Made by a program: the position numbers and the translations under genes
Part shown: positions 1 through 64,000 of the stretch, in pieces
How the letters are laid out: every line of letters begins with the position of its first letter
Position numbering within the stretch: position 1 is the stretch's first letter
Assembly (NCBI GenBank): GCA_965221775.1
Contig: CBDCSU010000005.1
Location: forward strand, 576,001 to 640,000
Origin: Candidatus Latescibacterota bacterium
GTDB lineage: Bacteria > Latescibacterota > UBA2968 > UBA8231
Length of the DNA stretch: 64,000 bases
Reading direction: 5' to 3'
Notes under the pieces: generated by a model
Databases searched by the model: none
Told to the model about the DNA's origin: nothing
Seen by the model: the letters and a program-made list of their open reading frames with translations, nothing else

Positions 1-148
1 AGCCGGTGATGCTGTGGAAGGTGGTCGTCTTGCCGGCCCCGTTCGGCCCGAGGAGGCCGACGACCTCGCCGGGACCGACGTGGAGGGAGACGCCGTCCAC
101 CACCCGCCTGCGGCCATACGTCTTGACGATCTCCTCGACGCGCAGCAT
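1..148 (-). CDS. lptB: LPS export ABC transporter ATP-binding protein (N-terminal part, runs off the window)
   Basis: Manual translation from ATG at 148 gives [49 protein letters not shown] (Walker [10 protein letters not shown]). It directly follows an LptC/LptA-like gene. Confidence 0.85.
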
Positions 149-159
149 CCGCGGTCCCG

Positions 160-4782
<4,623 letters not shown>

Positions 4783-4807
4783 CGGTCCGGCAGGCCCGGC
4801 CTCTGCC

Positions 4808-4836
4808 TTGCCAGGGTACCCACATGATGGTATCGT
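4808..4836 (+). promoter_or_regulatory. Putative sigma70 promoter of smc
   Basis: TTGCCA-17 nt-TATCGT with an extended -10 TG. Confidence 0.55.
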
Positions 4837-4930
4837 TCCTGTCCTGCTCCCCAGCCGGTAGTGGTTCCCCCCCTCTCCCCCCTTCCGCCCCCGGCCCGCC
4901 GGCCGCGCCTCCGGCGAGGAGATTCCGGCC

Positions 4931-7900
4931 TTGCGCCTGACCCATCTCGACGTCTTCGGCTTCAAGTCCTTCCTCGACAAGACCGAGATCCCCTTCGGCC
5001 CCGGGATCTCGGGGATCGTGGGTCCCAACGGCTGCGGCAAGTCCAACATCGTCGAGGCGATCCGGTGGGTCCTCGGCGAGCAGCGCGCCGGCGCCGTCCG
5101 CGGCCACCGCATGGAGGACGTGATCTTCGCCGGCACCCGGGGCCGCAAGCCCCTGGGGATGTGCGAGGTATCGCTGACCATCGACAACGCCGAGCAGGGG
5201 TTGGCGATCGACTACTCGGAGGTGACGATCACCCGCCGCCTCTTCCGCTCGGGCGAGAGCGACTATCTGCTGAACAAGGTCCCCTGCCGGCTCCTCGACA
5301 TCCAGAACCTGCTGATGGACACCGGCCTGGGTCCGGGGGCCTACTCGGTCATGGAGCAGGGGATGGTCGACGAGATCGTCGACGACCGGACCGAGAACCG
5401 CCGCCGCATCCTCGAGGAGGCGGCGGGGATCACCAAGTACAAGGCCCGCCGGCGGTCGACCTGGAACAAGCTCGAGTCGACGCGGTCGGACCTGCAGCGC
5501 ATCGAGGACGTCGTCGGCGAGATCAAGCGCAACGTCGACCTCCTCGGCCGGCAGGTGGGCAGGGCCCGACGCTACCAGGAGCTCAAGGCCGAGCTCGACG
5601 ACCTCGACGTGCGCCACGGGCGGCACGAGTTCTACTCCCTTCAGGAGCGGCTGCAGCCCCTGCAGCGGGAGTTCGACGAGTTGTCGAGGACGGTGGAGGC
5701 GGGGCTGACGAGGTTCACCGGCCTCGAAGCGGAGTTGGAGACGGAGCGCCTCGCCCTCACCGAGTCCGAGGGGGCCCTGCAGGAGGCGGGCCGGCGCCTC
5801 TCGCAGTGCCAGGAGGAGATCCACGTTCTCGACACCCACCTCGTCTCGTCGCGGGAGCAGCGCAAGGCCCGGGACGAGTCGATGCAGCGCGCCGCCGGAC
5901 AGCGGGAGGAGTCGCGGCGCCAGCTTGGCGAGACCGCCGCCCGCCTCGACGAGACCCGATCGAGCCTGGGGCGGTCCGAGGCCGAGGCCGCGGGAATGGA
6001 GGACCGCCTGCGGTCCCAGGAGGAGAGGGCCGGTGCCGCCGACGAGGAGTACGAATCGGTCCGTACCGGCCTGGACAGCGAGAACCGCCGCCTGCGCGAG
6101 TTGCTGCGCGAGAAGAGCGAGGGCAGCGAGTCGATGGCCCGCCTCCGGAGCGAGCGCCAGGGGCTGGAACAGATGGCGGAGCACCTGCGCGCCGAGGCCG
6201 CCGAGGACGACGACGGCCTGAAGCAGGCGCGCCGGGCGGTGGCGGCGGCCGGGTCCTCGCTGGAGACGCGGCGGGAGCGGATCACGGCCACCTCCGCCGC
6301 CCTGGACTCGGCCGCGAACCGGCGGTCCGAGGCCGAGTCGGCCATCTCCGCCCGCACCGGCCCCCTGGCCGACCTGCGCCGCGAGATCGAGTCGGGGCAC
6401 GCCCGCCTGCAGGGCCTGGAGCGGCTGCGCGCCGGGTACGAGGGCTACGCCGGGGGAGTCCGCGAGTTGCTCGTCGATTCCCCCTGTTCCGGGCTGTTCG
6501 AGGGCGTCCTGGGAGACCTGATCGAGGTCGAGCCAGGTCTGGAACGCGCCGTGGAGACCGCCCTGGGCGATGCCGTGGAAGCCCTCGTGGCCCGCGGGGA
6601 CGAGGGCTTGCTGGAGGCCCTCGAGTACCTTCGCGGCCGCTCCGGCCGAGCCGGGATCTACCCCCTCTCCTGGCAGGACGGCCCCGGGGAACCGGGCGCG
6701 GACCTGAGCGGCGTCGACGGGGTCTCGGGTCCTCTGGTGAAGCGGGTCCGGGCGGGGGATCACCTGGCGCCGCTGCTGAACCGGCTGCTCCACAACGCCT
6801 TTGTCGTGGACGATCTGACCACGGCGGTCGCCCTCGCCCGCCGGCACCCTGGACTGCCCTTGCGTCTGGTCACCGCCGGTGGCGAGGGGATCGGCACCGA
6901 CGGCCGTCTGGCCGGAGGCGCAGAGGCTCCGGAGGAGGGCCTCCTCCACCGGCGGCGGGAGATCGCCGAACTGCGCTTCGCCCTGTCCCGCCGGCAGGCG
7001 CGTCTGGCCGTTGCCGAGGCGGTGGCCGCGGCGGAGGTCAGGCGCCGCGACATCCTCGCGGCCCTCGTCGAGAGCCTGACCCGGGGGCTGGAGGACGAAG
7101 GCCGGGCCGAGGCCGGGGAGCGCCTGCAGCTCCGCTCCGCCCGCGAGGAGCAGGACCGGCTCAGTTCCCGGCGGGAGCAGCAGCAGTCCCGCCTGGCCGC
7201 CACCGAGGAAAAGCTGCGGGCGCTGGCCGGCGACGCCCCCCGGGAGGAGGCCCGGCTGGCCGCGATCGAGGAGGAGATCTCCGGTCTCGAAGGCCGGATC
7301 CAGGCCGGGGAGAGACGGCTGGAGGCCGCCGAGGGGGCCCGCCGCCAGCAGCAGGAGGCCCTCAACGGGCTGCGCCTGGAGAGCGTTCGGATCGACGCCG
7401 TGGCCAAGGGCCTGCGGGACGAGTGCGAGCGCCTCGAGCGCCTCCGCAGGGGCCACGCGACCTCGATCGAGCGGCTGCAGGACGAGGTCGCACGGGCCGA
7501 CCAGGAGCGGGCCCGCCTGGGGGCCGAAGAGGAGGCGATCACCACCCAGCTGGCCGTCAGGCACGAGGAGCACGAGGGGCTGGAAGGCGAGCGTCAGGAG
7601 CGCCACCGCCAGTGGCAGGACCGCACCACCGGGGCCCGCGGGCTGGAGGAGGAGATCGGCCGCCTGCAGCGGGAGCTGGGCGCCGACCGGGAGCGCCGCC
7701 ATCGGCAGGAGCTGCAGCTGGCGGAGATGAAGGCCGAGTGCCGCCGGATCGAGGGGCGCCTGAGGGAGGAGTACGAGGTCGCCCTGGCCTCTCTCGGCCC
7801 TCTGGACGAGGCCGACTTCGACGCTTCGGCCGCCGCTGAGCGGCTGGAGCAGATCCGCCGATCCATCGCCCGGCTGGGACCGGTGAACGTGGGCGTGCTG

Positions 7901-8491
7901 GAGGACTACGAGGAGCAGAAGGAGCGCTACGACTTCCTCTGCCGGCAGCGCGACGACCTGGAGTCGGCCGCCGAGGACCTGCGCAAGGCCCTGCAGCGCA
8001 TCGACCGCGTCGCCCGGAGCAAGTTCCGTGAGACCTTCGCCGAGATCCGCGAGAAGTTCCGCGAGACCTTCGCCCGGTTCTTTCCCGGCGGCGAGGCCGA
8101 TCTCTCACTGGAGGCGGACGTGGACCCCCTGGAGTCGAACATCGAGATCACCGCCCGGCCGAGGGGCAAGCGCCTGCAGAGCATCGGCCTGCTCTCCGGC
8201 GGCGAGCGCGCCCTGACCGCGATCTCCCTGCTCTTCGCCATCTACCTGGTCAAGCCGAGTCCCTGGTGCATCCTCGACGAGGTCGACGCTCCCCTGGACG
8301 ACGCCAACACCGAGCGCTTCCTGCGGGTGCTGCGGGAGTTCGCGCGCACCACCCAGTTCATTCTGGTGACCCACAACAAGCTGTCCATGGCATCGGCCGA
8401 CTCCCTGCACGGAGTGACCATGCCGGAGGAAGGGGTGTCGCAGCTGGTCTCGGTGCAAGTCGTGGAGGAGATGCTCGAAGCGGCGGGCTGA
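4931..8491 (+). CDS. smc: Chromosome segregation protein SMC
   Basis: GFKSF, Walker A GPNGCGKSN, long coiled coils with a hinge, LSGGE signature, LDEVDAPLD; 1186 aa. Confidence 0.97.
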   Translation: MRLTHLDVFGFKSFLDKTEIPFGPGISGIVGPNGCGKSNIVEAIRWVLGEQRAGAVRGHRMEDVIFAGTRGRKPLGMCEVSLTIDNAEQGLAIDYSEVTITRRLFRSGESDYLLNKVPCRLLDIQNLLMDTGLGPGAYSVMEQGMVDEIVDDRTENRRRILEEAAGITKYKARRRSTWNKLESTRSDLQRIEDVVGEIKRNVDLLGRQVGRARRYQELKAELDDLDVRHGRHEFYSLQERLQPLQREFDELSRTVEAGLTRFTGLEAELETERLALTESEGALQEAGRRLSQCQEEIHVLDTHLVSSREQRKARDESMQRAAGQREESRRQLGETAARLDETRSSLGRSEAEAAGMEDRLRSQEERAGAADEEYESVRTGLDSENRRLRELLREKSEGSESMARLRSERQGLEQMAEHLRAEAAEDDDGLKQARRAVAAAGSSLETRRERITATSAALDSAANRRSEAESAISARTGPLADLRREIESGHARLQGLERLRAGYEGYAGGVRELLVDSPCSGLFEGVLGDLIEVEPGLERAVETALGDAVEALVARGDEGLLEALEYLRGRSGRAGIYPLSWQDGPGEPGADLSGVDGVSGPLVKRVRAGDHLAPLLNRLLHNAFVVDDLTTAVALARRHPGLPLRLVTAGGEGIGTDGRLAGGAEAPEEGLLHRRREIAELRFALSRRQARLAVAEAVAAAEVRRRDILAALVESLTRGLEDEGRAEAGERLQLRSAREEQDRLSSRREQQQSRLAATEEKLRALAGDAPREEARLAAIEEEISGLEGRIQAGERRLEAAEGARRQQQEALNGLRLESVRIDAVAKGLRDECERLERLRRGHATSIERLQDEVARADQERARLGAEEEAITTQLAVRHEEHEGLEGERQERHRQWQDRTTGARGLEEEIGRLQRELGADRERRHRQELQLAEMKAECRRIEGRLREEYEVALASLGPLDEADFDASAAAERLEQIRRSIARLGPVNVGVLEDYEEQKERYDFLCRQRDDLESAAEDLRKALQRIDRVARSKFRETFAEIREKFRETFARFFPGGEADLSLEADVDPLESNIEITARPRGKRLQSIGLLSGGERALTAISLLFAIYLVKPSPWCILDEVDAPLDDANTERFLRVLREFARTTQFILVTHNKLSMASADSLHGVTMPEEGVSQLVSVQVVEEMLEAAG

Positions 8492-8498
8492 GGCGGCC

Positions 8499-9353
8499 TC
8501 AACCGGCCCGCAAGCCGTACGGGTCCTGCTCCATCAGCAGCCGCGCCCTCCCGGAGGTCCGCGCGTCTCCCGAGCCCAGGGCGTCCTGCAGGAAGGCCGG
8601 GTGCTCCACGAGGAAGCGGCGCATGGCCCCGGCGGGATCTCCGAGATAGTCCACGAGCACGGTGTGCTGGGCCTCGCTGATCCGGCCACGGCGGCGCAGC
8701 TCGGCGAACATCGCCCCGTCGACGCGCAGGCACGCCTCGGCGTCGACTCCGCGGGCGGCGATCACCTCCATCCCCCCTTGTCCGCGGTCGACGACGTTGG
8801 CGCTCACCGCCATGTCGCCGCCGCGCCCCCGCAGGGCCGGGATCCAGGCGCGCGTGTAGGAAGAGGCCTCGGTCACCAGGTCGGCCACGTGGGCGGTACG
8901 CCGGCCCTCCAGATCCTCCACCGGGGCCAGGAGGTCCCCCGCGGCGGTCAGGGCGCCCCCGTCCTTGTAGAGGTAGAGGTGCGGCAGCCCGGTCCTCAGG
9001 GCGGCGCCGGTGGAGAAGAACCAGTCGCGCCGCTCCCCTCCCGAGACCCAGTCGATCCCGCCCGCCGGCTCCCGCCTGCGGATCGAGGCGGCGAGAGCGT
9101 CGATCACCGCGGCGTAGGCCGGGTCCGAAGCCAGTTGCGCCGAGATCCGCTCCGTCAGGCGCGCGTGGAAATCGGCGGACCTCGACCCGGCATCGATGAA
9201 GGCGAGCAGCTCTTCGGCTCTCTCGGGGCCTCCGAAGAGGAAGTGGGTGTTGATGTAGTACGGTCCCACCGTGCCGGAGGTGTACCAGAACACCTGCCCC
9301 GGGGGCGCGATGCGCAGCGCCTCGGAGCCAAGGAGAGACTCGAGCAGGTCCAT
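8499..9353 (-). CDS. Orotate phosphoribosyltransferase-like type I PRTase (atypical family)
   Basis: FWYTSG..GPYYINTH, SGGERRDWFFS, PRPP-loop-like HVADLVTEASSY, VVDR.QGG. ATG overlaps the rmlC stop. Confidence 0.65.
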   Translation of the reverse strand: MDLLESLLGSEALRIAPPGQVFWYTSGTVGPYYINTHFLFGGPERAEELLAFIDAGSRSADFHARLTERISAQLASDPAYAAVIDALAASIRRREPAGGIDWVSGGERRDWFFSTGAALRTGLPHLYLYKDGGALTAAGDLLAPVEDLEGRRTAHVADLVTEASSYTRAWIPALRGRGGDMAVSANVVDRGQGGMEVIAARGVDAEACLRVDGAMFAELRRRGRISEAQHTVLVDYLGDPAGAMRRFLVEHPAFLQDALGSGDARTSGRARLLMEQDPYGLRAG

Positions 9354-9892
9354 CAGGGCAGGTCGGCCTCGTCGAGATCGCACAGCCGCGGATTGGCGGC
9401 GTCCCGGCGGGAGATCACCGGCAGCCTGCCGGCCTCGAGGCCCCAGTCGATACCGACGCCGGGATCGTCCCAGGCCAGGCCGTGCTCGTCGGCTCCCGTG
9501 TAGTACTGGTCGACGACGTAGAGGAAGGTCGCCTCGGTGAGGGCGTGGTAGCCGTGGGCCACGCCCGGCGGGATGAAGAGGGTGCGGAAGGACTCACCGT
9601 CGAGCTGCAGGGTCTCGCCCACCCCGCGCGTCGGAGAGCGCCGGCGCAGGTCGTACAGGCCGACGCGCAGGGAGCCGGCCACGCAGTGCCAGCAGTCGGC
9701 CTGGAGATGGTGGAAGTGCAGGCCGCGGAGGACCCCGGGACCCGAGTGCGAGCGGTTGACCTGGAGCCGGTCCCAGGCGCGCCCGGGGAACCACTCGCGG
9801 CGGAAGATCTCGGCGAACCGGCCGCGGTCGTCGCCGAAGACGTCCAGCTCGACGGTGAAGACGCCGGTGATCCGCCCCTCCGTCCGCTCCAC
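9353..9892 (-). CDS. rfbC: dTDP-4-dehydrorhamnose 3,5-epimerase
   Basis: FGDDRGRFAE, QVNRSHS..GVLRGLHFH, DLRRRSPT, IPPGVAHGY, WDDP..GIDW, SRRD. Confidence 0.92.
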   Translation of the reverse strand: MERTEGRITGVFTVELDVFGDDRGRFAEIFRREWFPGRAWDRLQVNRSHSGPGVLRGLHFHHLQADCWHCVAGSLRVGLYDLRRRSPTRGVGETLQLDGESFRTLFIPPGVAHGYHALTEATFLYVVDQYYTGADEHGLAWDDPGVGIDWGLEAGRLPVISRRDAANPRLCDLDEADLP

Positions 9893-9895
9893 GCC

Positions 9896-10534
9896 TCAGC
9901 CTCCTCGGCCGCAGCACTTCTTGTACTTGCGGCCGCTGCCGCAGGGACAGGGGTCGTTGCGCCCCACCTTGGGCTGCTCCCGCCGGAAGGTGACCACCCG
10001 CTGCGGCAGCAGCCGCTCTCCCTCCAGCATCTCGGCGGGGCGCCGGCCGTCGAGACCGTCCCGGGGCGTCTGCAGCCACTCGTCGTGGAGCCGCTGCAGC
10101 TCCTCCTCGCCAGGCGACTCGTGGCCGCGCTCCTGGCAGAACAGGCCGAAGTCGGCCATCAGCCGGCCCCGCGGCGAGTCGAGGACCTGCTGCAGCTGGG
10201 CGGCGTCGACCCCGGGGGGCAGGGCCTGTCCGAGGGCGGCCATCCGCGCCCCGATGTCGATGCCGGAATCGGCGGTCCCTTCCGCGGGATCCTGCGCCTC
10301 TTCCGCCGGGTCCGCCTCCTCCTCCTCCGAGGCCGGTCGAACCCGCGGCGCCAGTTGCGCGAGCAGGGCGGCGAGGGGCTCCGCCGAGGCGGGGCGGTCC
10401 GCCGCCGCCTGGGAGGAGATCCACCCGGGGTCCTCCCCGTCGGCCAGCAGCTCCAGGATCTCTTCGGCCTCGAGCCGCCGGATGGCGTGGGTCTCGCAGA
10501 ACTCCCGCAGGGTCCGTGTGGCGTCCGCGTCCAT
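9896..10534 (-). CDS. SEC-C motif (zinc-binding) protein
   Basis: C-terminal [21 protein letters not shown]. Confidence 0.85.
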
Positions 10535-10562
10535 CTCTCTCCACTTCTGAATCGGGCGCCCG

Positions 10563-10590
10563 AATCTAGGCCGCGTCCGGGGCTGGGCAA
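10563..10590 (-). promoter_or_regulatory. Putative sigma70 promoter of the SEC-C/rmlC/PRTase genes
   Basis: Minus strand TTGCCC-16 nt-TAGATT. Confidence 0.4.
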
Positions 10591-10786
10591 AGCCGGCGGG
10601 CGCTCAGAACTCTGACGGAGATCCTCAGAATCCTGAGCCGAAAGACCTGTCCCCGGCCTTGGGACAGGATTCGCCCGGGTGTGCACAACTCCCTTGGAAA
10701 ACAGCTGGTTACGATAGTTCCCCGAGACCTGGCACGATGATTGCCATACGGGAGACCAGAACAATCACCATCAGCCGCGTCAACCG

Positions 10787-11413
10787 ATGGAGGCCGTCAT
10801 GGATGCCAAGCAAGCCCTCGCCGATCGCAACCTGCTGCGGCAGGCCGCCCACGACACGAACCATCTCGCGGCCCTCGTGCGGCGCTACCGCGCTCCCCTG
10901 TTCAGCTTCGTCTATCGCTTCGTGGGCGACCGCGAGACCGCCGAGGACATCGTGCAGGAGACCTTCCTGCGATGCCTGCGGCACAAGCACCAGTATCCCG
11001 CCATCGAGCAGGTCTCGACCTGGCTCTACACGATCGCCGGCAACCTGGCCAAGACCGAGCTGCGCCGGCGCAAGCGCTGGCACTGGGTCCCCATCGGCCC
11101 CATGCCCGAGGAGGAGGAGCGCGTCTCCTGCTACGAGCCGGTGGACTCGGACCCGCTTCCTGGCGAGTATACCGATGCGCGCAAGGTCCACTCCTCGGTG
11201 GCCCGAGCCATCGACGAGCTGCCCGCCGAGTTCCGGGAGGCGGTGGAGCTGCGCGACCTCAACGGCCTCTCCTACGAGGAGATCGCCAAGATCATCGACT
11301 GCCCGGTGGGCACGGTGAAGTCCCGCGTCAACCGGGGACGCCTGCGGCTGCAGAAGCGCCTGCGCTCCCTGGCCGACGAGTTCCTCGGAGAGCTCATGCC
11401 GGCCGCCGCCTGA
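10787..11413 (+). CDS. ECF RNA polymerase sigma factor (RpoE/SigW-like)
   Basis: Region 2 AEDIVQETFL...STWLYTIAGN; region 4 LSYEEIAKIIDCPVGTVKSRVNRGR. Confidence 0.93.
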   Translation: MEAVMDAKQALADRNLLRQAAHDTNHLAALVRRYRAPLFSFVYRFVGDRETAEDIVQETFLRCLRHKHQYPAIEQVSTWLYTIAGNLAKTELRRRKRWHWVPIGPMPEEEERVSCYEPVDSDPLPGEYTDARKVHSSVARAIDELPAEFREAVELRDLNGLSYEEIAKIIDCPVGTVKSRVNRGRLRLQKRLRSLADEFLGELMPAAA

Positions 11414-11432
11414 ATCCGCGAGAGGATCCGCC

Positions 11433-12482
11433 GTGAACGTCGACCGCTCCCTCCTGCTCTCCGACCTCGAACGCCTGCTGGTGGCCCACGGACCTTCCGG
11501 GGTCGAGGGGGAGGTCGACGCTCTGCTGCGCGAGATGCTCCACTCCTGCGGCGAGATCCGTCAGGATGCCGCCGGCAGCCTGGTCCTCCACTTCCCGGGG
11601 GCCCGGAGCGGCGGCGCCGTCGCCGTCACCGCCCACAAGGACGAGATCTGCATGATCGTCAAGCGGGTCGAGGCGGAGGGACGCCTGCGCGTGCAGCCCG
11701 TGGGCGGGCTCCATCCCTGGGCCGTGGGCGAGACCCCGGTGGAGATTCTCGCCGAAGAACCGGTCCCCGGAGTGTTGTCCATCGGCTCCAAGCACGTCTC
11801 GGGCGAGAGCCCCGCCGGCGCCCTGAAGTCCGGCGCCGCCCTGACGTGGGAGAAGATGCACGTGGAGACGAAGCTCGACGCCGACGGCCTGGAGCGCCTC
11901 GGCGTGCGGCCCGGGCGGCGCGTCGTCCTGGCGCGGGGCCGCAAGGCCCCCATGTGGCTGGGAGAGGAGTTCCTGTGCGGCTACAACCTCGACTGCCGGG
12001 CCGGACTCGCCGTGCTCGTGGCCGCCGCGCGGCAGCTGCACCGGGAGCCGCCGGACCGGGACGTCTACCTCGTGGCCAGCGCCGAGGAGGAGATCGGCGG
12101 TCTCGGCGCCATCTGGTCGGTGGGACAGCTGCCGGCGGAAACCGTCATCGCCCTCGACTTGGCCCCCGTGGCCGACGAGTACCAGATCGTCAACAGCGCC
12201 GAACCGGTCCTGCCCTGCAAGGACGTCTCCGGGCTCTACAGCGAGCCCCTGGTCGACCACCTGACGGGGCTCGCCGCCGGTCTCGGCTTCGGCGTGCAGA
12301 CCGCCGTCCTCACCAGCTACGCCAGCGACGCCACCCTGGCCCGGGCCGCGGGCTCCGCCGGCCGCGCCGCGCTGATCGCCTATCCCGGCGACAACACCCA
12401 CGGTTACGAGATCTGCCACGCCGGTGGCATCGTCAACTGTGCGCGGCTGCTGCTGGCCTGGCTGTACGACCCGGAGGGCTGA
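11433..12482 (+). CDS. M42 family metallopeptidase
   Basis: GPSGVE, TAHKDEI, NLDCRAG, AEEEIG, ALD, SDA, THGYE. Confidence 0.88.
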   Translation: MNVDRSLLLSDLERLLVAHGPSGVEGEVDALLREMLHSCGEIRQDAAGSLVLHFPGARSGGAVAVTAHKDEICMIVKRVEAEGRLRVQPVGGLHPWAVGETPVEILAEEPVPGVLSIGSKHVSGESPAGALKSGAALTWEKMHVETKLDADGLERLGVRPGRRVVLARGRKAPMWLGEEFLCGYNLDCRAGLAVLVAAARQLHREPPDRDVYLVASAEEEIGGLGAIWSVGQLPAETVIALDLAPVADEYQIVNSAEPVLPCKDVSGLYSEPLVDHLTGLAAGLGFGVQTAVLTSYASDATLARAAGSAGRAALIAYPGDNTHGYEICHAGGIVNCARLLLAWLYDPEG

Positions 12483-12513
12483 CCCGAAGGCGCGTCTCCC
12501 CCGGTGCGGGTCT

Positions 12514-13566
12514 TCAGTAGGCCCGGTGCACGAAGAACTCCAGCATCTCCCGCAGCAGCTCCCGCTCTTCCGTCGCCGGCAGCTCCTGAAGCAGTTGGTG
12601 GGCTTCCTGGCCGCGGCGGTCCGCCACTTCCGAGGCGTAGGCGATCGCACCGCGCTCCGAGGCCATGCCGATGACGGTCTCGATCTGCTCCGGCGTGGTC
12701 TCCTCTCGGGAGGTGTGCAGGATCTCGAGGACGCGGCGCCGGTCGTCGCCGCCGCACTTGCGCAGCAGGTCGATGATGATCAGGGTGCGCTTGCCCTCGG
12801 CGATGTCGCCGCCCCGCTCCTTGCCGTAGGCCCCCGCCGCCAGGCCCGGCGCCTGGGCCGCGTCGGCGGCGGTCGACATCAGGTTCAGCAGGTCGTCGCG
12901 GATCTGGAAGGCGATGGCCATGGCCTCTCCGAAGTCGCCGATGGCGCGCTGCTGCGCCTCCGGCGCCCCGGCGATGATCGCCCCCGCCGTGCACGGCCCC
13001 CTGCCGGTGTACCAGCCGGTCTTCTTCCGCAGCATGGTCATGAACTGCTCCTCGTCGGGGACCGTGCGGCTGCGGATCCAGCCGATGTCGTAGGCCTGCC
13101 CCTCGAAGGTCTCGCGGGAGCCGCGGAGCATCTCCTCGATCAGGGTCAGGGTCATCTCGCACCCGAGGAGCGGTCCGTTGGCGGCGAGCATCTCGAAGAC
13201 CTTGGCGTAGAGCGCATCGCCGACATTGATGCTCAGCGGCACCCCCTGGAGGCGGTGCATGCAGGGCTCGCCGCGGCGCATCTCGGAGTCGTCCTCGATG
13301 TCGTCGTGGAGCAGGGCGAAGGACTGGAACATCTCGAAGGCCGCGGCGGTGCGCATGGCGCGGCGCAGGTCGCCGCCGAGGGCCCCGCACGACAGCAGCA
13401 CCAGGGCCGGCCGGGAGCGCTTGCCGCCGCGCTCGGGGTAGACGCGCATCGGGCCGTACAGGTAGTCCTCGGGTTCCTGCACGGGGAGGAAGGAGAACAG
13501 CTCCTCCTCGATCAGGGGGATCTGGGTCTCGAGGAAGCCCCGCAGCCGGGGGGAGACGTCGGCCAT
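12514..13566 (-). CDS. Polyprenyl diphosphate synthase (GGPP synthase-like)
   Basis: GGKRSRP, FARM FALLHDDIED..RRG, GQAYD, KKTG, FQIRDD, GKERGGDIAEGKRT. Confidence 0.9.
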   Translation of the reverse strand: MADVSPRLRGFLETQIPLIEEELFSFLPVQEPEDYLYGPMRVYPERGGKRSRPALVLLSCGALGGDLRRAMRTAAAFEMFQSFALLHDDIEDDSEMRRGEPCMHRLQGVPLSINVGDALYAKVFEMLAANGPLLGCEMTLTLIEEMLRGSRETFEGQAYDIGWIRSRTVPDEEQFMTMLRKKTGWYTGRGPCTAGAIIAGAPEAQQRAIGDFGEAMAIAFQIRDDLLNLMSTAADAAQAPGLAAGAYGKERGGDIAEGKRTLIIIDLLRKCGGDDRRRVLEILHTSREETTPEQIETVIGMASERGAIAYASEVADRRGQEAHQLLQELPATEERELLREMLEFFVHRAY

Positions 13567-13572
13567 GGTCCC

Positions 13573-13974
13573 CTAGCCGCCCGCTCCCGCGACCCTGAGA
13601 CGGGTCAGGGCCCGCAGCAGGGCCGCCCGGGCGCGGTCGAGGTCGATGTCGGCCTGGGCGCTCAGCCGTTGGCGCGCCCGGTCGCGGGCGGTCTCGGCCC
13701 GGGCCACGTCGATCTCGGCGTCGTACTCGGCGGTCTCGGCCAGCACCGTGACCCCCTCGCCGGAGACCTCGACGAAGCCGCCGCTCACCGCCAGGGACCG
13801 GCGCCCGCCCTCCTCCTGGAAAGAGAGGGGGCCTGTCTTCAGGGCCGCCACCATGGGGGCGTGTCGCGCCAGCACGCCGAAGGAGCCCTCGCTGCCGGGA
13901 GCCCGGAGGCTCGACACCGGCCCGGAGAACAGGACGCGCTCGGGGGTGACGACGCGCAGGGGATAGTCGGCCAT
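13573..13974 (-). CDS. atpC: F1 ATP synthase epsilon subunit
   Basis: VVTPER, GSFGVLARHAP, VSGGFVEV, and operon position. Confidence 0.95.
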   Translation of the reverse strand: MADYPLRVVTPERVLFSGPVSSLRAPGSEGSFGVLARHAPMVAALKTGPLSFQEEGGRRSLAVSGGFVEVSGEGVTVLAETAEYDAEIDVARAETARDRARQRLSAQADIDLDRARAALLRALTRLRVAGAGG

Positions 13975-13976
13975 GG

Positions 13977-17775
<3,799 letters not shown>

Positions 17776-17822
17776 TCGGCTCTCTCGTTCCTGAATTGGT
17801 TGCAGTTGGCTGCGGCCGGCCC

Positions 17823-18365
17823 TCAGGCGCTCACGAGGCGGTCCCGCAGGCGGCGCAGCTGGGTCTCGACGGAGGCGTCGAAGACGGTGTCGCCGATACG
17901 GGCGACGAGACCGCCGCGGAGCGACTCGTCCACCTCGGCCCGGACGCTCACCCTGCGGCCGGTGTAGTGCGACAGGCGGCTGCCCAGGGCCTCGACCTGC
18001 CCGGGCGTCAGGGCCGTTGCGCTGCGGACCTCGGCGGTATCGACCCCGGCGCGCGCGTCGAGCATGGCCAGGGCCGCGTCGACCATGTCGGCCAGAGCAT
18101 GGCTGCGGCCCCGTGAGGCCACCAGGAGCGTGAAGTGGAGGGTGAGAGGCTGCACCTTGCCGGCCAGGACGGCCTCCAGCGCCTTCGAGGCGGTGGCGCC
18201 GTCGACGAGGCGGTTGCCGAGGAACTCCCGCAGCTCCGCGGAAGCGCCCAAGGTGGCCGCCAGCCCCTCCAGGTCGCGGCGCACCTGCCCGGTGACGCCG
18301 GACTCCTCCGCCGCTTCGAGGAGGGTCACGGCGTAGCGCCGGACCAGCTCTGTTGCCTTCGCCAT
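17823..18365 (-). CDS. atpH: ATP synthase delta subunit
   Basis: [22 protein letters not shown]...[10 protein letters not shown]. Confidence 0.93.
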
Positions 18366-18383
18366 GTGGCGGTCCCGTCCCCC

Positions 18384-18887
18384 TCAGGCCGACGGCTGCG
18401 ACTGCGGCAGACGTCCGATGAAGTCGTCGGCGAGCTTGCGGTTGCGCTCGCCATCGAGCTCGGCGTCGAGGATGGCGCCGGCGGCCTGCACGGCCATGTC
18501 GGCCGCCGCCTCGCGCAACTCGATCAGGGCCGCTCGCTTCTCCGCCTCGATGCTCTCGGATGCCCGGTCGGCGGTGCGCTGCGCCTCCTGGCGGGCCTCC
18601 TCGACGATGCGCGCGCCCACCTGCTCGGCGGCCTCCCGCGCCTCGGACACGATGCGCCGCGCCTCGGACTCGGCCCCGGCCAGCCGCTCCTCGTGCTCGG
18701 CCAGCCGGGCCTCGGCCTCCTGGCGGGCCCGGTCGGCGCTCTCGAGAGACTCGCGGATGCGGTTCTCGCGCTCGTCCAGGGCCGCCAGCAGCGGACCCCA
18801 CACCTTGGCCCTGAGGATGAGGAGCACCACCAGGAAGGTGATGATCGTCCACAGGATGAGACCCGGATGTGGGCTGAGCAGATCCAT
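18384..18887 (-). CDS. atpF: ATP synthase Fo subunit b
   Basis: N-terminal TM ([11 protein letters not shown]) followed by a coiled coil. Confidence 0.93.
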
Positions 18888-18888
18888 T

Positions 18889-19125
<237 letters not shown>

Positions 19126-19980
19126 TCAGTGTTCCGGGTGGGCTGCCATGTTCACGAACAGGGCCGTGAGCAGCGTGAAGATGAAGGCCTGGATGAAGGC
19201 GATGAAGATCTCCAGCAGGTAGAGGGCCGCCGCCAGGACGACCGAGGCCGGGGCCACCCAGTAGCTCTTGAGCATGATGATCATGCCGAGGAAGACGAGG
19301 ATGGCGACATGGCCGGCGATCATGTTGGCGAAGAGGCGGATGCACAGGGCGAAGGGCTTGGCCAGCATGCCGATGATCTCGATGGGGACGAGGATGATCA
19401 GCAGCGGCGCCGGCAGGCCCGACGGCACCAGGTTCTTCCAGTGGCCGAAGAAGCCGTTGTTGAGGATGCCCGCCCCCTGGGTGACGGCGAAGGAGATCAG
19501 GGCGAGGGCGGCGGTGACGCTGATGTTCCCGGTCGCCGTGGCGCTGTACGGCAGCAGGCCGAAGAGGTTGCAGTACAGGATGAAGAAGAAGACGGTGAGC
19601 AGGAACGGCAGGTAGGCGCGGCCCCCCTCGCCCATGACGGGCAGAACGACCTCGTCGCGCAGGAACAGGACGATCGTCTCGAGGAGGTTGGCCAGGCCCG
19701 ACGGCACCAGGGCGGGGCGCCGGAAGCAGGCCAGCATGGTGAGGACGAGGAGCCCGCTGGCCAGCCACATGACCACCACGTGGCGGGTGATGGACATGTC
19801 GACGCCGAAGATCGGCTCGGCCAGTCCGAGCGCCTCGGACAGGCCGCGCAGGTCGATGTGACCGTCGAAGATGTGGTGGGCGTTGACGAAGGGCACTTCC
19901 AGGGAATCGTGGTCCAGGATGTGCCCGATTACGTCTACTTGATTGTCCGCGCCATCGGCGGCGGACGCCTCTCCTGCCAT
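19126..19980 (-). CDS. atpB: ATP synthase Fo subunit a
   Basis: NLFGLLP, TATGNI, IRLFANMIAGH, LEIFIAFIQAFIF. Confidence 0.96.
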   Translation of the reverse strand: MAGEASAADGADNQVDVIGHILDHDSLEVPFVNAHHIFDGHIDLRGLSEALGLAEPIFGVDMSITRHVVVMWLASGLLVLTMLACFRRPALVPSGLANLLETIVLFLRDEVVLPVMGEGGRAYLPFLLTVFFFILYCNLFGLLPYSATATGNISVTAALALISFAVTQGAGILNNGFFGHWKNLVPSGLPAPLLIILVPIEIIGMLAKPFALCIRLFANMIAGHVAILVFLGMIIMLKSYWVAPASVVLAAALYLLEIFIAFIQAFIFTLLTALFVNMAAHPEH

Positions 19981-20070
19981 CGACTCCCCCCCGGAGGTGG
20001 CCAGGGGTGCTGGGAACAGACTGAAGGAATTGTAGGACTTGGCGGTTGGCCCTGTTGCGCGGCCGGAAGG

Positions 20071-20099
20071 AAAATGTGTGTGCCCCGAGGTCTTGTCAA
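20071..20099 (-). promoter_or_regulatory. Putative internal sigma70 promoter for atpBEFHAGDC
   Basis: Minus strand perfect TTGACA-17 nt-CATTTT, in the AT-richer gap just after the atpI stop. Confidence 0.5.
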
Positions 20100-20104
20100 C
20101 AGCC

Positions 20105-20407
20105 TCAGGGCCGCGGGCGGCGGCCGGCGCCGCGGGCCACGAGGACCACCTCCAGGCCGAGGAAGACCAGGTAGGCCACGATCAGGCCGGCGGCGTAGCC
20201 GGTCCTGTGCGTATCCGTGAACCACAGCAGGATGAGGGAGACGGCGGCCACGAGCATCAGCCTGGCCACGGTGCCTCCGAGGATGGCGACCACCAGGGCC
20301 CGGGGGTGCCTCGCGCCGAGGCGCAGACCGACCCAGGCGATGACGGCACTTGCGGCGGCCACCAGGACTCCTGCGGCGGCGGCGATCCATGGATCCTGCA
20401 TGATCAT
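20105..20407 (-). CDS. atpI: ATP synthase protein I-like membrane protein
   Basis: About 100 aa, 3-4 TM segments, GGTVARLML motif, located before atpB. Confidence 0.65.
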   Translation of the reverse strand: MIMQDPWIAAAAGVLVAAASAVIAWVGLRLGARHPRALVVAILGGTVARLMLVAAVSLILLWFTDTHRTGYAAGLIVAYLVFLGLEVVLVARGAGRRPRP

Positions 20408-20652
20408 TCCCCTTTCTCGAGATCCTTCGGCCAGCCGCCGGAGACCAGGGTCCGGCACACCTGGTAGAACGCTGCCGCGGCACCGATGAGGGCTCCCGCG
20501 ATCAGCAGCCACGGCGACGTTCCGAGCCCGCCGTCGGCCCACCACCCGGCGGCGGCGCACAAGGCCACGGTCACCGCGAACTGCACGCCGAGGCCGGCCA
20601 GGCGGCCCAGCTCACGAAGCGCCCCGCGCTGCCCGCCGTCGCCGCGACTCAT
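20404..20652 (-). CDS. atpZ: AtpZ/AtpI-family (ATPase gene 1) small membrane protein
   Basis: GLGVQFAV...GWWADGGLGTSPWLLIAGALIG motif. ATG overlaps the nuoN stop. Confidence 0.8.
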   Translation of the reverse strand: MSRGDGGQRGALRELGRLAGLGVQFAVTVALCAAAGWWADGGLGTSPWLLIAGALIGAAAAFYQVCRTLVSGGWPKDLEKGE

Positions 20653-22055
20653 CGGAACCCCGCCGCCGCCCCGGCGACCTCCGCCGCGCGGGCGACGGGC
20701 GCCGGCCACAGGCCCAGCAGCAGCAGCAGCCCGGCGCTCAGGACCGCCGCCGAGAGACCCCCCGCATCCGGCGCCAATGCCTCCGGGGACTGCTCCCGCC
20801 CCCAGGCGACGCGGGCGGCGAAACGGAGGAATACCCAGGCGGTGAGCAGAGCGTTGGCCAGCAGCAGGACGAAGCCTGCCGACGAGGTCTCGGCCAGACC
20901 TGCGAGCAGGGCCGCACGGGAGGCGAAGGCGGCCGTGGGCGGCAGGCCGGCGAGGGCGATGAGGCAGACGCACAGGGCGGCGCCGGCCACCGGCTCCCGG
21001 CGGGCCAGTCCGGCCGCCGTCCCTGCCCGGCCGATGAGGCCGCTCACCGCCAGCCCTCCCCCGAGGGCGAGGACCGCCGCCGTGAGCTGCAGCCACAGGC
21101 CGGGAGACGGGCCGGGGCCCGCCGCGAGGGCCGCCAGGCCATACCCCGCCTGGATCACCACGCCGTACCCCAGCAGCCTGGTGAGCCTGCGCCGGGGCAG
21201 GGCCAGCAGGTTGCCGGCCGTCACCGTCACCAGCGAGGCGGCCAGCAGCAGCGACGGCAGGTCCGGACGGACCTCGGCCAGGACCTCCACCAGCCGGCCG
21301 CCGACCACCAGGGCCGGGACCACGGAGACAGCCACCGTCAGCATCACCGCCGAGGGTGCGCAGCCGGCGCCGATCTCGCCAACCCAGTAGTGGAAAGGCA
21401 CGGCCCCGGCGCGCACCGCGAGGCCCGTCAGCAGCAGACCACCCCCGACGACGGTCATCGCCGCGGATCCCGCGGCGGCGCCCCTCGCCAGGTGGTCCCA
21501 CTGGGAGGTACCGGCTCCCGCCCACAGGCAGGCGATGCCCAGGAGGGTCAACCCCGTGGCCGCGGCCATGGGACCGGCCTGGCGCAGGACGGCGCGGGCG
21601 GCGGCGGCGGGTCCGAGGGCGTTGCCGGCGATCAGACTCGCGGAGGCCAGCTCCAGACCGATGAACAGGACCACGAGATCCCGGGCCGAGACAGCCACCA
21701 TGGCGCCCAGGACGCCCAGGGCCGTCAGCACCCCGGCCGCCGCCCGGCTGCCGGCCGCGGCCGGTGAGCCCGCCATCAGCAGGCCGGCGAGCACGGCTCC
21801 CCCGAGGATCAGCAGGTCGGCGAAGGCAGCCACCGGGTCGGCGTACAGCAGTCCGTGCCGCCCCAGGGAGACGGGATCCCAGGCCTGCAGCGACAGGGAG
21901 AGGGCCACCAGAAGGCCCCCCAGGGTGAGAACGGCCGGCGCGCGGCCGGGGCGACGCGGCCAGAGCGCGGCGTCGAGCAGGGCCAGACCGATGGCCAGCA
22001 GTCCCAGGCTCGTCTCCGGCGCCAGGTCCGGGCCTGCCAGGTCCGTCCACCTCAC
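20649..22055 (-). CDS. nuoN: NADH-quinone oxidoreductase subunit N-like (highly divergent)
   Basis: LAPE, DLVVLFIGLEL, AVPFHYW, RLLGY...AGY, LAGLPPTAAF. GTG at 22055 overlaps the nuoM stop. Confidence 0.8.
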   Translation of the reverse strand: MRWTDLAGPDLAPETSLGLLAIGLALLDAALWPRRPGRAPAVLTLGGLLVALSLSLQAWDPVSLGRHGLLYADPVAAFADLLILGGAVLAGLLMAGSPAAAGSRAAAGVLTALGVLGAMVAVSARDLVVLFIGLELASASLIAGNALGPAAAARAVLRQAGPMAAATGLTLLGIACLWAGAGTSQWDHLARGAAAGSAAMTVVGGGLLLTGLAVRAGAVPFHYWVGEIGAGCAPSAVMLTVAVSVVPALVVGGRLVEVLAEVRPDLPSLLLAASLVTVTAGNLLALPRRRLTRLLGYGVVIQAGYGLAALAAGPGPSPGLWLQLTAAVLALGGGLAVSGLIGRAGTAAGLARREPVAGAALCVCLIALAGLPPTAAFASRAALLAGLAETSSAGFVLLLANALLTAWVFLRFAARVAWGREQSPEALAPDAGGLSAAVLSAGLLLLLGLWPAPVARAAEVAGAAAGFR

Positions 22056-23482
22056 GGCCGGAGGCCCTCGGCCGGCCCGGTGGATGTCGGGGAGCCCGCC
22101 ACCATGCGCTCGATGACCGGCCGGGCCCCGGATAACAGCGGCTCCGGGCGCAGACCGAATACCCCGGCGGTGGCGATGACCAGGGCCAGAACCCAGCCCA
22201 GGGCCCCGCGGCCGGACGCAGGCGGTCTCCTCGCCAGACCGACCACCGGATCGAGGAGCGCCAGCGCAAGGACTCCCGATGAGAGGATGAGGAGCCAGCC
22301 CAGGACCGGGTGGGCCGCCAGGACCCCCGCCATCAAGGTCAGCCAACCGGGCAGGGCCCCGCCCCCCGGGGCGGCGGCCACGGTCAGGCCGAGGGCCAGC
22401 CAGGCCCATGCGGTGCGCAGACCGCCGGCGCCCCGGTCCTCGATCCACAGGGCGAGAAGGAGCAGGGAGGCGCGCGGCAGGGCGATACCCGCGGCCAGGG
22501 CCGCGGCTCCGAGGGCCTGGAGGCTGCCGGGCGCGAAGACCCCGGCGGCCATCAGGGCTCCGGTGGAGGCCACGGCCAGGGCCGCCCGCCGGGACAGGCC
22601 GGGGCGCGGCTGGACAACCGCCAGCATCGCCGTCCACAGTGCGCTTGCGCCGGCCCACAGCCCCAGCCAGGGAGAGGCCGCCAGGGCTTCGGCCGGAAAC
22701 AGGGCCAGCCAGAATCGCAGCAGACCGAAAGCCCCCACCGCGCACCAGGCGCCGGAGATCAGGATCCTCCCGGAGAGGGCGCCGGAGGTGCACACCGGGA
22801 CCAGCCAGGTATGGAACGGCACGAGGGGGATCTGCATGGCCAGGGCCGCCGCCGCCAGGGCCGCCGCCGGGCCCCCGTGGGAGACGCCCGCGGCGGCGAG
22901 TTCGTCGACGAGGGTGCTGCCGCTCCCGGCGCCGCCCAGGGCCGCGGCGGCGGCCAGCATCAGGGAGCCGCTCGCCGCCCAGTGAGCGAAGCGGCGGCCG
23001 GCGCGCCCGCTGCCCGCTGCCCGGCCCAGGCCGAGGACCGCCGCCAGGGCCAGACCGGCGAGACCGTGGCCGGCGGCCGCCACCATCAGGTCCCGGGAGG
23101 TCAGCACCAGGGCCATCCCCCCGGCGCCGGTCAGGGCCAGGGCCAGCCGGGCCCGGCTGGGAGTGCCCCCGAAGCGGCCTTCCACGCACACCGCCAGCAG
23201 CAGCACCGCCGCCAGGGCCAGCAGGGCGTACCGGTTGAGGCCATCGACGGCCAGCGACAGCCCGGAGCCCGTGGTCGCCAGCCACGGGGCGGTAAACCCC
23301 CAGGAGAACTCCCGTCCGTGGGGGGCCGCCAGACATGCGAGGCCGGCGAGGAGCAGCAGACCCGCCGCGGCGGCGGTGGAGACCCTTCTTGCGGCGAGCC
23401 CCCGCAGCGGCGCCAGGGCGAGGCCCAGAGCCGCGCCCAGGGGCAGCAGGACGATGGACCAGGCCACGAAGGGGGCGGCCAC
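22052..23482 (-). CDS. nuoM: NADH-quinone oxidoreductase subunit M-like (highly divergent)
   Basis: PWL..G..LSLAVDGLN, IPLVPFHTWL, FGLLRF, GVFGLRP. Confidence 0.78.
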   Translation of the reverse strand: MAAPFVAWSIVLLPLGAALGLALAPLRGLAARRVSTAAAAGLLLLAGLACLAAPHGREFSWGFTAPWLATTGSGLSLAVDGLNRYALLALAAVLLLAVCVEGRFGGTPSRARLALALTGAGGMALVLTSRDLMVAAAGHGLAGLALAAVLGLGRAAGSGRAGRRFAHWAASGSLMLAAAAALGGAGSGSTLVDELAAAGVSHGGPAAALAAAALAMQIPLVPFHTWLVPVCTSGALSGRILISGAWCAVGAFGLLRFWLALFPAEALAASPWLGLWAGASALWTAMLAVVQPRPGLSRRAALAVASTGALMAAGVFAPGSLQALGAAALAAGIALPRASLLLLALWIEDRGAGGLRTAWAWLALGLTVAAAPGGGALPGWLTLMAGVLAAHPVLGWLLILSSGVLALALLDPVVGLARRPPASGRGALGWVLALVIATAGVFGLRPEPLLSGARPVIERMVAGSPTSTGPAEGLRP

Positions 23483-23483
23483 C

Positions 23484-25187
23484 TCAGCGGCCTCCCATGG
23501 ACCACAGGATCACCAGCACCACGCCCGCTGCCAGGGCCGCCGCCCAGAGCCGCCGACCGGCGTGCTCCACCCGCGCCAGGGTCCAGCCCGCTCCGCGGAG
23601 AACCAGGCCCAAGGCTCCCCAGGCGGCGCCGAGGACGGCGCCGTCGACGAAGGTCCACAGGCCCCGGCCCAGGGAGGTGGCCGCCACGGCCGCCCCCTGC
23701 TGCGCGGCGCCGGCGCCAAACCCGCCGGCGGCGAGCCGGCGCGGGGCCGAGGCAGGCCGGGAAGCCGGCTTCAGACCCCGGCGCCAGATCAGGGCCGCGA
23801 CTCCCAAGGCGCCGGCGTTGGCCGCGGCGGCCAATCCGACGCCGTCCATGGAGGGCGCTGGCAGGCGCAGCCAGGCGAGGGCCGGCAGAGCCGCCAAGAC
23901 CAGACCCGCCGAGACCGATCCGGCCGCGATCGGGAGAGCCGGCCGGACCACCTCCTTCGACTCGGCCGGTGGAGCCGCCCCTGGAAAGGGTGAGAGGGCG
24001 AGACGGCCCACGGAAAGGACCGCCAGGACAAATGGGCCCAGGGCGGCGGCCATCCCCGCGGGTCCGTAGCCGCCGTAGGCATGCTTCAGAAGGAGTGCCT
24101 GACCCCACAGCCCGGTGAGGGAGAGGCACGGGACCAGGACGGCGGCCAGGCACATCCACCGGGCCGCCGGCAGGGAGCGGCCCAGCCCGCCCAGATGGTC
24201 CAGGCGCTCCACCGCCGGAAGGGCGGCCCTGACGAGACCGGTACCCGCGGCCAGGCAGAGGCGGGCCCCAAGGGCCGCGCTCAGCACCAGCCATCCCGCG
24301 ATTGGATCGGCTGCGGCCGCCGCCGCCACCAACCCGGACTGGGCTACCGTAATCCAACCCTGGACCCGCTGCAGTCCGTAGCTTGCCAGTGCCGCCGCCG
24401 AGGCGGCGACGGCAGCCGCCAGGCCGACAACGAAGACCACCTCCTGCAGGGCACCGGCCAGAGGGCCGGCCCGGGTCAACAGGGATGCGCCGGCCACGGC
24501 CAGAACGCTCGCCTCGGGGGCGGAGGCCGGGCTCGCCGAGGCCTCCAGGATCCACTGGTGAAGAGGCCAGACGCCGAGGCCGATGACGGCCGCGAGGAGG
24601 AGCAGGCCGGCGGCCGGTTCCGGCCAGGGGTTGCCTTCGTGAAGGCCCCCTCCCGCCAGCGAGGCGGCGGCGGCGGCCATCAGGGCTACCGAACCGATGC
24701 GAGTCAGCAGCAGAAGGCGGCGGGCGCCGGCTTCGGAGACCTCCCCGGACCTGGCGGCCGTCACCAGGAGGGCGGCGACGGCGATCTCCCATCCCAGCAG
24801 CAGCGGCAGCCAGTCGGCGGCGCACGACAGCAGGGCCACTCCCACGGCGGCCACCGTGATCAGGGCCCGGTGGACCCCGTCGATGGCCGGCTGGGCCAGG
24901 GGATACAGCAGACCGACGACGGCGGCGCCCAGGGCAGCCGCCGCGGGCCCGTCGGCGCGCAGGTCGAACCCGAGGCTGGCGCCGCCCACTTCCATCCATG
25001 TACCGAAGACGAGACGGACGGGACCGGCGCTGACCGCTCCCCCTGCGAACCCGGCGGCGGCGAGGCATGCGAGGAGCCGGAGAGCGTGGGCCGGCCGCGG
25101 CCGTCCTGCAAGGTCGGCCGCGGCGGCTCCGGCGAAGGCCAGGAGGACGGCGGCGAGGGCCGCACCCAGAGTCGGCGCGTCGGTCAC
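23484..25187 (-). CDS. nuoL: NADH-quinone oxidoreductase subunit L-like (highly divergent)
   Basis: WMEVGG...FDLRAD, LLLGWE, TRIGS, WPLHQWI, LGGLGRSLP, FVDG. Confidence 0.75.
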   Translation of the reverse strand: MTDAPTLGAALAAVLLAFAGAAAADLAGRPRPAHALRLLACLAAAGFAGGAVSAGPVRLVFGTWMEVGGASLGFDLRADGPAAAALGAAVVGLLYPLAQPAIDGVHRALITVAAVGVALLSCAADWLPLLLGWEIAVAALLVTAARSGEVSEAGARRLLLLTRIGSVALMAAAAASLAGGGLHEGNPWPEPAAGLLLLAAVIGLGVWPLHQWILEASASPASAPEASVLAVAGASLLTRAGPLAGALQEVVFVVGLAAAVAASAAALASYGLQRVQGWITVAQSGLVAAAAAADPIAGWLVLSAALGARLCLAAGTGLVRAALPAVERLDHLGGLGRSLPAARWMCLAAVLVPCLSLTGLWGQALLLKHAYGGYGPAGMAAALGPFVLAVLSVGRLALSPFPGAAPPAESKEVVRPALPIAAGSVSAGLVLAALPALAWLRLPAPSMDGVGLAAAANAGALGVAALIWRRGLKPASRPASAPRRLAAGGFGAGAAQQGAAVAATSLGRGLWTFVDGAVLGAAWGALGLVLRGAGWTLARVEHAGRRLWAAALAAGVVLVILWSMGGR

Positions 25188-25456
25188 GGGTGGGGCGCCT
25201 CTCCTGACTTGTCGGCGGCCTCCCGGCGGACCAACGCCAGCACGAGGCCCGCCTGGACCCCCGCCGCGGCAACCGCGGCGACGGCCAGCACCCGCCCATC
25301 GGCGCCGAGGAGGGCCACCACGGCCATCACCCCGCCGAGGATCCCGACCTGCCCGGCCACCAGCGGCGCGAGGGCATGAGACCGGAGCAGGGCGGCCCCG
25401 ACGCCGGCGGCCAGGAGCAACGCGGCCAGCGCCAGGACCCATGCGGTCGCGGTCAC
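25184..25456 (-). CDS. nuoK: NADH-quinone oxidoreductase subunit K-like (highly divergent)
   Basis: 90 aa, 3 TM segments, LAALLLAAGVGAALLR, DGRV; located between J and L with GTGA overlaps. Confidence 0.65.
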   Translation of the reverse strand: MTATAWVLALAALLLAAGVGAALLRSHALAPLVAGQVGILGGVMAVVALLGADGRVLAVAAVAAAGVQAGLVLALVRREAADKSGEAPHP

Positions 25457-25905
25457 GAGGCCTCCATGCCGGGATCCGGCCGCCGACAGAGGGCGCCGAT
25501 CCCGACCACCGCCGAGAGCAGCAACAGTGCTCCGAGGACGACGGCCGGAACGCCGCTGCGCGGCGGCTCCGCGGGCGGGGGCGGTCCTGCCGCCGAGGCG
25601 GCGGCCAGGGCCGTGGCCAGGACCGCCCCCAGCCCCAGGACCACGATCGCCGACAGGAGCCGGGGCGGAGGGCTGGCGCCGCTGGCGGTCAGCGCCGCCG
25701 GCGACGAGGCCGCCGCCAGCCCCACCGCCGCCTGCACCAGGAGCACGGCGGCGGCGGTGAAGGCGTCGTGCAGGGCGGCGATGGCGGCCACCCCGGCCCC
25801 GGCGAGACCCAGGCAGACGCAGGCGCCGTGGGGCGAGCGCCAGCAGGCGGCGGCGAGGGCGCCCCCACCGGCGGCGGCGGTGGCGGCGAGAAGGATCAGC
25901 TCCAC
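25453..25905 (-). CDS. nuoJ: NADH-quinone oxidoreductase subunit J-like (highly divergent)
   Basis: RSPHGAC.CL (equivalent to NPVHSAL.L), LHDAFTAAAVLLVQ, LLLLSAVVGI.AL; operon position. Confidence 0.62.
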   Translation of the reverse strand: MELILLAATAAAGGGALAAACWRSPHGACVCLGLAGAGVAAIAALHDAFTAAAVLLVQAAVGLAAASSPAALTASGASPPPRLLSAIVVLGLGAVLATALAAASAAGPPPPAEPPRSGVPAVVLGALLLLSAVVGIGALCRRPDPGMEAS

Positions 25906-26828
25906 GGCAGCCACCCCGCGGAGCGGAGGACCGAGAGGGCGAGGTCGATCAGGGCGAGGGGGACGATGCGCGTCCAGGCCGCGCGCGCGAGCCCCGCGGG
26001 CGTGCCGTCCGACAGGCTGGACCCGAGGACCACGGCCGAGGCCAGCACCGCGGCGGCGGTCAGACCGGGCAGGATCTCCACCCAGCCGGCCGCCGCCGGC
26101 AGGCCGCCGCCGAAGAGGTGGTAGGCGAGGAGGGCGGCCGCCCCCATCTGCAGGTACCGCGACAGGGACAGCCACACCGGTGCCGTTCCGGAGGCCGGAC
26201 GCAGCCCCGCCCGGCGGCCGCCGAGCACCGATCCGGTGCAGCGGCAGAGGATGGCGAGGGCCCCGACCCAGGCCGCCGCCCCCGCCGGATGGGACCACAG
26301 GGGCCAGGCCCCCGGGGTGCGGGAGTACGCCGCCAGCACCGGACCGCCGTCGATGACCAGCGCCGCCGCCACCAGCAGAACCGCCAGGTGGCATCCGATG
26401 ATGGCCCCGGCGCCCGCCATCAGGGCCCGTTGCCCCTCGGCCCCGGCCAAGGCCGCCGGCAGCAGCCACGCCTGGACCGAGACCGCCAGCAGCGCCACCA
26501 GCAGCAGGGCCTGCACCGTTCCGCCCCCGGGGGCCACCCCCGGAAGAGACAGGCCTCCCACGCCAGCGCCGGGGGGCAGCAGAGCGACCAGGGCCAGAGC
26601 CGGCAGCAGGGCGGCGAAGGCGGCGGCCCCCGCTCCGGGGGCCGGCCTTCCCGATCGTGCCATCACCTTGGCGGCGTCGGCCACGGGACCGAGGAGGGGC
26701 GGACGGCGCAGACCGTTGACGCGGGCCAGCGCCGCACGCTCGACGATGGCGCTGACGAAGGCGAGACCGAGGGTACCGAGGAAGACGAGGAAGGCGTCGC
26801 CGGAGGAGATGTCGGCAGAGGAGGTCAC
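25896..26828 (-). CDS. nuoH: NADH-quinone oxidoreductase subunit H-like (highly divergent)
   Basis: VER...GPVADAAKV, C-terminal AWTRIVPLAL, about 8 TM segments. Confidence 0.72.
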   Translation of the reverse strand: MTSSADISSGDAFLVFLGTLGLAFVSAIVERAALARVNGLRRPPLLGPVADAAKVMARSGRPAPGAGAAAFAALLPALALVALLPPGAGVGGLSLPGVAPGGGTVQALLLVALLAVSVQAWLLPAALAGAEGQRALMAGAGAIIGCHLAVLLVAAALVIDGGPVLAAYSRTPGAWPLWSHPAGAAAWVGALAILCRCTGSVLGGRRAGLRPASGTAPVWLSLSRYLQMGAAALLAYHLFGGGLPAAAGWVEILPGLTAAAVLASAVVLGSSLSDGTPAGLARAAWTRIVPLALIDLALSVLRSAGWLPWS

Positions 26829-28435
26829 GGCCGGATTTCGGGATCGGCGGAGGGGACGAGGCCGCGGCGCTGCAGCCAGCTCGACCAGCCGCCGCCGAAG
26901 GCGGGCCCCGATGTCGGATGGTCATCGTCGTCGAGGGTTCGGTAGTCGAGGCCGGCGAAGGGTTTGCATCGAGTCCGGGCCAGCCGCGCGAAGACCTGGT
27001 CCGCCGAATCGCGGTTGGGACCGCCGTGCCAGAGGGCGCTGAGGATCCACAGGTCCGGTCTGGCGTCGCCGGGAGGCTCGACGGCGGAGCGGACCCGCCG
27101 CACCCGGCCGAGGCCATCGACGAAGGTGCCCTCCTTCTCGGTCCAGGCGCTCCCGCCCGCCAGGGCGATGGCGGCTCCGTCCACGAGCGGCGACGGGGTG
27201 AGGTCGTGGGCGATGAGCCGCGTCTCCGGACCCGGAAGCGGGCCCGGGCCCTCTCCGCACAGAGAGCCTCCCACGGCGTACACCACGTCGAGGCCTGCGG
27301 GCAGGTCGCCGGCCGGAAGCGGGGACGATCCCGACGCCCGGGCGACAGCCTGGACTCCGGCCGCGTTCGGACCCCTGGAGGCGCTGATCGTGAACCCTCC
27401 GGGAAAGAGGCGGTCTCCCTCGGGGTCCGCCGCCTCCCACGAGTAGACGGCCGCTCTCCACCGGTGGGCGAGCTGGATGAGCAGGAAGGCCTCCTCGTTG
27501 GTCAGGTAGGGGCTCAGGACCACCGCGGAGCGGCGCGCCTGCTCCATCTCTTCGGCAACGCCGGCCAGGGCCGTGTCCCAGGCCGTCTCCCCGCCCTCCC
27601 GGCGCGGAGCCAGCAGGCGTTCGACCTCCGGCTGCCAGCCGTAGCGGCCGTGATCGCACAGCCAGAAGCCGCCTTCGGGGTTCTCGGGCCGGGGCTTGAC
27701 CCTCCACACACGGCCGTCGTGCACGTCCACCCGGGTGGCGCAGCCGCTGGCGCAGCCGGCGCACACGCTCGACACCCCCGTCAGCCGCCACGGCGGCGGG
27801 GCCTCGCGTTCCCCGGGGTCGCTCAAGGCGCCTGCCGGGCACAGGTCGAGAAGGTTGCCCGCCATGGGCCCTGCGGCTTCCTCACCGGCACTGGCGGCGA
27901 TGCCGGCGCCCGCCCCGCTGCCTTCGACGGCCAGCACCGGCTCCCCGGAGACCTCCTCGCCGAAGCGGACACAGCGGGTGCACAGGATGCATCTGCGGCG
28001 GTCGAGGACGAGCCGCGGCCCGAGGACGAGACGCTCCGGCGCCTCCGGCGCCTCGGAAGGCGTTCGGCCGCCCCCGGCAACCCTCACCGCCTCCTGCAGC
28101 TCGCACTCGCCCGCCCGCTCGCAGACGGCGCAGTCCGCCGGATGGCGCAGCAGCAGGTCGTCGAGCACGCGCTCCCGGGCCTCCGCCGCTTCGGGCGCAT
28201 CGAGGGAGACCGACATCCCCCCGCCGACCCTGTGATTGCAGGTGGTGATCAGCTCCGGCCCCCCCGGCCCCTCCAGGGAGGCCAGGCACAGACGGCAGGA
28301 GGCCGGCGCCGAGAGGGCCGGATGGAAGCAGGGGTGCGGCAACGGGCGGCCAGCCGACAGCAGGGTCGTCAGGAGGTTCGCCCCCTCCCGAGCCTCCACG
28401 GCCTCCCCGTCCACGTGGATGGTGACGATGGCCAT
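26825..28435 (-). CDS. nuoG: NADH-quinone oxidoreductase subunit G-like (short form)
   Basis: C.HP..S...SCRLC...C (N1b), HPADCAVC....ECELQ (N5), CILCTRC...CP (N4), CAGCASGC...CD.GR (N7), EKEGTF. Confidence 0.88.
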   Translation of the reverse strand: MAIVTIHVDGEAVEAREGANLLTTLLSAGRPLPHPCFHPALSAPASCRLCLASLEGPGGPELITTCNHRVGGGMSVSLDAPEAAEARERVLDDLLLRHPADCAVCERAGECELQEAVRVAGGGRTPSEAPEAPERLVLGPRLVLDRRRCILCTRCVRFGEEVSGEPVLAVEGSGAGAGIAASAGEEAAGPMAGNLLDLCPAGALSDPGEREAPPPWRLTGVSSVCAGCASGCATRVDVHDGRVWRVKPRPENPEGGFWLCDHGRYGWQPEVERLLAPRREGGETAWDTALAGVAEEMEQARRSAVVLSPYLTNEEAFLLIQLAHRWRAAVYSWEAADPEGDRLFPGGFTISASRGPNAAGVQAVARASGSSPLPAGDLPAGLDVVYAVGGSLCGEGPGPLPGPETRLIAHDLTPSPLVDGAAIALAGGSAWTEKEGTFVDGLGRVRRVRSAVEPPGDARPDLWILSALWHGGPNRDSADQVFARLARTRCKPFAGLDYRTLDDDDHPTSGPAFGGGWSSWLQRRGLVPSADPEIRP

Positions 28436-29752
28436 TCAGAACCGCACGTGGATGCTCTCGGGGGACTTCATGGACAGATCCTTGGCCACCGGGCAGCCGC
28501 CGTCCAGATGGGCCTCGAACTCCTCGGCGAAGGCGGCGGCCAGGGCGCTGACCGCGGAACCGGCGAGGGGTCCGTGCCCGCACAGGGCCAGGGACGAGGT
28601 CAGGGACGCGGTCCTGGAGCGCAACTGCTCCAGCTCCCCCGCGCTCGAGGCGCCGGCCTCGAGCCGCTCGAGGGCGCCGGCAGCCCAGGCCAGACCCTCG
28701 CGGCATGGCGGGCACTGGGCGCAGGACGCGCCGGCCAGGGAGGACGCCACCAGCCGCGCCGTGTCCACGGCGCAGACCGTCTCGTCGGCGACGATGACGG
28801 CCCCCGAACCGAAGTCGCCGTCGAGGCCGCCGCCGCCGGGGCGGCTCCAGGCCCCGGGATCGACGGGCCGGTCGAGATCGGCCTCGCGCAGCACGGGCCG
28901 GGAACCGTACCCGGAGTGGAGGACGAACTTCAGGGGCCGGCCTTCCGGCGTCCCCCCCGCCAGCCCCTCCACCAGACCGCGGAAGGTGCCCGAACCGAGG
29001 GCCACCTCATACAGACCCGGGCGGCGCACGAGGCCGCTGATGCAGAAGACCTGGGTCCCCGGCGCCGAGGCGCTGCCCACGGCGCGGAAGGCGGCGCTCC
29101 CCCCCGCCATCACCCGCGGCAGGTAGCCGAGGGTGGAGGCGGTATGCACGGCGGCAGGCTCACCGAAGAGGGTGGCGGCCGGCCCCCGGGTGCCGTCCGC
29201 TGCCCTCGGCTCGGGGCGGCCGCCCTCGATCAGGTTGAGGGGCAGGCTGTCGCCCGCGGCGATCGGCAGCGGTCCGGGCACCGGGTGCAGGTGGATGGCC
29301 AGACCGTGGCCGCCGATCTCTCCCGCCTCGCCCAGTTCCGCAAGGGCCGCGGCCAGGGCCTTCCGCGCCCGCAGCGCGTCGGCGCGGATGCAGAGGAAGG
29401 CCGCCGAGGCGCCGGTGGCCAGGGCGGCGATACGCACGCCCTCCAGCAGCCGGTGGGGGTGGCGCTCCGCCAGCTTGCGGTCGCGGAAACGGCCCGGCTC
29501 CGGCTCCAGCAGGTCGGCCACCAGGTAGCGGGCGCCGCCGCGCTCCCTCAGGGCCTGCCAGCGCTCCCCCACCGGCCGCCAGGAGCCGCCGCGGCCTCTC
29601 AGGCCGGAGGCCGTCACCTCCTCCGCCACCCCCTCCGCTCCCAGGGCCCGGGCCCGGTCGATGCCCTCGCCGCCGCCGCCCCGGCAGTAGACCTGGTAGC
29701 GCTCGACGTCGGGCACGTCGATGCCCTCGAAGAGCAGGCGGTGCTCGTTCAC
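28436..29752 (-). CDS. nuoF: NADH-quinone oxidoreductase subunit F-like (divergent FMN site)
   Basis: SGLRGRGG, EPG.F.DR, ISG.V.RPG.YE, GSGAVIV, SCAQCPPCREG...C (N3). Confidence 0.85.
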   Translation of the reverse strand: MNEHRLLFEGIDVPDVERYQVYCRGGGGEGIDRARALGAEGVAEEVTASGLRGRGGSWRPVGERWQALRERGGARYLVADLLEPEPGRFRDRKLAERHPHRLLEGVRIAALATGASAAFLCIRADALRARKALAAALAELGEAGEIGGHGLAIHLHPVPGPLPIAAGDSLPLNLIEGGRPEPRAADGTRGPAATLFGEPAAVHTASTLGYLPRVMAGGSAAFRAVGSASAPGTQVFCISGLVRRPGLYEVALGSGTFRGLVEGLAGGTPEGRPLKFVLHSGYGSRPVLREADLDRPVDPGAWSRPGGGGLDGDFGSGAVIVADETVCAVDTARLVASSLAGASCAQCPPCREGLAWAAGALERLEAGASSAGELEQLRSRTASLTSSLALCGHGPLAGSAVSALAAAFAEEFEAHLDGGCPVAKDLSMKSPESIHVRF

Positions 29753-30168
29753 GCCGCCTCTCCCGAGACCAGGTCGTCGAGGCGCCCGGGGGTCAGCCCC
29801 TCGAAGAGGCGACCCCCGCGCTCGAAGGCGGGTGCCGCCGAGCAGACGCCGAGGCAAGGGACGGGGATCACGAGATCGCCGAGACGTTCTCGCATCCGGC
29901 GGACGACCTCGTCGCCCCCCATGAGCCGGCAGCTCAACCCCGCGCAGACGCGCACCCGGTCCCGGGACCGGCCGGCGCCGCGGCTGGAGGCGATCCCGGC
30001 GACGGCGGCGGCCGACAGTCCCGTGAGCCCGGCGATCCAGCGCGCCGCCTCGAGCTCGCAGGCGCCGCGGTCGGTCAGCACCAGGTCGATGAGGGGCATC
30101 AGGGCCCCGGAGGGCCTGGGGTAGCGGCTCAGCAGCTGCCGGGCGCGATGCTCCAGGGCCTCGTTCAC
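29749..30168 (-). CDS. nuoE: NADH-quinone oxidoreductase subunit E-like
   Basis: RYP...ALMPL, VCAGLSC...CLGVC..AP ([2Fe-2S] N1a). Confidence 0.85.
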   Translation of the reverse strand: MNEALEHRARQLLSRYPRPSGALMPLIDLVLTDRGACELEAARWIAGLTGLSAAAVAGIASSRGAGRSRDRVRVCAGLSCRLMGGDEVVRRMRERLGDLVIPVPCLGVCSAAPAFERGGRLFEGLTPGRLDDLVSGEAA

Positions 30169-31685
30169 CGGTCCATCTCGGAGGCGATGACGTTGAGGCT
30201 GGCCACCACCTGCGGTGCCTGGGCGTAGCCGACGCCCGCCAGCAGCGCCGGGAGGACGCGGAAGTGGTACAGCGAGGGCGAGCGCAGGTGGACCCGGACC
30301 GGGCCGCCGGCGCCGTCGGAGACCAGGTAGAAGGCCAGCTCGCCGTCGGCGGACTCGATGGGGAGGTAGATGTCGGACCGCTCGGGACGATACCCGTGCC
30401 CGTCCATCCAGCGCTCGAAGTGGTCGATCAGCTCGGCGGGCTCCGTGGAGCGCACCGTCGGCCGGGGGGCCTCGTGGGCCAGGGTCGGTCCGCCGGGGGC
30501 GCCGGCCAGGCACTGGCGGGCGATGGAGAGGGACTCCCCCATCTCCTCGATGCGAACCCGCGTGCGCTCGACGACATCGCCGGAGTCGGCCGTGGGCACC
30601 CCGAACCGGACCTCCCCGTAGGCGAGGTAGGGCTCGGTGCGCCGCACGTCGAGGTCGATGCCCGCGGCGCGGGCGGCCGGCCCCGTAACCCCGGCGCCCA
30701 GGGCCTCGGCGGCGTCGAGAACCCCGGCGCCGGAGAAGCGGCGGCGCCAGTCCCGGTGGCCCACCGTGCCGCGCAGGGCATCGGCGCGCAGCCGGTCGAC
30801 GGCGCCCCCCAGGTCGGCCAGCAAGCGGCCGGCGCCGGCGGGCACGTCGGCGGCGATCCCGCCGATGCGCTGGGTGCCGGTGGCCCAGCGGCAGCCGCTG
30901 GCGGCGGCGAGAAAGCGCGCCGCCGCCTCCCGGGCGGTCAGGGCCTGGCCCCACAAGACCGAATCGGGCCCCGCCAGGTTGGCCAGCCAGGCGCAGTGGG
31001 CGGCGATGCGGCTGATCTCGGCCAGCAGCATGCGCACCCAGGTGCACCGGGGCGGCGGCTTGATCCCCAGCAGGGCCTCGGCGGCGAGGATCGCCGCCAG
31101 GCCGGGCACGAACGGCGCCTGCTCGTTGAGGCTCTCGGCCAGCACCGGCAGCTGGGCCCAGGTACGGCTCTCGGCGAGTCTCTCGAAGCCGCTGTGGAGC
31201 CGTCCCGGGCGGGCCGTGGCCGTTTCGATCCGGCCGCCGCGCAGGCGCGCCCCCAAGTCGAGCCGGAAAGGGGTGGCCTCGGAGGGGTCGGGGATCGGCA
31301 CCTCCCCCTCCGGCGGCGGCGGCATCTCTCCGGGGACCATGGCCGGCGGCGCGGGGAACAGCGGCCGCAGGTCCTCCCGCCCCTCGATCCGCATCCCGAA
31401 GCGGCCGGCCATCTCCCGCTCCGGCCAGTCGGCGGCGGGCCAGATGTGGGCCAGCCCCGGCAACTCGCCGGCCCCGGTGGCGGTCAGCCGGATCCGGTTC
31501 CCCGCGGCCGAGCGGAGCTGGTAGACCGCGCGGAGTGGAGAGTCGGTGCCGGCGCCGCCCACGGCGGTGAGGTCGACGAGATGCAGCGTCGGGTCCGCCG
31601 CCAGCAGCGCCTCCACCTGCGGCTCCAGCCGGCCGGCGGAGACCTCCATGGCCGCCGCGGCCTCCGGCGGGGCGGCGGCCGTCAC
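30165..31685 (-). CDS. nuoCD: Fused NADH-quinone oxidoreductase subunit C/D-like (divergent)
   Basis: NuoC part DLTAV...VYQL...WPAADWPEREM..FG; NuoD part EISRI..H, GVTGP..RA.G..D.R...PY, ES.DGE, EMDR C-terminus. Confidence 0.85.
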   Translation of the reverse strand: MTAAAPPEAAAAMEVSAGRLEPQVEALLAADPTLHLVDLTAVGGAGTDSPLRAVYQLRSAAGNRIRLTATGAGELPGLAHIWPAADWPEREMAGRFGMRIEGREDLRPLFPAPPAMVPGEMPPPPEGEVPIPDPSEATPFRLDLGARLRGGRIETATARPGRLHSGFERLAESRTWAQLPVLAESLNEQAPFVPGLAAILAAEALLGIKPPPRCTWVRMLLAEISRIAAHCAWLANLAGPDSVLWGQALTAREAAARFLAAASGCRWATGTQRIGGIAADVPAGAGRLLADLGGAVDRLRADALRGTVGHRDWRRRFSGAGVLDAAEALGAGVTGPAARAAGIDLDVRRTEPYLAYGEVRFGVPTADSGDVVERTRVRIEEMGESLSIARQCLAGAPGGPTLAHEAPRPTVRSTEPAELIDHFERWMDGHGYRPERSDIYLPIESADGELAFYLVSDGAGGPVRVHLRSPSLYHFRVLPALLAGVGYAQAPQVVASLNVIASEMDR

Positions 31686-32020
31686 GGAGACTCCTGCCGG
31701 GCGGGCCGCCCCCCCCGGCGCCCGGCGTGGATCAGGGCGATGGCGATGACCAGGACGAGGAGCAGCATCGGAAGGAAGCCCCCGGCGCTTTCGGACTCGG
31801 CGGCCAGGAGCACGAGGAGCACGACGGCGCCGGAAAGGGCCGGGGCGAGCCAGGCGAGGGGCCGCCATGGGTCACCGGTCTCGACCTCGCCGGCGGCGGG
31901 CTCAGCGGACGACGGGGTCTCCCTGACGGGGCCGGCGAGGGCCCGCCGCAACAGGGCGGCCAGTACCCCCAGCAGCAGCCAGAGGCCGAAGTAGGTGAAG
32001 AGGGGCAGGTAAGCGGTCAA
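31682..32020 (-). CDS. nuoA: NADH-quinone oxidoreductase subunit A-like (highly divergent)
   Basis: TTG start with GGAGG RBS, YLPLF N-terminus, 3 TM segments, 112 aa, first gene of the nuo run. Confidence 0.62.
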   Translation of the reverse strand: MTAYLPLFTYFGLWLLLGVLAALLRRALAGPVRETPSSAEPAAGEVETGDPWRPLAWLAPALSGAVVLLVLLAAESESAGGFLPMLLLVLVIAIALIHAGRRGGRPARQESP

Positions 32021-32079
32021 CGACCCGGCCTCCCGGGGTTGGAGGTGGTCCCGGCGCCGCGGGAGACCGCCCTTCGGCT

Positions 32080-32337
32080 TCAGACGGTGGCCTTCTCGCG
32101 GATCTCCTGCTGCCCCGCGGCGGGTGCCGCAGCCGGATCGAAGCGCCGCTCGGGAACGTCGCCGCACGAGTCCCCTGGCCGGGCGCCGCACTCGCACATG
32201 GGCTCGCCTTCGGCGGCCTGCAGGTTGGCCAGGCCGCCGCAGGAGCCGGTGATCCTGCGGTTGCCGAGGATCACTCCCACGGCCATGCCGGCGATCACCA
32301 GGGCGAAGACGACGAGGGCTGATAGAAAGAGGGCCAT
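32080..32337 (-). CDS. nqrM: Na+-NQR maturation factor NqrM
   Basis: TM segment ...GMAVGVI, then ITGSCGGL...CECG....SC; directly after nqrF. Confidence 0.85.
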   Translation of the reverse strand: MALFLSALVVFALVIAGMAVGVILGNRRITGSCGGLANLQAAEGEPMCECGARPGDSCGDVPERRFDPAAAPAAGQQEIREKATV

Positions 32338-32366
32338 GGGCGGTGTGCAAGCGCTCGGAGGGAGCC

Positions 32367-33605
32367 TCAGCTGCCGAAGTCGTCGAAGCGGATCATCTCC
32401 TCTTCGACGCCCAGATCGTCGAGCATGGCGAGGACCGCCGTGAGCATCATGGGAGGGCCGCAGAGGTAGTACTCGATGTCCTCCGGCGCCGGGTGCTTGC
32501 TCAGGTACTCGTCGAGCACGACCTGGTGGATGAAGCCGGTGGGGCCGGTCCAGTTGTCCTCGGGCAGGGGCTCGGACATGGCCACGTGGAAGGAGAAGTT
32601 CGGGAACTTCTCCTCGAGGTCGCGGAAGTGGTCCTCGTAGAACAACTCCTTGCTCGACCGCGCCCCGTACCAGTAGGAGACCTTGCGTTGCGTGCCCTCG
32701 GTGTGGAACAGGTGGAACAGGTGCGAGCGCAGAGGCGCCATGCCGGCGCCGCCGCCGATGTAGCACATCTCGCGCTCGGTCTCCTGGATGTAGAACTCCC
32801 CGTAGGGGCCGGAGATCGTCACCTTGTCGCCCGGGTCGAGGGCGAAGGTGTACGACGAGGCCAGGCCCGGGTTGACCTTCTCCCAGCCGCCGGCCTTGCG
32901 GTCGATGGGCGGCGTGGCGATGCGGATGTTGAGCATGACGATGTCGCCTTCGGCCGGGTGGTTGGCCATGGAGTAGGCCCGCACCGCCGTCTCCGTGCCC
33001 ACCGTGCGCAGGTCCCAGACCTTGAACCGGTCCCAGTCCTCGTGGAAGCGCTCGTCGATGTCGAAGTCCCGGAAGCTGCACTCGAAGGGCGGCACCTCGA
33101 TCTGGATGAAGCCGCCGGACTGGAAGTCCAGGGTCTCGCCCTCGGGCATCTTGAGGACCAGCTCCTTGATGAAGGTCGCCACGTTGTCGTTGGAGACGAC
33201 CTCGCACTCCATGCGCTTCACCGAGAACACCTCGGGCGGGACCTCGATCTTCATGTCCTGCTTGACCGTCACTTGGCAGGAGAGGCGCTCCCCCTCCTTC
33301 TCCTCGCGCCGGGTGATGTGCTCCTTCTCGGTGGCCAGGATCTCGCCGCCGCCGTCGTGGACCTTGACCCGGCACTGGGCGCAGGTGCCGCCGCCGCCGC
33401 AGGCCGAGGAGACGAAGAGGCCGTTGTCGGCGAGCACGTTCAGCAGCTTGCCGCCCGCCGGGGTGACCAGGTCGCGCTCGCCGTTGACCTCGATGTTTAC
33501 GTCGCCCGTGGCCACCAGCTTCGAGCGCGCCGCCAGGATGACGGCCACCAGGGCCAGGACCACGCCGGTGAACATGCTCACGCCGCCGAGGATGCTGTCG
33601 ATCAT
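32367..33605 (-). CDS. nqrF: Na+-translocating NADH:quinone oxidoreductase subunit F
   Basis: [43 protein letters not shown]. Confidence 0.98.
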
Positions 33606-33619
33606 CAGTCGGTCGCTTC

Positions 33620-34234
33620 CTACAGCTGGATGCCGGAGAAGGCCATGAAGGCCATGGCCATGAGGCCCACGGTCATGAAGGTGATGCCCAGGCCGCGCAG
33701 GCCATGGGGTATGTCGGCGTAGCGCAGCTTCTCGCGGATGCCGGCGAGTCCGACGATGGCCAGGGCCCAGCCGACGCCGGAGCCGAAGCCGAAGACGACG
33801 CTCTCGCCGAAGCCGTAGTCGCGCTCGACCATGAACAGGGAGCCGCCGAGGATGGCGCAGTTCACCGTGATCAGGGGCAGGAAGATGCCCAGGGCGGTGT
33901 ACAGGGCCGGCACGTACTTGTCGAGGAACATCTCCAGGATCTGAACGCTGGCGGCGATGACACCGATGTAGCTGATGAGCCCCACGAAGGTGAGGTCGAC
34001 GCCGCCGAGGCCGAGGGCCGCCAGGGCCTCCTCGCGCAGGAGATGGCGGTAGACCAGGTTGTTCAGGGGCACGGTGATCGTCTGCACGACGACGACGGCG
34101 ATGCCGAGGCCGAAGGAGGTGGAGACGCGCTTGGAGACGGCCAGGAAGGTGCACATGCCGAGGAAGAAGGCGAGGGCGATGTTCTCGACGAAGACCGCCT
34201 TGACGAAGAGGTTGAGGCCGGCCTCGAACATCAC
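33620..34234 (-). CDS. nqrE: Na+-NQR subunit E
   Basis: [31 protein letters not shown]. Confidence 0.97.
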
Positions 34235-34884
34235 ACCCCCTCCTCAAGCGGCTGATCGACCGCAGGATCTTTGGCGATCTGCCTGGGTTTGAACCATCGC
34301 AGCACCCAGATGAAGGCGCCGATGATGAAGAAGGCGCTCGGCGGCAGCAGCATCAGGCCGTTGGGCACGTACCAGCCGCCCTCCGACGCCAGGGCCAGGA
34401 TCTCGGCGCCGAAGAGCTTGCCCGAGCCGAAGAGCTCGCGGAAGACCCCCACCACCAGCAGGATCAGGCTGTAGCCGAGGGCGTTGCCGAGGCCGTCGAG
34501 CATGCTCAGCCCGACGCCCTCCTTCATGGCGAAGGCCTCGGCCCGGCCCATGATGATGCAGTTGGTGATGATGAGCCCCACGAAGACCGACAACTGCTTG
34601 CTCATGCCGAAGGCATAGGCGCGCAGAAACTGGTCGACGATGATCACGAGGGAGGCGATGACCGTCATGTGCACGATCATGCGGATGTTGGTGGGGATGT
34701 GGGTGCGGATCAGGCTGATGGCGCCGTTGGAGAAGACGAGGACGAAGATCACCGCCAGGCACATGGTGACCGACGTCTCGAGCTTGCTGGTCACCGCCAG
34801 GGCCGAGCAGATCCCGAGGATCTGCAGGGCGATGGGGTTGTCCTCGAAGACAGGGGCCAGCAGGGTGTCTCGGGCCTTGCCCAT
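34231..34884 (-). CDS. nqrD: Na+-NQR subunit D
   Basis: [35 protein letters not shown]. Confidence 0.97.
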
Positions 34885-34887
34885 GGT

Positions 34888-35664
34888 TCAAGCCTCTCCT
34901 TCGTCCCGCAATCGCTCCAGGAAGGGGCCGTAGCCCTCCCCGCCGAGCCAGTAGTGGAGCATGTCCTGCACGCCGCGCGAGGTGATCGTCGCCCCCGACA
35001 GCCCGTCGACGCTGTGCACGGCGTCCGGGGCGCCGGCGGCGACGGCACCCCGCGGGATGCGGATCGCCACCCGGCCGTCGTCGCCGAAGGCGCGCTTGCC
35101 GTTCCACTGCGCCTTCCACGCCGGGTTGTCGACCTCGCCGCCGAGGCCGGGGGTCTCGCCGTGCTGGTAATATACGAGGCTGCGGATCGTGTCGAGGTCG
35201 TCCCGGTCGAGGGCGACGAAGCCGTAGAGGGTCGACCACAGTCCCCGGCCGAAGATCGGCATGATCACCTTGTCGACCTCTCCCCGGCGGCTGACCAGGT
35301 AGACGGGCATCAGTCTGGCGCGGCGCCGGATGCCGGCGCGGCTGCCCAGCTCGGAGGTGTCGACCCCCTGCTCGGGGTCGGCGGCGGCGGCGATGTAGTC
35401 GTAGGCGCCGGGATCGACGCCGTCCACGTAGGCGCCGGTGGACAGGTCGACGATGCGGACCTCGATGCGCTCGAAGAGCTCGTCGATGGTGCGGCCCTCC
35501 TCGGCGAGGCCCGCCGCCATCAGGATGTTGCGCTTCTTGTCCAGCAGCTTGTTGATCTCCTGGGTGGGCCGCAGCACCACCGCCGCCCCGGAGACCAGGA
35601 CCGAGCAGACGACGCACAGGAGGAAGGCGACGGTGAAGGTCTGGCCCATGCTCTCTCTGGCCAT
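34888..35664 (-). CDS. nqrC: Na+-NQR subunit C
   Basis: GRGLWS, HGETPGLG, flavinylation motif VDGLSGATITS. Confidence 0.96.
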   Translation of the reverse strand: MARESMGQTFTVAFLLCVVCSVLVSGAAVVLRPTQEINKLLDKKRNILMAAGLAEEGRTIDELFERIEVRIVDLSTGAYVDGVDPGAYDYIAAAADPEQGVDTSELGSRAGIRRRARLMPVYLVSRRGEVDKVIMPIFGRGLWSTLYGFVALDRDDLDTIRSLVYYQHGETPGLGGEVDNPAWKAQWNGKRAFGDDGRVAIRIPRGAVAAGAPDAVHSVDGLSGATITSRGVQDMLHYWLGGEGYGPFLERLRDEGEA

Positions 35665-35675
35665 GGCGCCGTCCC

Positions 35676-36884
35676 CTACGATACGGCCGTGCGCAGGGCG
35701 CGCCGGCGGATGTTGGCCTGCACCACGAGGTAGTCGAAGACCGGGGCGAAGACGTTGCCGAAGAGGATGGCGAGCATCACCCCCTCCGGGAAGGCCGGAT
35801 TGACGACCCGGATGAGCACGGTCATGACCCCGATCAGGGCGCCGTAGAGCCACTTGCCGAGGTTGGTGAAGGAGGCCGACACCGGGTCGGTGGCCATGTA
35901 TACGCAACCGAAGGCGAAGCCTCCGAGCAGCAGGTGCCAGACCGGGTCGAGGGCGAACATGTGGTTGGTCTGGCTGTCGACCTGGTGCAGCAGCCAGGCC
36001 AGCAGGAAGGTGGTGGCCGTCATGCTCGCCATGATGCGCCACGAGCCGATGCCGGTGGCGATGAGGATGACGGCGCCGATGAGGCAGGCCAGGACCGAGG
36101 TCTCGCCCATCGACCCGGGGAGCACCCCGAGGAAGGCCTGCATCTTGGTGAAGCCCGCCTCCATGGGGGCGATGCCGTCGGCCGGGACCTGGCCGAGGGG
36201 GGTGGCCCGGGAGTAGCCGTCGACGGCGACCCAGATGCGGTCCCCCGTGATCTCCACCGGGTAGGCGAAGTAGAGGAAGGCGCGGGCCGTGAGGGCCGGG
36301 TTGAGGAAGTTCTTGCCCGTGCCGCCGAAGATCTCCTTGCCGATGACGACGCCGAAGGAGATGCCCACCGCCACCTGCCACAGGGGGATCGTCGGCGGCA
36401 GGGTGAGGGGGAAGAGCATGCCCGTCACCAGGAAGCCCTCGTTCACCTCGTGGCGGCGGATCGTCGAGAACAGGGCCTCCCAGAAGCCGCCCACGGCGTT
36501 GCACACCAGGAAGACCGGCAGGAACCAGAGGGCGCCGTGGACGACGTTGGCCACCAGGCTGCCCGGGTCGACGCCGACCCCGAGGACGGTGAGGACGACC
36601 CCGCGCCAGCCGTCGGCGGTGGTGCGGCCCAACTCGGCCAGGGCCAGGTTCGCCTGGTACCCCGTGTTCCACATGGCCATGAAGATGCACGGCACCATTG
36701 CCAGAACGACGGTGATCATCATGCGCTTCAGGTCGAGGCCGTCGCGCACGTGGGCGGCGTTGCGGGTGACGTCGGAGGGGGTGTACAGGAACGTGTCGAC
36801 CAGCTCGTAGAGCGGATAGAGGCGCTCGAGCCGTCCGCCCCGCTCGAAGTGGGGCTCCACCGAGTCGAGGAGCTGGCGCAGCAC
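35676..36884 (-). CDS. nqrB: Na+-NQR subunit B
   Basis: [55 protein letters not shown]. Confidence 0.97.
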
Positions 36885-36886
36885 GA

Positions 36887-38245
36887 TCAGAAGTCCCTCT
36901 CGATGAGTTCGAGGTTCTGCCGCAGCAGCGGCCCGTACTCGGTCTTGCCCGGGCAGACGAAGGTGCACAGGCCGAGGTCTTCCTCGTCGAGCTCCAGCGC
37001 GCCCAGCTCGACGGCGCGCTCGGCGTCGCCGGTGATCAGGGCCCGCAGCAGGAAGGTGGGCAGGATGTCGAGGGGCATGACCGCCTCGTAGGAGCCCACC
37101 GGCACCATCGCCCGCGGCGAGCCGTTGGTGCTGGTGTCGAAGGCGAAGCGCCGCCGGGGGAGCATGGCCGAGGCGAAGACCCGCTTGACCGAGAACTTGT
37201 CCGCCCCCGGGGACTGCCAGCCGAGAAGCTCGCGCGCGCGGTTCTCGCGCACCGCCGAGACCTGCAGGTGCCAGCGGCCGAGGAAGTCGAGAGGCCCGGA
37301 GGCCTGGCGCCCGGCCAGCAGCGATCCGGAGACGACGCGCGCCTCCACGCCCGAGGTCAGCTCCCCCGCCACGAGATCGCCGAGGCAGGCGCCCATGCGC
37401 GTGCGCAGGAGCCGGGGCCGCTCGACCAACGGCCCGCCGAGGGCGACGACGCGCTCGTGGTTGATGCGCCCCGTCAGGAACAGGTCGCCCACGGCGGCCA
37501 CGTCCTGGTAGTTGATCCAGAACACCTGCTTCTGCAGGCCGGCGCCGTCGAGGAAGTGGATGTGGGTCCCGGCGAGGCCGGCCGGGTGGGGCCCGCTGAA
37601 CTCGGCCACGGTGACGTCGGCGCCGTCCGCCGGGATGGCGGCGCCCGGGGCCTTGCACAGGTAGATCTCGCCGGCTCCCAGTCGGCCGAGGGCGGCCAGG
37701 CCGGCGCGGAAGGCGTCCTCGCGGCCGGCGAGGGCGACGGCGGGGTCGGCGCACAGCGGGTTGGTGTCGATGGCGGTTACGAAGATCGAATGCGGCTGAG
37801 TACCCGGCAGCGGCACCTTGCTGTAGGGTCGCTGCCGCAGCCCGGTCCACAGGCCCGACTGCACGAGGGCGCCGCGCACCTGCTCGGGACTCAGGTCCTC
37901 CGGGCGCCGGCCGCCGATGTCGAAGGTCTCCTCGCCGACCCGGTCGTCGAGCTCGACGATGACGGAGAGGAGCCGGCGCTTGTCGCCGCGGTGGACGCCG
38001 GCGACCCTGCCCGCTCCCGGCGAGGTGAAGCGCAGTCCGGGCCGCCGCTTGTCCTCGAAGAGCAGCTGGCCGGCGCGGACGCTGTCGCCCTCCTGCACGG
38101 CCATCGTCGGCCGCAGGTCGTGGTAGTCGAGGCCGACGAGGGCCACCCGCGCCGGGGCGGGCGCGTCCTCCACGACCTGCCGGCACTCGCCCGTGATCGG
38201 CAGGTCGAGGCCCTTGCGGAGGGTGAAGGAGCGGTTCTCAGCCAT
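36887..38245 (-). CDS. nqrA: Na+-NQR subunit A
   Basis: [38 protein letters not shown]. Confidence 0.97.
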
Positions 38246-38485
38246 GGGAGCGGCCCATGCCCGCGAGGCGGATGGCCGCCCCGGGGGGTGGCGCGCCCGC
38301 GGCGGCGGTACGGGGTCGAAACCGGTGTTTGGGAGACGCTGGCCGGAGGGCCCGATGTGGAGGGAGGGCGCAGACCGGACGCGTCGGGTGGCAGGACAAG
38401 GCTTGCTGTCGGCGATCCGTGGGGGGAGGTGTGGACTGGATACGCACCGGGAACCGGTGCTGTGACATCGTCCTGAAGTTGAGTT

Positions 38486-38514
38486 AGGTTAGGGCCGCCG
38501 CCGAGGACTGTCAA
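38486..38514 (-). promoter_or_regulatory. Strong sigma70 promoter of the nqr(-nuo-atp) cluster
   Basis: Minus strand TTGACA-17 nt-TAACCT in an AT-richer patch, about 240 nt upstream of nqrA. Confidence 0.7.
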
Positions 38515-38594
38515 GGATTCCCGCACACCCGTCGAGGTGCCATGAAAACGAGCCCGTCGGCGCCGGCCGGCCGGCAGCCGAAGGTGGTGAATCG

Positions 38595-39830
38595 GTGAGC
38601 CGGGGGGTCGTCGTCACCGGCTTGGGGGCAGTAACGCCTCTCGGCTCCGGGGCGGCGCGTTTCTGGGACCGGTTGTGCGCCGGCCGGTCCGGGGTCGGGC
38701 CGATCACCCTCTTCGATGCCGGGGCCTTCCCGGTGCGCATCGCCGGCGAGGTCGCCGGCTTCAGCCTGCCCGCCGGGATCGACCGCAAGCGTCTCCGGCG
38801 CCTGGACCGCTACGCCCTGTTCGGAGTCGCGGCGGCGCTGCAGGCCTGGCGCGACGCCGGCGTCGAGGACCACGATCCCTGGCAGGCGGGGATCGTCCTC
38901 GGCTCCAGCCACGGCGGCGAGAGCACGGCCCTCCAGGCCGCGGCGGCCCTCGGTCCCCGGCCCTCGCCGAAAGCGGCCAGCCCCCTGGTGATCCCGCGCA
39001 TGCTCAACAACATGGCCGCCGCCCAGGCGGCGATGCTACTCGACCTGCGCGGCCCGGGCTTCGCCCTCGCCTCGGCGTGCGCCACCGGCGGCCACGCCCT
39101 CGGCGAGGCATCCGAGATCATCCGCAGGGGCGATGCCGAGGTGATGGTCGCCGGCGCCGCCGAGGCCTGCATCACCCCCCTTACCCTGGCCGGCGACCAC
39201 GCCCTCGGAGCCCTGTCGCGGCGCAGCGCCGAACCGCACCGGGCCTGCCGCCCCTTCGACCGCGACCGCGACGGTTTCGTCCTCGCCGAAGGTGCGGCCG
39301 CCCTGGTCCTGGAGGAGCGGGAGCACGCCCGCAGACGCGGCGCCCGCGTCTACGCCGAGCTCTCGGGGTACGGGGCGACGACGGACGCCGTCCACGAGAC
39401 GCGCCCGGACCCGACGGGTACGGCCGCGGCGCGGGCGATCACCCGCGCCCTGGCCAAGTCCGGGACCGGCCCCCGCCAGGTCGACGCGGTCTTCGCCCAC
39501 GCCGCCGGCACCCGGGCGGGCGACGCCGCCGAGGCCCGCGCCCTCGGCGCCTCCCTCGGGGCGGCCCTCGGCGCCATCCCGGTGACCGCCGTCAAGTCGA
39601 TGACGGGCCACATGTTCGCCGCCTCCGGGGCGGCCCAGGCGGTGGCCGCGGTCAAGGCGATCGAGGCGGGGGCCGTCCCCCCCACGATCAACTGCGGCCG
39701 CATCGACGTGACCGGGATCGCCTGCGTGCCCGGCGAGATGCTGCGGAAGCCGCTGTCGCGGGTGCTCTCCAACTCCTTCGGCTTCGGCGGCCACAACGCC
39801 GCCCTCCTCTTTTCGGCGGCGGCCGGCTGA
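38595..39830 (+). CDS. fabF: Beta-ketoacyl-ACP synthase II-like (FabF family), first gene of the bio operon
   Basis: VVVTGLG, catalytic Cys in SACATG, RPFDRDRDGFV, His in AHAAGT, KSMTGH, SNSFGFGGHN. Confidence 0.9.
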   Translation: MSRGVVVTGLGAVTPLGSGAARFWDRLCAGRSGVGPITLFDAGAFPVRIAGEVAGFSLPAGIDRKRLRRLDRYALFGVAAALQAWRDAGVEDHDPWQAGIVLGSSHGGESTALQAAAALGPRPSPKAASPLVIPRMLNNMAAAQAAMLLDLRGPGFALASACATGGHALGEASEIIRRGDAEVMVAGAAEACITPLTLAGDHALGALSRRSAEPHRACRPFDRDRDGFVLAEGAAALVLEEREHARRRGARVYAELSGYGATTDAVHETRPDPTGTAAARAITRALAKSGTGPRQVDAVFAHAAGTRAGDAAEARALGASLGAALGAIPVTAVKSMTGHMFAASGAAQAVAAVKAIEAGAVPPTINCGRIDVTGIACVPGEMLRKPLSRVLSNSFGFGGHNAALLFSAAAG

Positions 39831-40822
39831 TGACCGAGTCCCCCACCCTTCCCGCCTTCGCCGCCCTCGCCGACAAGGCGATCGCCGGCGAACCCCTTGC
39901 GCGCGAGGAGTGCCACGCGGTTCTCGCCACGCCGGACGGCGAGGTTCCCGGTCTGCTCGCCGAGACCCACCGCGTGCGCCGCCGCTTCTGCGGCGACAAG
40001 GTGCACCTGCACGTCCTGACGAACGCCAAGAGCGGCCTCTGTCCCGAGGACTGCGGCTACTGCTCGCAGTCGCGCCTGTCGGAAGCGGCGATCGAGAAGT
40101 ACCCCATGGTCAGCCGGGAGCGGCTCCTCGAAGAAGCACACGCCGCCCGCCGCTCCCGGGCCCGGCGCTTCTGCATCGTCACCAGCGGCCGCGGCGCCAC
40201 CTGGGGCGAGGTGGAGCACCTGGCCGACGCCGTGCGCACCATCCGCGAGGAGGTCGGCATCGGGATCTGCGCCTGCGTCGGTCTCCTCGACGAAGAGAAG
40301 GCGAAGGCCCTGAAGGAGGCCGGTGTCGACCGGTTGAACCACAATCTCAATACCAGCGAGCGGTTCACCCCCGGCATCGTCACCACCCACGGATACGACG
40401 ACCGCGTGAAGACGTTGGAGGCGGCGCGCAAGGCGGGCCTCGACCTGTGCAGCGGCGCCATCTTCGGCATGGGGGAAACCGACGATGACGTGATCGACGT
40501 CCTCATGGCGCTCCGCGACCTCGACCCGCAGTCGATACCGGTCAACTTCCTCCATCCCATCGACGGAACCCCCCTGGAAGGGACGTGGAGGCTGACCCCC
40601 CTGCACTGCCTGCGGATCCTGTCTCTGGCGCGGCTGCTGCACCCGCACCGGGAGATCCGCGTCGCCGGCGGGCGCGAGCTGCATCTGCGGTCGCTGCAGC
40701 CGCTGGCCCTCTACGCGGCCAACTCGATCTTCGTCGAGGGCTACCTCACCACCCCCGGACAGGGCACGAGGGAGGCCCTGCGGATGATCGAGGACATGGG
40801 GTTCGAGGTCGAAGAGGCGTGA
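39830..40822 (+). CDS. bioB: Biotin synthase
   Basis: NAKSGLCPEDCGYCSQS (radical SAM), NHNLNT, CSG.I.GMGE, SIPVNFL, AGGRE; ATG overlaps the fabF TGA. Confidence 0.97.
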   Translation: MTESPTLPAFAALADKAIAGEPLAREECHAVLATPDGEVPGLLAETHRVRRRFCGDKVHLHVLTNAKSGLCPEDCGYCSQSRLSEAAIEKYPMVSRERLLEEAHAARRSRARRFCIVTSGRGATWGEVEHLADAVRTIREEVGIGICACVGLLDEEKAKALKEAGVDRLNHNLNTSERFTPGIVTTHGYDDRVKTLEAARKAGLDLCSGAIFGMGETDDDVIDVLMALRDLDPQSIPVNFLHPIDGTPLEGTWRLTPLHCLRILSLARLLHPHREIRVAGGRELHLRSLQPLALYAANSIFVEGYLTTPGQGTREALRMIEDMGFEVEEA

Positions 40823-42171
40823 CCGCGGGGCCGCCGCCCGGCATCTGGAACGCCTTCACGCCGATGGCCCGCTACGACAGCGAGCCGAGGCTGGTCATCG
40901 ACCGCGCCGAGGGCAACCGCATCATCGACAGGGACGGCCGCGAGTACATCGACGGCGTGGCCTCGATCTGGGCGATCGTCCACGGCCACGGGCACCCGCA
41001 CATCGTCGAGGCGATCCGGCGCCAGGCGGAGCGGCTGCAGCACAGCACCCTCCTCGGCGCCGCCCACTCCCCCGCCCTCGAGCTGACGCAACGGCTCGCC
41101 GCGCACGTGCCCGGGGGGCTTACCCGCTTCTTCTACAGCTCCGACGGCGCCAGCGCCGTCGAGGCGGCCCTCAAGATGGCGCTCCAGTACTGGGTCAACA
41201 CCGGCCGGCCCGAGCGCCGCCGCTTCGCGGTGATGGAGATGGCCTACCACGGCGACACCCTCGGCGCCGCCTCGCTGGGAGGGGAGGGGGCCTTCCGCAA
41301 GCCCTACGAGTCGGCCATGTTCGAGCCCCTGCGGTTCGCCAACCCCCATCCCCGGGGCTGCGGGCTCTGCTCCCCCGAAGGCGGATGCAGCCTCGCCTGC
41401 GTCGGGTCCCTGGAGCGTCTGCTCGACGAGCGCGGCGGAGAGATCGCCGCGGTGGTCGTCGAGCCCCGGGTGCAGGGGGCCGCGGGGATCGTCGTCGCCC
41501 CGGAGGGACATCTGGCCCGGGTCGCCGACCTCTGCCGCTCTCACGGCGTGCTGCTTATCGCCGACGAGGTGGCCACCGGCTTCGGCAAGACCGGCGCCAT
41601 GTTCGCCTGCGACCTCGAGGGGGTCAGCCCCGACATCATGGTGCTGGGCAAGGGGATCAGCGGCGGCTGCCTGCCGCTGTCGGCGACGGTGGCGAGCGAG
41701 GGTGTCTACGAAGCCTTCCACGACGCGCACGACTACGCCAAGACCCTCTACCATGGACACACCTACGGGGGCAACCCGATCGCCTGCGCCGCCGCCCTGG
41801 CGAGCCTCGACATCTTCGAGCGCGAGCCGGTCCTGGCGAGGGTTGGCGACCGCGCCGCCTGCCTCGGCGAGAGGCTGAGAGAGGTCCTCGGCGAACATCC
41901 CCTCGTGGGGGAGATCCGCCAGCAGGGCCTGATGGCCGCCGTCGATCTGGTCGCCGACCGCTGCTCCCGACGGCCGCTGCCCGCCTCGGAGCAGACCGGA
42001 TGGCGGGCCTGCATGAAGGCGCGGGACCGCGGCGTCTTCGTCCGCCCCATCGGCGACACCGTGGTGGTCATGCCCCCCCTCTCCATCGAGGAAGGCGAGC
42101 TCTCACAGATCTGCGAGGCGGTGAGGTATGGGCTCGACAGCGTCGCCCGGTCCACCCCGGCCCTGGGCTGA
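40819..42171 (+). CDS. bioA: DAPA aminotransferase
   Basis: W..FTPM, DGVASIW..VHGH, AVEAALKMA.QY, YHGDT, DEVATGFG, GKGISGG, HGHTY.GNP. Confidence 0.95.
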   Translation: MTAGPPPGIWNAFTPMARYDSEPRLVIDRAEGNRIIDRDGREYIDGVASIWAIVHGHGHPHIVEAIRRQAERLQHSTLLGAAHSPALELTQRLAAHVPGGLTRFFYSSDGASAVEAALKMALQYWVNTGRPERRRFAVMEMAYHGDTLGAASLGGEGAFRKPYESAMFEPLRFANPHPRGCGLCSPEGGCSLACVGSLERLLDERGGEIAAVVVEPRVQGAAGIVVAPEGHLARVADLCRSHGVLLIADEVATGFGKTGAMFACDLEGVSPDIMVLGKGISGGCLPLSATVASEGVYEAFHDAHDYAKTLYHGHTYGGNPIACAAALASLDIFEREPVLARVGDRAACLGERLREVLGEHPLVGEIRQQGLMAAVDLVADRCSRRPLPASEQTGWRACMKARDRGVFVRPIGDTVVVMPPLSIEEGELSQICEAVRYGLDSVARSTPALG

Positions 42172-43309
42172 GTTCCTGCGCTCGGAGCGCCGGCGCCTCG
42201 GCCGGCTCGGTCTGCGCCGGTCGGTGGTGACCCCGGAGAGCCGCGCCGGGGTCCGGGCCACCCTCTCCGGCCGCGAGTACGTCCTCTTCACCTCGAACGA
42301 CTACCTCGGCCTCGCCGCCCATCCGGAGGTGACCGCCGCGGCCGGGGAGGCAGCCCGCCGCTTCGGCGCCGGTGCCGCATCGGCGCGGCTGCTGCACGGC
42401 TCCACCCCCCTGCACGAGGACCTGCAGGAACGCCTGGCGCGGCTCACGGGGCGGCCTTCCTCCCTGCTCTTCAGCTCGGGGTACATGGCCAACCTGGGGG
42501 TCCTCGCCGCCCTGGCCGGGCGGGGGGACGCGATCTTCTACGACGAGCGCTCCCACGCCTCGATCATCGACGGCGCCAGGCTGTCCCGCGCCACCGCACT
42601 GGCCTTCCCGCACAACGACGCCGGCCGCCTCGACGACCTCCTGCGCCAGACCCCCGCCCGCCGGCGCATGGTCGTCACCGAGAGCGTCTTCAGCATGGAC
42701 GGCGACCTGGCGCCCCTCCGGGCCCTGGGGGAGACCGCCTCGCGCCACGAGGCGCTGCTGGTCGTCGACGAGGCGCACGCCATCGGGGTCTTCGGGGATG
42801 GCGCCGGTCTCCTGGGGGACCTTGATCTCGAGATCCCGGCCGTCATCACCGGGACCCTGTCGAAGGCGCTGGGCTCGATCGGCGGCTTTGCCGCCGGCCA
42901 CGGGGCCCTCATCGAGTACCTCGTCGACCGCGCCCGCACCTTCATCTTCGATACCGCCCTGCCGCCGTCGGCGGTTGCGGCGGCGGCCGCCGCCCTCGAG
43001 GTCGCGCGGAACGAGCCCTGGCGCCGGAAGCGGGTCCTCGACCTCGGCGCGACGCTGCGCTCCGGTCTGCAGTGCCTCGGCGGCCCTGACTGCCACTCCG
43101 CCTCGCAGATCGTGCCGCTGCTCCTCGGCAGGCCGGCCGCGGCGGTAGCCGCGGAGGAACATCTCAAGAGCCACGGGATCCTGGCACGCGCCGTGCGGCC
43201 CCCCGCGGTGCCCCGCGGCACGTCGCGGATCCGCTTCGGGGTCACCGCCGCCCACGAGGAGGAGCACCTGCGGCAGGTCATCGGGGCGATGGAGTCCTTC
43301 GTTGGGTAG
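42128..43309 (+). CDS. bioF: 8-amino-7-oxononanoate synthase
   Basis: SNDYLGL, SGYMAN, HASIIDG, HND, ESVFSMDGD, DEAH, GTLSKALG. Confidence 0.95.
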   Translation: MGSTASPGPPRPWAEFLRSERRRLGRLGLRRSVVTPESRAGVRATLSGREYVLFTSNDYLGLAAHPEVTAAAGEAARRFGAGAASARLLHGSTPLHEDLQERLARLTGRPSSLLFSSGYMANLGVLAALAGRGDAIFYDERSHASIIDGARLSRATALAFPHNDAGRLDDLLRQTPARRRMVVTESVFSMDGDLAPLRALGETASRHEALLVVDEAHAIGVFGDGAGLLGDLDLEIPAVITGTLSKALGSIGGFAAGHGALIEYLVDRARTFIFDTALPPSAVAAAAAALEVARNEPWRRKRVLDLGATLRSGLQCLGGPDCHSASQIVPLLLGRPAAAVAAEEHLKSHGILARAVRPPAVPRGTSRIRFGVTAAHEEEHLRQVIGAMESFVG

Positions 43310-44003
43310 GATCGTGCTGGTGACCGGGACCGACACCGGCGTCGGCAAGACGGTCGCCGCCGCCTGGCTGGCGTGGAAGGCGTCGAGGGCGGGAAGGGTG
43401 GCCCTGCTTAAGGCGGTGCAGACCGGCGCCGGTCCCGGGGTCGACGGCGACGAGGCGTTCTACCGCGGAGCCCTCCGCGGCACCGGCGTGACCCTGGGGA
43501 CGCTGGCCTCCTTCCCCGAGCCGCTGGCGCCGCTGATCGCGGCGAGGCGCGCCGGACGGCCGATCGACTTCGAGGGCCTGGCGCGGCAGTGCGAGTCCGT
43601 GGCCGCGGCTCACGACCTCACTCTCGTGGAGGGCTCGGGAGGGCTCCTGGTGCCGATCGACGAGCGGCGGGATGTCGCCGACCTCGCCCGGCGCCTGAAG
43701 GCCTGCCTGGCCGTCGTCGTCCGCCCCGGCCTCGGGACGCTGAACCACACCGCCCTCACCCTGGAGGCGGCGGAGCGCCGGGGCCTGGAGGTCCCCCTGC
43801 TGATCTGCAGCGGAACCTCACCCGACGCGGACGTGGTCGAGGCCGAGAACCTGCGCTTCTTCGCGGCCCTGCGGGAGGCGCGCCAGGAGCGCGCGCCGAT
43901 GGCGTTGATGGTGATCGAGCGCGCCCTCGGAGGCGACGCCTCCAGGCCGGAGAGGCTCGCCGTCAGGATCGAGGGACCGCCGCCGGATTGGCTGCCCGCT
44001 TGA
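43302..44003 (+). CDS. bioD: Dethiobiotin synthetase
   Basis: TGTDTGVGKT, K.VQTG, VEGSGG, LGTLNHT.LT. Confidence 0.93.
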   Translation: MGRIVLVTGTDTGVGKTVAAAWLAWKASRAGRVALLKAVQTGAGPGVDGDEAFYRGALRGTGVTLGTLASFPEPLAPLIAARRAGRPIDFEGLARQCESVAAAHDLTLVEGSGGLLVPIDERRDVADLARRLKACLAVVVRPGLGTLNHTALTLEAAERRGLEVPLLICSGTSPDADVVEAENLRFFAALREARQERAPMALMVIERALGGDASRPERLAVRIEGPPPDWLPA

Positions 44004-44026
44004 GCCGCCCCTGCCGGCCTCCGGTC

Positions 44027-44056
44027 TTGATCGCCCGGAGGCCGGCCGCCTATACT
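44027..44056 (+). promoter_or_regulatory. Putative sigma70 promoter of the amino-acid symporter
   Basis: TTGATC-18 nt-TATACT. Confidence 0.55.
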
Positions 44057-44118
44057 GGAACGCGCAGCCTGCCGCAGAATCCCTCACCCACACACCCGAC
44101 CCGAAAGAGGAGGAATCC

Positions 44119-45642
44119 ATGGGCAGAGCCCTGGGAGCCCTCTTCCTGCTCACCACCATGGCGGCCCCGGCCCTGGCCGAGGACGCAGCCGGTGGGAGCG
44201 GGATCCAGCATCACCTGAGCCGCCTCGACGCGCTCTTCGCCGACACCGTCAAGCTGCTGGAGACCTTCCTCTTCGTCGACTTCGGCACCGGCGTCCCCCT
44301 CATCGTCGCCGTCCTCGTGGCCGGCGGCGTCTACTTCAGCTTCTACTTCGGCTGGCTGTCGATCCGCGGCTTCAAGCACTCCATCGACATCATCCGCGGG
44401 CGCTACGACAACCCCGACGACCCGGGCGAGATCTCCCACTTCCAGGCCCTCACCAGCGCCCTGTCGGCGACGATCGGCCTCGGCAACATCGCCGGCGTCG
44501 CCATCGCCGTCAGCGTCGGCGGTCCCGGGGCCGTGTTCTGGATGCTCCTCACCGCCCTCATCGGCATGTCCTCCAAGCTCGCCTCCTGCACCCTGGCGGT
44601 GATGTACCGCAACGTCCACCCCGACGGCCGCGTCTCCGGCGGACCGATGTACTACCTGGAGAAGGGGCTGGCGACGATCGGCCTGGCCCAGTTCGGCCGC
44701 ACCCTGGCGGTGATCTTCGCCTTCCTCACCATCGGCGGCTCCCTGGGCGGCGGCAACATGTTCCAGGCCAACCAGACCCTCGAGATCCTCGCCACCGTGT
44801 CGCCCTGGTTCAAGAGCTACAACTGGGTCATGGGCCTGATCATGGCCGGCCTCGTGGCCCTGGTCATCATCGGCGGCATCCGCCGCATCGGCCGGGTGAC
44901 GTCGCGGATCGTCCCCGGCATGTGCCTGCTCTACGCCATCACCGCGATCTTCATCATCGTGTGGAACATCCAGGCGGTGCCGGCCACCCTCGCGCGGATC
45001 GTCTCCGACGCCTTCACCGGTCCGGCGATGTACGGCGGCTTCCTCGGCGTCCTCGTCATGGGCGTCCGGCGCGCCGCCTTCTCCAACGAGGCCGGCCTCG
45101 GCTCGGCCGCCTTCGCCCACGCCGCGGCCAAGACCGACGAGCCCGCGCGCGAGGGCATGGTGGCGATGATCGGCCCCTTCATCGACACCATCGTCATCTG
45201 CCTGATGACGGCGCTGGTCTGCACCATCACCGGCGTCTTCGAGCAGCCCGAGTTCCAGTCGGGGGGCGGCAGCATCGTCGGCGTGCGCATGACCGCCGCC
45301 GCCTTCGACTCCTTCATCCCCGGGGCCCGCTACGTGCTGGCCGTGGCGGTCCTGCTCTTCGCCTACTCGACGATGATCTCCTGGTCCTACTACGGCGAGC
45401 GCGCCTGGGAGTACCTCTTCGGCCAGGGCTCCGTCCTCATCTACCGCCTTATCTTCGTGTTCTTCGTCTTCGCCGGATCGGTGGTCACCTTGGGCAACGT
45501 CATCGGGTTCTCGGACATGATGATCCTGGGGATGGCTTTCCCCAACATCCTCGGCGGGGTGCTGCTGAGCCGGCAGATCAAGGCGACGCTGAACGAGTAC
45601 TGGGGGCGGCTGCAGCGCGGCGAGATGAAGGTCTATCGCTGA
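44119..45642 (+). CDS. Alanine/glycine:cation (Na+) symporter, AGCS family
   Basis: ISHFQAL..ALSATIGLGNIAGVA, GGPGAVFW, GGPMYY, FSNEAGLGSA, PFIDT. Confidence 0.95.
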   Translation: MGRALGALFLLTTMAAPALAEDAAGGSGIQHHLSRLDALFADTVKLLETFLFVDFGTGVPLIVAVLVAGGVYFSFYFGWLSIRGFKHSIDIIRGRYDNPDDPGEISHFQALTSALSATIGLGNIAGVAIAVSVGGPGAVFWMLLTALIGMSSKLASCTLAVMYRNVHPDGRVSGGPMYYLEKGLATIGLAQFGRTLAVIFAFLTIGGSLGGGNMFQANQTLEILATVSPWFKSYNWVMGLIMAGLVALVIIGGIRRIGRVTSRIVPGMCLLYAITAIFIIVWNIQAVPATLARIVSDAFTGPAMYGGFLGVLVMGVRRAAFSNEAGLGSAAFAHAAAKTDEPAREGMVAMIGPFIDTIVICLMTALVCTITGVFEQPEFQSGGGSIVGVRMTAAAFDSFIPGARYVLAVAVLLFAYSTMISWSYYGERAWEYLFGQGSVLIYRLIFVFFVFAGSVVTLGNVIGFSDMMILGMAFPNILGGVLLSRQIKATLNEYWGRLQRGEMKVYR

Positions 45643-45647
45643 GCGCG

Positions 45648-45669
45648 CGGGGCGGCTTCGGCCGCCCCG
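45648..45669. terminator. GC-rich hairpin between convergent genes (likely bidirectional terminator)
   Basis: CGGGGCGGC-TTCG-GCCGCCCCG, a perfect 9-bp stem with a UUCG loop followed by TCTCCTT. Confidence 0.6.
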
Positions 45670-45675
45670 TCTCCT

Positions 45676-47469
45676 TCAGTCGAGGGCGGGGGCCTCGCCC
45701 TCCTGAAGGAAGTCCTCCTCGAGGAGCAGGTCGGAGAACGACCGCCTCCAGGCATCCGGAAACACCTGGTCGGGCTGGACCTCGAGCCTCACCCGCCACA
45801 GCATGGCGAGGCGGCTGATTCCGAAGGTCACGGTGGCCACCCTCCCTCCCCGGAGCCGCACCTCCAGGCCCTGCTTCACGCCCCGGTGCTCGACCTCGAT
45901 CCAGTGGGTTCCGGCGGCGAGGTTGTGGAGCACCACCCCCTGCAGGTCCGGGCGCAGCAGGTCGATCCGGTAGCGGCCGTCGATGCGCACCGCGATCCCC
46001 CCGGGGCCGAAGCTCTCGCCCAGGGGCGAGCGCAGCACCGCCACCGAGCCGTCGAGGGCGTCCTCCAGGGCCGGGTCCACCTCGGAGGCCTCGGCCAGGG
46101 CGGCCGGGTCGCCGAGGGGCAGGACGCCGGCGGCGGCCACCCGCGGCCGGTTGCGGAACCAGGCCGGCTGCTCCTGGCGGCTGGCGAGGGTCCCGGTCCG
46201 GGTGAGGGCGTGGACGACCAGGTTGACCCCGGCCACCAGGGCCGGTCCCGACCAGCTCGGCGGCGGCGGCTCCTCCCCCTCCTCCGCCGGCTCGTCCTCA
46301 TCGGCCATCTCCGACCAGGCGGCGTGGAGGGGCAGGTCGCTGACGATGGCCACCAGGGTGTCGCCGAGGGAGACGCCCCACAGGCCGTTGCGCCGGACGC
46401 CCTCGGCGGGGTCCACCAGCTCGGGATCGATGTTGGGCGGCGGCGGGGGAGCCGGAGGCTCCGGCGTCGGGTAGCTCCACGACTGCCTGAGGTCCTTCAG
46501 GTAGTCCCAGCGCTCCTTGTCCTCGCCGGGAAAGCCGCCGGAGAAGGTGTAGAACGAGTGGTAGACGGGGTGCTCCGACGGGACCGGCCGGATCCCCGGG
46601 GCCTCCGGAAGGAGCTCGCGCAGGAGGGTCACGGCCTCTTTCAGGAACAGACCGCCCCCCTCGATGTAGAGCAGGCCGCCGCCGCGCAGGTACTCCTCCA
46701 GGAGCGCCCTCTCCTCCGGGGAGAGCTGCAGCCGCGGCCAGTCCCCGACCGTCGGCAGGCCTTCGCCCTGCACCAGGAAGTGGATGGGGTCGCGCAGCAG
46801 CTCGCGGCCGGTGAAGTAGTGGACGGTCTCGGGCCGCACCCGCGTCAGCAGCGAGGTGCGGTCGCGCATGAAGCGCGACAGGTGGTCCAGCCCCCGTCCG
46901 CCGCCGGCGCCGCGGGTGAAGACCCGCGTCAGGTTGACGAAGCCGGTCATGTGCCGGCGGTTGTCGGGGTCGGAGCGGACGATCGCCCGCTCGCGGCCCT
47001 GCGCCAGGTCCCAGATGCGCATCAGGTCGAGGGACTGGCGGCGGATCGAGTCCCCGAGGGCCTGGGCGGCGGCCAGGGACCTGACGAGGTCGGGCTCGGT
47101 CTCGGACCGGAAGCTGTCGGCCCGCGCGGCGATATCGAAGGAACGCAGGGCCACGGGGGCGTCCGGCGCCGGCGCCGGCCGGTGCGGCAGCGACGGATCC
47201 TCGAGCCGCGGGCGGGGCAGGAGCCCGGACGGCCGGTACTCCATCTCGGTCCTCGGCCGGACCTCCTCCGGGCCGGCGGCGGTGAAGCGCTCGGGCTCGA
47301 AGCGCAGGACCTGGCTCAGGCGGGCGCGGAAGGCCTCGGACTCGCGCTCGCCGCGGCGCCAGTCGTCGATGGTCAGCAGCACCGCGAGGTGCAGGATCAG
47401 GGAGAGGAGCAGGCTGCCCGAAAGGCGCAGGCCGGGGCGGCGGCGGGGCTTGCGGGGTCCCTCGTTCAC
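45676..47469 (-). CDS. Membrane-anchored DUF4159-domain protein
   Basis: N-terminal anchor SLILHLAVLL; L.EYLRGGG.L, HPVYHSFY.F..G.P, GVNLV..AL. Confidence 0.7.
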   Translation of the reverse strand: MNEGPRKPRRRPGLRLSGSLLLSLILHLAVLLTIDDWRRGERESEAFRARLSQVLRFEPERFTAAGPEEVRPRTEMEYRPSGLLPRPRLEDPSLPHRPAPAPDAPVALRSFDIAARADSFRSETEPDLVRSLAAAQALGDSIRRQSLDLMRIWDLAQGRERAIVRSDPDNRRHMTGFVNLTRVFTRGAGGGRGLDHLSRFMRDRTSLLTRVRPETVHYFTGRELLRDPIHFLVQGEGLPTVGDWPRLQLSPEERALLEEYLRGGGLLYIEGGGLFLKEAVTLLRELLPEAPGIRPVPSEHPVYHSFYTFSGGFPGEDKERWDYLKDLRQSWSYPTPEPPAPPPPPNIDPELVDPAEGVRRNGLWGVSLGDTLVAIVSDLPLHAAWSEMADEDEPAEEGEEPPPPSWSGPALVAGVNLVVHALTRTGTLASRQEQPAWFRNRPRVAAAGVLPLGDPAALAEASEVDPALEDALDGSVAVLRSPLGESFGPGGIAVRIDGRYRIDLLRPDLQGVVLHNLAAGTHWIEVEHRGVKQGLEVRLRGGRVATVTFGISRLAMLWRVRLEVQPDQVFPDAWRRSFSDLLLEEDFLQEGEAPALD

Positions 47470-47517
47470 GTCCTCTGGAGGCCTCCTCCCCGGGGCGAGG
47501 CAGGGGGGCCGCCGGAG

Positions 47518-47546
47518 TTGGCCCTCCGGGCGGCTTTCCTTATTTT
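47518..47546 (+). promoter_or_regulatory. Putative sigma70 promoter of aceEF-lpdA
   Basis: TTGGCC-17 nt-TATTTT. Confidence 0.45.
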
Positions 47547-47608
47547 ACTCATTCCGGTTCCGATCCGCTTTCCCTCCCGGAACCGCCACTCCCACCTCAG
47601 AGAATCCG

Positions 47609-50299
<2,691 letters not shown>

Positions 50300-50307
50300 G
50301 AGGACCC

Positions 50308-51693
50308 GTGGCCGAGTTCAAGCTGCCCGATCTGGGCGAGAACATCGAAGCGGGCGAGGTCATCAACGTCCTCGTCGCCGAGGGCGACGCCCTGGCCGAG
50401 GACCAGCCCGTGATCGAGCTGGAGACCGACAAGGCGGTCATCGAGGTGCCCTCCACGGTGAGCGGCACGGTGTCGAAGGTGCTGGTGGCCGAGGGCGACC
50501 GCGCCCAGGTGGGCCAGGTGATCCTCACCGTCGAGGAGGTTGGAGCCGAAGCCGCGCCCCTTGCGGCTCCCGCCGATGGGGCGGCCGCCTCCCCCGCTGA
50601 GGGTGCTCCCGCCGCTGCTGCCGAGGACCCGAGCCCTGCCGAGATCGGCGAGACCGGCCAATCAACGTCTGCCGCCGACGATGGGGCCGCCGCTCCCCCG
50701 CCCGAAGCGGGCTCCCCCGCGCCTGCCGGCGACCGGGAGGCAGCCGACGGCGGCGGGCCCGCCGAAGCCGCACCGGCCGCCGGAGACGAGGCCAGGCTGA
50801 TCCCGGCGGCGCCCTCGGTGCGCCGGCTGGCGCGCGAGATCGGCGTCGACATCGCCCGGGCGGAGGGCACGGGCCCGGGCGGCCGCATCAGCGAGGAGGA
50901 CGTGAAGACCCTCTCCCGGCGGCTTCACGAGAGCCCCGCCGCGGCGCCCGGATCGCCCGCGGCGGCGGCGCTGCCCGACTTCTCGAAGTGGGGCGAGATC
51001 GAGGTCGAGCCCTTCAGCAACGTGCGCCGCATCACCGCGCAGCGCATGGCCGCGGCCTGGTCGGCGATCCCCCACGTGACCCAGCACGACCAGGCCGACA
51101 TCACCGGGCTCGAGGCTTGGCGCAAGGGCTACGCCCCCCAGGTGGAGAAGGCCGGCGCCAGGCTGACGCCCACGGCGCTGCTCCTCAAGGTGGCGGCCTC
51201 GGCCCTGCGCGCCTTCCCGAGCTTCAACGCCAGCATCGACATGGCGGGCGAGCAGATCATCTTCAAGAGCTACGTGCACATCGGCGTCGCCGTGGACACG
51301 CCCCGGGGGCTGCTGGTGCCGGTGATCCGCGACGTCGACCGCAAGTCGGTGACCGAGATCTCCCTCGAGCTGGGGGAGATGGCGGAGCGGACCCGCACCG
51401 GCAAGGTGGCCGTGACCGACCTGGAGGGCGGCACCTTCACGGTGAGCAACCTCGGCGGCCTGGGGGGCACCGCCTTCACGCCGATCGTCAACGCGCCGGA
51501 GGTGGCCATCCTCGGCGCCGCCCGCAGCCGCACCGAGCCCGTCTACGTCGACGGCGAGCTGCAGCCGCGCCTGATCCTGCCTCTCTCCCTGTCCTACGAC
51601 CACCGGCTGATCGACGGCGCCGACGGGGTCCGCTTCCTGCGCCATCTCTGCCAGGGGCTGGAGAACCCCTACTTCCTCGCCTTCGAGGGCTGA
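50308..51693 (+). CDS. aceF: Dihydrolipoamide acetyltransferase E2
   Basis: One lipoyl domain (ETDKA), E3-binding AAPSVRRLARE, catalytic YDHRLIDGA. Confidence 0.96.
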   Translation: MAEFKLPDLGENIEAGEVINVLVAEGDALAEDQPVIELETDKAVIEVPSTVSGTVSKVLVAEGDRAQVGQVILTVEEVGAEAAPLAAPADGAAASPAEGAPAAAAEDPSPAEIGETGQSTSAADDGAAAPPPEAGSPAPAGDREAADGGGPAEAAPAAGDEARLIPAAPSVRRLAREIGVDIARAEGTGPGGRISEEDVKTLSRRLHESPAAAPGSPAAAALPDFSKWGEIEVEPFSNVRRITAQRMAAAWSAIPHVTQHDQADITGLEAWRKGYAPQVEKAGARLTPTALLLKVAASALRAFPSFNASIDMAGEQIIFKSYVHIGVAVDTPRGLLVPVIRDVDRKSVTEISLELGEMAERTRTGKVAVTDLEGGTFTVSNLGGLGGTAFTPIVNAPEVAILGAARSRTEPVYVDGELQPRLILPLSLSYDHRLIDGADGVRFLRHLCQGLENPYFLAFEG

Positions 51694-51696
51694 CTC

Positions 51697-53115
51697 ATGG
51701 CCGAGCGCACACAGGTCGCCATCATCGGCGGCGGACCCGGCGGCTACGTGGCCGCCTTCCGCGCCGCCGACCTGGGTCTCCAGGTCACACTCGTCGACCC
51801 GGAGGAGCGCCCCGGCGGCGTCTGCCTCTACCGCGGCTGCATCCCGTCGAAGGCGCTGCTGCACGTGGGCCGGCTGCTGTCCGAGGCGCGGGAAGCCGAG
51901 GATTGGGGGGTCTCCTTCGGCGAGCCCCGGATCGACCTGGAGAAGCTGCGCGCCCACCGCGACCGGGTGGTGGCCAACATGTCCGGCGGCCTCGGCCAGT
52001 TGTCCCGCGGCCGCGGTGTGACCCTGGTGCGCGGCCTCGCACGCTTCACCGGTCCGCAGTCGCTGCGGGTCGAAGCCGCCGGCGGCGGCTCCCGCGAGAT
52101 CGGCTTCGAGCACGCCGTGCTGGCCACGGGATCGCGGCCGATCGCGCTGCCCGCCTTCGCCAGCGGCGGCGGCCGCGTCATGGACTCCACCGGGGCCCTG
52201 GAGCTGACCGACGTGCCTGAGCGGCTGCTCGTGGTGGGCGGCGGCATCATCGGCCTCGAGCTCGGACAGGTCTACGCCGCCCTCGGGTCGCGGGTGACGG
52301 TGGTGGAGATGACCGACGGCCTCATCCCCGGCGCCGACCGCGACCTCGTGCGGGTCCTGCAGAAACGGCTCGAGGAGCAGTTCGAGGCGATCCACCTCGA
52401 CAGCGCGGTGACGGCGGCGGCGGAGACCGCCGACGGTCTCGCCGTGACCTGGGAGCCGGCGGCCGGAGGGGCCGCCGAGACGCGGACTTTCGACCGCGTC
52501 CTGCAGTCGGTGGGCCGGCGCCCGAACACCGAGGACCTGGGCCTGGAGAACACCGGTGTCGGCCTCGACCCGAGGGGGTTCGTCGAGGTCGACGCGCAGC
52601 GCCGCAGCGCCGAGCCGTCGATCTTCGCCGTGGGCGACGTCATCGGCTCGGCCCTGGCCCACACCGCCTCCCACGAGGGCACGATCGCCGCCGACGTCAT
52701 CGCCGGCCGGCGCGCCGCCTTCGAGCCCAACGCCATCCCGAGTGTCGTCTACACCGACCCGGAGATCGCCTGGTGCGGCCTCACCGAGACCGAGGCCCAG
52801 GCCCGCGACCTCGACGTGTCGATCTCGCGCTTTCCCTGGTCCGCCTCGGGCCGCGCCATCACTCTCGGCCGCAGCGACGGCGTCACCAAGCTCCTCGTCG
52901 ACCCGGCCACGGAGCGCATCCTGGGCGTCGGCGTGGCCGGCCCCGGCGCCGGCGAGCTGATCGCCGAGGGTGTCCTCGCCGTGGAGATGGCCGCCGTGGT
53001 GCAGGACCTGGCCCTCTCCATCCATCCCCACCCCACCCTCTCCGAGACCCTGATGGAGGCGGCCGAGGCCTACCACGGGCTCAGCTCCCACATCATCGCT
53101 CCCAAACGACCCTAG
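51697..53115 (+). CDS. lpdA: Dihydrolipoamide dehydrogenase
   Basis: GGGPGGY, GGVCLYRGCIPSK, GGGIIGLE, HPHPTLSE. Confidence 0.97.
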   Translation: MAERTQVAIIGGGPGGYVAAFRAADLGLQVTLVDPEERPGGVCLYRGCIPSKALLHVGRLLSEAREAEDWGVSFGEPRIDLEKLRAHRDRVVANMSGGLGQLSRGRGVTLVRGLARFTGPQSLRVEAAGGGSREIGFEHAVLATGSRPIALPAFASGGGRVMDSTGALELTDVPERLLVVGGGIIGLELGQVYAALGSRVTVVEMTDGLIPGADRDLVRVLQKRLEEQFEAIHLDSAVTAAAETADGLAVTWEPAAGGAAETRTFDRVLQSVGRRPNTEDLGLENTGVGLDPRGFVEVDAQRRSAEPSIFAVGDVIGSALAHTASHEGTIAADVIAGRRAAFEPNAIPSVVYTDPEIAWCGLTETEAQARDLDVSISRFPWSASGRAITLGRSDGVTKLLVDPATERILGVGVAGPGAGELIAEGVLAVEMAAVVQDLALSIHPHPTLSETLMEAAEAYHGLSSHIIAPKRP

Positions 53116-53128
53116 ACGCCGGCCCCGG

Positions 53129-53158
53129 TTGCCGGCTGCCGGAGCCCCTGGTTATCTT
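53129..53158 (+). promoter_or_regulatory. Putative sigma70 promoter of the slt-like gene
   Basis: TTGCCG-18 nt-TATCTT. Confidence 0.45.
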
Positions 53159-53214
53159 GTGGGGACTCCCCGTTCGGCCCCGCTCAACACCACACTCCAG
53201 CTACCGTCCCGCCC

Positions 53215-55363
53215 ATGTCCGTCACGCTCCGTCAGGCGCTCGGATCCACCGTTCTGGCCGGCCTGCTGCTGCTGCCCTTCGCCGCCCGGCTCTTCAGAGA
53301 GAGCCCGCCGCCGCCGCCGCCGCCGCCACCGCCGCTTCCGGTCCTGACGGCGCCCACCGAGGTGGTCGTCCTCATCCGCCGCCACCGCTACGAGGAGGCC
53401 CACGCCGCCCTGCGCAGGTCCGGCCCCCCGGACGACCCGTCCCAGGCCACCCTGTACCAGTTCCGCCTGGCCGTGTGCGAGCGCGCCCTGGGGCTGGCCG
53501 ACAGCGCCCATGCCCGCCTGCTGCGTCTCGAGGGCCGGCGCCCCGAGATCGAGGCCTACCGCCGGCTGTGGCTGGCCCACACCCTGCAGTTGCTCGAGAG
53601 GCGGGAAGAAGCGATCGCAGGCTATGAAGCGCTGCTCGTGAAGGGCGCCAACGCGGCCGTGGCCGACTCCGCCCGTCTCTACCTGGCCCGGCTCTTCGTG
53701 GCCGGCGGCGACCACCGCCGGGCCCTCGCCCTGTACCGCGCCCAGCGCGCCTCCACGGGGCCCACCGCCACGCTGCTGCTCAGCATCGCCGAGGGGCTGA
53801 AGCGCGGCGGCGACGAGGCGGGGCACCGCGAGACCCTGATGGAGCTGATGGAGCGCTACGCCGGCAGCCGCCTGGCCCTCCGGGTGGCGTCGCGCTTCCG
53901 GCCGCGCACCATCGACGAGCGCTACACCCGGGCCCAGGTCTACGCCCGCCACGGGGACGACCGCGCCATCTCCGACCTGCAGCAGGTGGTCCGCAACGCC
54001 CCGGGCCACGAGCTGGCCCCCCACGCCGCCTACGCCCTCGGCCGCGCCCTGGGGCGCTCAGGCCAGTTCGACCGCGCGCGGGCGACCTACAGGCGCCTGT
54101 ACGACGACCACGGCTGGGCCCCCGCCCTCTACCGGATCGCCGGGCTCGACGTCCGCGCCGGCCGCGACCAGGAGGCGATCGAGGCCTACGTGGCCCTCTC
54201 GCGGAAGTATCCGCGCCACACCCTCGCCGACGACGCCCTGTGGCAGGCCGCCAAGGCCGCCGAGCGCAAGGGCCAGTTCGAGCGCGCCGGCAGCATCCAC
54301 GCCGACCTCGCCGAGCGCTACCCTTCGAGCGAGCACGCCGAGGACGCCTCCTGGGGCGCCGGCTTCAGCCTCTACTGCCGGGAGCGGTTCGAGGAGGCCG
54401 CCGCCGGCTTCGCCGAGCTCAGCCGCAAGGCCCGCCAGCCGCACCTGGTCGACCAGAGCCTCTACTGGGCCGGCAAGAGCGCCTGGCGCCTGGGGCGGAA
54501 GGACGAGGCCGGCAGCCACTTCACCGGCGCGGCCCTCGGCTTTCCGCGCTCGTACTACTCGGCGCGGGCGGTGAGCCTCGGCTACGGCGAGGCCCGCCTG
54601 CCGGCCCCGGTCCTGGTGTCGAAGGCGCCGGCCCCCGGCGTCCTGCGGGAGACCCGGTCACCTGCGGCGGGCCCTGTCCCTCGGCGAGCTGGGCCTGGCC
54701 TCCACCGCCGGGCGCGAGCTGCGGCTGGCGGAGCGGGCCAACGAGGGAGACAGGGAGGCCCTGCGGGTCCTGCGCGAGGCCTACGAGGCGCTGGGGCTGC
54801 ACACGCGCGCCATGCAGCTGACGGCGCGGATCGGCGACGGCGGCGGCAACACCACCCGCCTCTATCCGAGCTACTACTGGGAGGAGGTCGAGGCCGCCTC
54901 GAGGAAGGCCGAGGTCGACCCCTTCCTGGTGCTGTCGGTGATCCGCCAGGAGAGCTTCTTCAACGAGTCCGCCGTCTCGCGGGCCGGCGCCGTGGGCCTG
55001 ATGCAGATCATGCCCAGGACGGGGCGCAAGCTCGCACGCCGCTTCGGCCTGCAGCCGTTCCACCGGCGCCAGCTCTTCGACCCCGGACTGTCGATCCAGC
55101 TCGGCACCCGCTACCTGGCCGACCAGATGCGCGCCTTCGAGGACGCCGGCGGCGGCGGGCTCCGCTTCCAGCTCGGGCTGGCGGCCTACAACGCCGGCCC
55201 CCACGTGGCCCGGCGCTGGGTGGAGCGCTTCCCCCTCGAGGACGAGGACGTCTTCGTGGAGCGCATCCCCTACCGCGAGACCCGCCTCTACGTGAAGAAG
55301 GTCCTCAAGAGCTACACCATCTACAAGGCTCTCCACCGGAGCCGGGACGCCTCCAGGGCATGA
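53215..55363 (+). pseudogene. slt: TPR-containing soluble lytic murein transglycosylase (Slt70-like), split by a frameshift near 54620-54660
   Basis: TPR helices and FPRSYYS in frame 1. From about 54656 the linker (HLRRALSLGELGL...) and SLT domain (IRQES, GAVGLMQIMP, AAYNAGP, IPYRETRLYVKKV) are in frame 2. Confidence 0.8.
53305..53334 (+). repeat. (CCG)n tract encoding 10 consecutive prolines
   Basis: ccgccgccgccgccgccgccgccaccgccg, just after the N-terminal anchor of the slt-like gene. Confidence 0.8.
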
Positions 55364-55590
55364 TCCCCTCCCCCTCCGATCCGCAGAAGCCCGACCCCGG
55401 CCGCCGGGCCCGCCTCGCCGAGGACATCTTCATCCTCCTCTGCATCCTGAGCCTGTGGCCGGTGATCTTCGGTTGGAACCACCCCGCCTTCGAGGTTCTG
55501 CTCTACGCGGCCCTGGCGGGGCTGGTGATCATCCTCGTCCGGCGGGTGCGCCGCTTCGCCCAGGCCCGCCGCGAGGCCGACGGGGACTGA
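55360..55590 (+). CDS. Small 2-TM membrane protein
   Basis: ATGA overlap with the slt stop; EDIFILLCILSLWPVIFGW...LLYAALAGLVIILVRRVRR; good codon usage. Confidence 0.7.
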   Translation: MIPSPSDPQKPDPGRRARLAEDIFILLCILSLWPVIFGWNHPAFEVLLYAALAGLVIILVRRVRRFAQARREADGD

Positions 55591-55594
55591 CCCT

Positions 55595-56230
55595 TCAGAA
55601 CCACTCCCCCGCCGCGTAGATCCCTCCCAGAAGCAGGACCACGAAGAGCACCGCCAGCAGGTCGAAGCGGCGGTCGATGAAGCCGCGCACCGGCTCGCCG
55701 TACCTCCACAGCAGCCCGGCTACCAGGAAGAACCGCGCCGACCGGCTCACCAGCGAAGCGCTGACGAAGACCGGGAAGGAGATCTCGAAGGCCCCGGCCG
55801 AGATGGTGATCACCTTGTAGGGCAGGGGCGTGAAGCCGGCGGTGAAGACCACCCAGAACCCCCAGCTCTCGTACTGGGCCTGCACGCGCTCGAACTTCTC
55901 CACGGTGAAGCCCGGGACGCGGTCGAAGAAGAGCTGGGCCACCTGGGACAGCTCCCCCGGCCCCGACCACCACAGCCAGTGGCCGATGCCGTACCCGGCG
56001 ACGCCCCCGAGGACGGAGGCGATCGAGGCGATGACAGCGAAGCGCCAGGCCTGGCTCCGGGCGCCCAGGACCATGGCGATGAGGAAGGCGTCGGGGGGGA
56101 TGGGGAAGACGGAGGACTCGAAGAAGGCCCAGAGGAACAGGACGAGGCCGCCGTAGGGGGTCTCCGCCCAGCCGAGGAGACCGTCGTAGAGACGCCGGAG
56201 GGGTCCGGCCCGCGAGCCCCGCTCAGCCAC
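55595..56230 (-). CDS. DedA/YqaA family membrane protein
   Basis: FFESSVFPIPPD, SVLGG..GY.IG, AGFTPLPYKV, SRSARFF. Confidence 0.92.
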   Translation of the reverse strand: MAERGSRAGPLRRLYDGLLGWAETPYGGLVLFLWAFFESSVFPIPPDAFLIAMVLGARSQAWRFAVIASIASVLGGVAGYGIGHWLWWSGPGELSQVAQLFFDRVPGFTVEKFERVQAQYESWGFWVVFTAGFTPLPYKVITISAGAFEISFPVFVSASLVSRSARFFLVAGLLWRYGEPVRGFIDRRFDLLAVLFVVLLLGGIYAAGEWF

Positions 56231-57443
56231 CGAGCCAGCCCTCCGTGCGGAAGTGCCCGCGGCGGCGGCCCTCCCAGCCGAGGCGGGCGATGATCTTGCG
56301 GTCCGCCCGCGGCATGGGGTAGCCGTCGAGGCCGCCCGGCGAGACCCAGGCCCAGTCGGCGCAGCCGATGGCCCGCACCCGGCCGCCGAGGCAGCGGGCG
56401 GCGAAGGCGTGGAGCCGGATCGAGCGGTGCGAGTAGTCGTGATCGACCACCGCCAGCGGGCGCTCCACCTCGATGTCGACGTCCAGCTCCTCCCGGACCT
56501 CGCGGCGCAGGCAGGCGGGCAGGCTCTCCCCCGGTTCCTGCTTGCCGCCGGGGAACTCCCACATCCCCGCGAGCATGCCCCCGGGCGGACGCTGCGCCAG
56601 CAGCAGCCGGTTGCCGCGGCGGATCAGTCCCGCCGCCACCTCCAGGTGGGGCCGGGGCCGGCGTTCCGGCCGCAGCGGCAGCACCGACGGGTCGTCCAGC
56701 TCGGCGCGGGCGCGGCAGTGGTCGGCCCACGGGCAGTCGCCGCAGCGCGGGCTCGACGGGGTGCAGACGCGGGCGCCGAGCTCCATCAGGGCCTGGTTGA
56801 ACTCCCCCGGGCGGGACCTCGGCATGAGGGCCTCACCGGCGGCGATGAGCCGCGCCCGCGTCTCGGCCCGCCGCGGGTCCTCCTCGACCCGCAGCAGCCG
56901 GCAGAGGAGGCGGGTCACGTTGCCGTCGAGGACGGGATGGGGCCGGTCGAAGGCGATGGAGCTGACCGCCGCCGCCGTGTACGGCCCGACGCCGGGCAGG
57001 TCGAGGAGGCCGTCGTAGGTATCGGGCAGCCGGCCTCCGTGCTCGCCGGCGACGGCGCGCGCGGCCCGGTGCAGGTTGCGGGCCCGGGAGTAGTAGCCCA
57101 TCCCCTCCCACGCCTTGAGGACCTCGCCCTCGTCGGCGGCGGCCAGGGCCTCGACCGTCGGGAAGGCCGCCAGGAAGCGCTCGTAGTAGCCGCGCGCCGT
57201 CTCCACCCGGGTCTGCTGCAGCATCACCTCCGAGACCCAGACCCGGTAGGGGTCCGCCGTGCGGCGCCAAGGCAGGTCGCGGCGGTGACGGCGGTACCAG
57301 GCCAGCAGCCGGCGCCGCAGGCCGGCGCGCCAGCGGGCATCCGCGAGGCGGTCCTCCGTCACCGGACCTCCGCTCCCAGCCGATCCGCCGGCAGCGGCGG
57401 GGTACCGTCCGGGGCGGGCATCTTCCAGCCGGTCCGGCGTCAC
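56223..57443 (-). CDS. mutY: A/G-specific adenine glycosylase with a C-terminal Nudix (MutT-like) domain
   Basis: RDLPWR, VSEVMLQQT, GYYSRARN, HhH LPGVGPYTA, DGNV, C-x6-C-x2-C-x5-C cluster, WEFPGGK...REVREEL. Alternative start at 57362. Confidence 0.95.
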   Translation of the reverse strand: MTPDRLEDARPGRYPAAAGGSAGSGGPVTEDRLADARWRAGLRRRLLAWYRRHRRDLPWRRTADPYRVWVSEVMLQQTRVETARGYYERFLAAFPTVEALAAADEGEVLKAWEGMGYYSRARNLHRAARAVAGEHGGRLPDTYDGLLDLPGVGPYTAAAVSSIAFDRPHPVLDGNVTRLLCRLLRVEEDPRRAETRARLIAAGEALMPRSRPGEFNQALMELGARVCTPSSPRCGDCPWADHCRARAELDDPSVLPLRPERRPRPHLEVAAGLIRRGNRLLLAQRPPGGMLAGMWEFPGGKQEPGESLPACLRREVREELDVDIEVERPLAVVDHDYSHRSIRLHAFAARCLGGRVRAIGCADWAWVSPGGLDGYPMPRADRKIIARLGWEGRRRGHFRTEGWLGG

Positions 57444-58447
57444 CGGTCCGCTCCCAGGCGACCGGCGGGCAGGGGCGGGGAGCCGTCGAGGCCGGCTTGG
57501 CCGCTGGCCGCCACCACGGCGTTGAGGACCGCCTCCTCGCAGATCTCGGCGGCGGCGGCGAAGAGCTCGGGCAGCCCGCTCTCGGCGGTGGCGGAGGCGC
57601 GCACCGTTCCCGGACCGGCGGGCGTGTCGTCGCGCAGCGCCGTGGTGGACAGGGCGAGGATGGTGCCGCCGGAGGTGCGCTCGTCGAGCAGACCCACCCG
57701 CACGAGGCCGAAGGAGGCCCGCCGGGCCAGGCGGTCGAGCTGAACCGGCAGCAGGGGGGCGTCGGTGACGATCACGGCGGCGAAGGTGCGGCGCCTCTGC
57801 GGCGCCAGGGGGGGCAGCCCAAGCCGCGGGCCGACGCGCTCGCCGTCGACGGTCAGGCCCCCGGGCTCGCCGCCGTTGGCGGCCAGCAGGACGCCCACCA
57901 CCGCGCCGGGCAGCCGCCGCGAGGCGGTACCGACGCCGGCCCGCGCCCCGAAGGCGGCCAGGCCGCGGCCGACGCCGGACTGGCCCTCGGCGGGCGGTTC
58001 TCCGGTGGCGGCGGCCAGGGCGGCGGCCACTGTGTCCTGCGTCAGGGCGGCGTGCAGTGACGCCGCCGGGGCCGGCACGCCGTCCACGGCGATCAGACCG
58101 GGCGGCCAGCCGGCGTCCTCGGGCAGGCCGGCGTCGAGCTGGAAGCCGTAGGCCAGCAGGCCGTCGTAGATCCTTCCGGCGGCCTGGGGCGGCGCCAGCA
58201 CCAGCGGCGTGGAGAGGGCGCCGAAGTCCTCGGTCATGGCCAGCCCGCCGGTCAGCTCGTCGCCGCCGTCGAGGGACCAGCGGCCGGCGAAGAACCGGCG
58301 GGGCGCCCCGGCGAAGGGGACCAGCGCCGTCACCCCGCTCCCGCCTCCCGCCGCGTGCCCCACGTGCACCCCGGCCACGTCGGTGACGGCGTTGGCGGCG
58401 CCCGGCTCCAGGCGGCCCACGGCGAGGCCGAGATCGCGCAGCCTCAT
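57440..58447 (-). CDS. DmpA/peptidase S58-like paralogue (divergent)
   Basis: RLRDLG..G....G..NAVTDVAGV.VGH, GVGTASR, VTDAPL.P.QL.RLARRA, EEAVLNA. Confidence 0.8.
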   Translation of the reverse strand: MRLRDLGLAVGRLEPGAANAVTDVAGVHVGHAAGGGSGVTALVPFAGAPRRFFAGRWSLDGGDELTGGLAMTEDFGALSTPLVLAPPQAAGRIYDGLLAYGFQLDAGLPEDAGWPPGLIAVDGVPAPAASLHAALTQDTVAAALAAATGEPPAEGQSGVGRGLAAFGARAGVGTASRRLPGAVVGVLLAANGGEPGGLTVDGERVGPRLGLPPLAPQRRRTFAAVIVTDAPLLPVQLDRLARRASFGLVRVGLLDERTSGGTILALSTTALRDDTPAGPGTVRASATAESGLPELFAAAAEICEEAVLNAVVAASGQAGLDGSPPLPAGRLGADR

Positions 58448-59688
58448 TCCCCGCCGGCCTCCCCGTAGCCCTCCATGACCTCGACGAACTCCTCCAGGGG
58501 CAGGCCGTGGATGGTGTTGCCGTCGCGGCCGACCATGGTGCCCGCCGCCGTCAGGGCGTTCAGGACCGCCTCCTCGGCGGCTTCCACAACGCCGGCGAAG
58601 AGGCGGCTCATGTGGGAGTAGTGCAGGACCTGCAGCGAGCCCGCCGCCGTGGCGGGATCGTTGCCGGTGGAGAAGGCGATCACCAGGTCGCCGCTGCCGT
58701 GGGTGGAGATGCCGCCGGTGCGGGCCATGCCGACGAGGGCGCGCTTGCACAGGCGCTTCAGCTGCACCGGGATCAGCGGCGCGTCGGTGGCCACCACCAT
58801 GAGCAGCGAGTTGCCGGGGGCCACGGCCGACTCCGGCGCTCCCCGCTCGGGGAGGCGGTCCGTCAGCCGGCGACCCACGGGAACCCCCTTCACCCGCAGC
58901 TGCGGCCGGCGGCCGAAGTTCGCCTGCACCAGGAGGCCCACGGTGTACTCGCCCTCGCCGCCGCGGCCGACGGCGATGCGCCGCGAGGCGGTGCCGATGC
59001 CGGCCTTGAACTGGAAGGCGCGCATGCCGGTGCCGCCGCCCACGGAGCCCTCGGCCACCGGCCCCCCCGAGGCCCCGTCCAGGGCCCGGGCCACGTGGCG
59101 GGGACCCAGGTGCCCGCCGGCGGTGTCGTGGAGGAAGCCGGCCCACGTCTCCCCCACCACGGGGTCCGGCCGGAAGGGCCCGTCGAAGGCGGCCGGGTCC
59201 CGGTCCAGGGCCCAGCCGACGGCGCCATCGTAGGCGCGGCCGACGCTGCCGGTGTCGGTGAGCAGGACGGGGGCGGCCAGGACCCCGGTGCGGCGCACCG
59301 GTCCCAGGCCGGTGAGCTCGCCGTTGCCGTTGATCGTCAGGTCGGCGGCGAAGACCGGCCGGCGCCAGGGCAGCTCCGGGCGCGGCAGGACGGCGGTGAC
59401 GCCGGTGCGCACGGGACCGCGGCCGACGACGAGGGGGCCGTGGCCGTGGATCAGGGTGACGTGGCCGACGCGGACCCCCGGCACGTCGGTGATGGCGTTG
59501 GCCGCGCCGGCCGGCAGATCGCCGATGACCACGCCGAGGTCGCGCAGCCGCGGGCGGACCGCCGTGCCCGGGGCCGCCGGGGCGATGGGGGAAGCCAGGC
59601 CGGGAGAGGCCACGGCCGGCAGGGCCGCGGCGGTCAGGCCGAGACCGAGGAACCGCCGCCGCGACAGGGGCGGACCGGAAGGGCTCAC
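58444..59688 (-). CDS. DmpA/BapA family (S58) aminopeptidase with Tat signal
   Basis: Twin-arginine SRRRFL, NAITDVPGV.VGH, NGNGELTG, EGSVGGGTGM, NSLLMVVATDAPL, GSGD. Confidence 0.9.
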   Translation of the reverse strand: MSPSGPPLSRRRFLGLGLTAAALPAVASPGLASPIAPAAPGTAVRPRLRDLGVVIGDLPAGAANAITDVPGVRVGHVTLIHGHGPLVVGRGPVRTGVTAVLPRPELPWRRPVFAADLTINGNGELTGLGPVRRTGVLAAPVLLTDTGSVGRAYDGAVGWALDRDPAAFDGPFRPDPVVGETWAGFLHDTAGGHLGPRHVARALDGASGGPVAEGSVGGGTGMRAFQFKAGIGTASRRIAVGRGGEGEYTVGLLVQANFGRRPQLRVKGVPVGRRLTDRLPERGAPESAVAPGNSLLMVVATDAPLIPVQLKRLCKRALVGMARTGGISTHGSGDLVIAFSTGNDPATAAGSLQVLHYSHMSRLFAGVVEAAEEAVLNALTAAGTMVGRDGNTIHGLPLEEFVEVMEGYGEAGGE

Positions 59689-60542
59689 GCCTGGCGCTGG
59701 TCGGCGATCGCCTTGCACTGGCGCAGACCGACCCCGGACCGGTCCTCCAGCCCCTTCCAGGCGTAGGGGTCCTCGCCGCAGATCATGACGATGTCGCGGA
59801 AGTCGGCCCGGGCCGGGCTCTCGCCCTCGAGGGGGTGCCACGGCAGCCGCGACCAGGCGTTCATGTAGTGGTTCACCAGCACGCGGCGGAAGACGCCGCT
59901 GCGGTTCTTCCGGGAGCGGTGCAGCAGATAGCCGTTGAAGAACACCGCGTCCCCCGTCTTCGCCTCCACCGGGACCTCCGCGGAGTCGTCGAAGCCGTAG
60001 GACTCGGGGGCGCTGTCGAACTCCTCGGGGTCGTCGTGGGGGCGCTGGTCGTAGAGGGCCCACTGGTGGGAGCCGGGGAGCACCCACATGCAGCCGTTGT
60101 CGAGGGTGGCGTCGTCGAGGGCGATCCAGCCTCCGGTGAGGGAGCGGTCGCGGGTGGGGATGAAGATCTCGTCCTGGTGCCAGCCCTGCCCCTGGAACCC
60201 CGGCGGCTTGACGAAAAGCATGGACTGCATGCACTTCACGTCCGGCCCGATGAGGCGCGACAGCACCCGTGCCAGGCCGGCGTGGCGGACCCCGCGGTCG
60301 AGCATCACCGGGGAGACCTTGTGGGGCTGGTGGATGCACAGGAAGCCGCGCAGCACCTCGTCGTCGGTCAGTCCCGCCGGCATCGGCTCCAGGCTCGGGT
60401 GGGGGTACTCGCCGCGGCACACCCGCAGGGCATCGGCGCGCAACACCTCCACCTCCTCGGGGCTCACGAGCCCGGGCACCACGAGGTAGCCCTGCTCGCG
60501 GTAGGACTGCACGTCGGCGTCGCTCACAAGTCCGTTCTTCAT
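59685..60542 (-). CDS. Phytanoyl-CoA dioxygenase (PhyH) family Fe/2-OG oxygenase
   Basis: WHQDE, WIALDDA..DNGC..V.PGSH, LHRS. Confidence 0.9.
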   Translation of the reverse strand: MKNGLVSDADVQSYREQGYLVVPGLVSPEEVEVLRADALRVCRGEYPHPSLEPMPAGLTDDEVLRGFLCIHQPHKVSPVMLDRGVRHAGLARVLSRLIGPDVKCMQSMLFVKPPGFQGQGWHQDEIFIPTRDRSLTGGWIALDDATLDNGCMWVLPGSHQWALYDQRPHDDPEEFDSAPESYGFDDSAEVPVEAKTGDAVFFNGYLLHRSRKNRSGVFRRVLVNHYMNAWSRLPWHPLEGESPARADFRDIVMICGEDPYAWKGLEDRSGVGLRQCKAIADQRQA

Positions 60543-60554
60543 CTCCAGGCTCCT

Positions 60555-61646
60555 TCAGCTCTCCACGGCCCGCGCCACCGCCCGCCCCAGCTCGGCCGTG
60601 GTCATGGCGCCGCCGATGTCGGGTGTGCCCGTCCCCTCCTCGGCCAGGACGGCGGCCACGGCGGCGTCGATGCGGGCGGCGGCGGCCCGGGCCTCGTCGT
60701 CGCCGTGGCGATCTCCGAGCCAGCGCAGCATCATCGCCCCCGAGAGGATGGCGGCCACCGGGTTGGCGATCCCCTGGCCGGCGATGTCGGGCGCCGTGCC
60801 GTGAGAGGGCTGGAAGACGGCGGCCTCCTCGCCGATGTCGCCCGAGGGGGCCATGCCGAGTCCTCCCACGAGGCCGGCCCCCAGGTCGGAGAGAATGTCG
60901 CCGTACATGTTCTCGGTGACCATCACGTCCCAGCTCTCCGGCTGGCGCACGAGATAGAGGGCCATGGCGTCCACGTACGCGTGGCCGGACTCGATGTCGT
61001 GATCGGCGGCGACCTCGTCGAAGACCTGGCGGAAGAACGCCATGGAGCGGAAGACGTTCGCCTTGTCCACGAGGGTCACCTGCGCCGGCCGCTCCCCCCG
61101 CCGCCCCTCGAGACGCTCGGCGCGCCGCTGCAGGGCCAGGCCGAAGGCATAGCGCGAGATGCGCTCGGAGCCGGAGCGGGTGATCACCATGGTGTCCACG
61201 GCGGTTTCCTCGCGCAGCCGCACGCCGCCGTTCATGGAGGCGAAGAGGCCCTCCACGTTCTCCCGGAGGATGACGAAGTCGATGTCGCCGGCGCCGTAGC
61301 CCTTCAGCGGGCAGTGGTGGGCGGCATGGAGGTAGATCGGCCGCACGCCGGCGTAGAGGTCGAGGAGGATGCGCAGGTCGATCTGGGGCCGCATCTCGGT
61401 GCCGTCGGGCCAGCGCACGTCGGGCAGTCCCATGGCGCCGAGGAGGACGGCGTCGGCCCGGCGGCAGGCCTCCACCGTGGACTCCGGGAGAGGGTCCCCC
61501 TGGTCCAGGTAGCAGCCGGCGCCGCAGGGATGCTCCGCGTACCTCAGCACCGGTCCTCCGGCCGCGTCGAGGACGCGCCGCGCCTCGGCCACCACCTCCG
61601 GGGCGATGCCGTCCCCCGGCAGGACGGCGATGTCGTAGGCGGCCAC
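60555..61646 (-). CDS. Isocitrate/isopropylmalate-family beta-decarboxylating dehydrogenase
   Basis: [43 protein letters not shown]. Confidence 0.9.
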
Positions 61647-61647
61647 C

Positions 61648-62913
61648 TCAGCTCCAGAGCCGGTCGCTGGAGGTCTCGGAGTCCCAGCCGTCGCTGGGCC
61701 CGAAGGGCTCCCCCGCTTCCGGGTCGGCGAACTCGCGCTGCACCTCCTCGTTCAGCCCCTCGAAGCCGAGGCCCGGCGTCTCGGGCACGGCGATGTGGCC
61801 GTCCTCGATGAGAGGCACGGGCAGTCCCGTCACCAGGCTGCTCCAGCGCTCCAGGTCGTCCACCGAGTGGTTCTCCAACACGAGGAAGTTCTCCGTCGCC
61901 GCCGCCGCGTGCACCGAGGCCATGGCCGCCACCGGGCTCATGGCCATGTGCAGGGCCATGGCGATGCCTGCCTCCTGGGCGGCGTCGCCGATCTTCTTGG
62001 TCTCCAGGATGCCGCCGGCCGAGGCCAGGTCCGGGTGGGCCACGGCGATGGCGCGCCGCCCGAAGAGGTCGGCGAAGCCCTCCTTCAGATAGATGTCCTC
62101 GCCGGTGCAGACCGGCGTCTCCACCGACTCCGAGAGCCGCTGGTACTGATCGGCGAGCTGCCAGGGGATCATGTCCTCGTACCAGGCTAGGCTGAACTGA
62201 TCCAGGGCGCGGCCCAGGCGGATGCACGACTCCAGGCCGAGGTGGCCGAAGTGGTCGGCCGCCAGCGGCACCTCGTAGCCGATCTCGCCGCGCACGGCGG
62301 CGACGTACTCGCACAACAGGCCGATCCCCCGCTCGGTGATCTGGATGCCGGTGAAGGGGTGCATGACGGTGGACGACTCCAGCATCCCCGGCGGCGCGAT
62401 GACGCAGTCGGGCCGCCCCCGCAATACGCCCAGGCCGATGTCCATCTTGAGGAAGGCGAAGCCCTCTTCCATGCGCTGCCGCAGGCGGCGGCCCATCTCG
62501 CGGCCGTCGTCGACGGTAGGGGTGTCGCAGTAGCACAGGACCCGGTGGCGGAAGCGGCCCCCCGCCAGCTGGTACGCGGGGACGCCGTACGCCCGCCCCG
62601 CCAGATCCATGAGGGCCATCTCCACGGCGCAGACACCGCCGGCCTGGCGGGCGTGGTGGCCGAACTGCTTGATCCGCCGGAAGAGGCGGTCCACGTCGCA
62701 GGGGTTCTGGCCGAGGAGGCGGCTCTTCAGCATGAGGGCGTACGTGGGGCTGCCGCCGTCGCGGACCTCGCCGTACCCGCAGATCCCCTGGTCGGTGTCG
62801 ATGCGGATGAGAGTGGAGTGGAAGGGGGTTCCCCGGAGACGGGCGACGCGGAGGTCGGTGATCTTCAGGCTCGACGGACGGGAGGCGGTGCGGACGTTGG
62901 CTTCCGGGCTCAC
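61648..62913 (-). CDS. Mandelate racemase/muconate-lactonizing enolase-superfamily protein
   Basis: IDTDQG..GYGE, EMALMDL.G, LKMD, metal ligands in DHFG / WYED / TGED, ENH; GTG with AGGAG RBS. Confidence 0.9.
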   Translation of the reverse strand: MSPEANVRTASRPSSLKITDLRVARLRGTPFHSTLIRIDTDQGICGYGEVRDGGSPTYALMLKSRLLGQNPCDVDRLFRRIKQFGHHARQAGGVCAVEMALMDLAGRAYGVPAYQLAGGRFRHRVLCYCDTPTVDDGREMGRRLRQRMEEGFAFLKMDIGLGVLRGRPDCVIAPPGMLESSTVMHPFTGIQITERGIGLLCEYVAAVRGEIGYEVPLAADHFGHLGLESCIRLGRALDQFSLAWYEDMIPWQLADQYQRLSESVETPVCTGEDIYLKEGFADLFGRRAIAVAHPDLASAGGILETKKIGDAAQEAGIAMALHMAMSPVAAMASVHAAAATENFLVLENHSVDDLERWSSLVTGLPVPLIEDGHIAVPETPGLGFEGLNEEVQREFADPEAGEPFGPSDGWDSETSSDRLWS

Positions 62914-62970
62914 GCCGGTCTCCTGGAGGTCGGTGGGACGAGGCTGGGTGGGTGACGCTCGAAGCGGGAT

Positions 62971-62999
62971 AGGGTAGCCGTGGTGCGGGGTGGGCGCAA
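62971..62999 (-). promoter_or_regulatory. Putative sigma70 promoter of the enolase operon
   Basis: Minus strand TTGCGC-17 nt-TACCCT. Confidence 0.45.
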
Positions 63000-63122
63000 C
63001 GGGGGTGAGAACGAGCACTTGCCGCTCGCCGCAATGCGCAATTCTCCATCCACCGCTATCTTTTCCTGCGCCTGCCTCCCCTCCCGCCGCGACGCGACCC
63101 GCATCCCAGCTGAGCCTATGAC

Positions 63123-64000
63123 ATGAGTTACGTCTGGACGCCGATCGAAGACTACGAGTCGCACGATGCTCTTGCCCACAGGGAGCTCGGCGCTCTGGCC
63201 GAGGTTTGGCGTGAACGGCGCGAACAACTGACCACGCAGCAGGAGTACCGTGACTTCGAGGGCCGACTGAAACGGGAGTGGGCCATCGAGACGGGCCTGA
63301 TCGAGCGTCTCTACACCCTCGACCGCGGCATCACTCAACTGCTCATCGAGCACGGCATACAGGCGGCGGTGATCCCCCACGGAAGCGTTGCGAACCCGGA
63401 AGCCACGGTGGCCATGATCGAGGATCACGAAGCGGCGGTGGAAGGTGTGTTCCAGTTCGTGAAAGACGAGCGATCCCTGTCCACAAGCTACATCAAGGAA
63501 CTCCACGCGCTGATGACGCGGCATCAGCAAACCGTGGAAGGCGTCGACTCCCATGGCAGAAGGACAGAGACCCCTCTCATCCGCGGCGATTACAAGCGGC
63601 TGCCGAACAATCCCAGTCGGCCGGACGGCTCGGTCCATGAGTATTGCCCACCCGAGCAGGTCACTGCCGAGATGGACCGGCTCATCGCCATGCACGAGAC
63701 CCACGCCGGCGCCGCTCCCGAGGTGGAGGCCGCCTGGCTGCACCACCGTTTCACCCAGATACATCCCTTCCAGGACGGCAACGGACGCATTGCCCGCGCC
63801 ATCGCGACGCTGGTATTCATCAAGGGAGGTTGGTTCCCTCTCGTAGTCAGGGACCGGGAACGGGCCCGCTACATCGAAGCGCTGGAACAGGCCGATGGCG
63901 GCGACCTGAAACCACTCGTGGACTACTTCGCGCGCCTGCAGAAGGACGAGTTCGTCCGGGCCCTCAGCATTGCCGAAGACGTTCAAAGGTCCCGCCGGGC
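63123..64000 (+). CDS. Fic-domain protein (AMPylase family), truncated by the window end
   Basis: Not in the ORF track. Manual translation MSYVWTPIED...REWAIETGLIE... with an in-frame HPFQDGNGRIAR at 63762. Confidence 0.9.
   Translation, partial: MSYVWTPIEDYESHDALAHRELGALAEVWRERREQLTTQQEYRDFEGRLKREWAIETGLIERLYTLDRGITQLLIEHGIQAAVIPHGSVANPEATVAMIEDHEAAVEGVFQFVKDERSLSTSYIKELHALMTRHQQTVEGVDSHGRRTETPLIRGDYKRLPNNPSRPDGSVHEYCPPEQVTAEMDRLIAMHETHAGAAPEVEAAWLHHRFTQIHPFQDGNGRIARAIATLVFIKGGWFPLVVRDRERARYIEALEQADGGDLKPLVDYFARLQKDEFVRALSIAEDVQRSRR

Follow-up and report, generated by a model that had tools for sequence, protein, structure and literature searches.

Among the closest described counterparts of the locus studied here is the canonical 14-subunit complex I with a fused NuoCD (NUO13-type naming, PMC4758237). 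The 11-subunit enzymes without NuoEFG (NDH-1, Fpo and the type treated in PMC3144371 and PMC11238625) lack the N-module and, in the accessible text of these two sources, retain NuoB, NuoI, their quinone site and their pumping residues. Spero et al. 2015 (PMC4453560) surveyed bacteria that carry a pair of complex I isozymes, one Gemmatimonadetes entry among them. These isozymes were scored as complete, colocalised 14-gene sets and presumed active, and a genome missing any subunit in its cluster was scored by chromosomal placement. This scoring would explain why the accessible part of that survey describes no split or degenerate nuo set like the one reported here.

We analysed a window, meaning the whole stretch of 64,000 nucleotides, that carries an operon we call nuo2. 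It would be part of a second, EFG-containing complex I of a Gemmatimonadota MAG, with NuoB2 and NuoI2 encoded inside strings of housekeeping genes. With the enzyme of PMC4758237, as far as its accessible text goes, nuo2 shares the subunit set and order, the C/D fusion, all Fe-S motifs including N7 and the full helix count of NuoL, NuoM and NuoN. Unlike that enzyme, nuo2 has its nuoB and nuoI at two other loci, its NuoG2 is a short form of ∼540 aa, and in the window's family substitutions have removed the FMN motifs, the NuoH motif, the His/Tyr pair for quinone and the majority of the L/M/N/K Lys/Glu. Like the 11-subunit enzymes of PMC3144371 and PMC11238625, it appears to be related to complex I without using NADH at NuoF; in contrast to them, on the accessible descriptions, its N-module is present with an eroded flavin site and its quinone and pumping residues are gone. 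As with the isozymes in the accessible part of PMC4453560, the genome holds two nuo sets of different clades, but nuo2 is split and degenerate.

Layout of the nuo2 operon

The original prediction, made from the DNA alone and silent on strand, described 11 nuo genes in canonical order, mostly overlapping and lying between nqr and ATP synthase. Pfam, jackhmmer and the gene junctions bear this out: 11 contiguous genes, nuoA-CD-E-F-G-H-J-K-L-M-N, run from 32020 to 20649, all on the minus strand. Upstream lie nqrA-F for Na+-NQR (32367..38245, minus strand; Pfam NQRA domains, FMN_bind and Fer2/FAD/NAD), 346 nt from nuoA2. Downstream lie atpZ-B-E-F-H-A-G-D-C by Pfam; the first of these, an atpZ/atpI-like gene (20404..20652, minus strand; ATPase_gene1), has an ATG that overlaps the nuoN2 stop codon (ATGA). 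ATP-synt_A has a single match in the genome, making this its only F-type ATP synthase operon. GTGA overlaps join A/CD, CD/E, E/F, G/H, J/K, K/L and M/N.

Pfam families were matched by minus-strand ORFs, while 0 of the 10 long plus-strand ORFs of the window match any family. Complex1_30kDa and Complex1_49kDa are found in nuoCD2 (30165..31685, 506 aa, fused C and D), 2Fe-2S_thioredx in nuoE2 (29749..30168, 139 aa), Complex1_51K and NADH_4Fe-4S in nuoF2 (28436..29752, 438 aa, also placed by PDB and series alignments), Fer2_4, NADH-G_4Fe-4S_3 and Fer4_Nqo3 in nuoG2 (26825..28435, 536 aa, also aligned), and Proton_antipo_M in nuoL2 (23484..25187, 567 aa) and nuoM2 (22052..23482, 476 aa), both also aligned. 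Scores are low for complex I (65.6 bits for the NuoF FMN domain, 40.5 for L and 26.7 for M). Jackhmmer profiles seeded with E. coli sequences match CD, E, F, G, K, L, M and N in the window, and together with alignment identify nuoK2 (25184..25456, 90 aa) and nuoN2 (20649..22055, 468 aa). These profiles have no match for A, H and J in the window, and nuoA2, nuoH2 and nuoJ2 were assigned from where they lie, their TM content and their orthologs in relatives. nuoA2 (31682..32020, 112 aa) has a TTG start behind GGGAGG, three TM-like segments and the expected position and overlap; at its position the E. coli-seeded A profile matches in G017, G022, G023, G028, G030 and G040 and not in the window's genus. 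nuoH2 (25896..26828, 310 aa, no Pfam match) has seven TM-like segments and is placed by orthology via G001 and tblastn, and nuoJ2 (25453..25905, 150 aa) has five TM-like segments and a GTG start overlapping the nuoH2 stop. The operon encodes 12 of the 14 core complex I subunits, C and D being fused. A profile search found no Oxidored_q6 (NuoB) or NuoI match within the window, and the operon therefore has neither B nor I.

The proteins were also described as rich in Ala, Gly, Arg and Pro and more diverged than the flanks, and both points hold. A+G+R+P make up 47% of nuo2, compared with 33% of the canonical nuo proteins of the same genome and 31% of the flanks, and Lys is at 0.4%. Identity to G001 is 34–60% for nuo2 proteins versus 83% for nqrF and 79% for atpB. 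In tblastn to relatives, conservation within nuo2 is highest for E2, F2 and G2.

Catalytic residues and Fe-S ligands

Residues were called by alignment to E. coli K-12 complex I subunits. The roles of the replaced residues are those described for E. coli and T. thermophilus, and losses of function are predicted from those roles; the assignment of residues to individual Fe-S clusters likewise follows general knowledge of complex I. In nuoCD2, GPNHPSAHG of E. coli NuoCD has become DPSEATPF and RIEY has become SLNE. The NuoD quinone head-group ligands (E. coli His224 and Tyr273) are thereby gone from the window, the His loop being replaced and the Tyr changed to Glu; an acidic residue (E or D) occupies the Tyr position in G014, G022 and G023 and throughout the genus of the window. 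In the series alignment of nuoF2, GAGRYICGEETAL is replaced by VPGPLPIAAGDSLPL and VNNVET by VHTAST, with SCxxCxPCREG kept. At the FMN/NADH motifs GRGGAGF, NADExEPG, GAGAYICGEE and VNNVET, NuoF2 of the window carries GRGGSWR, ADLLEPEPG, PGPLPIAAGDS and VHTAST, and so lacks the motif set. The conserved E-x-E-L-V-x-G-Y-H-x-E-Y-S loop motif is absent from nuoH2. In the membrane arm, nuoL2 keeps E144 and has K229G, K342R and K399Q; nuoM2 has E144G, K234Q, K265A and E407W; nuoN2 keeps E133 and has K217R, K247V and K395R; and nuoK2 has E36Q and E72G. Two of these 14 charged proton-path residues are thus kept, three are K-to-R changes and nine are lost.

By contrast, 36 of 36 Cys/His ligands of clusters N1a, N3, N1b, N4, N5, N6a/b, N2 and N7 align with E. 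coli positions, including 4/4 N1a Cys in nuoE2, 4/4 N3 Cys in nuoF2 and 16/16 ligands of N1b, N5, N4 and N7 in nuoG2. The alignments agree with the original prediction that Q-site, FMN-site and pumping residues are lost and Fe-S ligands kept.

Such a pattern could belong to a working redox-driven enzyme of unusual chemistry, in which remodelled NuoF2 and NuoD2 pockets would serve another donor and acceptor, with or without ion translocation. A ferredoxin-type one-electron donor might feed the clusters directly, and the acceptor might be something other than quinone, or be differently bound. The complete series of clusters between N3 and N2, with N1a and N7, the acidic Tyr position and the greater constraint on the peripheral arm (omega given below) speak for this enzyme, as do complex I relatives with swapped donors (flavodoxin, F420H2, ferredoxin), known from the accessible part of PMC4453560. 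We nevertheless consider it improbable: the nuo2 operon shows no new partner gene, sister genera dispense with the operon, the quinone/E-channel motif of NuoH2 is gone, as are most of the 14 charged membrane residues, and the replacements are not common across the family.

Orphan nuoB2 and nuoI2 and the canonical nuo operon

nuoB and nuoI had been reported as missing, which is correct for the operon and incorrect for the genome. Diverged copies carrying all cluster ligands lie on C4, a contig other than that of nuo2 (coordinates without strand): nuoB2 (G000:C4:1022623-1023027, 4/4 Cys kept) is an orphan between dnaJ and prmA, and nuoI2 (C4:274204-274641, 8/8 Cys kept) is an orphan between rny and dxr that overlaps the dxr start. 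I2 is behind rny in G028 too. With 12 subunits in the operon and B2 and I2 on C4, all 14 core subunits (A–N) are encoded in the genome, which makes nuo2 a split 14-subunit paralog and not a complex lacking B and I. Finding the genes elsewhere would have pointed to an ordinary split complex I had the key residues been present, but they are absent.

Identity to G000 falls in step for B2, I2 and D2 (87/87/88% in G007, 62/56/57% in G001 and 39/52/40% in G017). A structure model of B2 with D2 gave an ipSAE of 0.80 (0.00 for the best of three controls), a pass that may reflect likeness to solved structures as NuoB-NuoD is a solved pair; 58 of 80 solved complexes attain the mark used, as do 2 of 110 mismatched pairs. 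Model runs agreed in at least 96% of contacts, with partner pLDDT of at least 78. Co-occurrence, rate and the model together suggest that NuoB2 and NuoI2 belong to the nuo2 complex. The proposal that nuo2 reverses the pattern of reduced complex I relatives is not supported, given orphans that co-occur with the operon, have the same dN/dS and include a B2 modelled onto D2.

The genome also encodes one 11-subunit complex I-like enzyme. Its genes form a canonical nuo operon, nuoABCDHIJKLMN without EFG (C5:1398294-1408094), 0.8 Mb from nuo2. We rejected an 11-subunit enzyme without an N-module as the identity of nuo2 itself, since the nuo2 operon includes E, F and G and the genome has its 11-subunit type at a different locus. 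Could NuoE2F2G2 instead be the N-module that the canonical operon is missing, with the rest of nuo2 as ballast? Their being the best conserved nuo2 proteins fits, but the FMN/NADH motifs of F2 are eroded, so that F2 could not supply NADH oxidation. Furthermore, comparable constraint acts on CD2, on the membrane subunits and on B2 and I2, and genus g17 and nuo2-less genera with the 11-subunit type manage without EFG. We regard such a supply of subunits as very improbable.

Selection and expression

In four genome pairs, dN/dS of nuo2 was 0.40 (95% CI 0.35–0.45), 0.36, 0.44 and 0.19, with CIs below 0.5, and that of the flanks 0.13, 0.21, 0.18 and 0.10, by the Nei-Gojobori method, which is rough in genes with ∼90% GC3. 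Canonical nuo gave 0.16 and 0.22, nuo2 of family f3 0.17, B2 0.32 and 0.24, I2 0.29 and 0.34, and nuoJ2 0.71/0.40. The peripheral arm of nuo2 is more constrained (omega 0.31–0.35) than the membrane arm (0.41–0.57), and dS of nuo2 is raised (0.17 vs 0.11–0.12).

The absence of stops and frameshifts had been read as favouring ongoing selection. There are indeed no internal stops in the 11 genes, but this argument alone is weak because wrong frames are open for up to 944 codons in this T-poor, GC-rich stretch. Indels are multiples of three in 8 of 11 cases against G007 and 16 of 21 against G006, and the remainder compensate one another in pairs or fall at gene junctions. One frameshifted copy was found in these relatives, in the last ∼39 codons of nuoF2 in G007 only, which is either an assembly error or real decay. 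The dN/dS of 0.19–0.44 and the in-frame indels argue that nuo2 proteins are under ongoing purifying selection and not neutral, as had been predicted. A neutrally decaying pseudogene cluster was rejected on the same values together with the lack of stops. At the RNA level, contigs of one library match parts of N2, L2 and H2 at ∼90% identity, a weak signal for which DNA carry-over is possible.

Distribution in relatives and the link to Na+-NQR

Our sample comprised 41 genomes, G000 being that of the window. The operon lacking B and I recurs in relatives with B2 and I2 alongside: nuo2-type NuoD occurs in 19 of 41 genomes (among them G000–G002, G004–G009, G013, G014, G017, G022, G023, G026, G028, G030 and G040), all 19 with B2- and I2-type matches. 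Neither operon nor orphans were found in G010–G012, G016, G018, G019 and G024, nor in any of the 12 genus g17 genomes. Exceptions are G003 (76% complete) and G020 (84% complete), which have B2 and I2 without a detected nuo2-type NuoD, and a single weak NuoI-like match (7e-8) in G010. The order nqrF-nuo2-atpB is seen in 9 of 14 loci retrieved and nuo2-atpB in two more. In 4/4 nuo2-less family members examined nqrF abuts atpZ, a clean deletion, and the orphans were not found in those four.

NqrA was found in 34 of 41 genomes; the seven without a detected copy are G015, G021, G026, G028, G030, G040 and G003, the last being 76% complete. An intact 14-subunit complex I is seen in G015, G021, G026 (partial locus), G028, G030 and G040, all without detected NqrA, and degenerate or deleted nuo2 is always in an NqrA-bearing lineage, which fits the proposed link to Na+-NQR. 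Because the sampled genomes are kin, this pattern may rest on just two or three events.

The intact split nuo2 of G028, G030 and G040 is orthologous to that of the window by tree and synteny. Its layout is A-CD/C,D-E-F-G-H-J-K-L-M-N, followed by atpB in f3, with B and I outside the operon and I2 behind rny. These copies keep every catalytic motif (GPQHPATHG, DRMNY, GAGAYICGEE, VNNV and the L/M/N/K Lys/Glu) at a dN/dS of 0.17, whereas the window's nuo2 is stripped of them and its dN is 3–4 times faster. G017, G022 and G023 are intermediate for catalytic residues, and in G014 and genus g1 these are lost. Fe-S ligands are invariant across the nuo2 lineages aligned, a residue comparison that leaves out G013. 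Erosion proceeded lineage by lineage within the NQR-bearing family and is strongest in the window's genus. In the NuoD tree, f1 nuo2 forms a long-branched clade beside short-branched f3/f4 sequences. Degeneracy extends over at least five genera (g1, g6, g9, g14, g15) and the entire radiation of the window's genus, for which a snapshot of decay, as once suggested, is too short a picture.

Proposed role of nuo2

The position of nuo2 offers one reason for its persistence, namely that it is a functionless relic held hostage before the atp operon. The start of the only ATP synthase operon shares an ATGA with the end of nuoN2, so RNA polymerase and ribosomes may have to traverse 11.4 kb of nuo2 for atp to be expressed. 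In that case stops or frameshifts would have polar effects on atp, removal would be possible only by a clean deletion re-joining a promoter to atpZ, and selection would keep the proteins merely foldable and non-toxic (Fe-S ligands, hydrophobic helices) because they must be made. The nuoN2/atpZ overlap is ATGA, GTGA or TGATG in 5/5 genus members inspected, a weak scan found no terminator-like site in 19900–33000, and the orphans are likewise embedded in the dnaJ-prmA and rny-dxr strings. The single ATP-synt_A match, the clean nqrF-atpZ joints, the lineage-specific catalytic erosion, the drift to GC-rich codons and the raised dS also agree with a relic. However, polarity accounts for open frames and not for dN/dS of 0.2–0.45 or for 36/36 ligands in every lineage. 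Although B2 and I2 have no linkage to the operon, they persist wherever it persists and were not found where it has been lost, a pattern that makes their value depend on the complex. Additionally, the nuoN2-atp junction has no overlap in G014 and f3, yet nuo2 of G014 is equally degenerate and intact. We therefore think a hostage relic rather unlikely.

We favor, with a probability of roughly 0.55, an assembled Fe-S membrane complex that was formerly an NADH:quinone pump and has been idle as such since NQR took over. The split layout is old, as it is common to relatives in other families of the class. In relatives without detected Na+-NQR, nuo2 has all canonical catalytic residues and presumably serves them as NADH:quinone proton pump. 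Where nqr lies directly upstream, in the window's family, nuo2 would have been relieved of this task; its FMN/NADH pocket, the His/Tyr of the quinone site and most Lys/Glu of the antiporter-like subunits have been replaced, differently per lineage, and the amino-acid make-up has drifted to GC-rich codons. Purifying selection would have kept the proteins foldable, with 36 Fe-S ligands, TM architecture and the modelled B2-D2 interface. Judging from these features, the cell probably continues to produce an Fe-S membrane complex shaped like complex I, one predicted to work without NADH oxidation at the flavin, quinone reduction at the canonical site or proton pumping. Its residual role would need the assembled Fe-S arm, either structurally or as an electron relay with other partners, and would be dispensable enough for several sister genera to delete operon and orphans together. 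Counted against a maintained complex are replacements that differ from lineage to lineage, which resemble drift more than a new active site held in common, and the composition drift, raised dS and repeated whole-operon deletion expected of a gene set on its way out.

More tentatively, and at less than even odds, the whole 14-subunit complex I may be a selected pseudo-enzyme of marine and sponge-associated Gemmatimonadota, Fe-S-wired and without flavin, canonical quinone site or proton path, that would have arisen as Na+-NQR took over NADH oxidation and would have a non-respiratory role. If so, it might serve as a redox-sensing or electron-storing module, or as a structural partner of the adjacent NQR or ATP synthase.

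Organization of the nuo2 operon

In the source genome (5.36 Mb, ~70% GC; the window is C5:576001-640000) everything of interest at 20.4-38.3 kb of the window lies on the minus strand, where nqrA-F (38245..32367) precedes the eleven nuo genes termed nuo2 (nuoA-CD-E-F-G-H-J-K-L-M-N, 32020..20649), with atpZ-B-E-F-H-A-G-D-C and then ispB 3' of these. When gene boundaries were read on the DNA, GTGA was found to be common to the A/CD, CD/E, E/F, G/H, J/K, K/L and M/N junctions, while H and J overlap by 10 nt, F and G meet at TGA-ATG, L and M are separated by one base and the nuoN2 stop is overlapped by the ATG of atpZ. The original prediction described an intact, strongly diverged eleven-gene operon rich in Ala, Gly, Arg and Pro, and this description is correct. 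Pfam matches of the nuo2 proteins are real, yet weak for complex I, and E. coli-seeded profiles did not recognize A, H or J in the window's genus. Ala, Gly, Arg and Pro together make up 47% of the nuo2 proteins versus 33% of those of a separate, canonical nuo operon of the same genome, and Lys 0.4% versus 1.8%. The numbers of TM-like segments are retained (3/7/5/3/15/11/14 in nuo2 versus 3/8/5/3/17/15/12 in canonical nuo).

Several other assignments were rejected. ORF 25948..25184 is not nuoJ2, as its C-terminal part is NuoK and J lies in a different frame. An N-type ATPase was prompted by an ATPase_gene1 match; the gene order Z-B-E-F-H-A-G-D-C marks an ordinary F-type operon. Ten long plus-strand ORFs contain no Pfam family and stay open because that strand is T-poor: over window 20001-32000, exactly over nuo2, GC is 75-77% and AT skew +0.14 to +0.40, and in most flanking bins GC is ~67-72% with skew near zero.

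The missing subunits are encoded elsewhere

nuoB and nuoI had been reported as missing, which is true of the operon only. Genome-wide searches returned two matches to Oxidored_q6 and five to NuoI, none within the window. One of each belongs to the canonical nuoA-B-C-D-H-I-J-K-L-M-N operon (C5:1398294-1408094, L048), the second complex I operon whose presence had been raised as a check; it has textbook quinone-site and pumping motifs and is without E, F and G. We consider it highly improbable that E2, F2 and G2 are donated to this 11-subunit complex. Two orphan genes lie on contig C4: nuoB2 (~130 aa, Oxidored_q6 match) in the order dnaJ-nuoB2-prmA, and nuoI2 (146 aa, NuoI match) 16 nt behind rny and overlapping the start of dxr. 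Both products equal the operon proteins in Ala/Arg-richness, retain all cluster ligands (CC...C...CP in B2, two CxxCxxCxxxCP motifs in I2) and have diverged in step with NuoD2, with similar dN/dS.

B2- and I2-type genes were present in every genome with the B/I-less operon among the 40 relatives searched, and were not found in seven family members without nuo2 or in 12 genomes of genus g17. Two incomplete genomes, G003 (76% complete) and G020 (84%), have the orphans, nuo2-type NuoD not being found in them, and G010 gave one weak NuoI-like match. In G028, a member of family f3, the I2 ortholog again lies behind rny; the split layout is therefore ancestral. A predicted B2-D2 model reached an ipSAE of 0.80 (best of three controls, 0.00), with contact agreement between runs of at least 96% and partner pLDDT of at least 78; 58 of 80 solved complexes reach the ipSAE mark used, as do 2 of 110 mismatched pairs. 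Because NuoB-NuoD complexes are already solved structures, the model speaks for likeness and not for binding. We conclude that nuo2 is a split 14-subunit complex I and not a complex without B and I.

Other complex I-like genes were seen along the way. In the source genome, C6:1747364-1752164 (L047) holds a second NuoF-like gene (641-codon frame, Complex1_51K, 133 bits) adjoining a 4Fe-4S-matching frame of 967 codons; judged by sequence, the pair may be an NAD-linked formate dehydrogenase or a hydrogenase diaphorase. In G028 (L084, G028:C16, 4706-7478) complex I-like parts form a small cluster in which the nuoB2 ortholog is followed by a hexapeptide-transferase gene and, two genes on, by another NuoB-like gene and a 4Fe-4S dicluster gene; DUF1854 and glycosyltransferase genes lie upstream. 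In G040 (L025, G040:C3, 15807-19900) nuoM of the split operon is followed not by nuoN-atp but by a second J/K-like run and two antiporter-like genes, a candidate Mrp-like or duplicated membrane module.

Catalytic residues are lost in a graded series

Each subunit was aligned to E. coli K-12, from which residue numbers are taken; the roles of the aligned residues in quinone and flavin binding, pumping and cluster ligation follow the literature on complex I. In G028, G030 and G040 the split operons keep, in NuoD, the GPQHPATHG loop and the Tyr of DRMNY, the GRGGAWF, NADESEPG, GAGAYICGEE and VNNV motifs of NuoF, the NuoH loop motif, NuoK E36 and E72, and 12 of 12 Lys/Glu residues checked in L, M and N. 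Different subsets of catalytic motifs are lost in G017, G022 and G023, and nearly all in G014 and the window's genus. In the window NuoD has DPSEATPF as its His loop and Glu in place of the Tyr, NuoF has PGPLPIAAGDS as its flavin loop, and substitutions have occurred in NuoL (K229G, K342R, K399Q), NuoM (E144G, K234Q, K265A, E407W), NuoN (K217R, K247V, K395R) and NuoK (E36Q, E72G), with L-E144 and N-E133 alone unchanged among the charged residues checked. Every aligned sequence keeps the full set of 36 ligand positions, which belong to N1a, N3, N1b, N4, N5, N7, N6a/b and N2. These alignments confirm the predicted loss of Q-site, FMN-site and pumping residues with retention of the Fe-S ligands. 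Whereas gene content, residue states, selection and phyletic distribution are shown here, we infer that the complex would still be made and assembled, and that canonical FMN/NADH binding, quinone binding and pumping would be impossible; a still-active enzyme with an altered donor and acceptor appears improbable. Two replacements also present in catalytically intact copies, GRGGAGF to GRGGAWF in NuoF and VAGT to (V/I)(A/S)GR in NuoB2, are marks of the split clade.

Distribution and association with Na+-NQR

As the original prediction had proposed to look for, the operon recurs in relatives. nuo2-type NuoD was detected in eight of nine other genus members (90-56% identity), in five further genera of the family (~40%) and, outside it, in two families of the same class (34-37%), and the 14 fetched loci show nqrF-nuo2-atpB in nine cases and nuo2-atpB in two more. 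G015 and G021 have another kind of EFG-containing operon, one that includes B and I; the G015 operon groups with E. coli in a tree.

NqrA was found in 34 of the 41 genomes searched (40 relatives and the source genome) and not in G003 (incomplete), G015, G021, G026, G028, G030 and G040. The last six are exactly those in which an EFG-containing complex I is catalytically intact (G026 scored from a partial locus), and nqrF stands immediately upstream of every degenerate nuo2 copy. Of the family members without nuo2, all four that were examined have atpZ 0.4-0.7 kb after nqrF, the entire operon having been cleanly excised, and neither orphan was found in these four genomes. This pattern fits a scenario in which Na+-NQR, once present, freed nuo2 from NADH oxidation, and it may represent only a few events, the genomes being kin.

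nuo2 is not decaying neutrally

The absence of frameshifts and stops had been taken as a sign of selection. The frames are indeed open; this is weak proof by itself, because wrong frames in the same stretch run open for up to 944 codons. Indels had lengths that are multiples of three in 8 of 11 cases against G007 and 16 of 21 against G006, the remainder being compensating pairs or lying at gene junctions. By the Nei-Gojobori method with bootstrapping over codons, dN/dS over all nuo2 genes was 0.40 (0.35-0.45) versus G007, 0.36 (0.33-0.39) versus G006, 0.44 versus G001 and 0.19 for G001-G009, as compared with 0.13, 0.21, 0.18 and 0.10 for nqrF+atpB in the corresponding pairs (atpD was left out owing to paralog matches on truncated loci), 0.16 and 0.22 for canonical nuo, and 0.17 for the intact nuo2 of family f3. 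Thus nuo2 dN is 3-4 times higher and constraint is relaxed about two-fold, the peripheral arm being somewhat more constrained than the membrane arm. At least five genera share the degenerate state, and so does a genus within which NuoD2 identity falls to 56%. Given the indel lengths, the dN/dS values and this wide sharing, nuo2 is far from neutral and is not decaying neutrally, which bears out the ongoing selection originally proposed. dS in nuo2 also exceeds that of its flanks, as expected of weakly expressed genes, and together with the high GC and skew this fits weak codon selection and GC-biased drift.

In G007 (L018, G007:C1, ~11290-11440, equal to window 28436-28554) a +1/-1 pair shifts the frame of nuoF2 over its last ~39 codons and removes the stop before nuoG2, so that F and G form one fused frame; either an assembly indel or a recent frameshift accounts for this.

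Contigs of RNA library X1, labelled as a sponge metatranscriptome and having a 0.05 share of sampled words, cover 20452-21028, 21090-21999, 24352-24946 and 26197-26669 at ~90% identity, the uncovered parts being uninformative. They match portions of nuoH2, nuoL2 and nuoN2, in the last case with one contig reaching into atpZ, at depths similar to the atp contigs, show neither level nor strand, and with possible DNA carry-over give a weak hint of transcription. A promoter and terminator consensus scan of 19900-33000 found nothing and is uninformative in a 75% GC Gemmatimonadota stretch.

A maintained role or a relic

The sole ATP synthase operon of the source genome begins inside the nuoN2 stop, and stop codons arising in nuo2 could therefore have polar effects on atp. 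In the main rival reading, nuo2 might then be a relic protected by its position, with the proteins that are made selected only against misfolding. This would explain the open frames, the drift-like, lineage-specific replacements, the GC-driven composition and the repeated clean deletions; it accounts less well for the dN/dS values and for the orphans being retained together with the operon, and we regard it as rather unlikely. We favor, at a probability of roughly 55%, a maintained non-canonical role that requires an assembled Fe-S arm, because the unlinked B2 and I2 are retained, ligands included, exactly where the operon is retained.

As a rule, a genome either has an active complex I, a redox pump of roughly 500 kDa, or lacks it. 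In this one clade the same orthologous operon forms a graded natural series, intact where NQR was not found, partly eroded, stripped but selected, and cleanly deleted, in which Fe-S ligands, fold and helix architecture are the last features freed from selection. PMC4758237 and PMC4453560 already describe scattered nuo genes, genomes with two isozymes and complexes lacking EFG. In the literature searched, including these papers and PMC11651109, we found no split or degenerate nuo set in Gemmatimonadota, a point on which supplementary gene tables could bear, and no orthologous series leading from intact through stripped-but-selected to deleted complex I. For these sponge and marine MAGs, operon-based annotation would label nuo2 "incomplete" and homology-based metabolic reconstruction would label it an active NADH dehydrogenase, both of which would be misleading. 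With the nuo2 series, functional replacement by Na+-NQR can be put to the test.

Follow-up and report, generated by a model that had tools for sequence, protein, structure and literature searches.

In a 64,000-nucleotide stretch of DNA from a Latescibacterota bacterium, here called the window, the biotin operon is headed by a gene for a KAS II-like enzyme (the operon KAS). With a probability of roughly 0.65, this protein is a condensing enzyme dedicated to biotin, which would form 3-oxopimeloyl-ACP from an unmasked omega-carboxy primer as the KAS II counterpart of BioZ. It probably supplies the seven-carbon biotin precursor through a pathway that has yet to be described biochemically. Bacteria differ in how they make the pimeloyl moiety, and this part of biotin synthesis is still incompletely understood. 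Four characterised pimelate routes, BioC-BioH, BioI-BioW, BioZ and BioE, are named in an account of December 2025 (PMC12704756), and the support described for the fab-like cluster of Desulfovibrio is genetic only (PMC10102598).

The operon and its flanks

Five genes with overlapping junctions form a single unit on the + strand at 38595-44003. The KAS II-like gene (38595-39830, 411 aa; PF00109 and PF02801, NF005589) is followed by bioB for biotin synthase (39830-40822; TIGR00433, 387.3 bits) and by bioA for the KAPA/DAPA aminotransferase (40819-42171, GTG start; TIGR00508, 479.6 bits, the match beginning at residue 87 of the long frame). Next comes bioF for 8-amino-7-oxononanoate synthase (42128-43309; TIGR00858, 418.3 bits, slightly below the cut-off of 426.45), the product of which consumes the pimeloyl thioester, and last bioD for dethiobiotin synthase (TTG 43302 or GTG 43314 to 44003; TIGR00347, 123.6 bits). 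The bioB ATG overlaps the KAS stop in TGATG and the bioA GTG start overlaps the bioB stop in GTGA; bioA and bioF overlap by 44 nt, and bioF and bioD by 8 nt provided that bioD starts at TTG 43302. The operon is flanked by the divergent nqrA (36887-38245, − strand) and by a Na:alanine symporter gene (44119-45642). The gene content, coordinates and TGATG junction thus agree with the order fabF-bioB-bioA-bioF-bioD given in the earlier note, as does its statement that acpP, fabG and fabD are missing beside the first gene: among the neighbouring genes in the window none of the three was found, the KAS gene lying between nqrA and bioB.

The stretch separating the divergent nqrA and KAS genes (38246-38594) was examined by reading the sequence. 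A purine-rich GAAGGTGG lies 8-15 nt 5′ of the KAS GTG start, and an upstream open reading frame of 18 codons begins at ATG 38542 and ends in a TGA overlapping that start. The last ~200 nt of the region are 100% conserved in two genomes (G007 and G004) and not in genus g22, and the start position of the KAS is kept in six genomes. The promoter scan scored no sigma-70-like promoter in this region, nor was an operator identified there. Directly 3′ of the bioD stop, a perfect 12-bp inverted repeat with a 10-nt loop was found by eye (44013-44046, + strand). This repeat, which lacks a T run and received no score in the terminator scan, is a possible end of the operon. The promoter scan further gave a promoter-like TTGATC-18-TATACT at 44027-44056 for the gene downstream of bioD.

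A KAS II subfamily with an altered acyl pocket

The operon KAS has the two-domain ketoacyl-synthase fold (PF00109, 164.7 bits; PF02801, 105.6 bits), and its closest solved structures are all FabF (1j3n, 332 bits). With the fabF equivalog model TIGR03150 it scored 440.2 bits, below the cut-off of 493.75, and with the subfamily model NF005589 427.6 bits, above the cut-off of 387. A FabH-type (KAS III) BioZ was ruled out, as the 24 NCBIfam hits of the protein include no FabH model; the enzyme is a KAS II. Together with its relatives, which share the motifs GSSHGG, HETRP and FAHA(A/T)GT, it forms a monophyletic clade (SH-aLRT 98), and the phylogeny called for by the earlier note accordingly sets the gene apart. 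We did not find this KAS II-like bio-operon subfamily described in print, and it is now recognisable from sequence.

The same genome, which is 96.8% complete, contains a separate housekeeping cluster, fabH..acpP-fabF, at C5:193797-198072. Its fabF (C5:193797-195014; TIGR03150, 625.7 bits) adjoins acpP and encodes a protein 46% identical to the operon KAS. The genome thus has more than one fabF, the operon KAS being a paralogue of its housekeeping enzyme. The sub-cut-off TIGR03150 score of the operon KAS, its replaced back gate and its position away from acpP do not fit a housekeeping role. A second FabH-like gene (146 bits) is located on contig C6 inside an unrelated cluster.

The operon KAS is full-length, and all catalytic and gating positions are present in it (among them C162, H302, H339, K334, F397 and D264), including the Cys-His-His triad reported earlier as intact. 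When 74 full-length members of the subfamily were aligned with 30 canonical FabF, the catalytic and gating set C163, H303, H340, K335, F400, D265 and N404 proved to be kept in 74/74. Relative to the canonical FabF, the subfamily carries back-gate swaps at I108H and F202D (73/74 each) and further swaps at L111E, S271(R/H/Q) and E349Q (74/74 each), M269E (71/74), N301F (72/74) and G304A (73/74); loop 2, which lies over the malonyl site, likewise differs (HETRP). The deviating motifs GSSHGG and FAHAAGT pointed out in the earlier note are therefore clade-wide, and they map to the published back gate of the FabF acyl pocket. Compared with the housekeeping FabF of E. coli and of its own genome, the operon KAS shares fold family, length, catalytic residues, the GFGG gating loop and Asp265/Asn404, whereas I108/F202, L111, M269, N301, G304 and E349 are all replaced.

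In FabF, I108 and F202 are described as the back gate, situated at about C7-C8 of the bound acyl chain (PMC9006962), and the I108F change is reported to limit the enzyme to C6→C8 (PMC9006962; PMC7138838). The operon KAS has His106 and Asp201 in these positions, flanked by Glu109, Trp85 and Cys192. By homology, His106 and Asp201 may pair, and we infer that this gate would close the long-chain pocket and set a polar or charged partner at the point reached by the far carboxylate of a C5 diacid. Two of the new pocket residues, Glu109 and Asp201, are acidic and alone would repel a carboxylate, which counts against the carboxylate-binding reading. Changes at the I108 position limit acyl-chain entry likewise in E. 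coli FabF I108F and in mitochondrial KAS (M154), as described in PMC9006962. Those changes stay hydrophobic, whereas in the operon KAS both gate residues are polar or charged.

Linkage to biotin genes and the known pimelate genes

The subfamily was seen in 14 genomes of two phyla, which represent only about six independent lineages. The KAS gene adjoins bio genes in 12 of these genomes, with four or more gene orders among them, and bioB is present in all 14. By comparison, a bio gene was found within 1.5 kb of 0/23 housekeeping fabF loci. In the phylum of the window, 7/168 genomes carry the subfamily, all with KAS-bioB-bioA; bioF-bioD is visible in the four that were fetched far enough (the window and three g22 genomes). 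In the class of G169 there were 5/401 carriers, ordered bioB-KAS (1), bioFAD-KAS (2) or unlinked (2), and two further genomes of the phylum of G169 have the order bioFADB-KAS. The two unlinked cases, G279 and G377, are a sister pair. The survey of neighbourhoods thus finds the linkage conserved across two phyla, and a portable KAS-bio cassette seems to have been passed between Chloroflexota and the phylum of the window. DNA of the organism of the window was found mainly in sponge-metagenome runs.

Within the genus of the window, KAS and bioB co-occur in the identical 4/10 genomes. In G006 and G001, which lack both, conserved flanks enclose a TonB-dependent receptor gene instead of the cassette. 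The KAS comes and goes with bioBAFD. This exact correspondence is at odds with the reading that the enzyme lies outside pimelate synthesis, as a short-chain fatty acid paralogue that travels with the bio cassette and supplies, for instance, octanoyl-ACP for lipoate. An I108F-tightened gate that stops FabF at C8 and a bimodal mitochondrial KAS output including C8, both described in PMC9006962, would suit such a role, as would the two genomes with an unlinked KAS. Linkage to bioB, bioD or bioF nevertheless recurs in at least four arrangements and two phyla, lipoate or other lipid genes are not adjacent, and we consider this role very improbable.

The earlier note had listed bioC, bioH/G/K, bioW, bioI and bioZ as missing from the operon. 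Elsewhere in the genome, no BioC (best 55.2 bits against a cut-off of 184.95), BioH (48.3 against 206.95), BioW or BioG was found above the family cut-offs. Nor was BioC found over its cut-off in any of nine subfamily genomes tested, or BioW in any of six. BioC also went undetected at E<=1e-25 in five bioB-positive relatives without this KAS, so that the search is insensitive and a missing BioC is weak evidence. Its absence from the carrier genomes is unproven, since methyltransferases of the BioC type are a divergent group with several non-orthologous counterparts.

These results leave room for a conventional pathway of the BioC/BioH type, in which an undetected methyltransferase and esterase encoded elsewhere in the genome mask and unmask the carboxyl and the KAS does no more than extend methyl esters of malonyl- and glutaryl-ACP, which are poor substrates for the host FabF or FabH. 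It would be in keeping with the five relatives above, with at least 20 generic SAM-methyltransferase matches in the genome, and with the divergence of BioC-type enzymes and their unrelated replacements Tam and BioT, as described in PMC12704756. However, none of the 12 linked clusters has a methyltransferase or hydrolase gene in or beside it, while such genes do occur in the bio clusters of sister genera: in other genera of the same family, four of the six examined contain an alpha/beta-hydrolase, two of these also a BioC-like methyltransferase, and none of the six contains the KAS. This is a pattern of non-orthologous displacement. A polar His/Asp/Glu pocket, moreover, runs counter to the purpose of disguising the carboxyl as a methyl ester, and the conventional pathway seems unlikely.

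Proposed reaction and nearest known systems

The preferred reading, a condensing enzyme dedicated to biotin, may be depicted as follows. An omega-carboxy acyl primer would be loaded onto Cys162 without methyl masking, most likely glutaryl from CoA or ACP, although malonyl in an earlier round is also possible. Condensation with malonyl-ACP through His302, His339, Lys334 and Phe397 would give 3-oxopimeloyl-ACP, and housekeeping FabG, FabZ and enoyl reductase would convert it to pimeloyl-ACP, the fate described in the literature for the product of BioZ. The pimeloyl moiety would then pass to BioF. The polar gate would shut out ordinary fatty acyl chains, and the need for BioC and BioH would be removed. 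3-Ketopimeloyl-ACP with a free carboxyl is reported as a substrate for FAS II enzymes (PMC12625853). Of the earlier proposal of a dedicated KAS II paralogue elongating an unmasked dicarboxylic primer, the paralogue is borne out by the separate housekeeping fabF, the distinct clade and the conserved bio linkage, and the chemistry, that is the primer (glutaryl, malonyl or both), its CoA or ACP thioester and its masking, is what we infer from the sequence.

The analysis identified neither a glutaryl-CoA nor a glutaryl-ACP source, which counts against the glutaryl primer, and no glutaryl-CoA-supplying gene lies in any cluster examined. The latter finding favours a variant of the dedicated-enzyme reading in which the single KAS makes pimeloyl-ACP de novo from malonyl-ACP without a methyl ester. 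A malonyl primer that is not decarboxylated would give 3-oxoglutaryl-ACP, which is reduced, and a second round would follow on glutaryl-ACP; one gene with housekeeping FabG/Z/I would replace BioC and BioH and dispense with lysine-derived glutaryl-CoA. KAS II enzymes normally use acyl-ACP primers, and the changed loop 2 over the malonyl site (HETRP) points in the same direction. In Desulfovibrio, fab genes of the bio cluster are reported as needed for biotin-free growth, and a methyl-ester-free route from malonyl-ACP to pimeloyl-ACP has been proposed (PMC10102598). That cluster, however, includes homologues of ACP, FabG and FabZ that the window operon lacks, and a gate remodelled at C7-C8 is better suited to a C5 diacid than to a C3 primer. 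We regard this variant as tentative and rather doubtful; if true, the biotin precursor would have a fifth route, and one that takes a single gene.

The alpha-proteobacterial bioBFDAZ operons offer a close parallel to the proposed dedicated condensing enzyme. BioZ is likewise a condensing-enzyme paralogue in a bio operon of genomes without bioC/bioH, and the operon KAS too is encoded in a biotin operon in genomes without detected bioC/bioH. BioZ, a FabH-type KAS III, has a Cys-His-Asn triad and an acyl-CoA primer, whereas the operon KAS is a KAS II (PF00109 and PF02801) with Cys-His-His-Lys. The specificity determinants are also unrelated, being the beta8-alpha9 loop and Ala317 in BioZ and the back-gate His/Asp here. 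The proposed reaction is nevertheless the same, an omega-carboxy primer and malonyl-ACP giving 3-oxopimeloyl-ACP that is finished by housekeeping FAS II, as reported for BioZ (PMC7645780; PMC12625853).

The nearest precedent, likened by description and not by sequence, is the FabF-annotated KAS gene DVU2563 in the bio cluster DVU2558-DVU2565 of Desulfovibrio vulgaris, an organism likewise without bioC/bioH. Transposon fitness data are reported to tie that cluster to biotin-free growth (PMC10102598). Besides the KAS, the cluster encodes a dedicated ACP, one FabG-like protein and two that are FabZ-like, and it relies on a nitroreductase-like gene, whereas the operon KAS stands alone with bioBAFD; no dedicated ACP, FabG-like or FabZ-like gene was found in the window cluster or in eight whole clusters (three of g22, five of the phylum of G169). 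In the phylum of the Desulfomonile MAG G573, 0/401 genomes gave a subfamily-level match and 0/30 bioF loci had a KAS beside them.

If confirmed, the assignment would fill annotation gaps for bioB-positive genomes seemingly without a pimelate pathway and would make a single-gene module available for engineering biotin or pimelate production. The structural hypothesis of a His/Asp back gate replacing Ile/Phe would then be an example of a fatty-acid ketosynthase pocket re-tuned to a charged substrate. The sponge setting of the organism of the window is one in which symbiont vitamin supply is of interest.

The biotin operon and its genomic background

In the source genome (5.36 Mb in 6 contigs, 96.8% complete), the bio genes lie in a window (contig C5:576001-640000) with a G+C content of 67-77% throughout. 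The earlier note had described a five-gene row with overlapping junctions, headed by a fabF-type gene without acpP, fabG or fabD beside it, and the coordinates, junction sequences and neighbouring genes bear this out. The first gene (38595-39830, + strand) encodes a KAS II-like protein of 411 aa with domains PF00109 and PF02801, which scored 440.2 bits against TIGR03150, short of the cut-off of 493.75, and 427.6 bits against the subfamily model NF005589, above the cut-off of 387. It is followed on the + strand by bioB (39830-40822; TIGR00433, 387.3 bits), bioA (40819-42171; TIGR00508, 479.6 bits), bioF (42128-43309; TIGR00858, 418.3 bits, cut-off 426.45) and bioD (43302 or 43314 to 44003; TIGR00347, 123.6 bits). 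In order, the genes join at TGATG and at GTGA and then overlap by 44 nt and by 8 nt, leaving no gaps among the five. No acpP, fabG, fabD, methyltransferase or hydrolase gene was found in or adjoining this cluster.

Upstream of the KAS gene lies the divergent nqrA of the Na+-NQR operon (36887-38245, - strand), and bioD is followed by a perfect 12-bp hairpin, a promoter-like site and a Na:alanine symporter gene. Conservation of the region upstream of the KAS gene is limited to the genus, and no BirA-, BioQ- or BioR-like operator was found there. An 18-codon upstream ORF (ATG at 38542; 38542-38598), whose stop codon TGA and the GTG start codon of KAS overlap as GTGA, is kept in the two close relatives aligned and is not found in the second genus of the phylum; it may be a chance product of G+C-rich DNA or a leader peptide. 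On the - strand at 20400-38245, a complex I (NADH:quinone oxidoreductase) row with a 49 kDa/30 kDa fusion, 51 kDa, 75 kDa-like and antiporter-like subunits directly adjoins a complete-looking Na+-NQR row (NqrA, NqrB-like, FMN-binding, NqrF-like). The AT skew of the complex I stretch is unusually strong, 0.34-0.40 at 75-77% G+C.

In public runs, DNA near-identical to 38400-44100 came mainly from runs labelled sponge metagenome, which suggests a sponge-associated bacterium; eighteen runs from nine coded studies each contained at least half of the sampled words of the stretch, and most of these were so labelled. A contig from one sponge-metagenome DNA run covers 39672-40958 and with it both the KAS/bioB and the bioB/bioA junction. 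Two metatranscriptome runs contained near-identical pieces of KAS, bioB, the bioB/bioA junction, bioA and bioD; these do not prove transcription, since contigs of RNA libraries may derive from DNA and none bridges the KAS/bioB junction.

A housekeeping cluster on the same contig as the operon (C5) contains a canonical fabH (C5:197104-198072, 368.8 bits), acpP (C5:195058-195261) and fabF (C5:193797-195014, 625.7 bits). The bio-linked KAS is therefore a paralogue and not the sole fabF, and is 46% identical to the housekeeping FabF. BioW and BioG gave no match in the source genome; the best BioH match reached 48.3 bits against a cut-off of 206.95 and the best BioC match 55.2 bits against 184.95, all 20 BioC-model matches covering the SAM-binding part only. 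This BioC search is insensitive: five relatives that have bioB but no KAS likewise gave no BioC hit at E<=1e-25. Methyltransferases and esterases of several non-orthologous kinds are also on record (PMC12704756).

A second small FAS-like cluster, outside the window on the - strand of contig C6 (G000:C6:1032289-1035863; locus L230 6272-9879), adjoins dnaG. It comprises genes for an ACP, a divergent KAS scoring 282 bits against fabF, a FabH-like protein (185.5 bits to NF006829, below the cut-off) and a protein of 405 aa whose C-terminal domain is FabZ-like. Its KAS occurs in 10/10 genomes of the genus and in 0/15 other relatives searched. The cluster was rejected as the true pimelate module; six of the genus members with this KAS have no bioB.

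Linkage, loss and probable transfer of the KAS-bio unit

A subfamily profile search of the 168 genomes of the window's phylum returned seven at 677-702 bits, the remainder scoring at most 513. Four carriers belong to the window's genus (G000, G002, G004 and G007) and three to the second genus (G121-G123), in which the nqrA and symporter flanks are common with the window. All seven have the order KAS-bioB-bioA, and wherever the sequence was followed further, in the window and the three genomes of the second genus, bioF-bioD comes next. Of 23 housekeeping fabF loci in the phylum, none had a bio gene within 1.5 kb.

Among 401 genomes of the class Chloroflexia, five carriers were detected (683-720 bits). 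The KAS follows bioB on a short contig in one of them and bioF-bioA-bioD in two; in the remaining two, a sister pair, it stands alone, and a cluster of bioB, bioY, bioF, bioA and bioD lies elsewhere in the genome. In both of the latter, bioY is encoded between bioB and bioF on the opposite strand, and bioD is followed by a flavodoxin gene, as seen in G279:C145 (locus L238 9850-16747). Another 2 carriers were detected among 401 genomes sampled across the phylum Chloroflexota, one with bioF-A-D-B-KAS and one with the same order and a DUF5615 gene inserted ahead of the KAS. In the latter (G1309:C43, locus L298 11141-11500), the DUF5615 (PIN-like) gene and a 169-aa ORF of no family lie between bioB and KAS. 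Overall, the neighbourhood survey found the KAS next to bio genes in 12 of 14 carriers, in two phyla and at least four arrangements, and bioB in all 14. BioC was above the cut-off in none of nine carriers tested and BioW was found in none of six.

Four of the ten genomes of the window's genus have both the KAS (95-96% identical) and bioB, and the other six have neither. In the one-contig genome G006, which lacks the genes, both flanks match the window at 88-90% DNA identity, up to ~38559 and ~44104, and between the two is a stretch of ~1.96 kb with the gene for a TonB-dependent receptor; G001 is arranged alike. From this shared presence and absence and the structure of the site in genomes without them, the five genes behave as one cassette. 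The receptors (Plug and beta-barrel, 610-637 aa) lie between nqrA and the Na:alanine symporter gene at G006:C1:5348740-5350696 (- strand; locus L294 500-2413) and G001:C88:27133-30090 (L295 674-2506). Within the genus, this site holds either biosynthesis genes or an outer-membrane importer.

In other genera of the family, bioB diverges from a row bioF-(X)-bioD-bioA. Four of the six clusters examined (G011, G013, G021 and G022) have an alpha/beta-hydrolase as X, which a BioC-like methyltransferase scoring 123 bits accompanies in G021 and G022; in G017 and G019 bioF is directly followed by bioD. The clusters with a hydrolase, with or without the methyltransferase, follow conventional BioC/BioH logic. 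The BioB of the window is just 35-39% identical to that of these genera, whereas it is 62-65% identical to the BioB of Chloroflexota carriers where bioB lies in the bio cluster, and 50-51% identical to the isolated bioB products of G449 and G501. Because of this difference, the KAS-bio unit has probably moved horizontally between the two phyla, in either direction, and we read it as having replaced or substituted for the methyl-ester route.

A distinct subfamily with an altered acyl pocket

The best 120 relatives in the protein database split into two groups with zero overlap in three motifs. The first (P0006-P0093) has GSSHGG, D(A/G)xHET(R/H/Q)P and FAHA(A/T)(G/S)T; the second (P0094-P0125) has G(S/T)(G/A)IGG, DAYH(I/V)TAP and NAHGTST, with P0102 intermediate. 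All three signature motifs were present in 73 of the 120 and the canonical NAHGT(S/G)T in 30, the others being mostly fragments, and the second and third motifs are spaced by 33 residues in 80/80. A maximum-likelihood tree of 75 rows was made from every second full-length database match, the genome-derived members, seven housekeeping FabF of the two carrier phyla, the source genome's housekeeping FabF and E. coli FabF, with the C6 KAS as outgroup. The signature rows formed one clade of 50 (SH-aLRT 98), apart from which the 24 canonical rows lie; the phylogeny thus recovers the bio-linked paralogue in a distinct clade. The sole named cluster among the relatives was that of a Chloroflexaceae bacterium. 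Scanning genome contigs for universal KAS motifs gave at least 80 ordinary fabF loci (39-47% identity). Metagenome contigs scanned with 62 aa of the window KAS gave 10 loci (30-48% identity), several PKS-like and none in the subfamily, and a search of representative proteins, which matched PKS and generic FabF, added nothing to it.

In an alignment of 74 full-length subfamily members, 30 canonical FabF, E. coli FabF and the source genome's housekeeping FabF, residues C163, H303, H340, K335, F400, D265, H268, T307 and N404 (E. coli literature numbering throughout this comparison) were unchanged in 74/74. The intact Cys-His-His triad and deviating pocket motifs noticed earlier in the window KAS are thus subfamily-wide. 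The replacements L111E, I138L, S333A and E349Q occur in all 74 members, M85W, I108H, F202D and G304A in 73, G107S and N301F in 72, M269E and D289K in 71 and A193C in 69, and S271 is replaced by R in 62, H in 10 and Q in 2.

According to a review of standalone ketosynthases (PMC9006962), I108 and F202 form the back gate of FabF, at C7-C8 of the acyl chain, and an I108F variant elongates mainly C6 to C8; PMC7138838 also names the two as gating residues of the acyl pocket and describes loop 2 (residues 265-275) as a gate with a possible role in substrate specificity. The HETRP motif of the window KAS falls within loop 2. The alignment shows polar or charged residues in place of hydrophobic ones at both back-gate positions and at several positions around them. 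By homology, the back-gate residues of the window KAS, His106 and Asp201, and these further residues would be spatial neighbours, and the changed gate would coincide with the distal end of a C5 dicarboxylic acyl chain. On the active-site cysteine, the biotin intermediate glutaryl-ACP methyl ester has the length of a C7 acid (PMC9006962).

A possible route to the pimeloyl moiety

The bio-linked KAS keeps the full catalytic set of a KAS II and has an altered back gate and loop 2; it belongs to the operon and is co-inherited with bioBAFD. In the mechanism we propose, an omega-carboxy primer, presumably free of methyl masking, would be loaded on its Cys162 and condensed with malonyl-ACP to 3-oxopimeloyl-ACP, which the housekeeping FabG, FabZ and enoyl reductase would convert to pimeloyl-ACP for BioF. 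The in vitro entry of the BioZ product, whose carboxyl is free, into the FAS II cycle (PMC12625853) makes these final reactions plausible. Glutaryl is favoured as primer because of the gate position, and a preceding malonyl-primed round is possible, by analogy with the proposal for Desulfovibrio in PMC10102598. Two acidic residues of the new pocket are a difficulty for a carboxylate primer; they may be paired with His106 instead of facing the substrate.

BioZ is the nearest analogue by function but belongs to another KAS class. By gene family the nearest precedent, likened by description only, is DVU2563, annotated as FabF in the Desulfovibrio bio cluster, which has transposon-fitness support and its own ACP, FabG-like and FabZ-like genes alongside. 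In one Desulfobacterota-type phylum (that of genome G573), 0/401 genomes gave a subfamily-level match, and none of the best 30 bioF loci, drawn from 201 genomes, had a KAS at a distance of up to 1.5 kb. The full-text literature searched, in which most subscription journals are absent, yielded no description of a His/Asp gate, nor of a FabF-type gene standing alone in the bio operons of any group, Chloroflexota included; Supplementary Figure S3 of PMC10102598 may show related clusters and bears on whether the family is new.

The idea of a dedicated KAS II paralogue in the bio operon held up in all the computational tests proposed for it, namely a separate housekeeping acpP-fabF, no bioC, bioH or bioW above the cut-off within the limits of the BioC search, conserved linkage and a distinct clade. 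On sequence grounds, the bio-linked KAS is best described as a sequence-definable KAS II subfamily, undescribed in the literature searched, that would be dedicated to biotin synthesis. It represents a variant of a known theme, the recruitment of condensing enzymes for the pimeloyl moiety.
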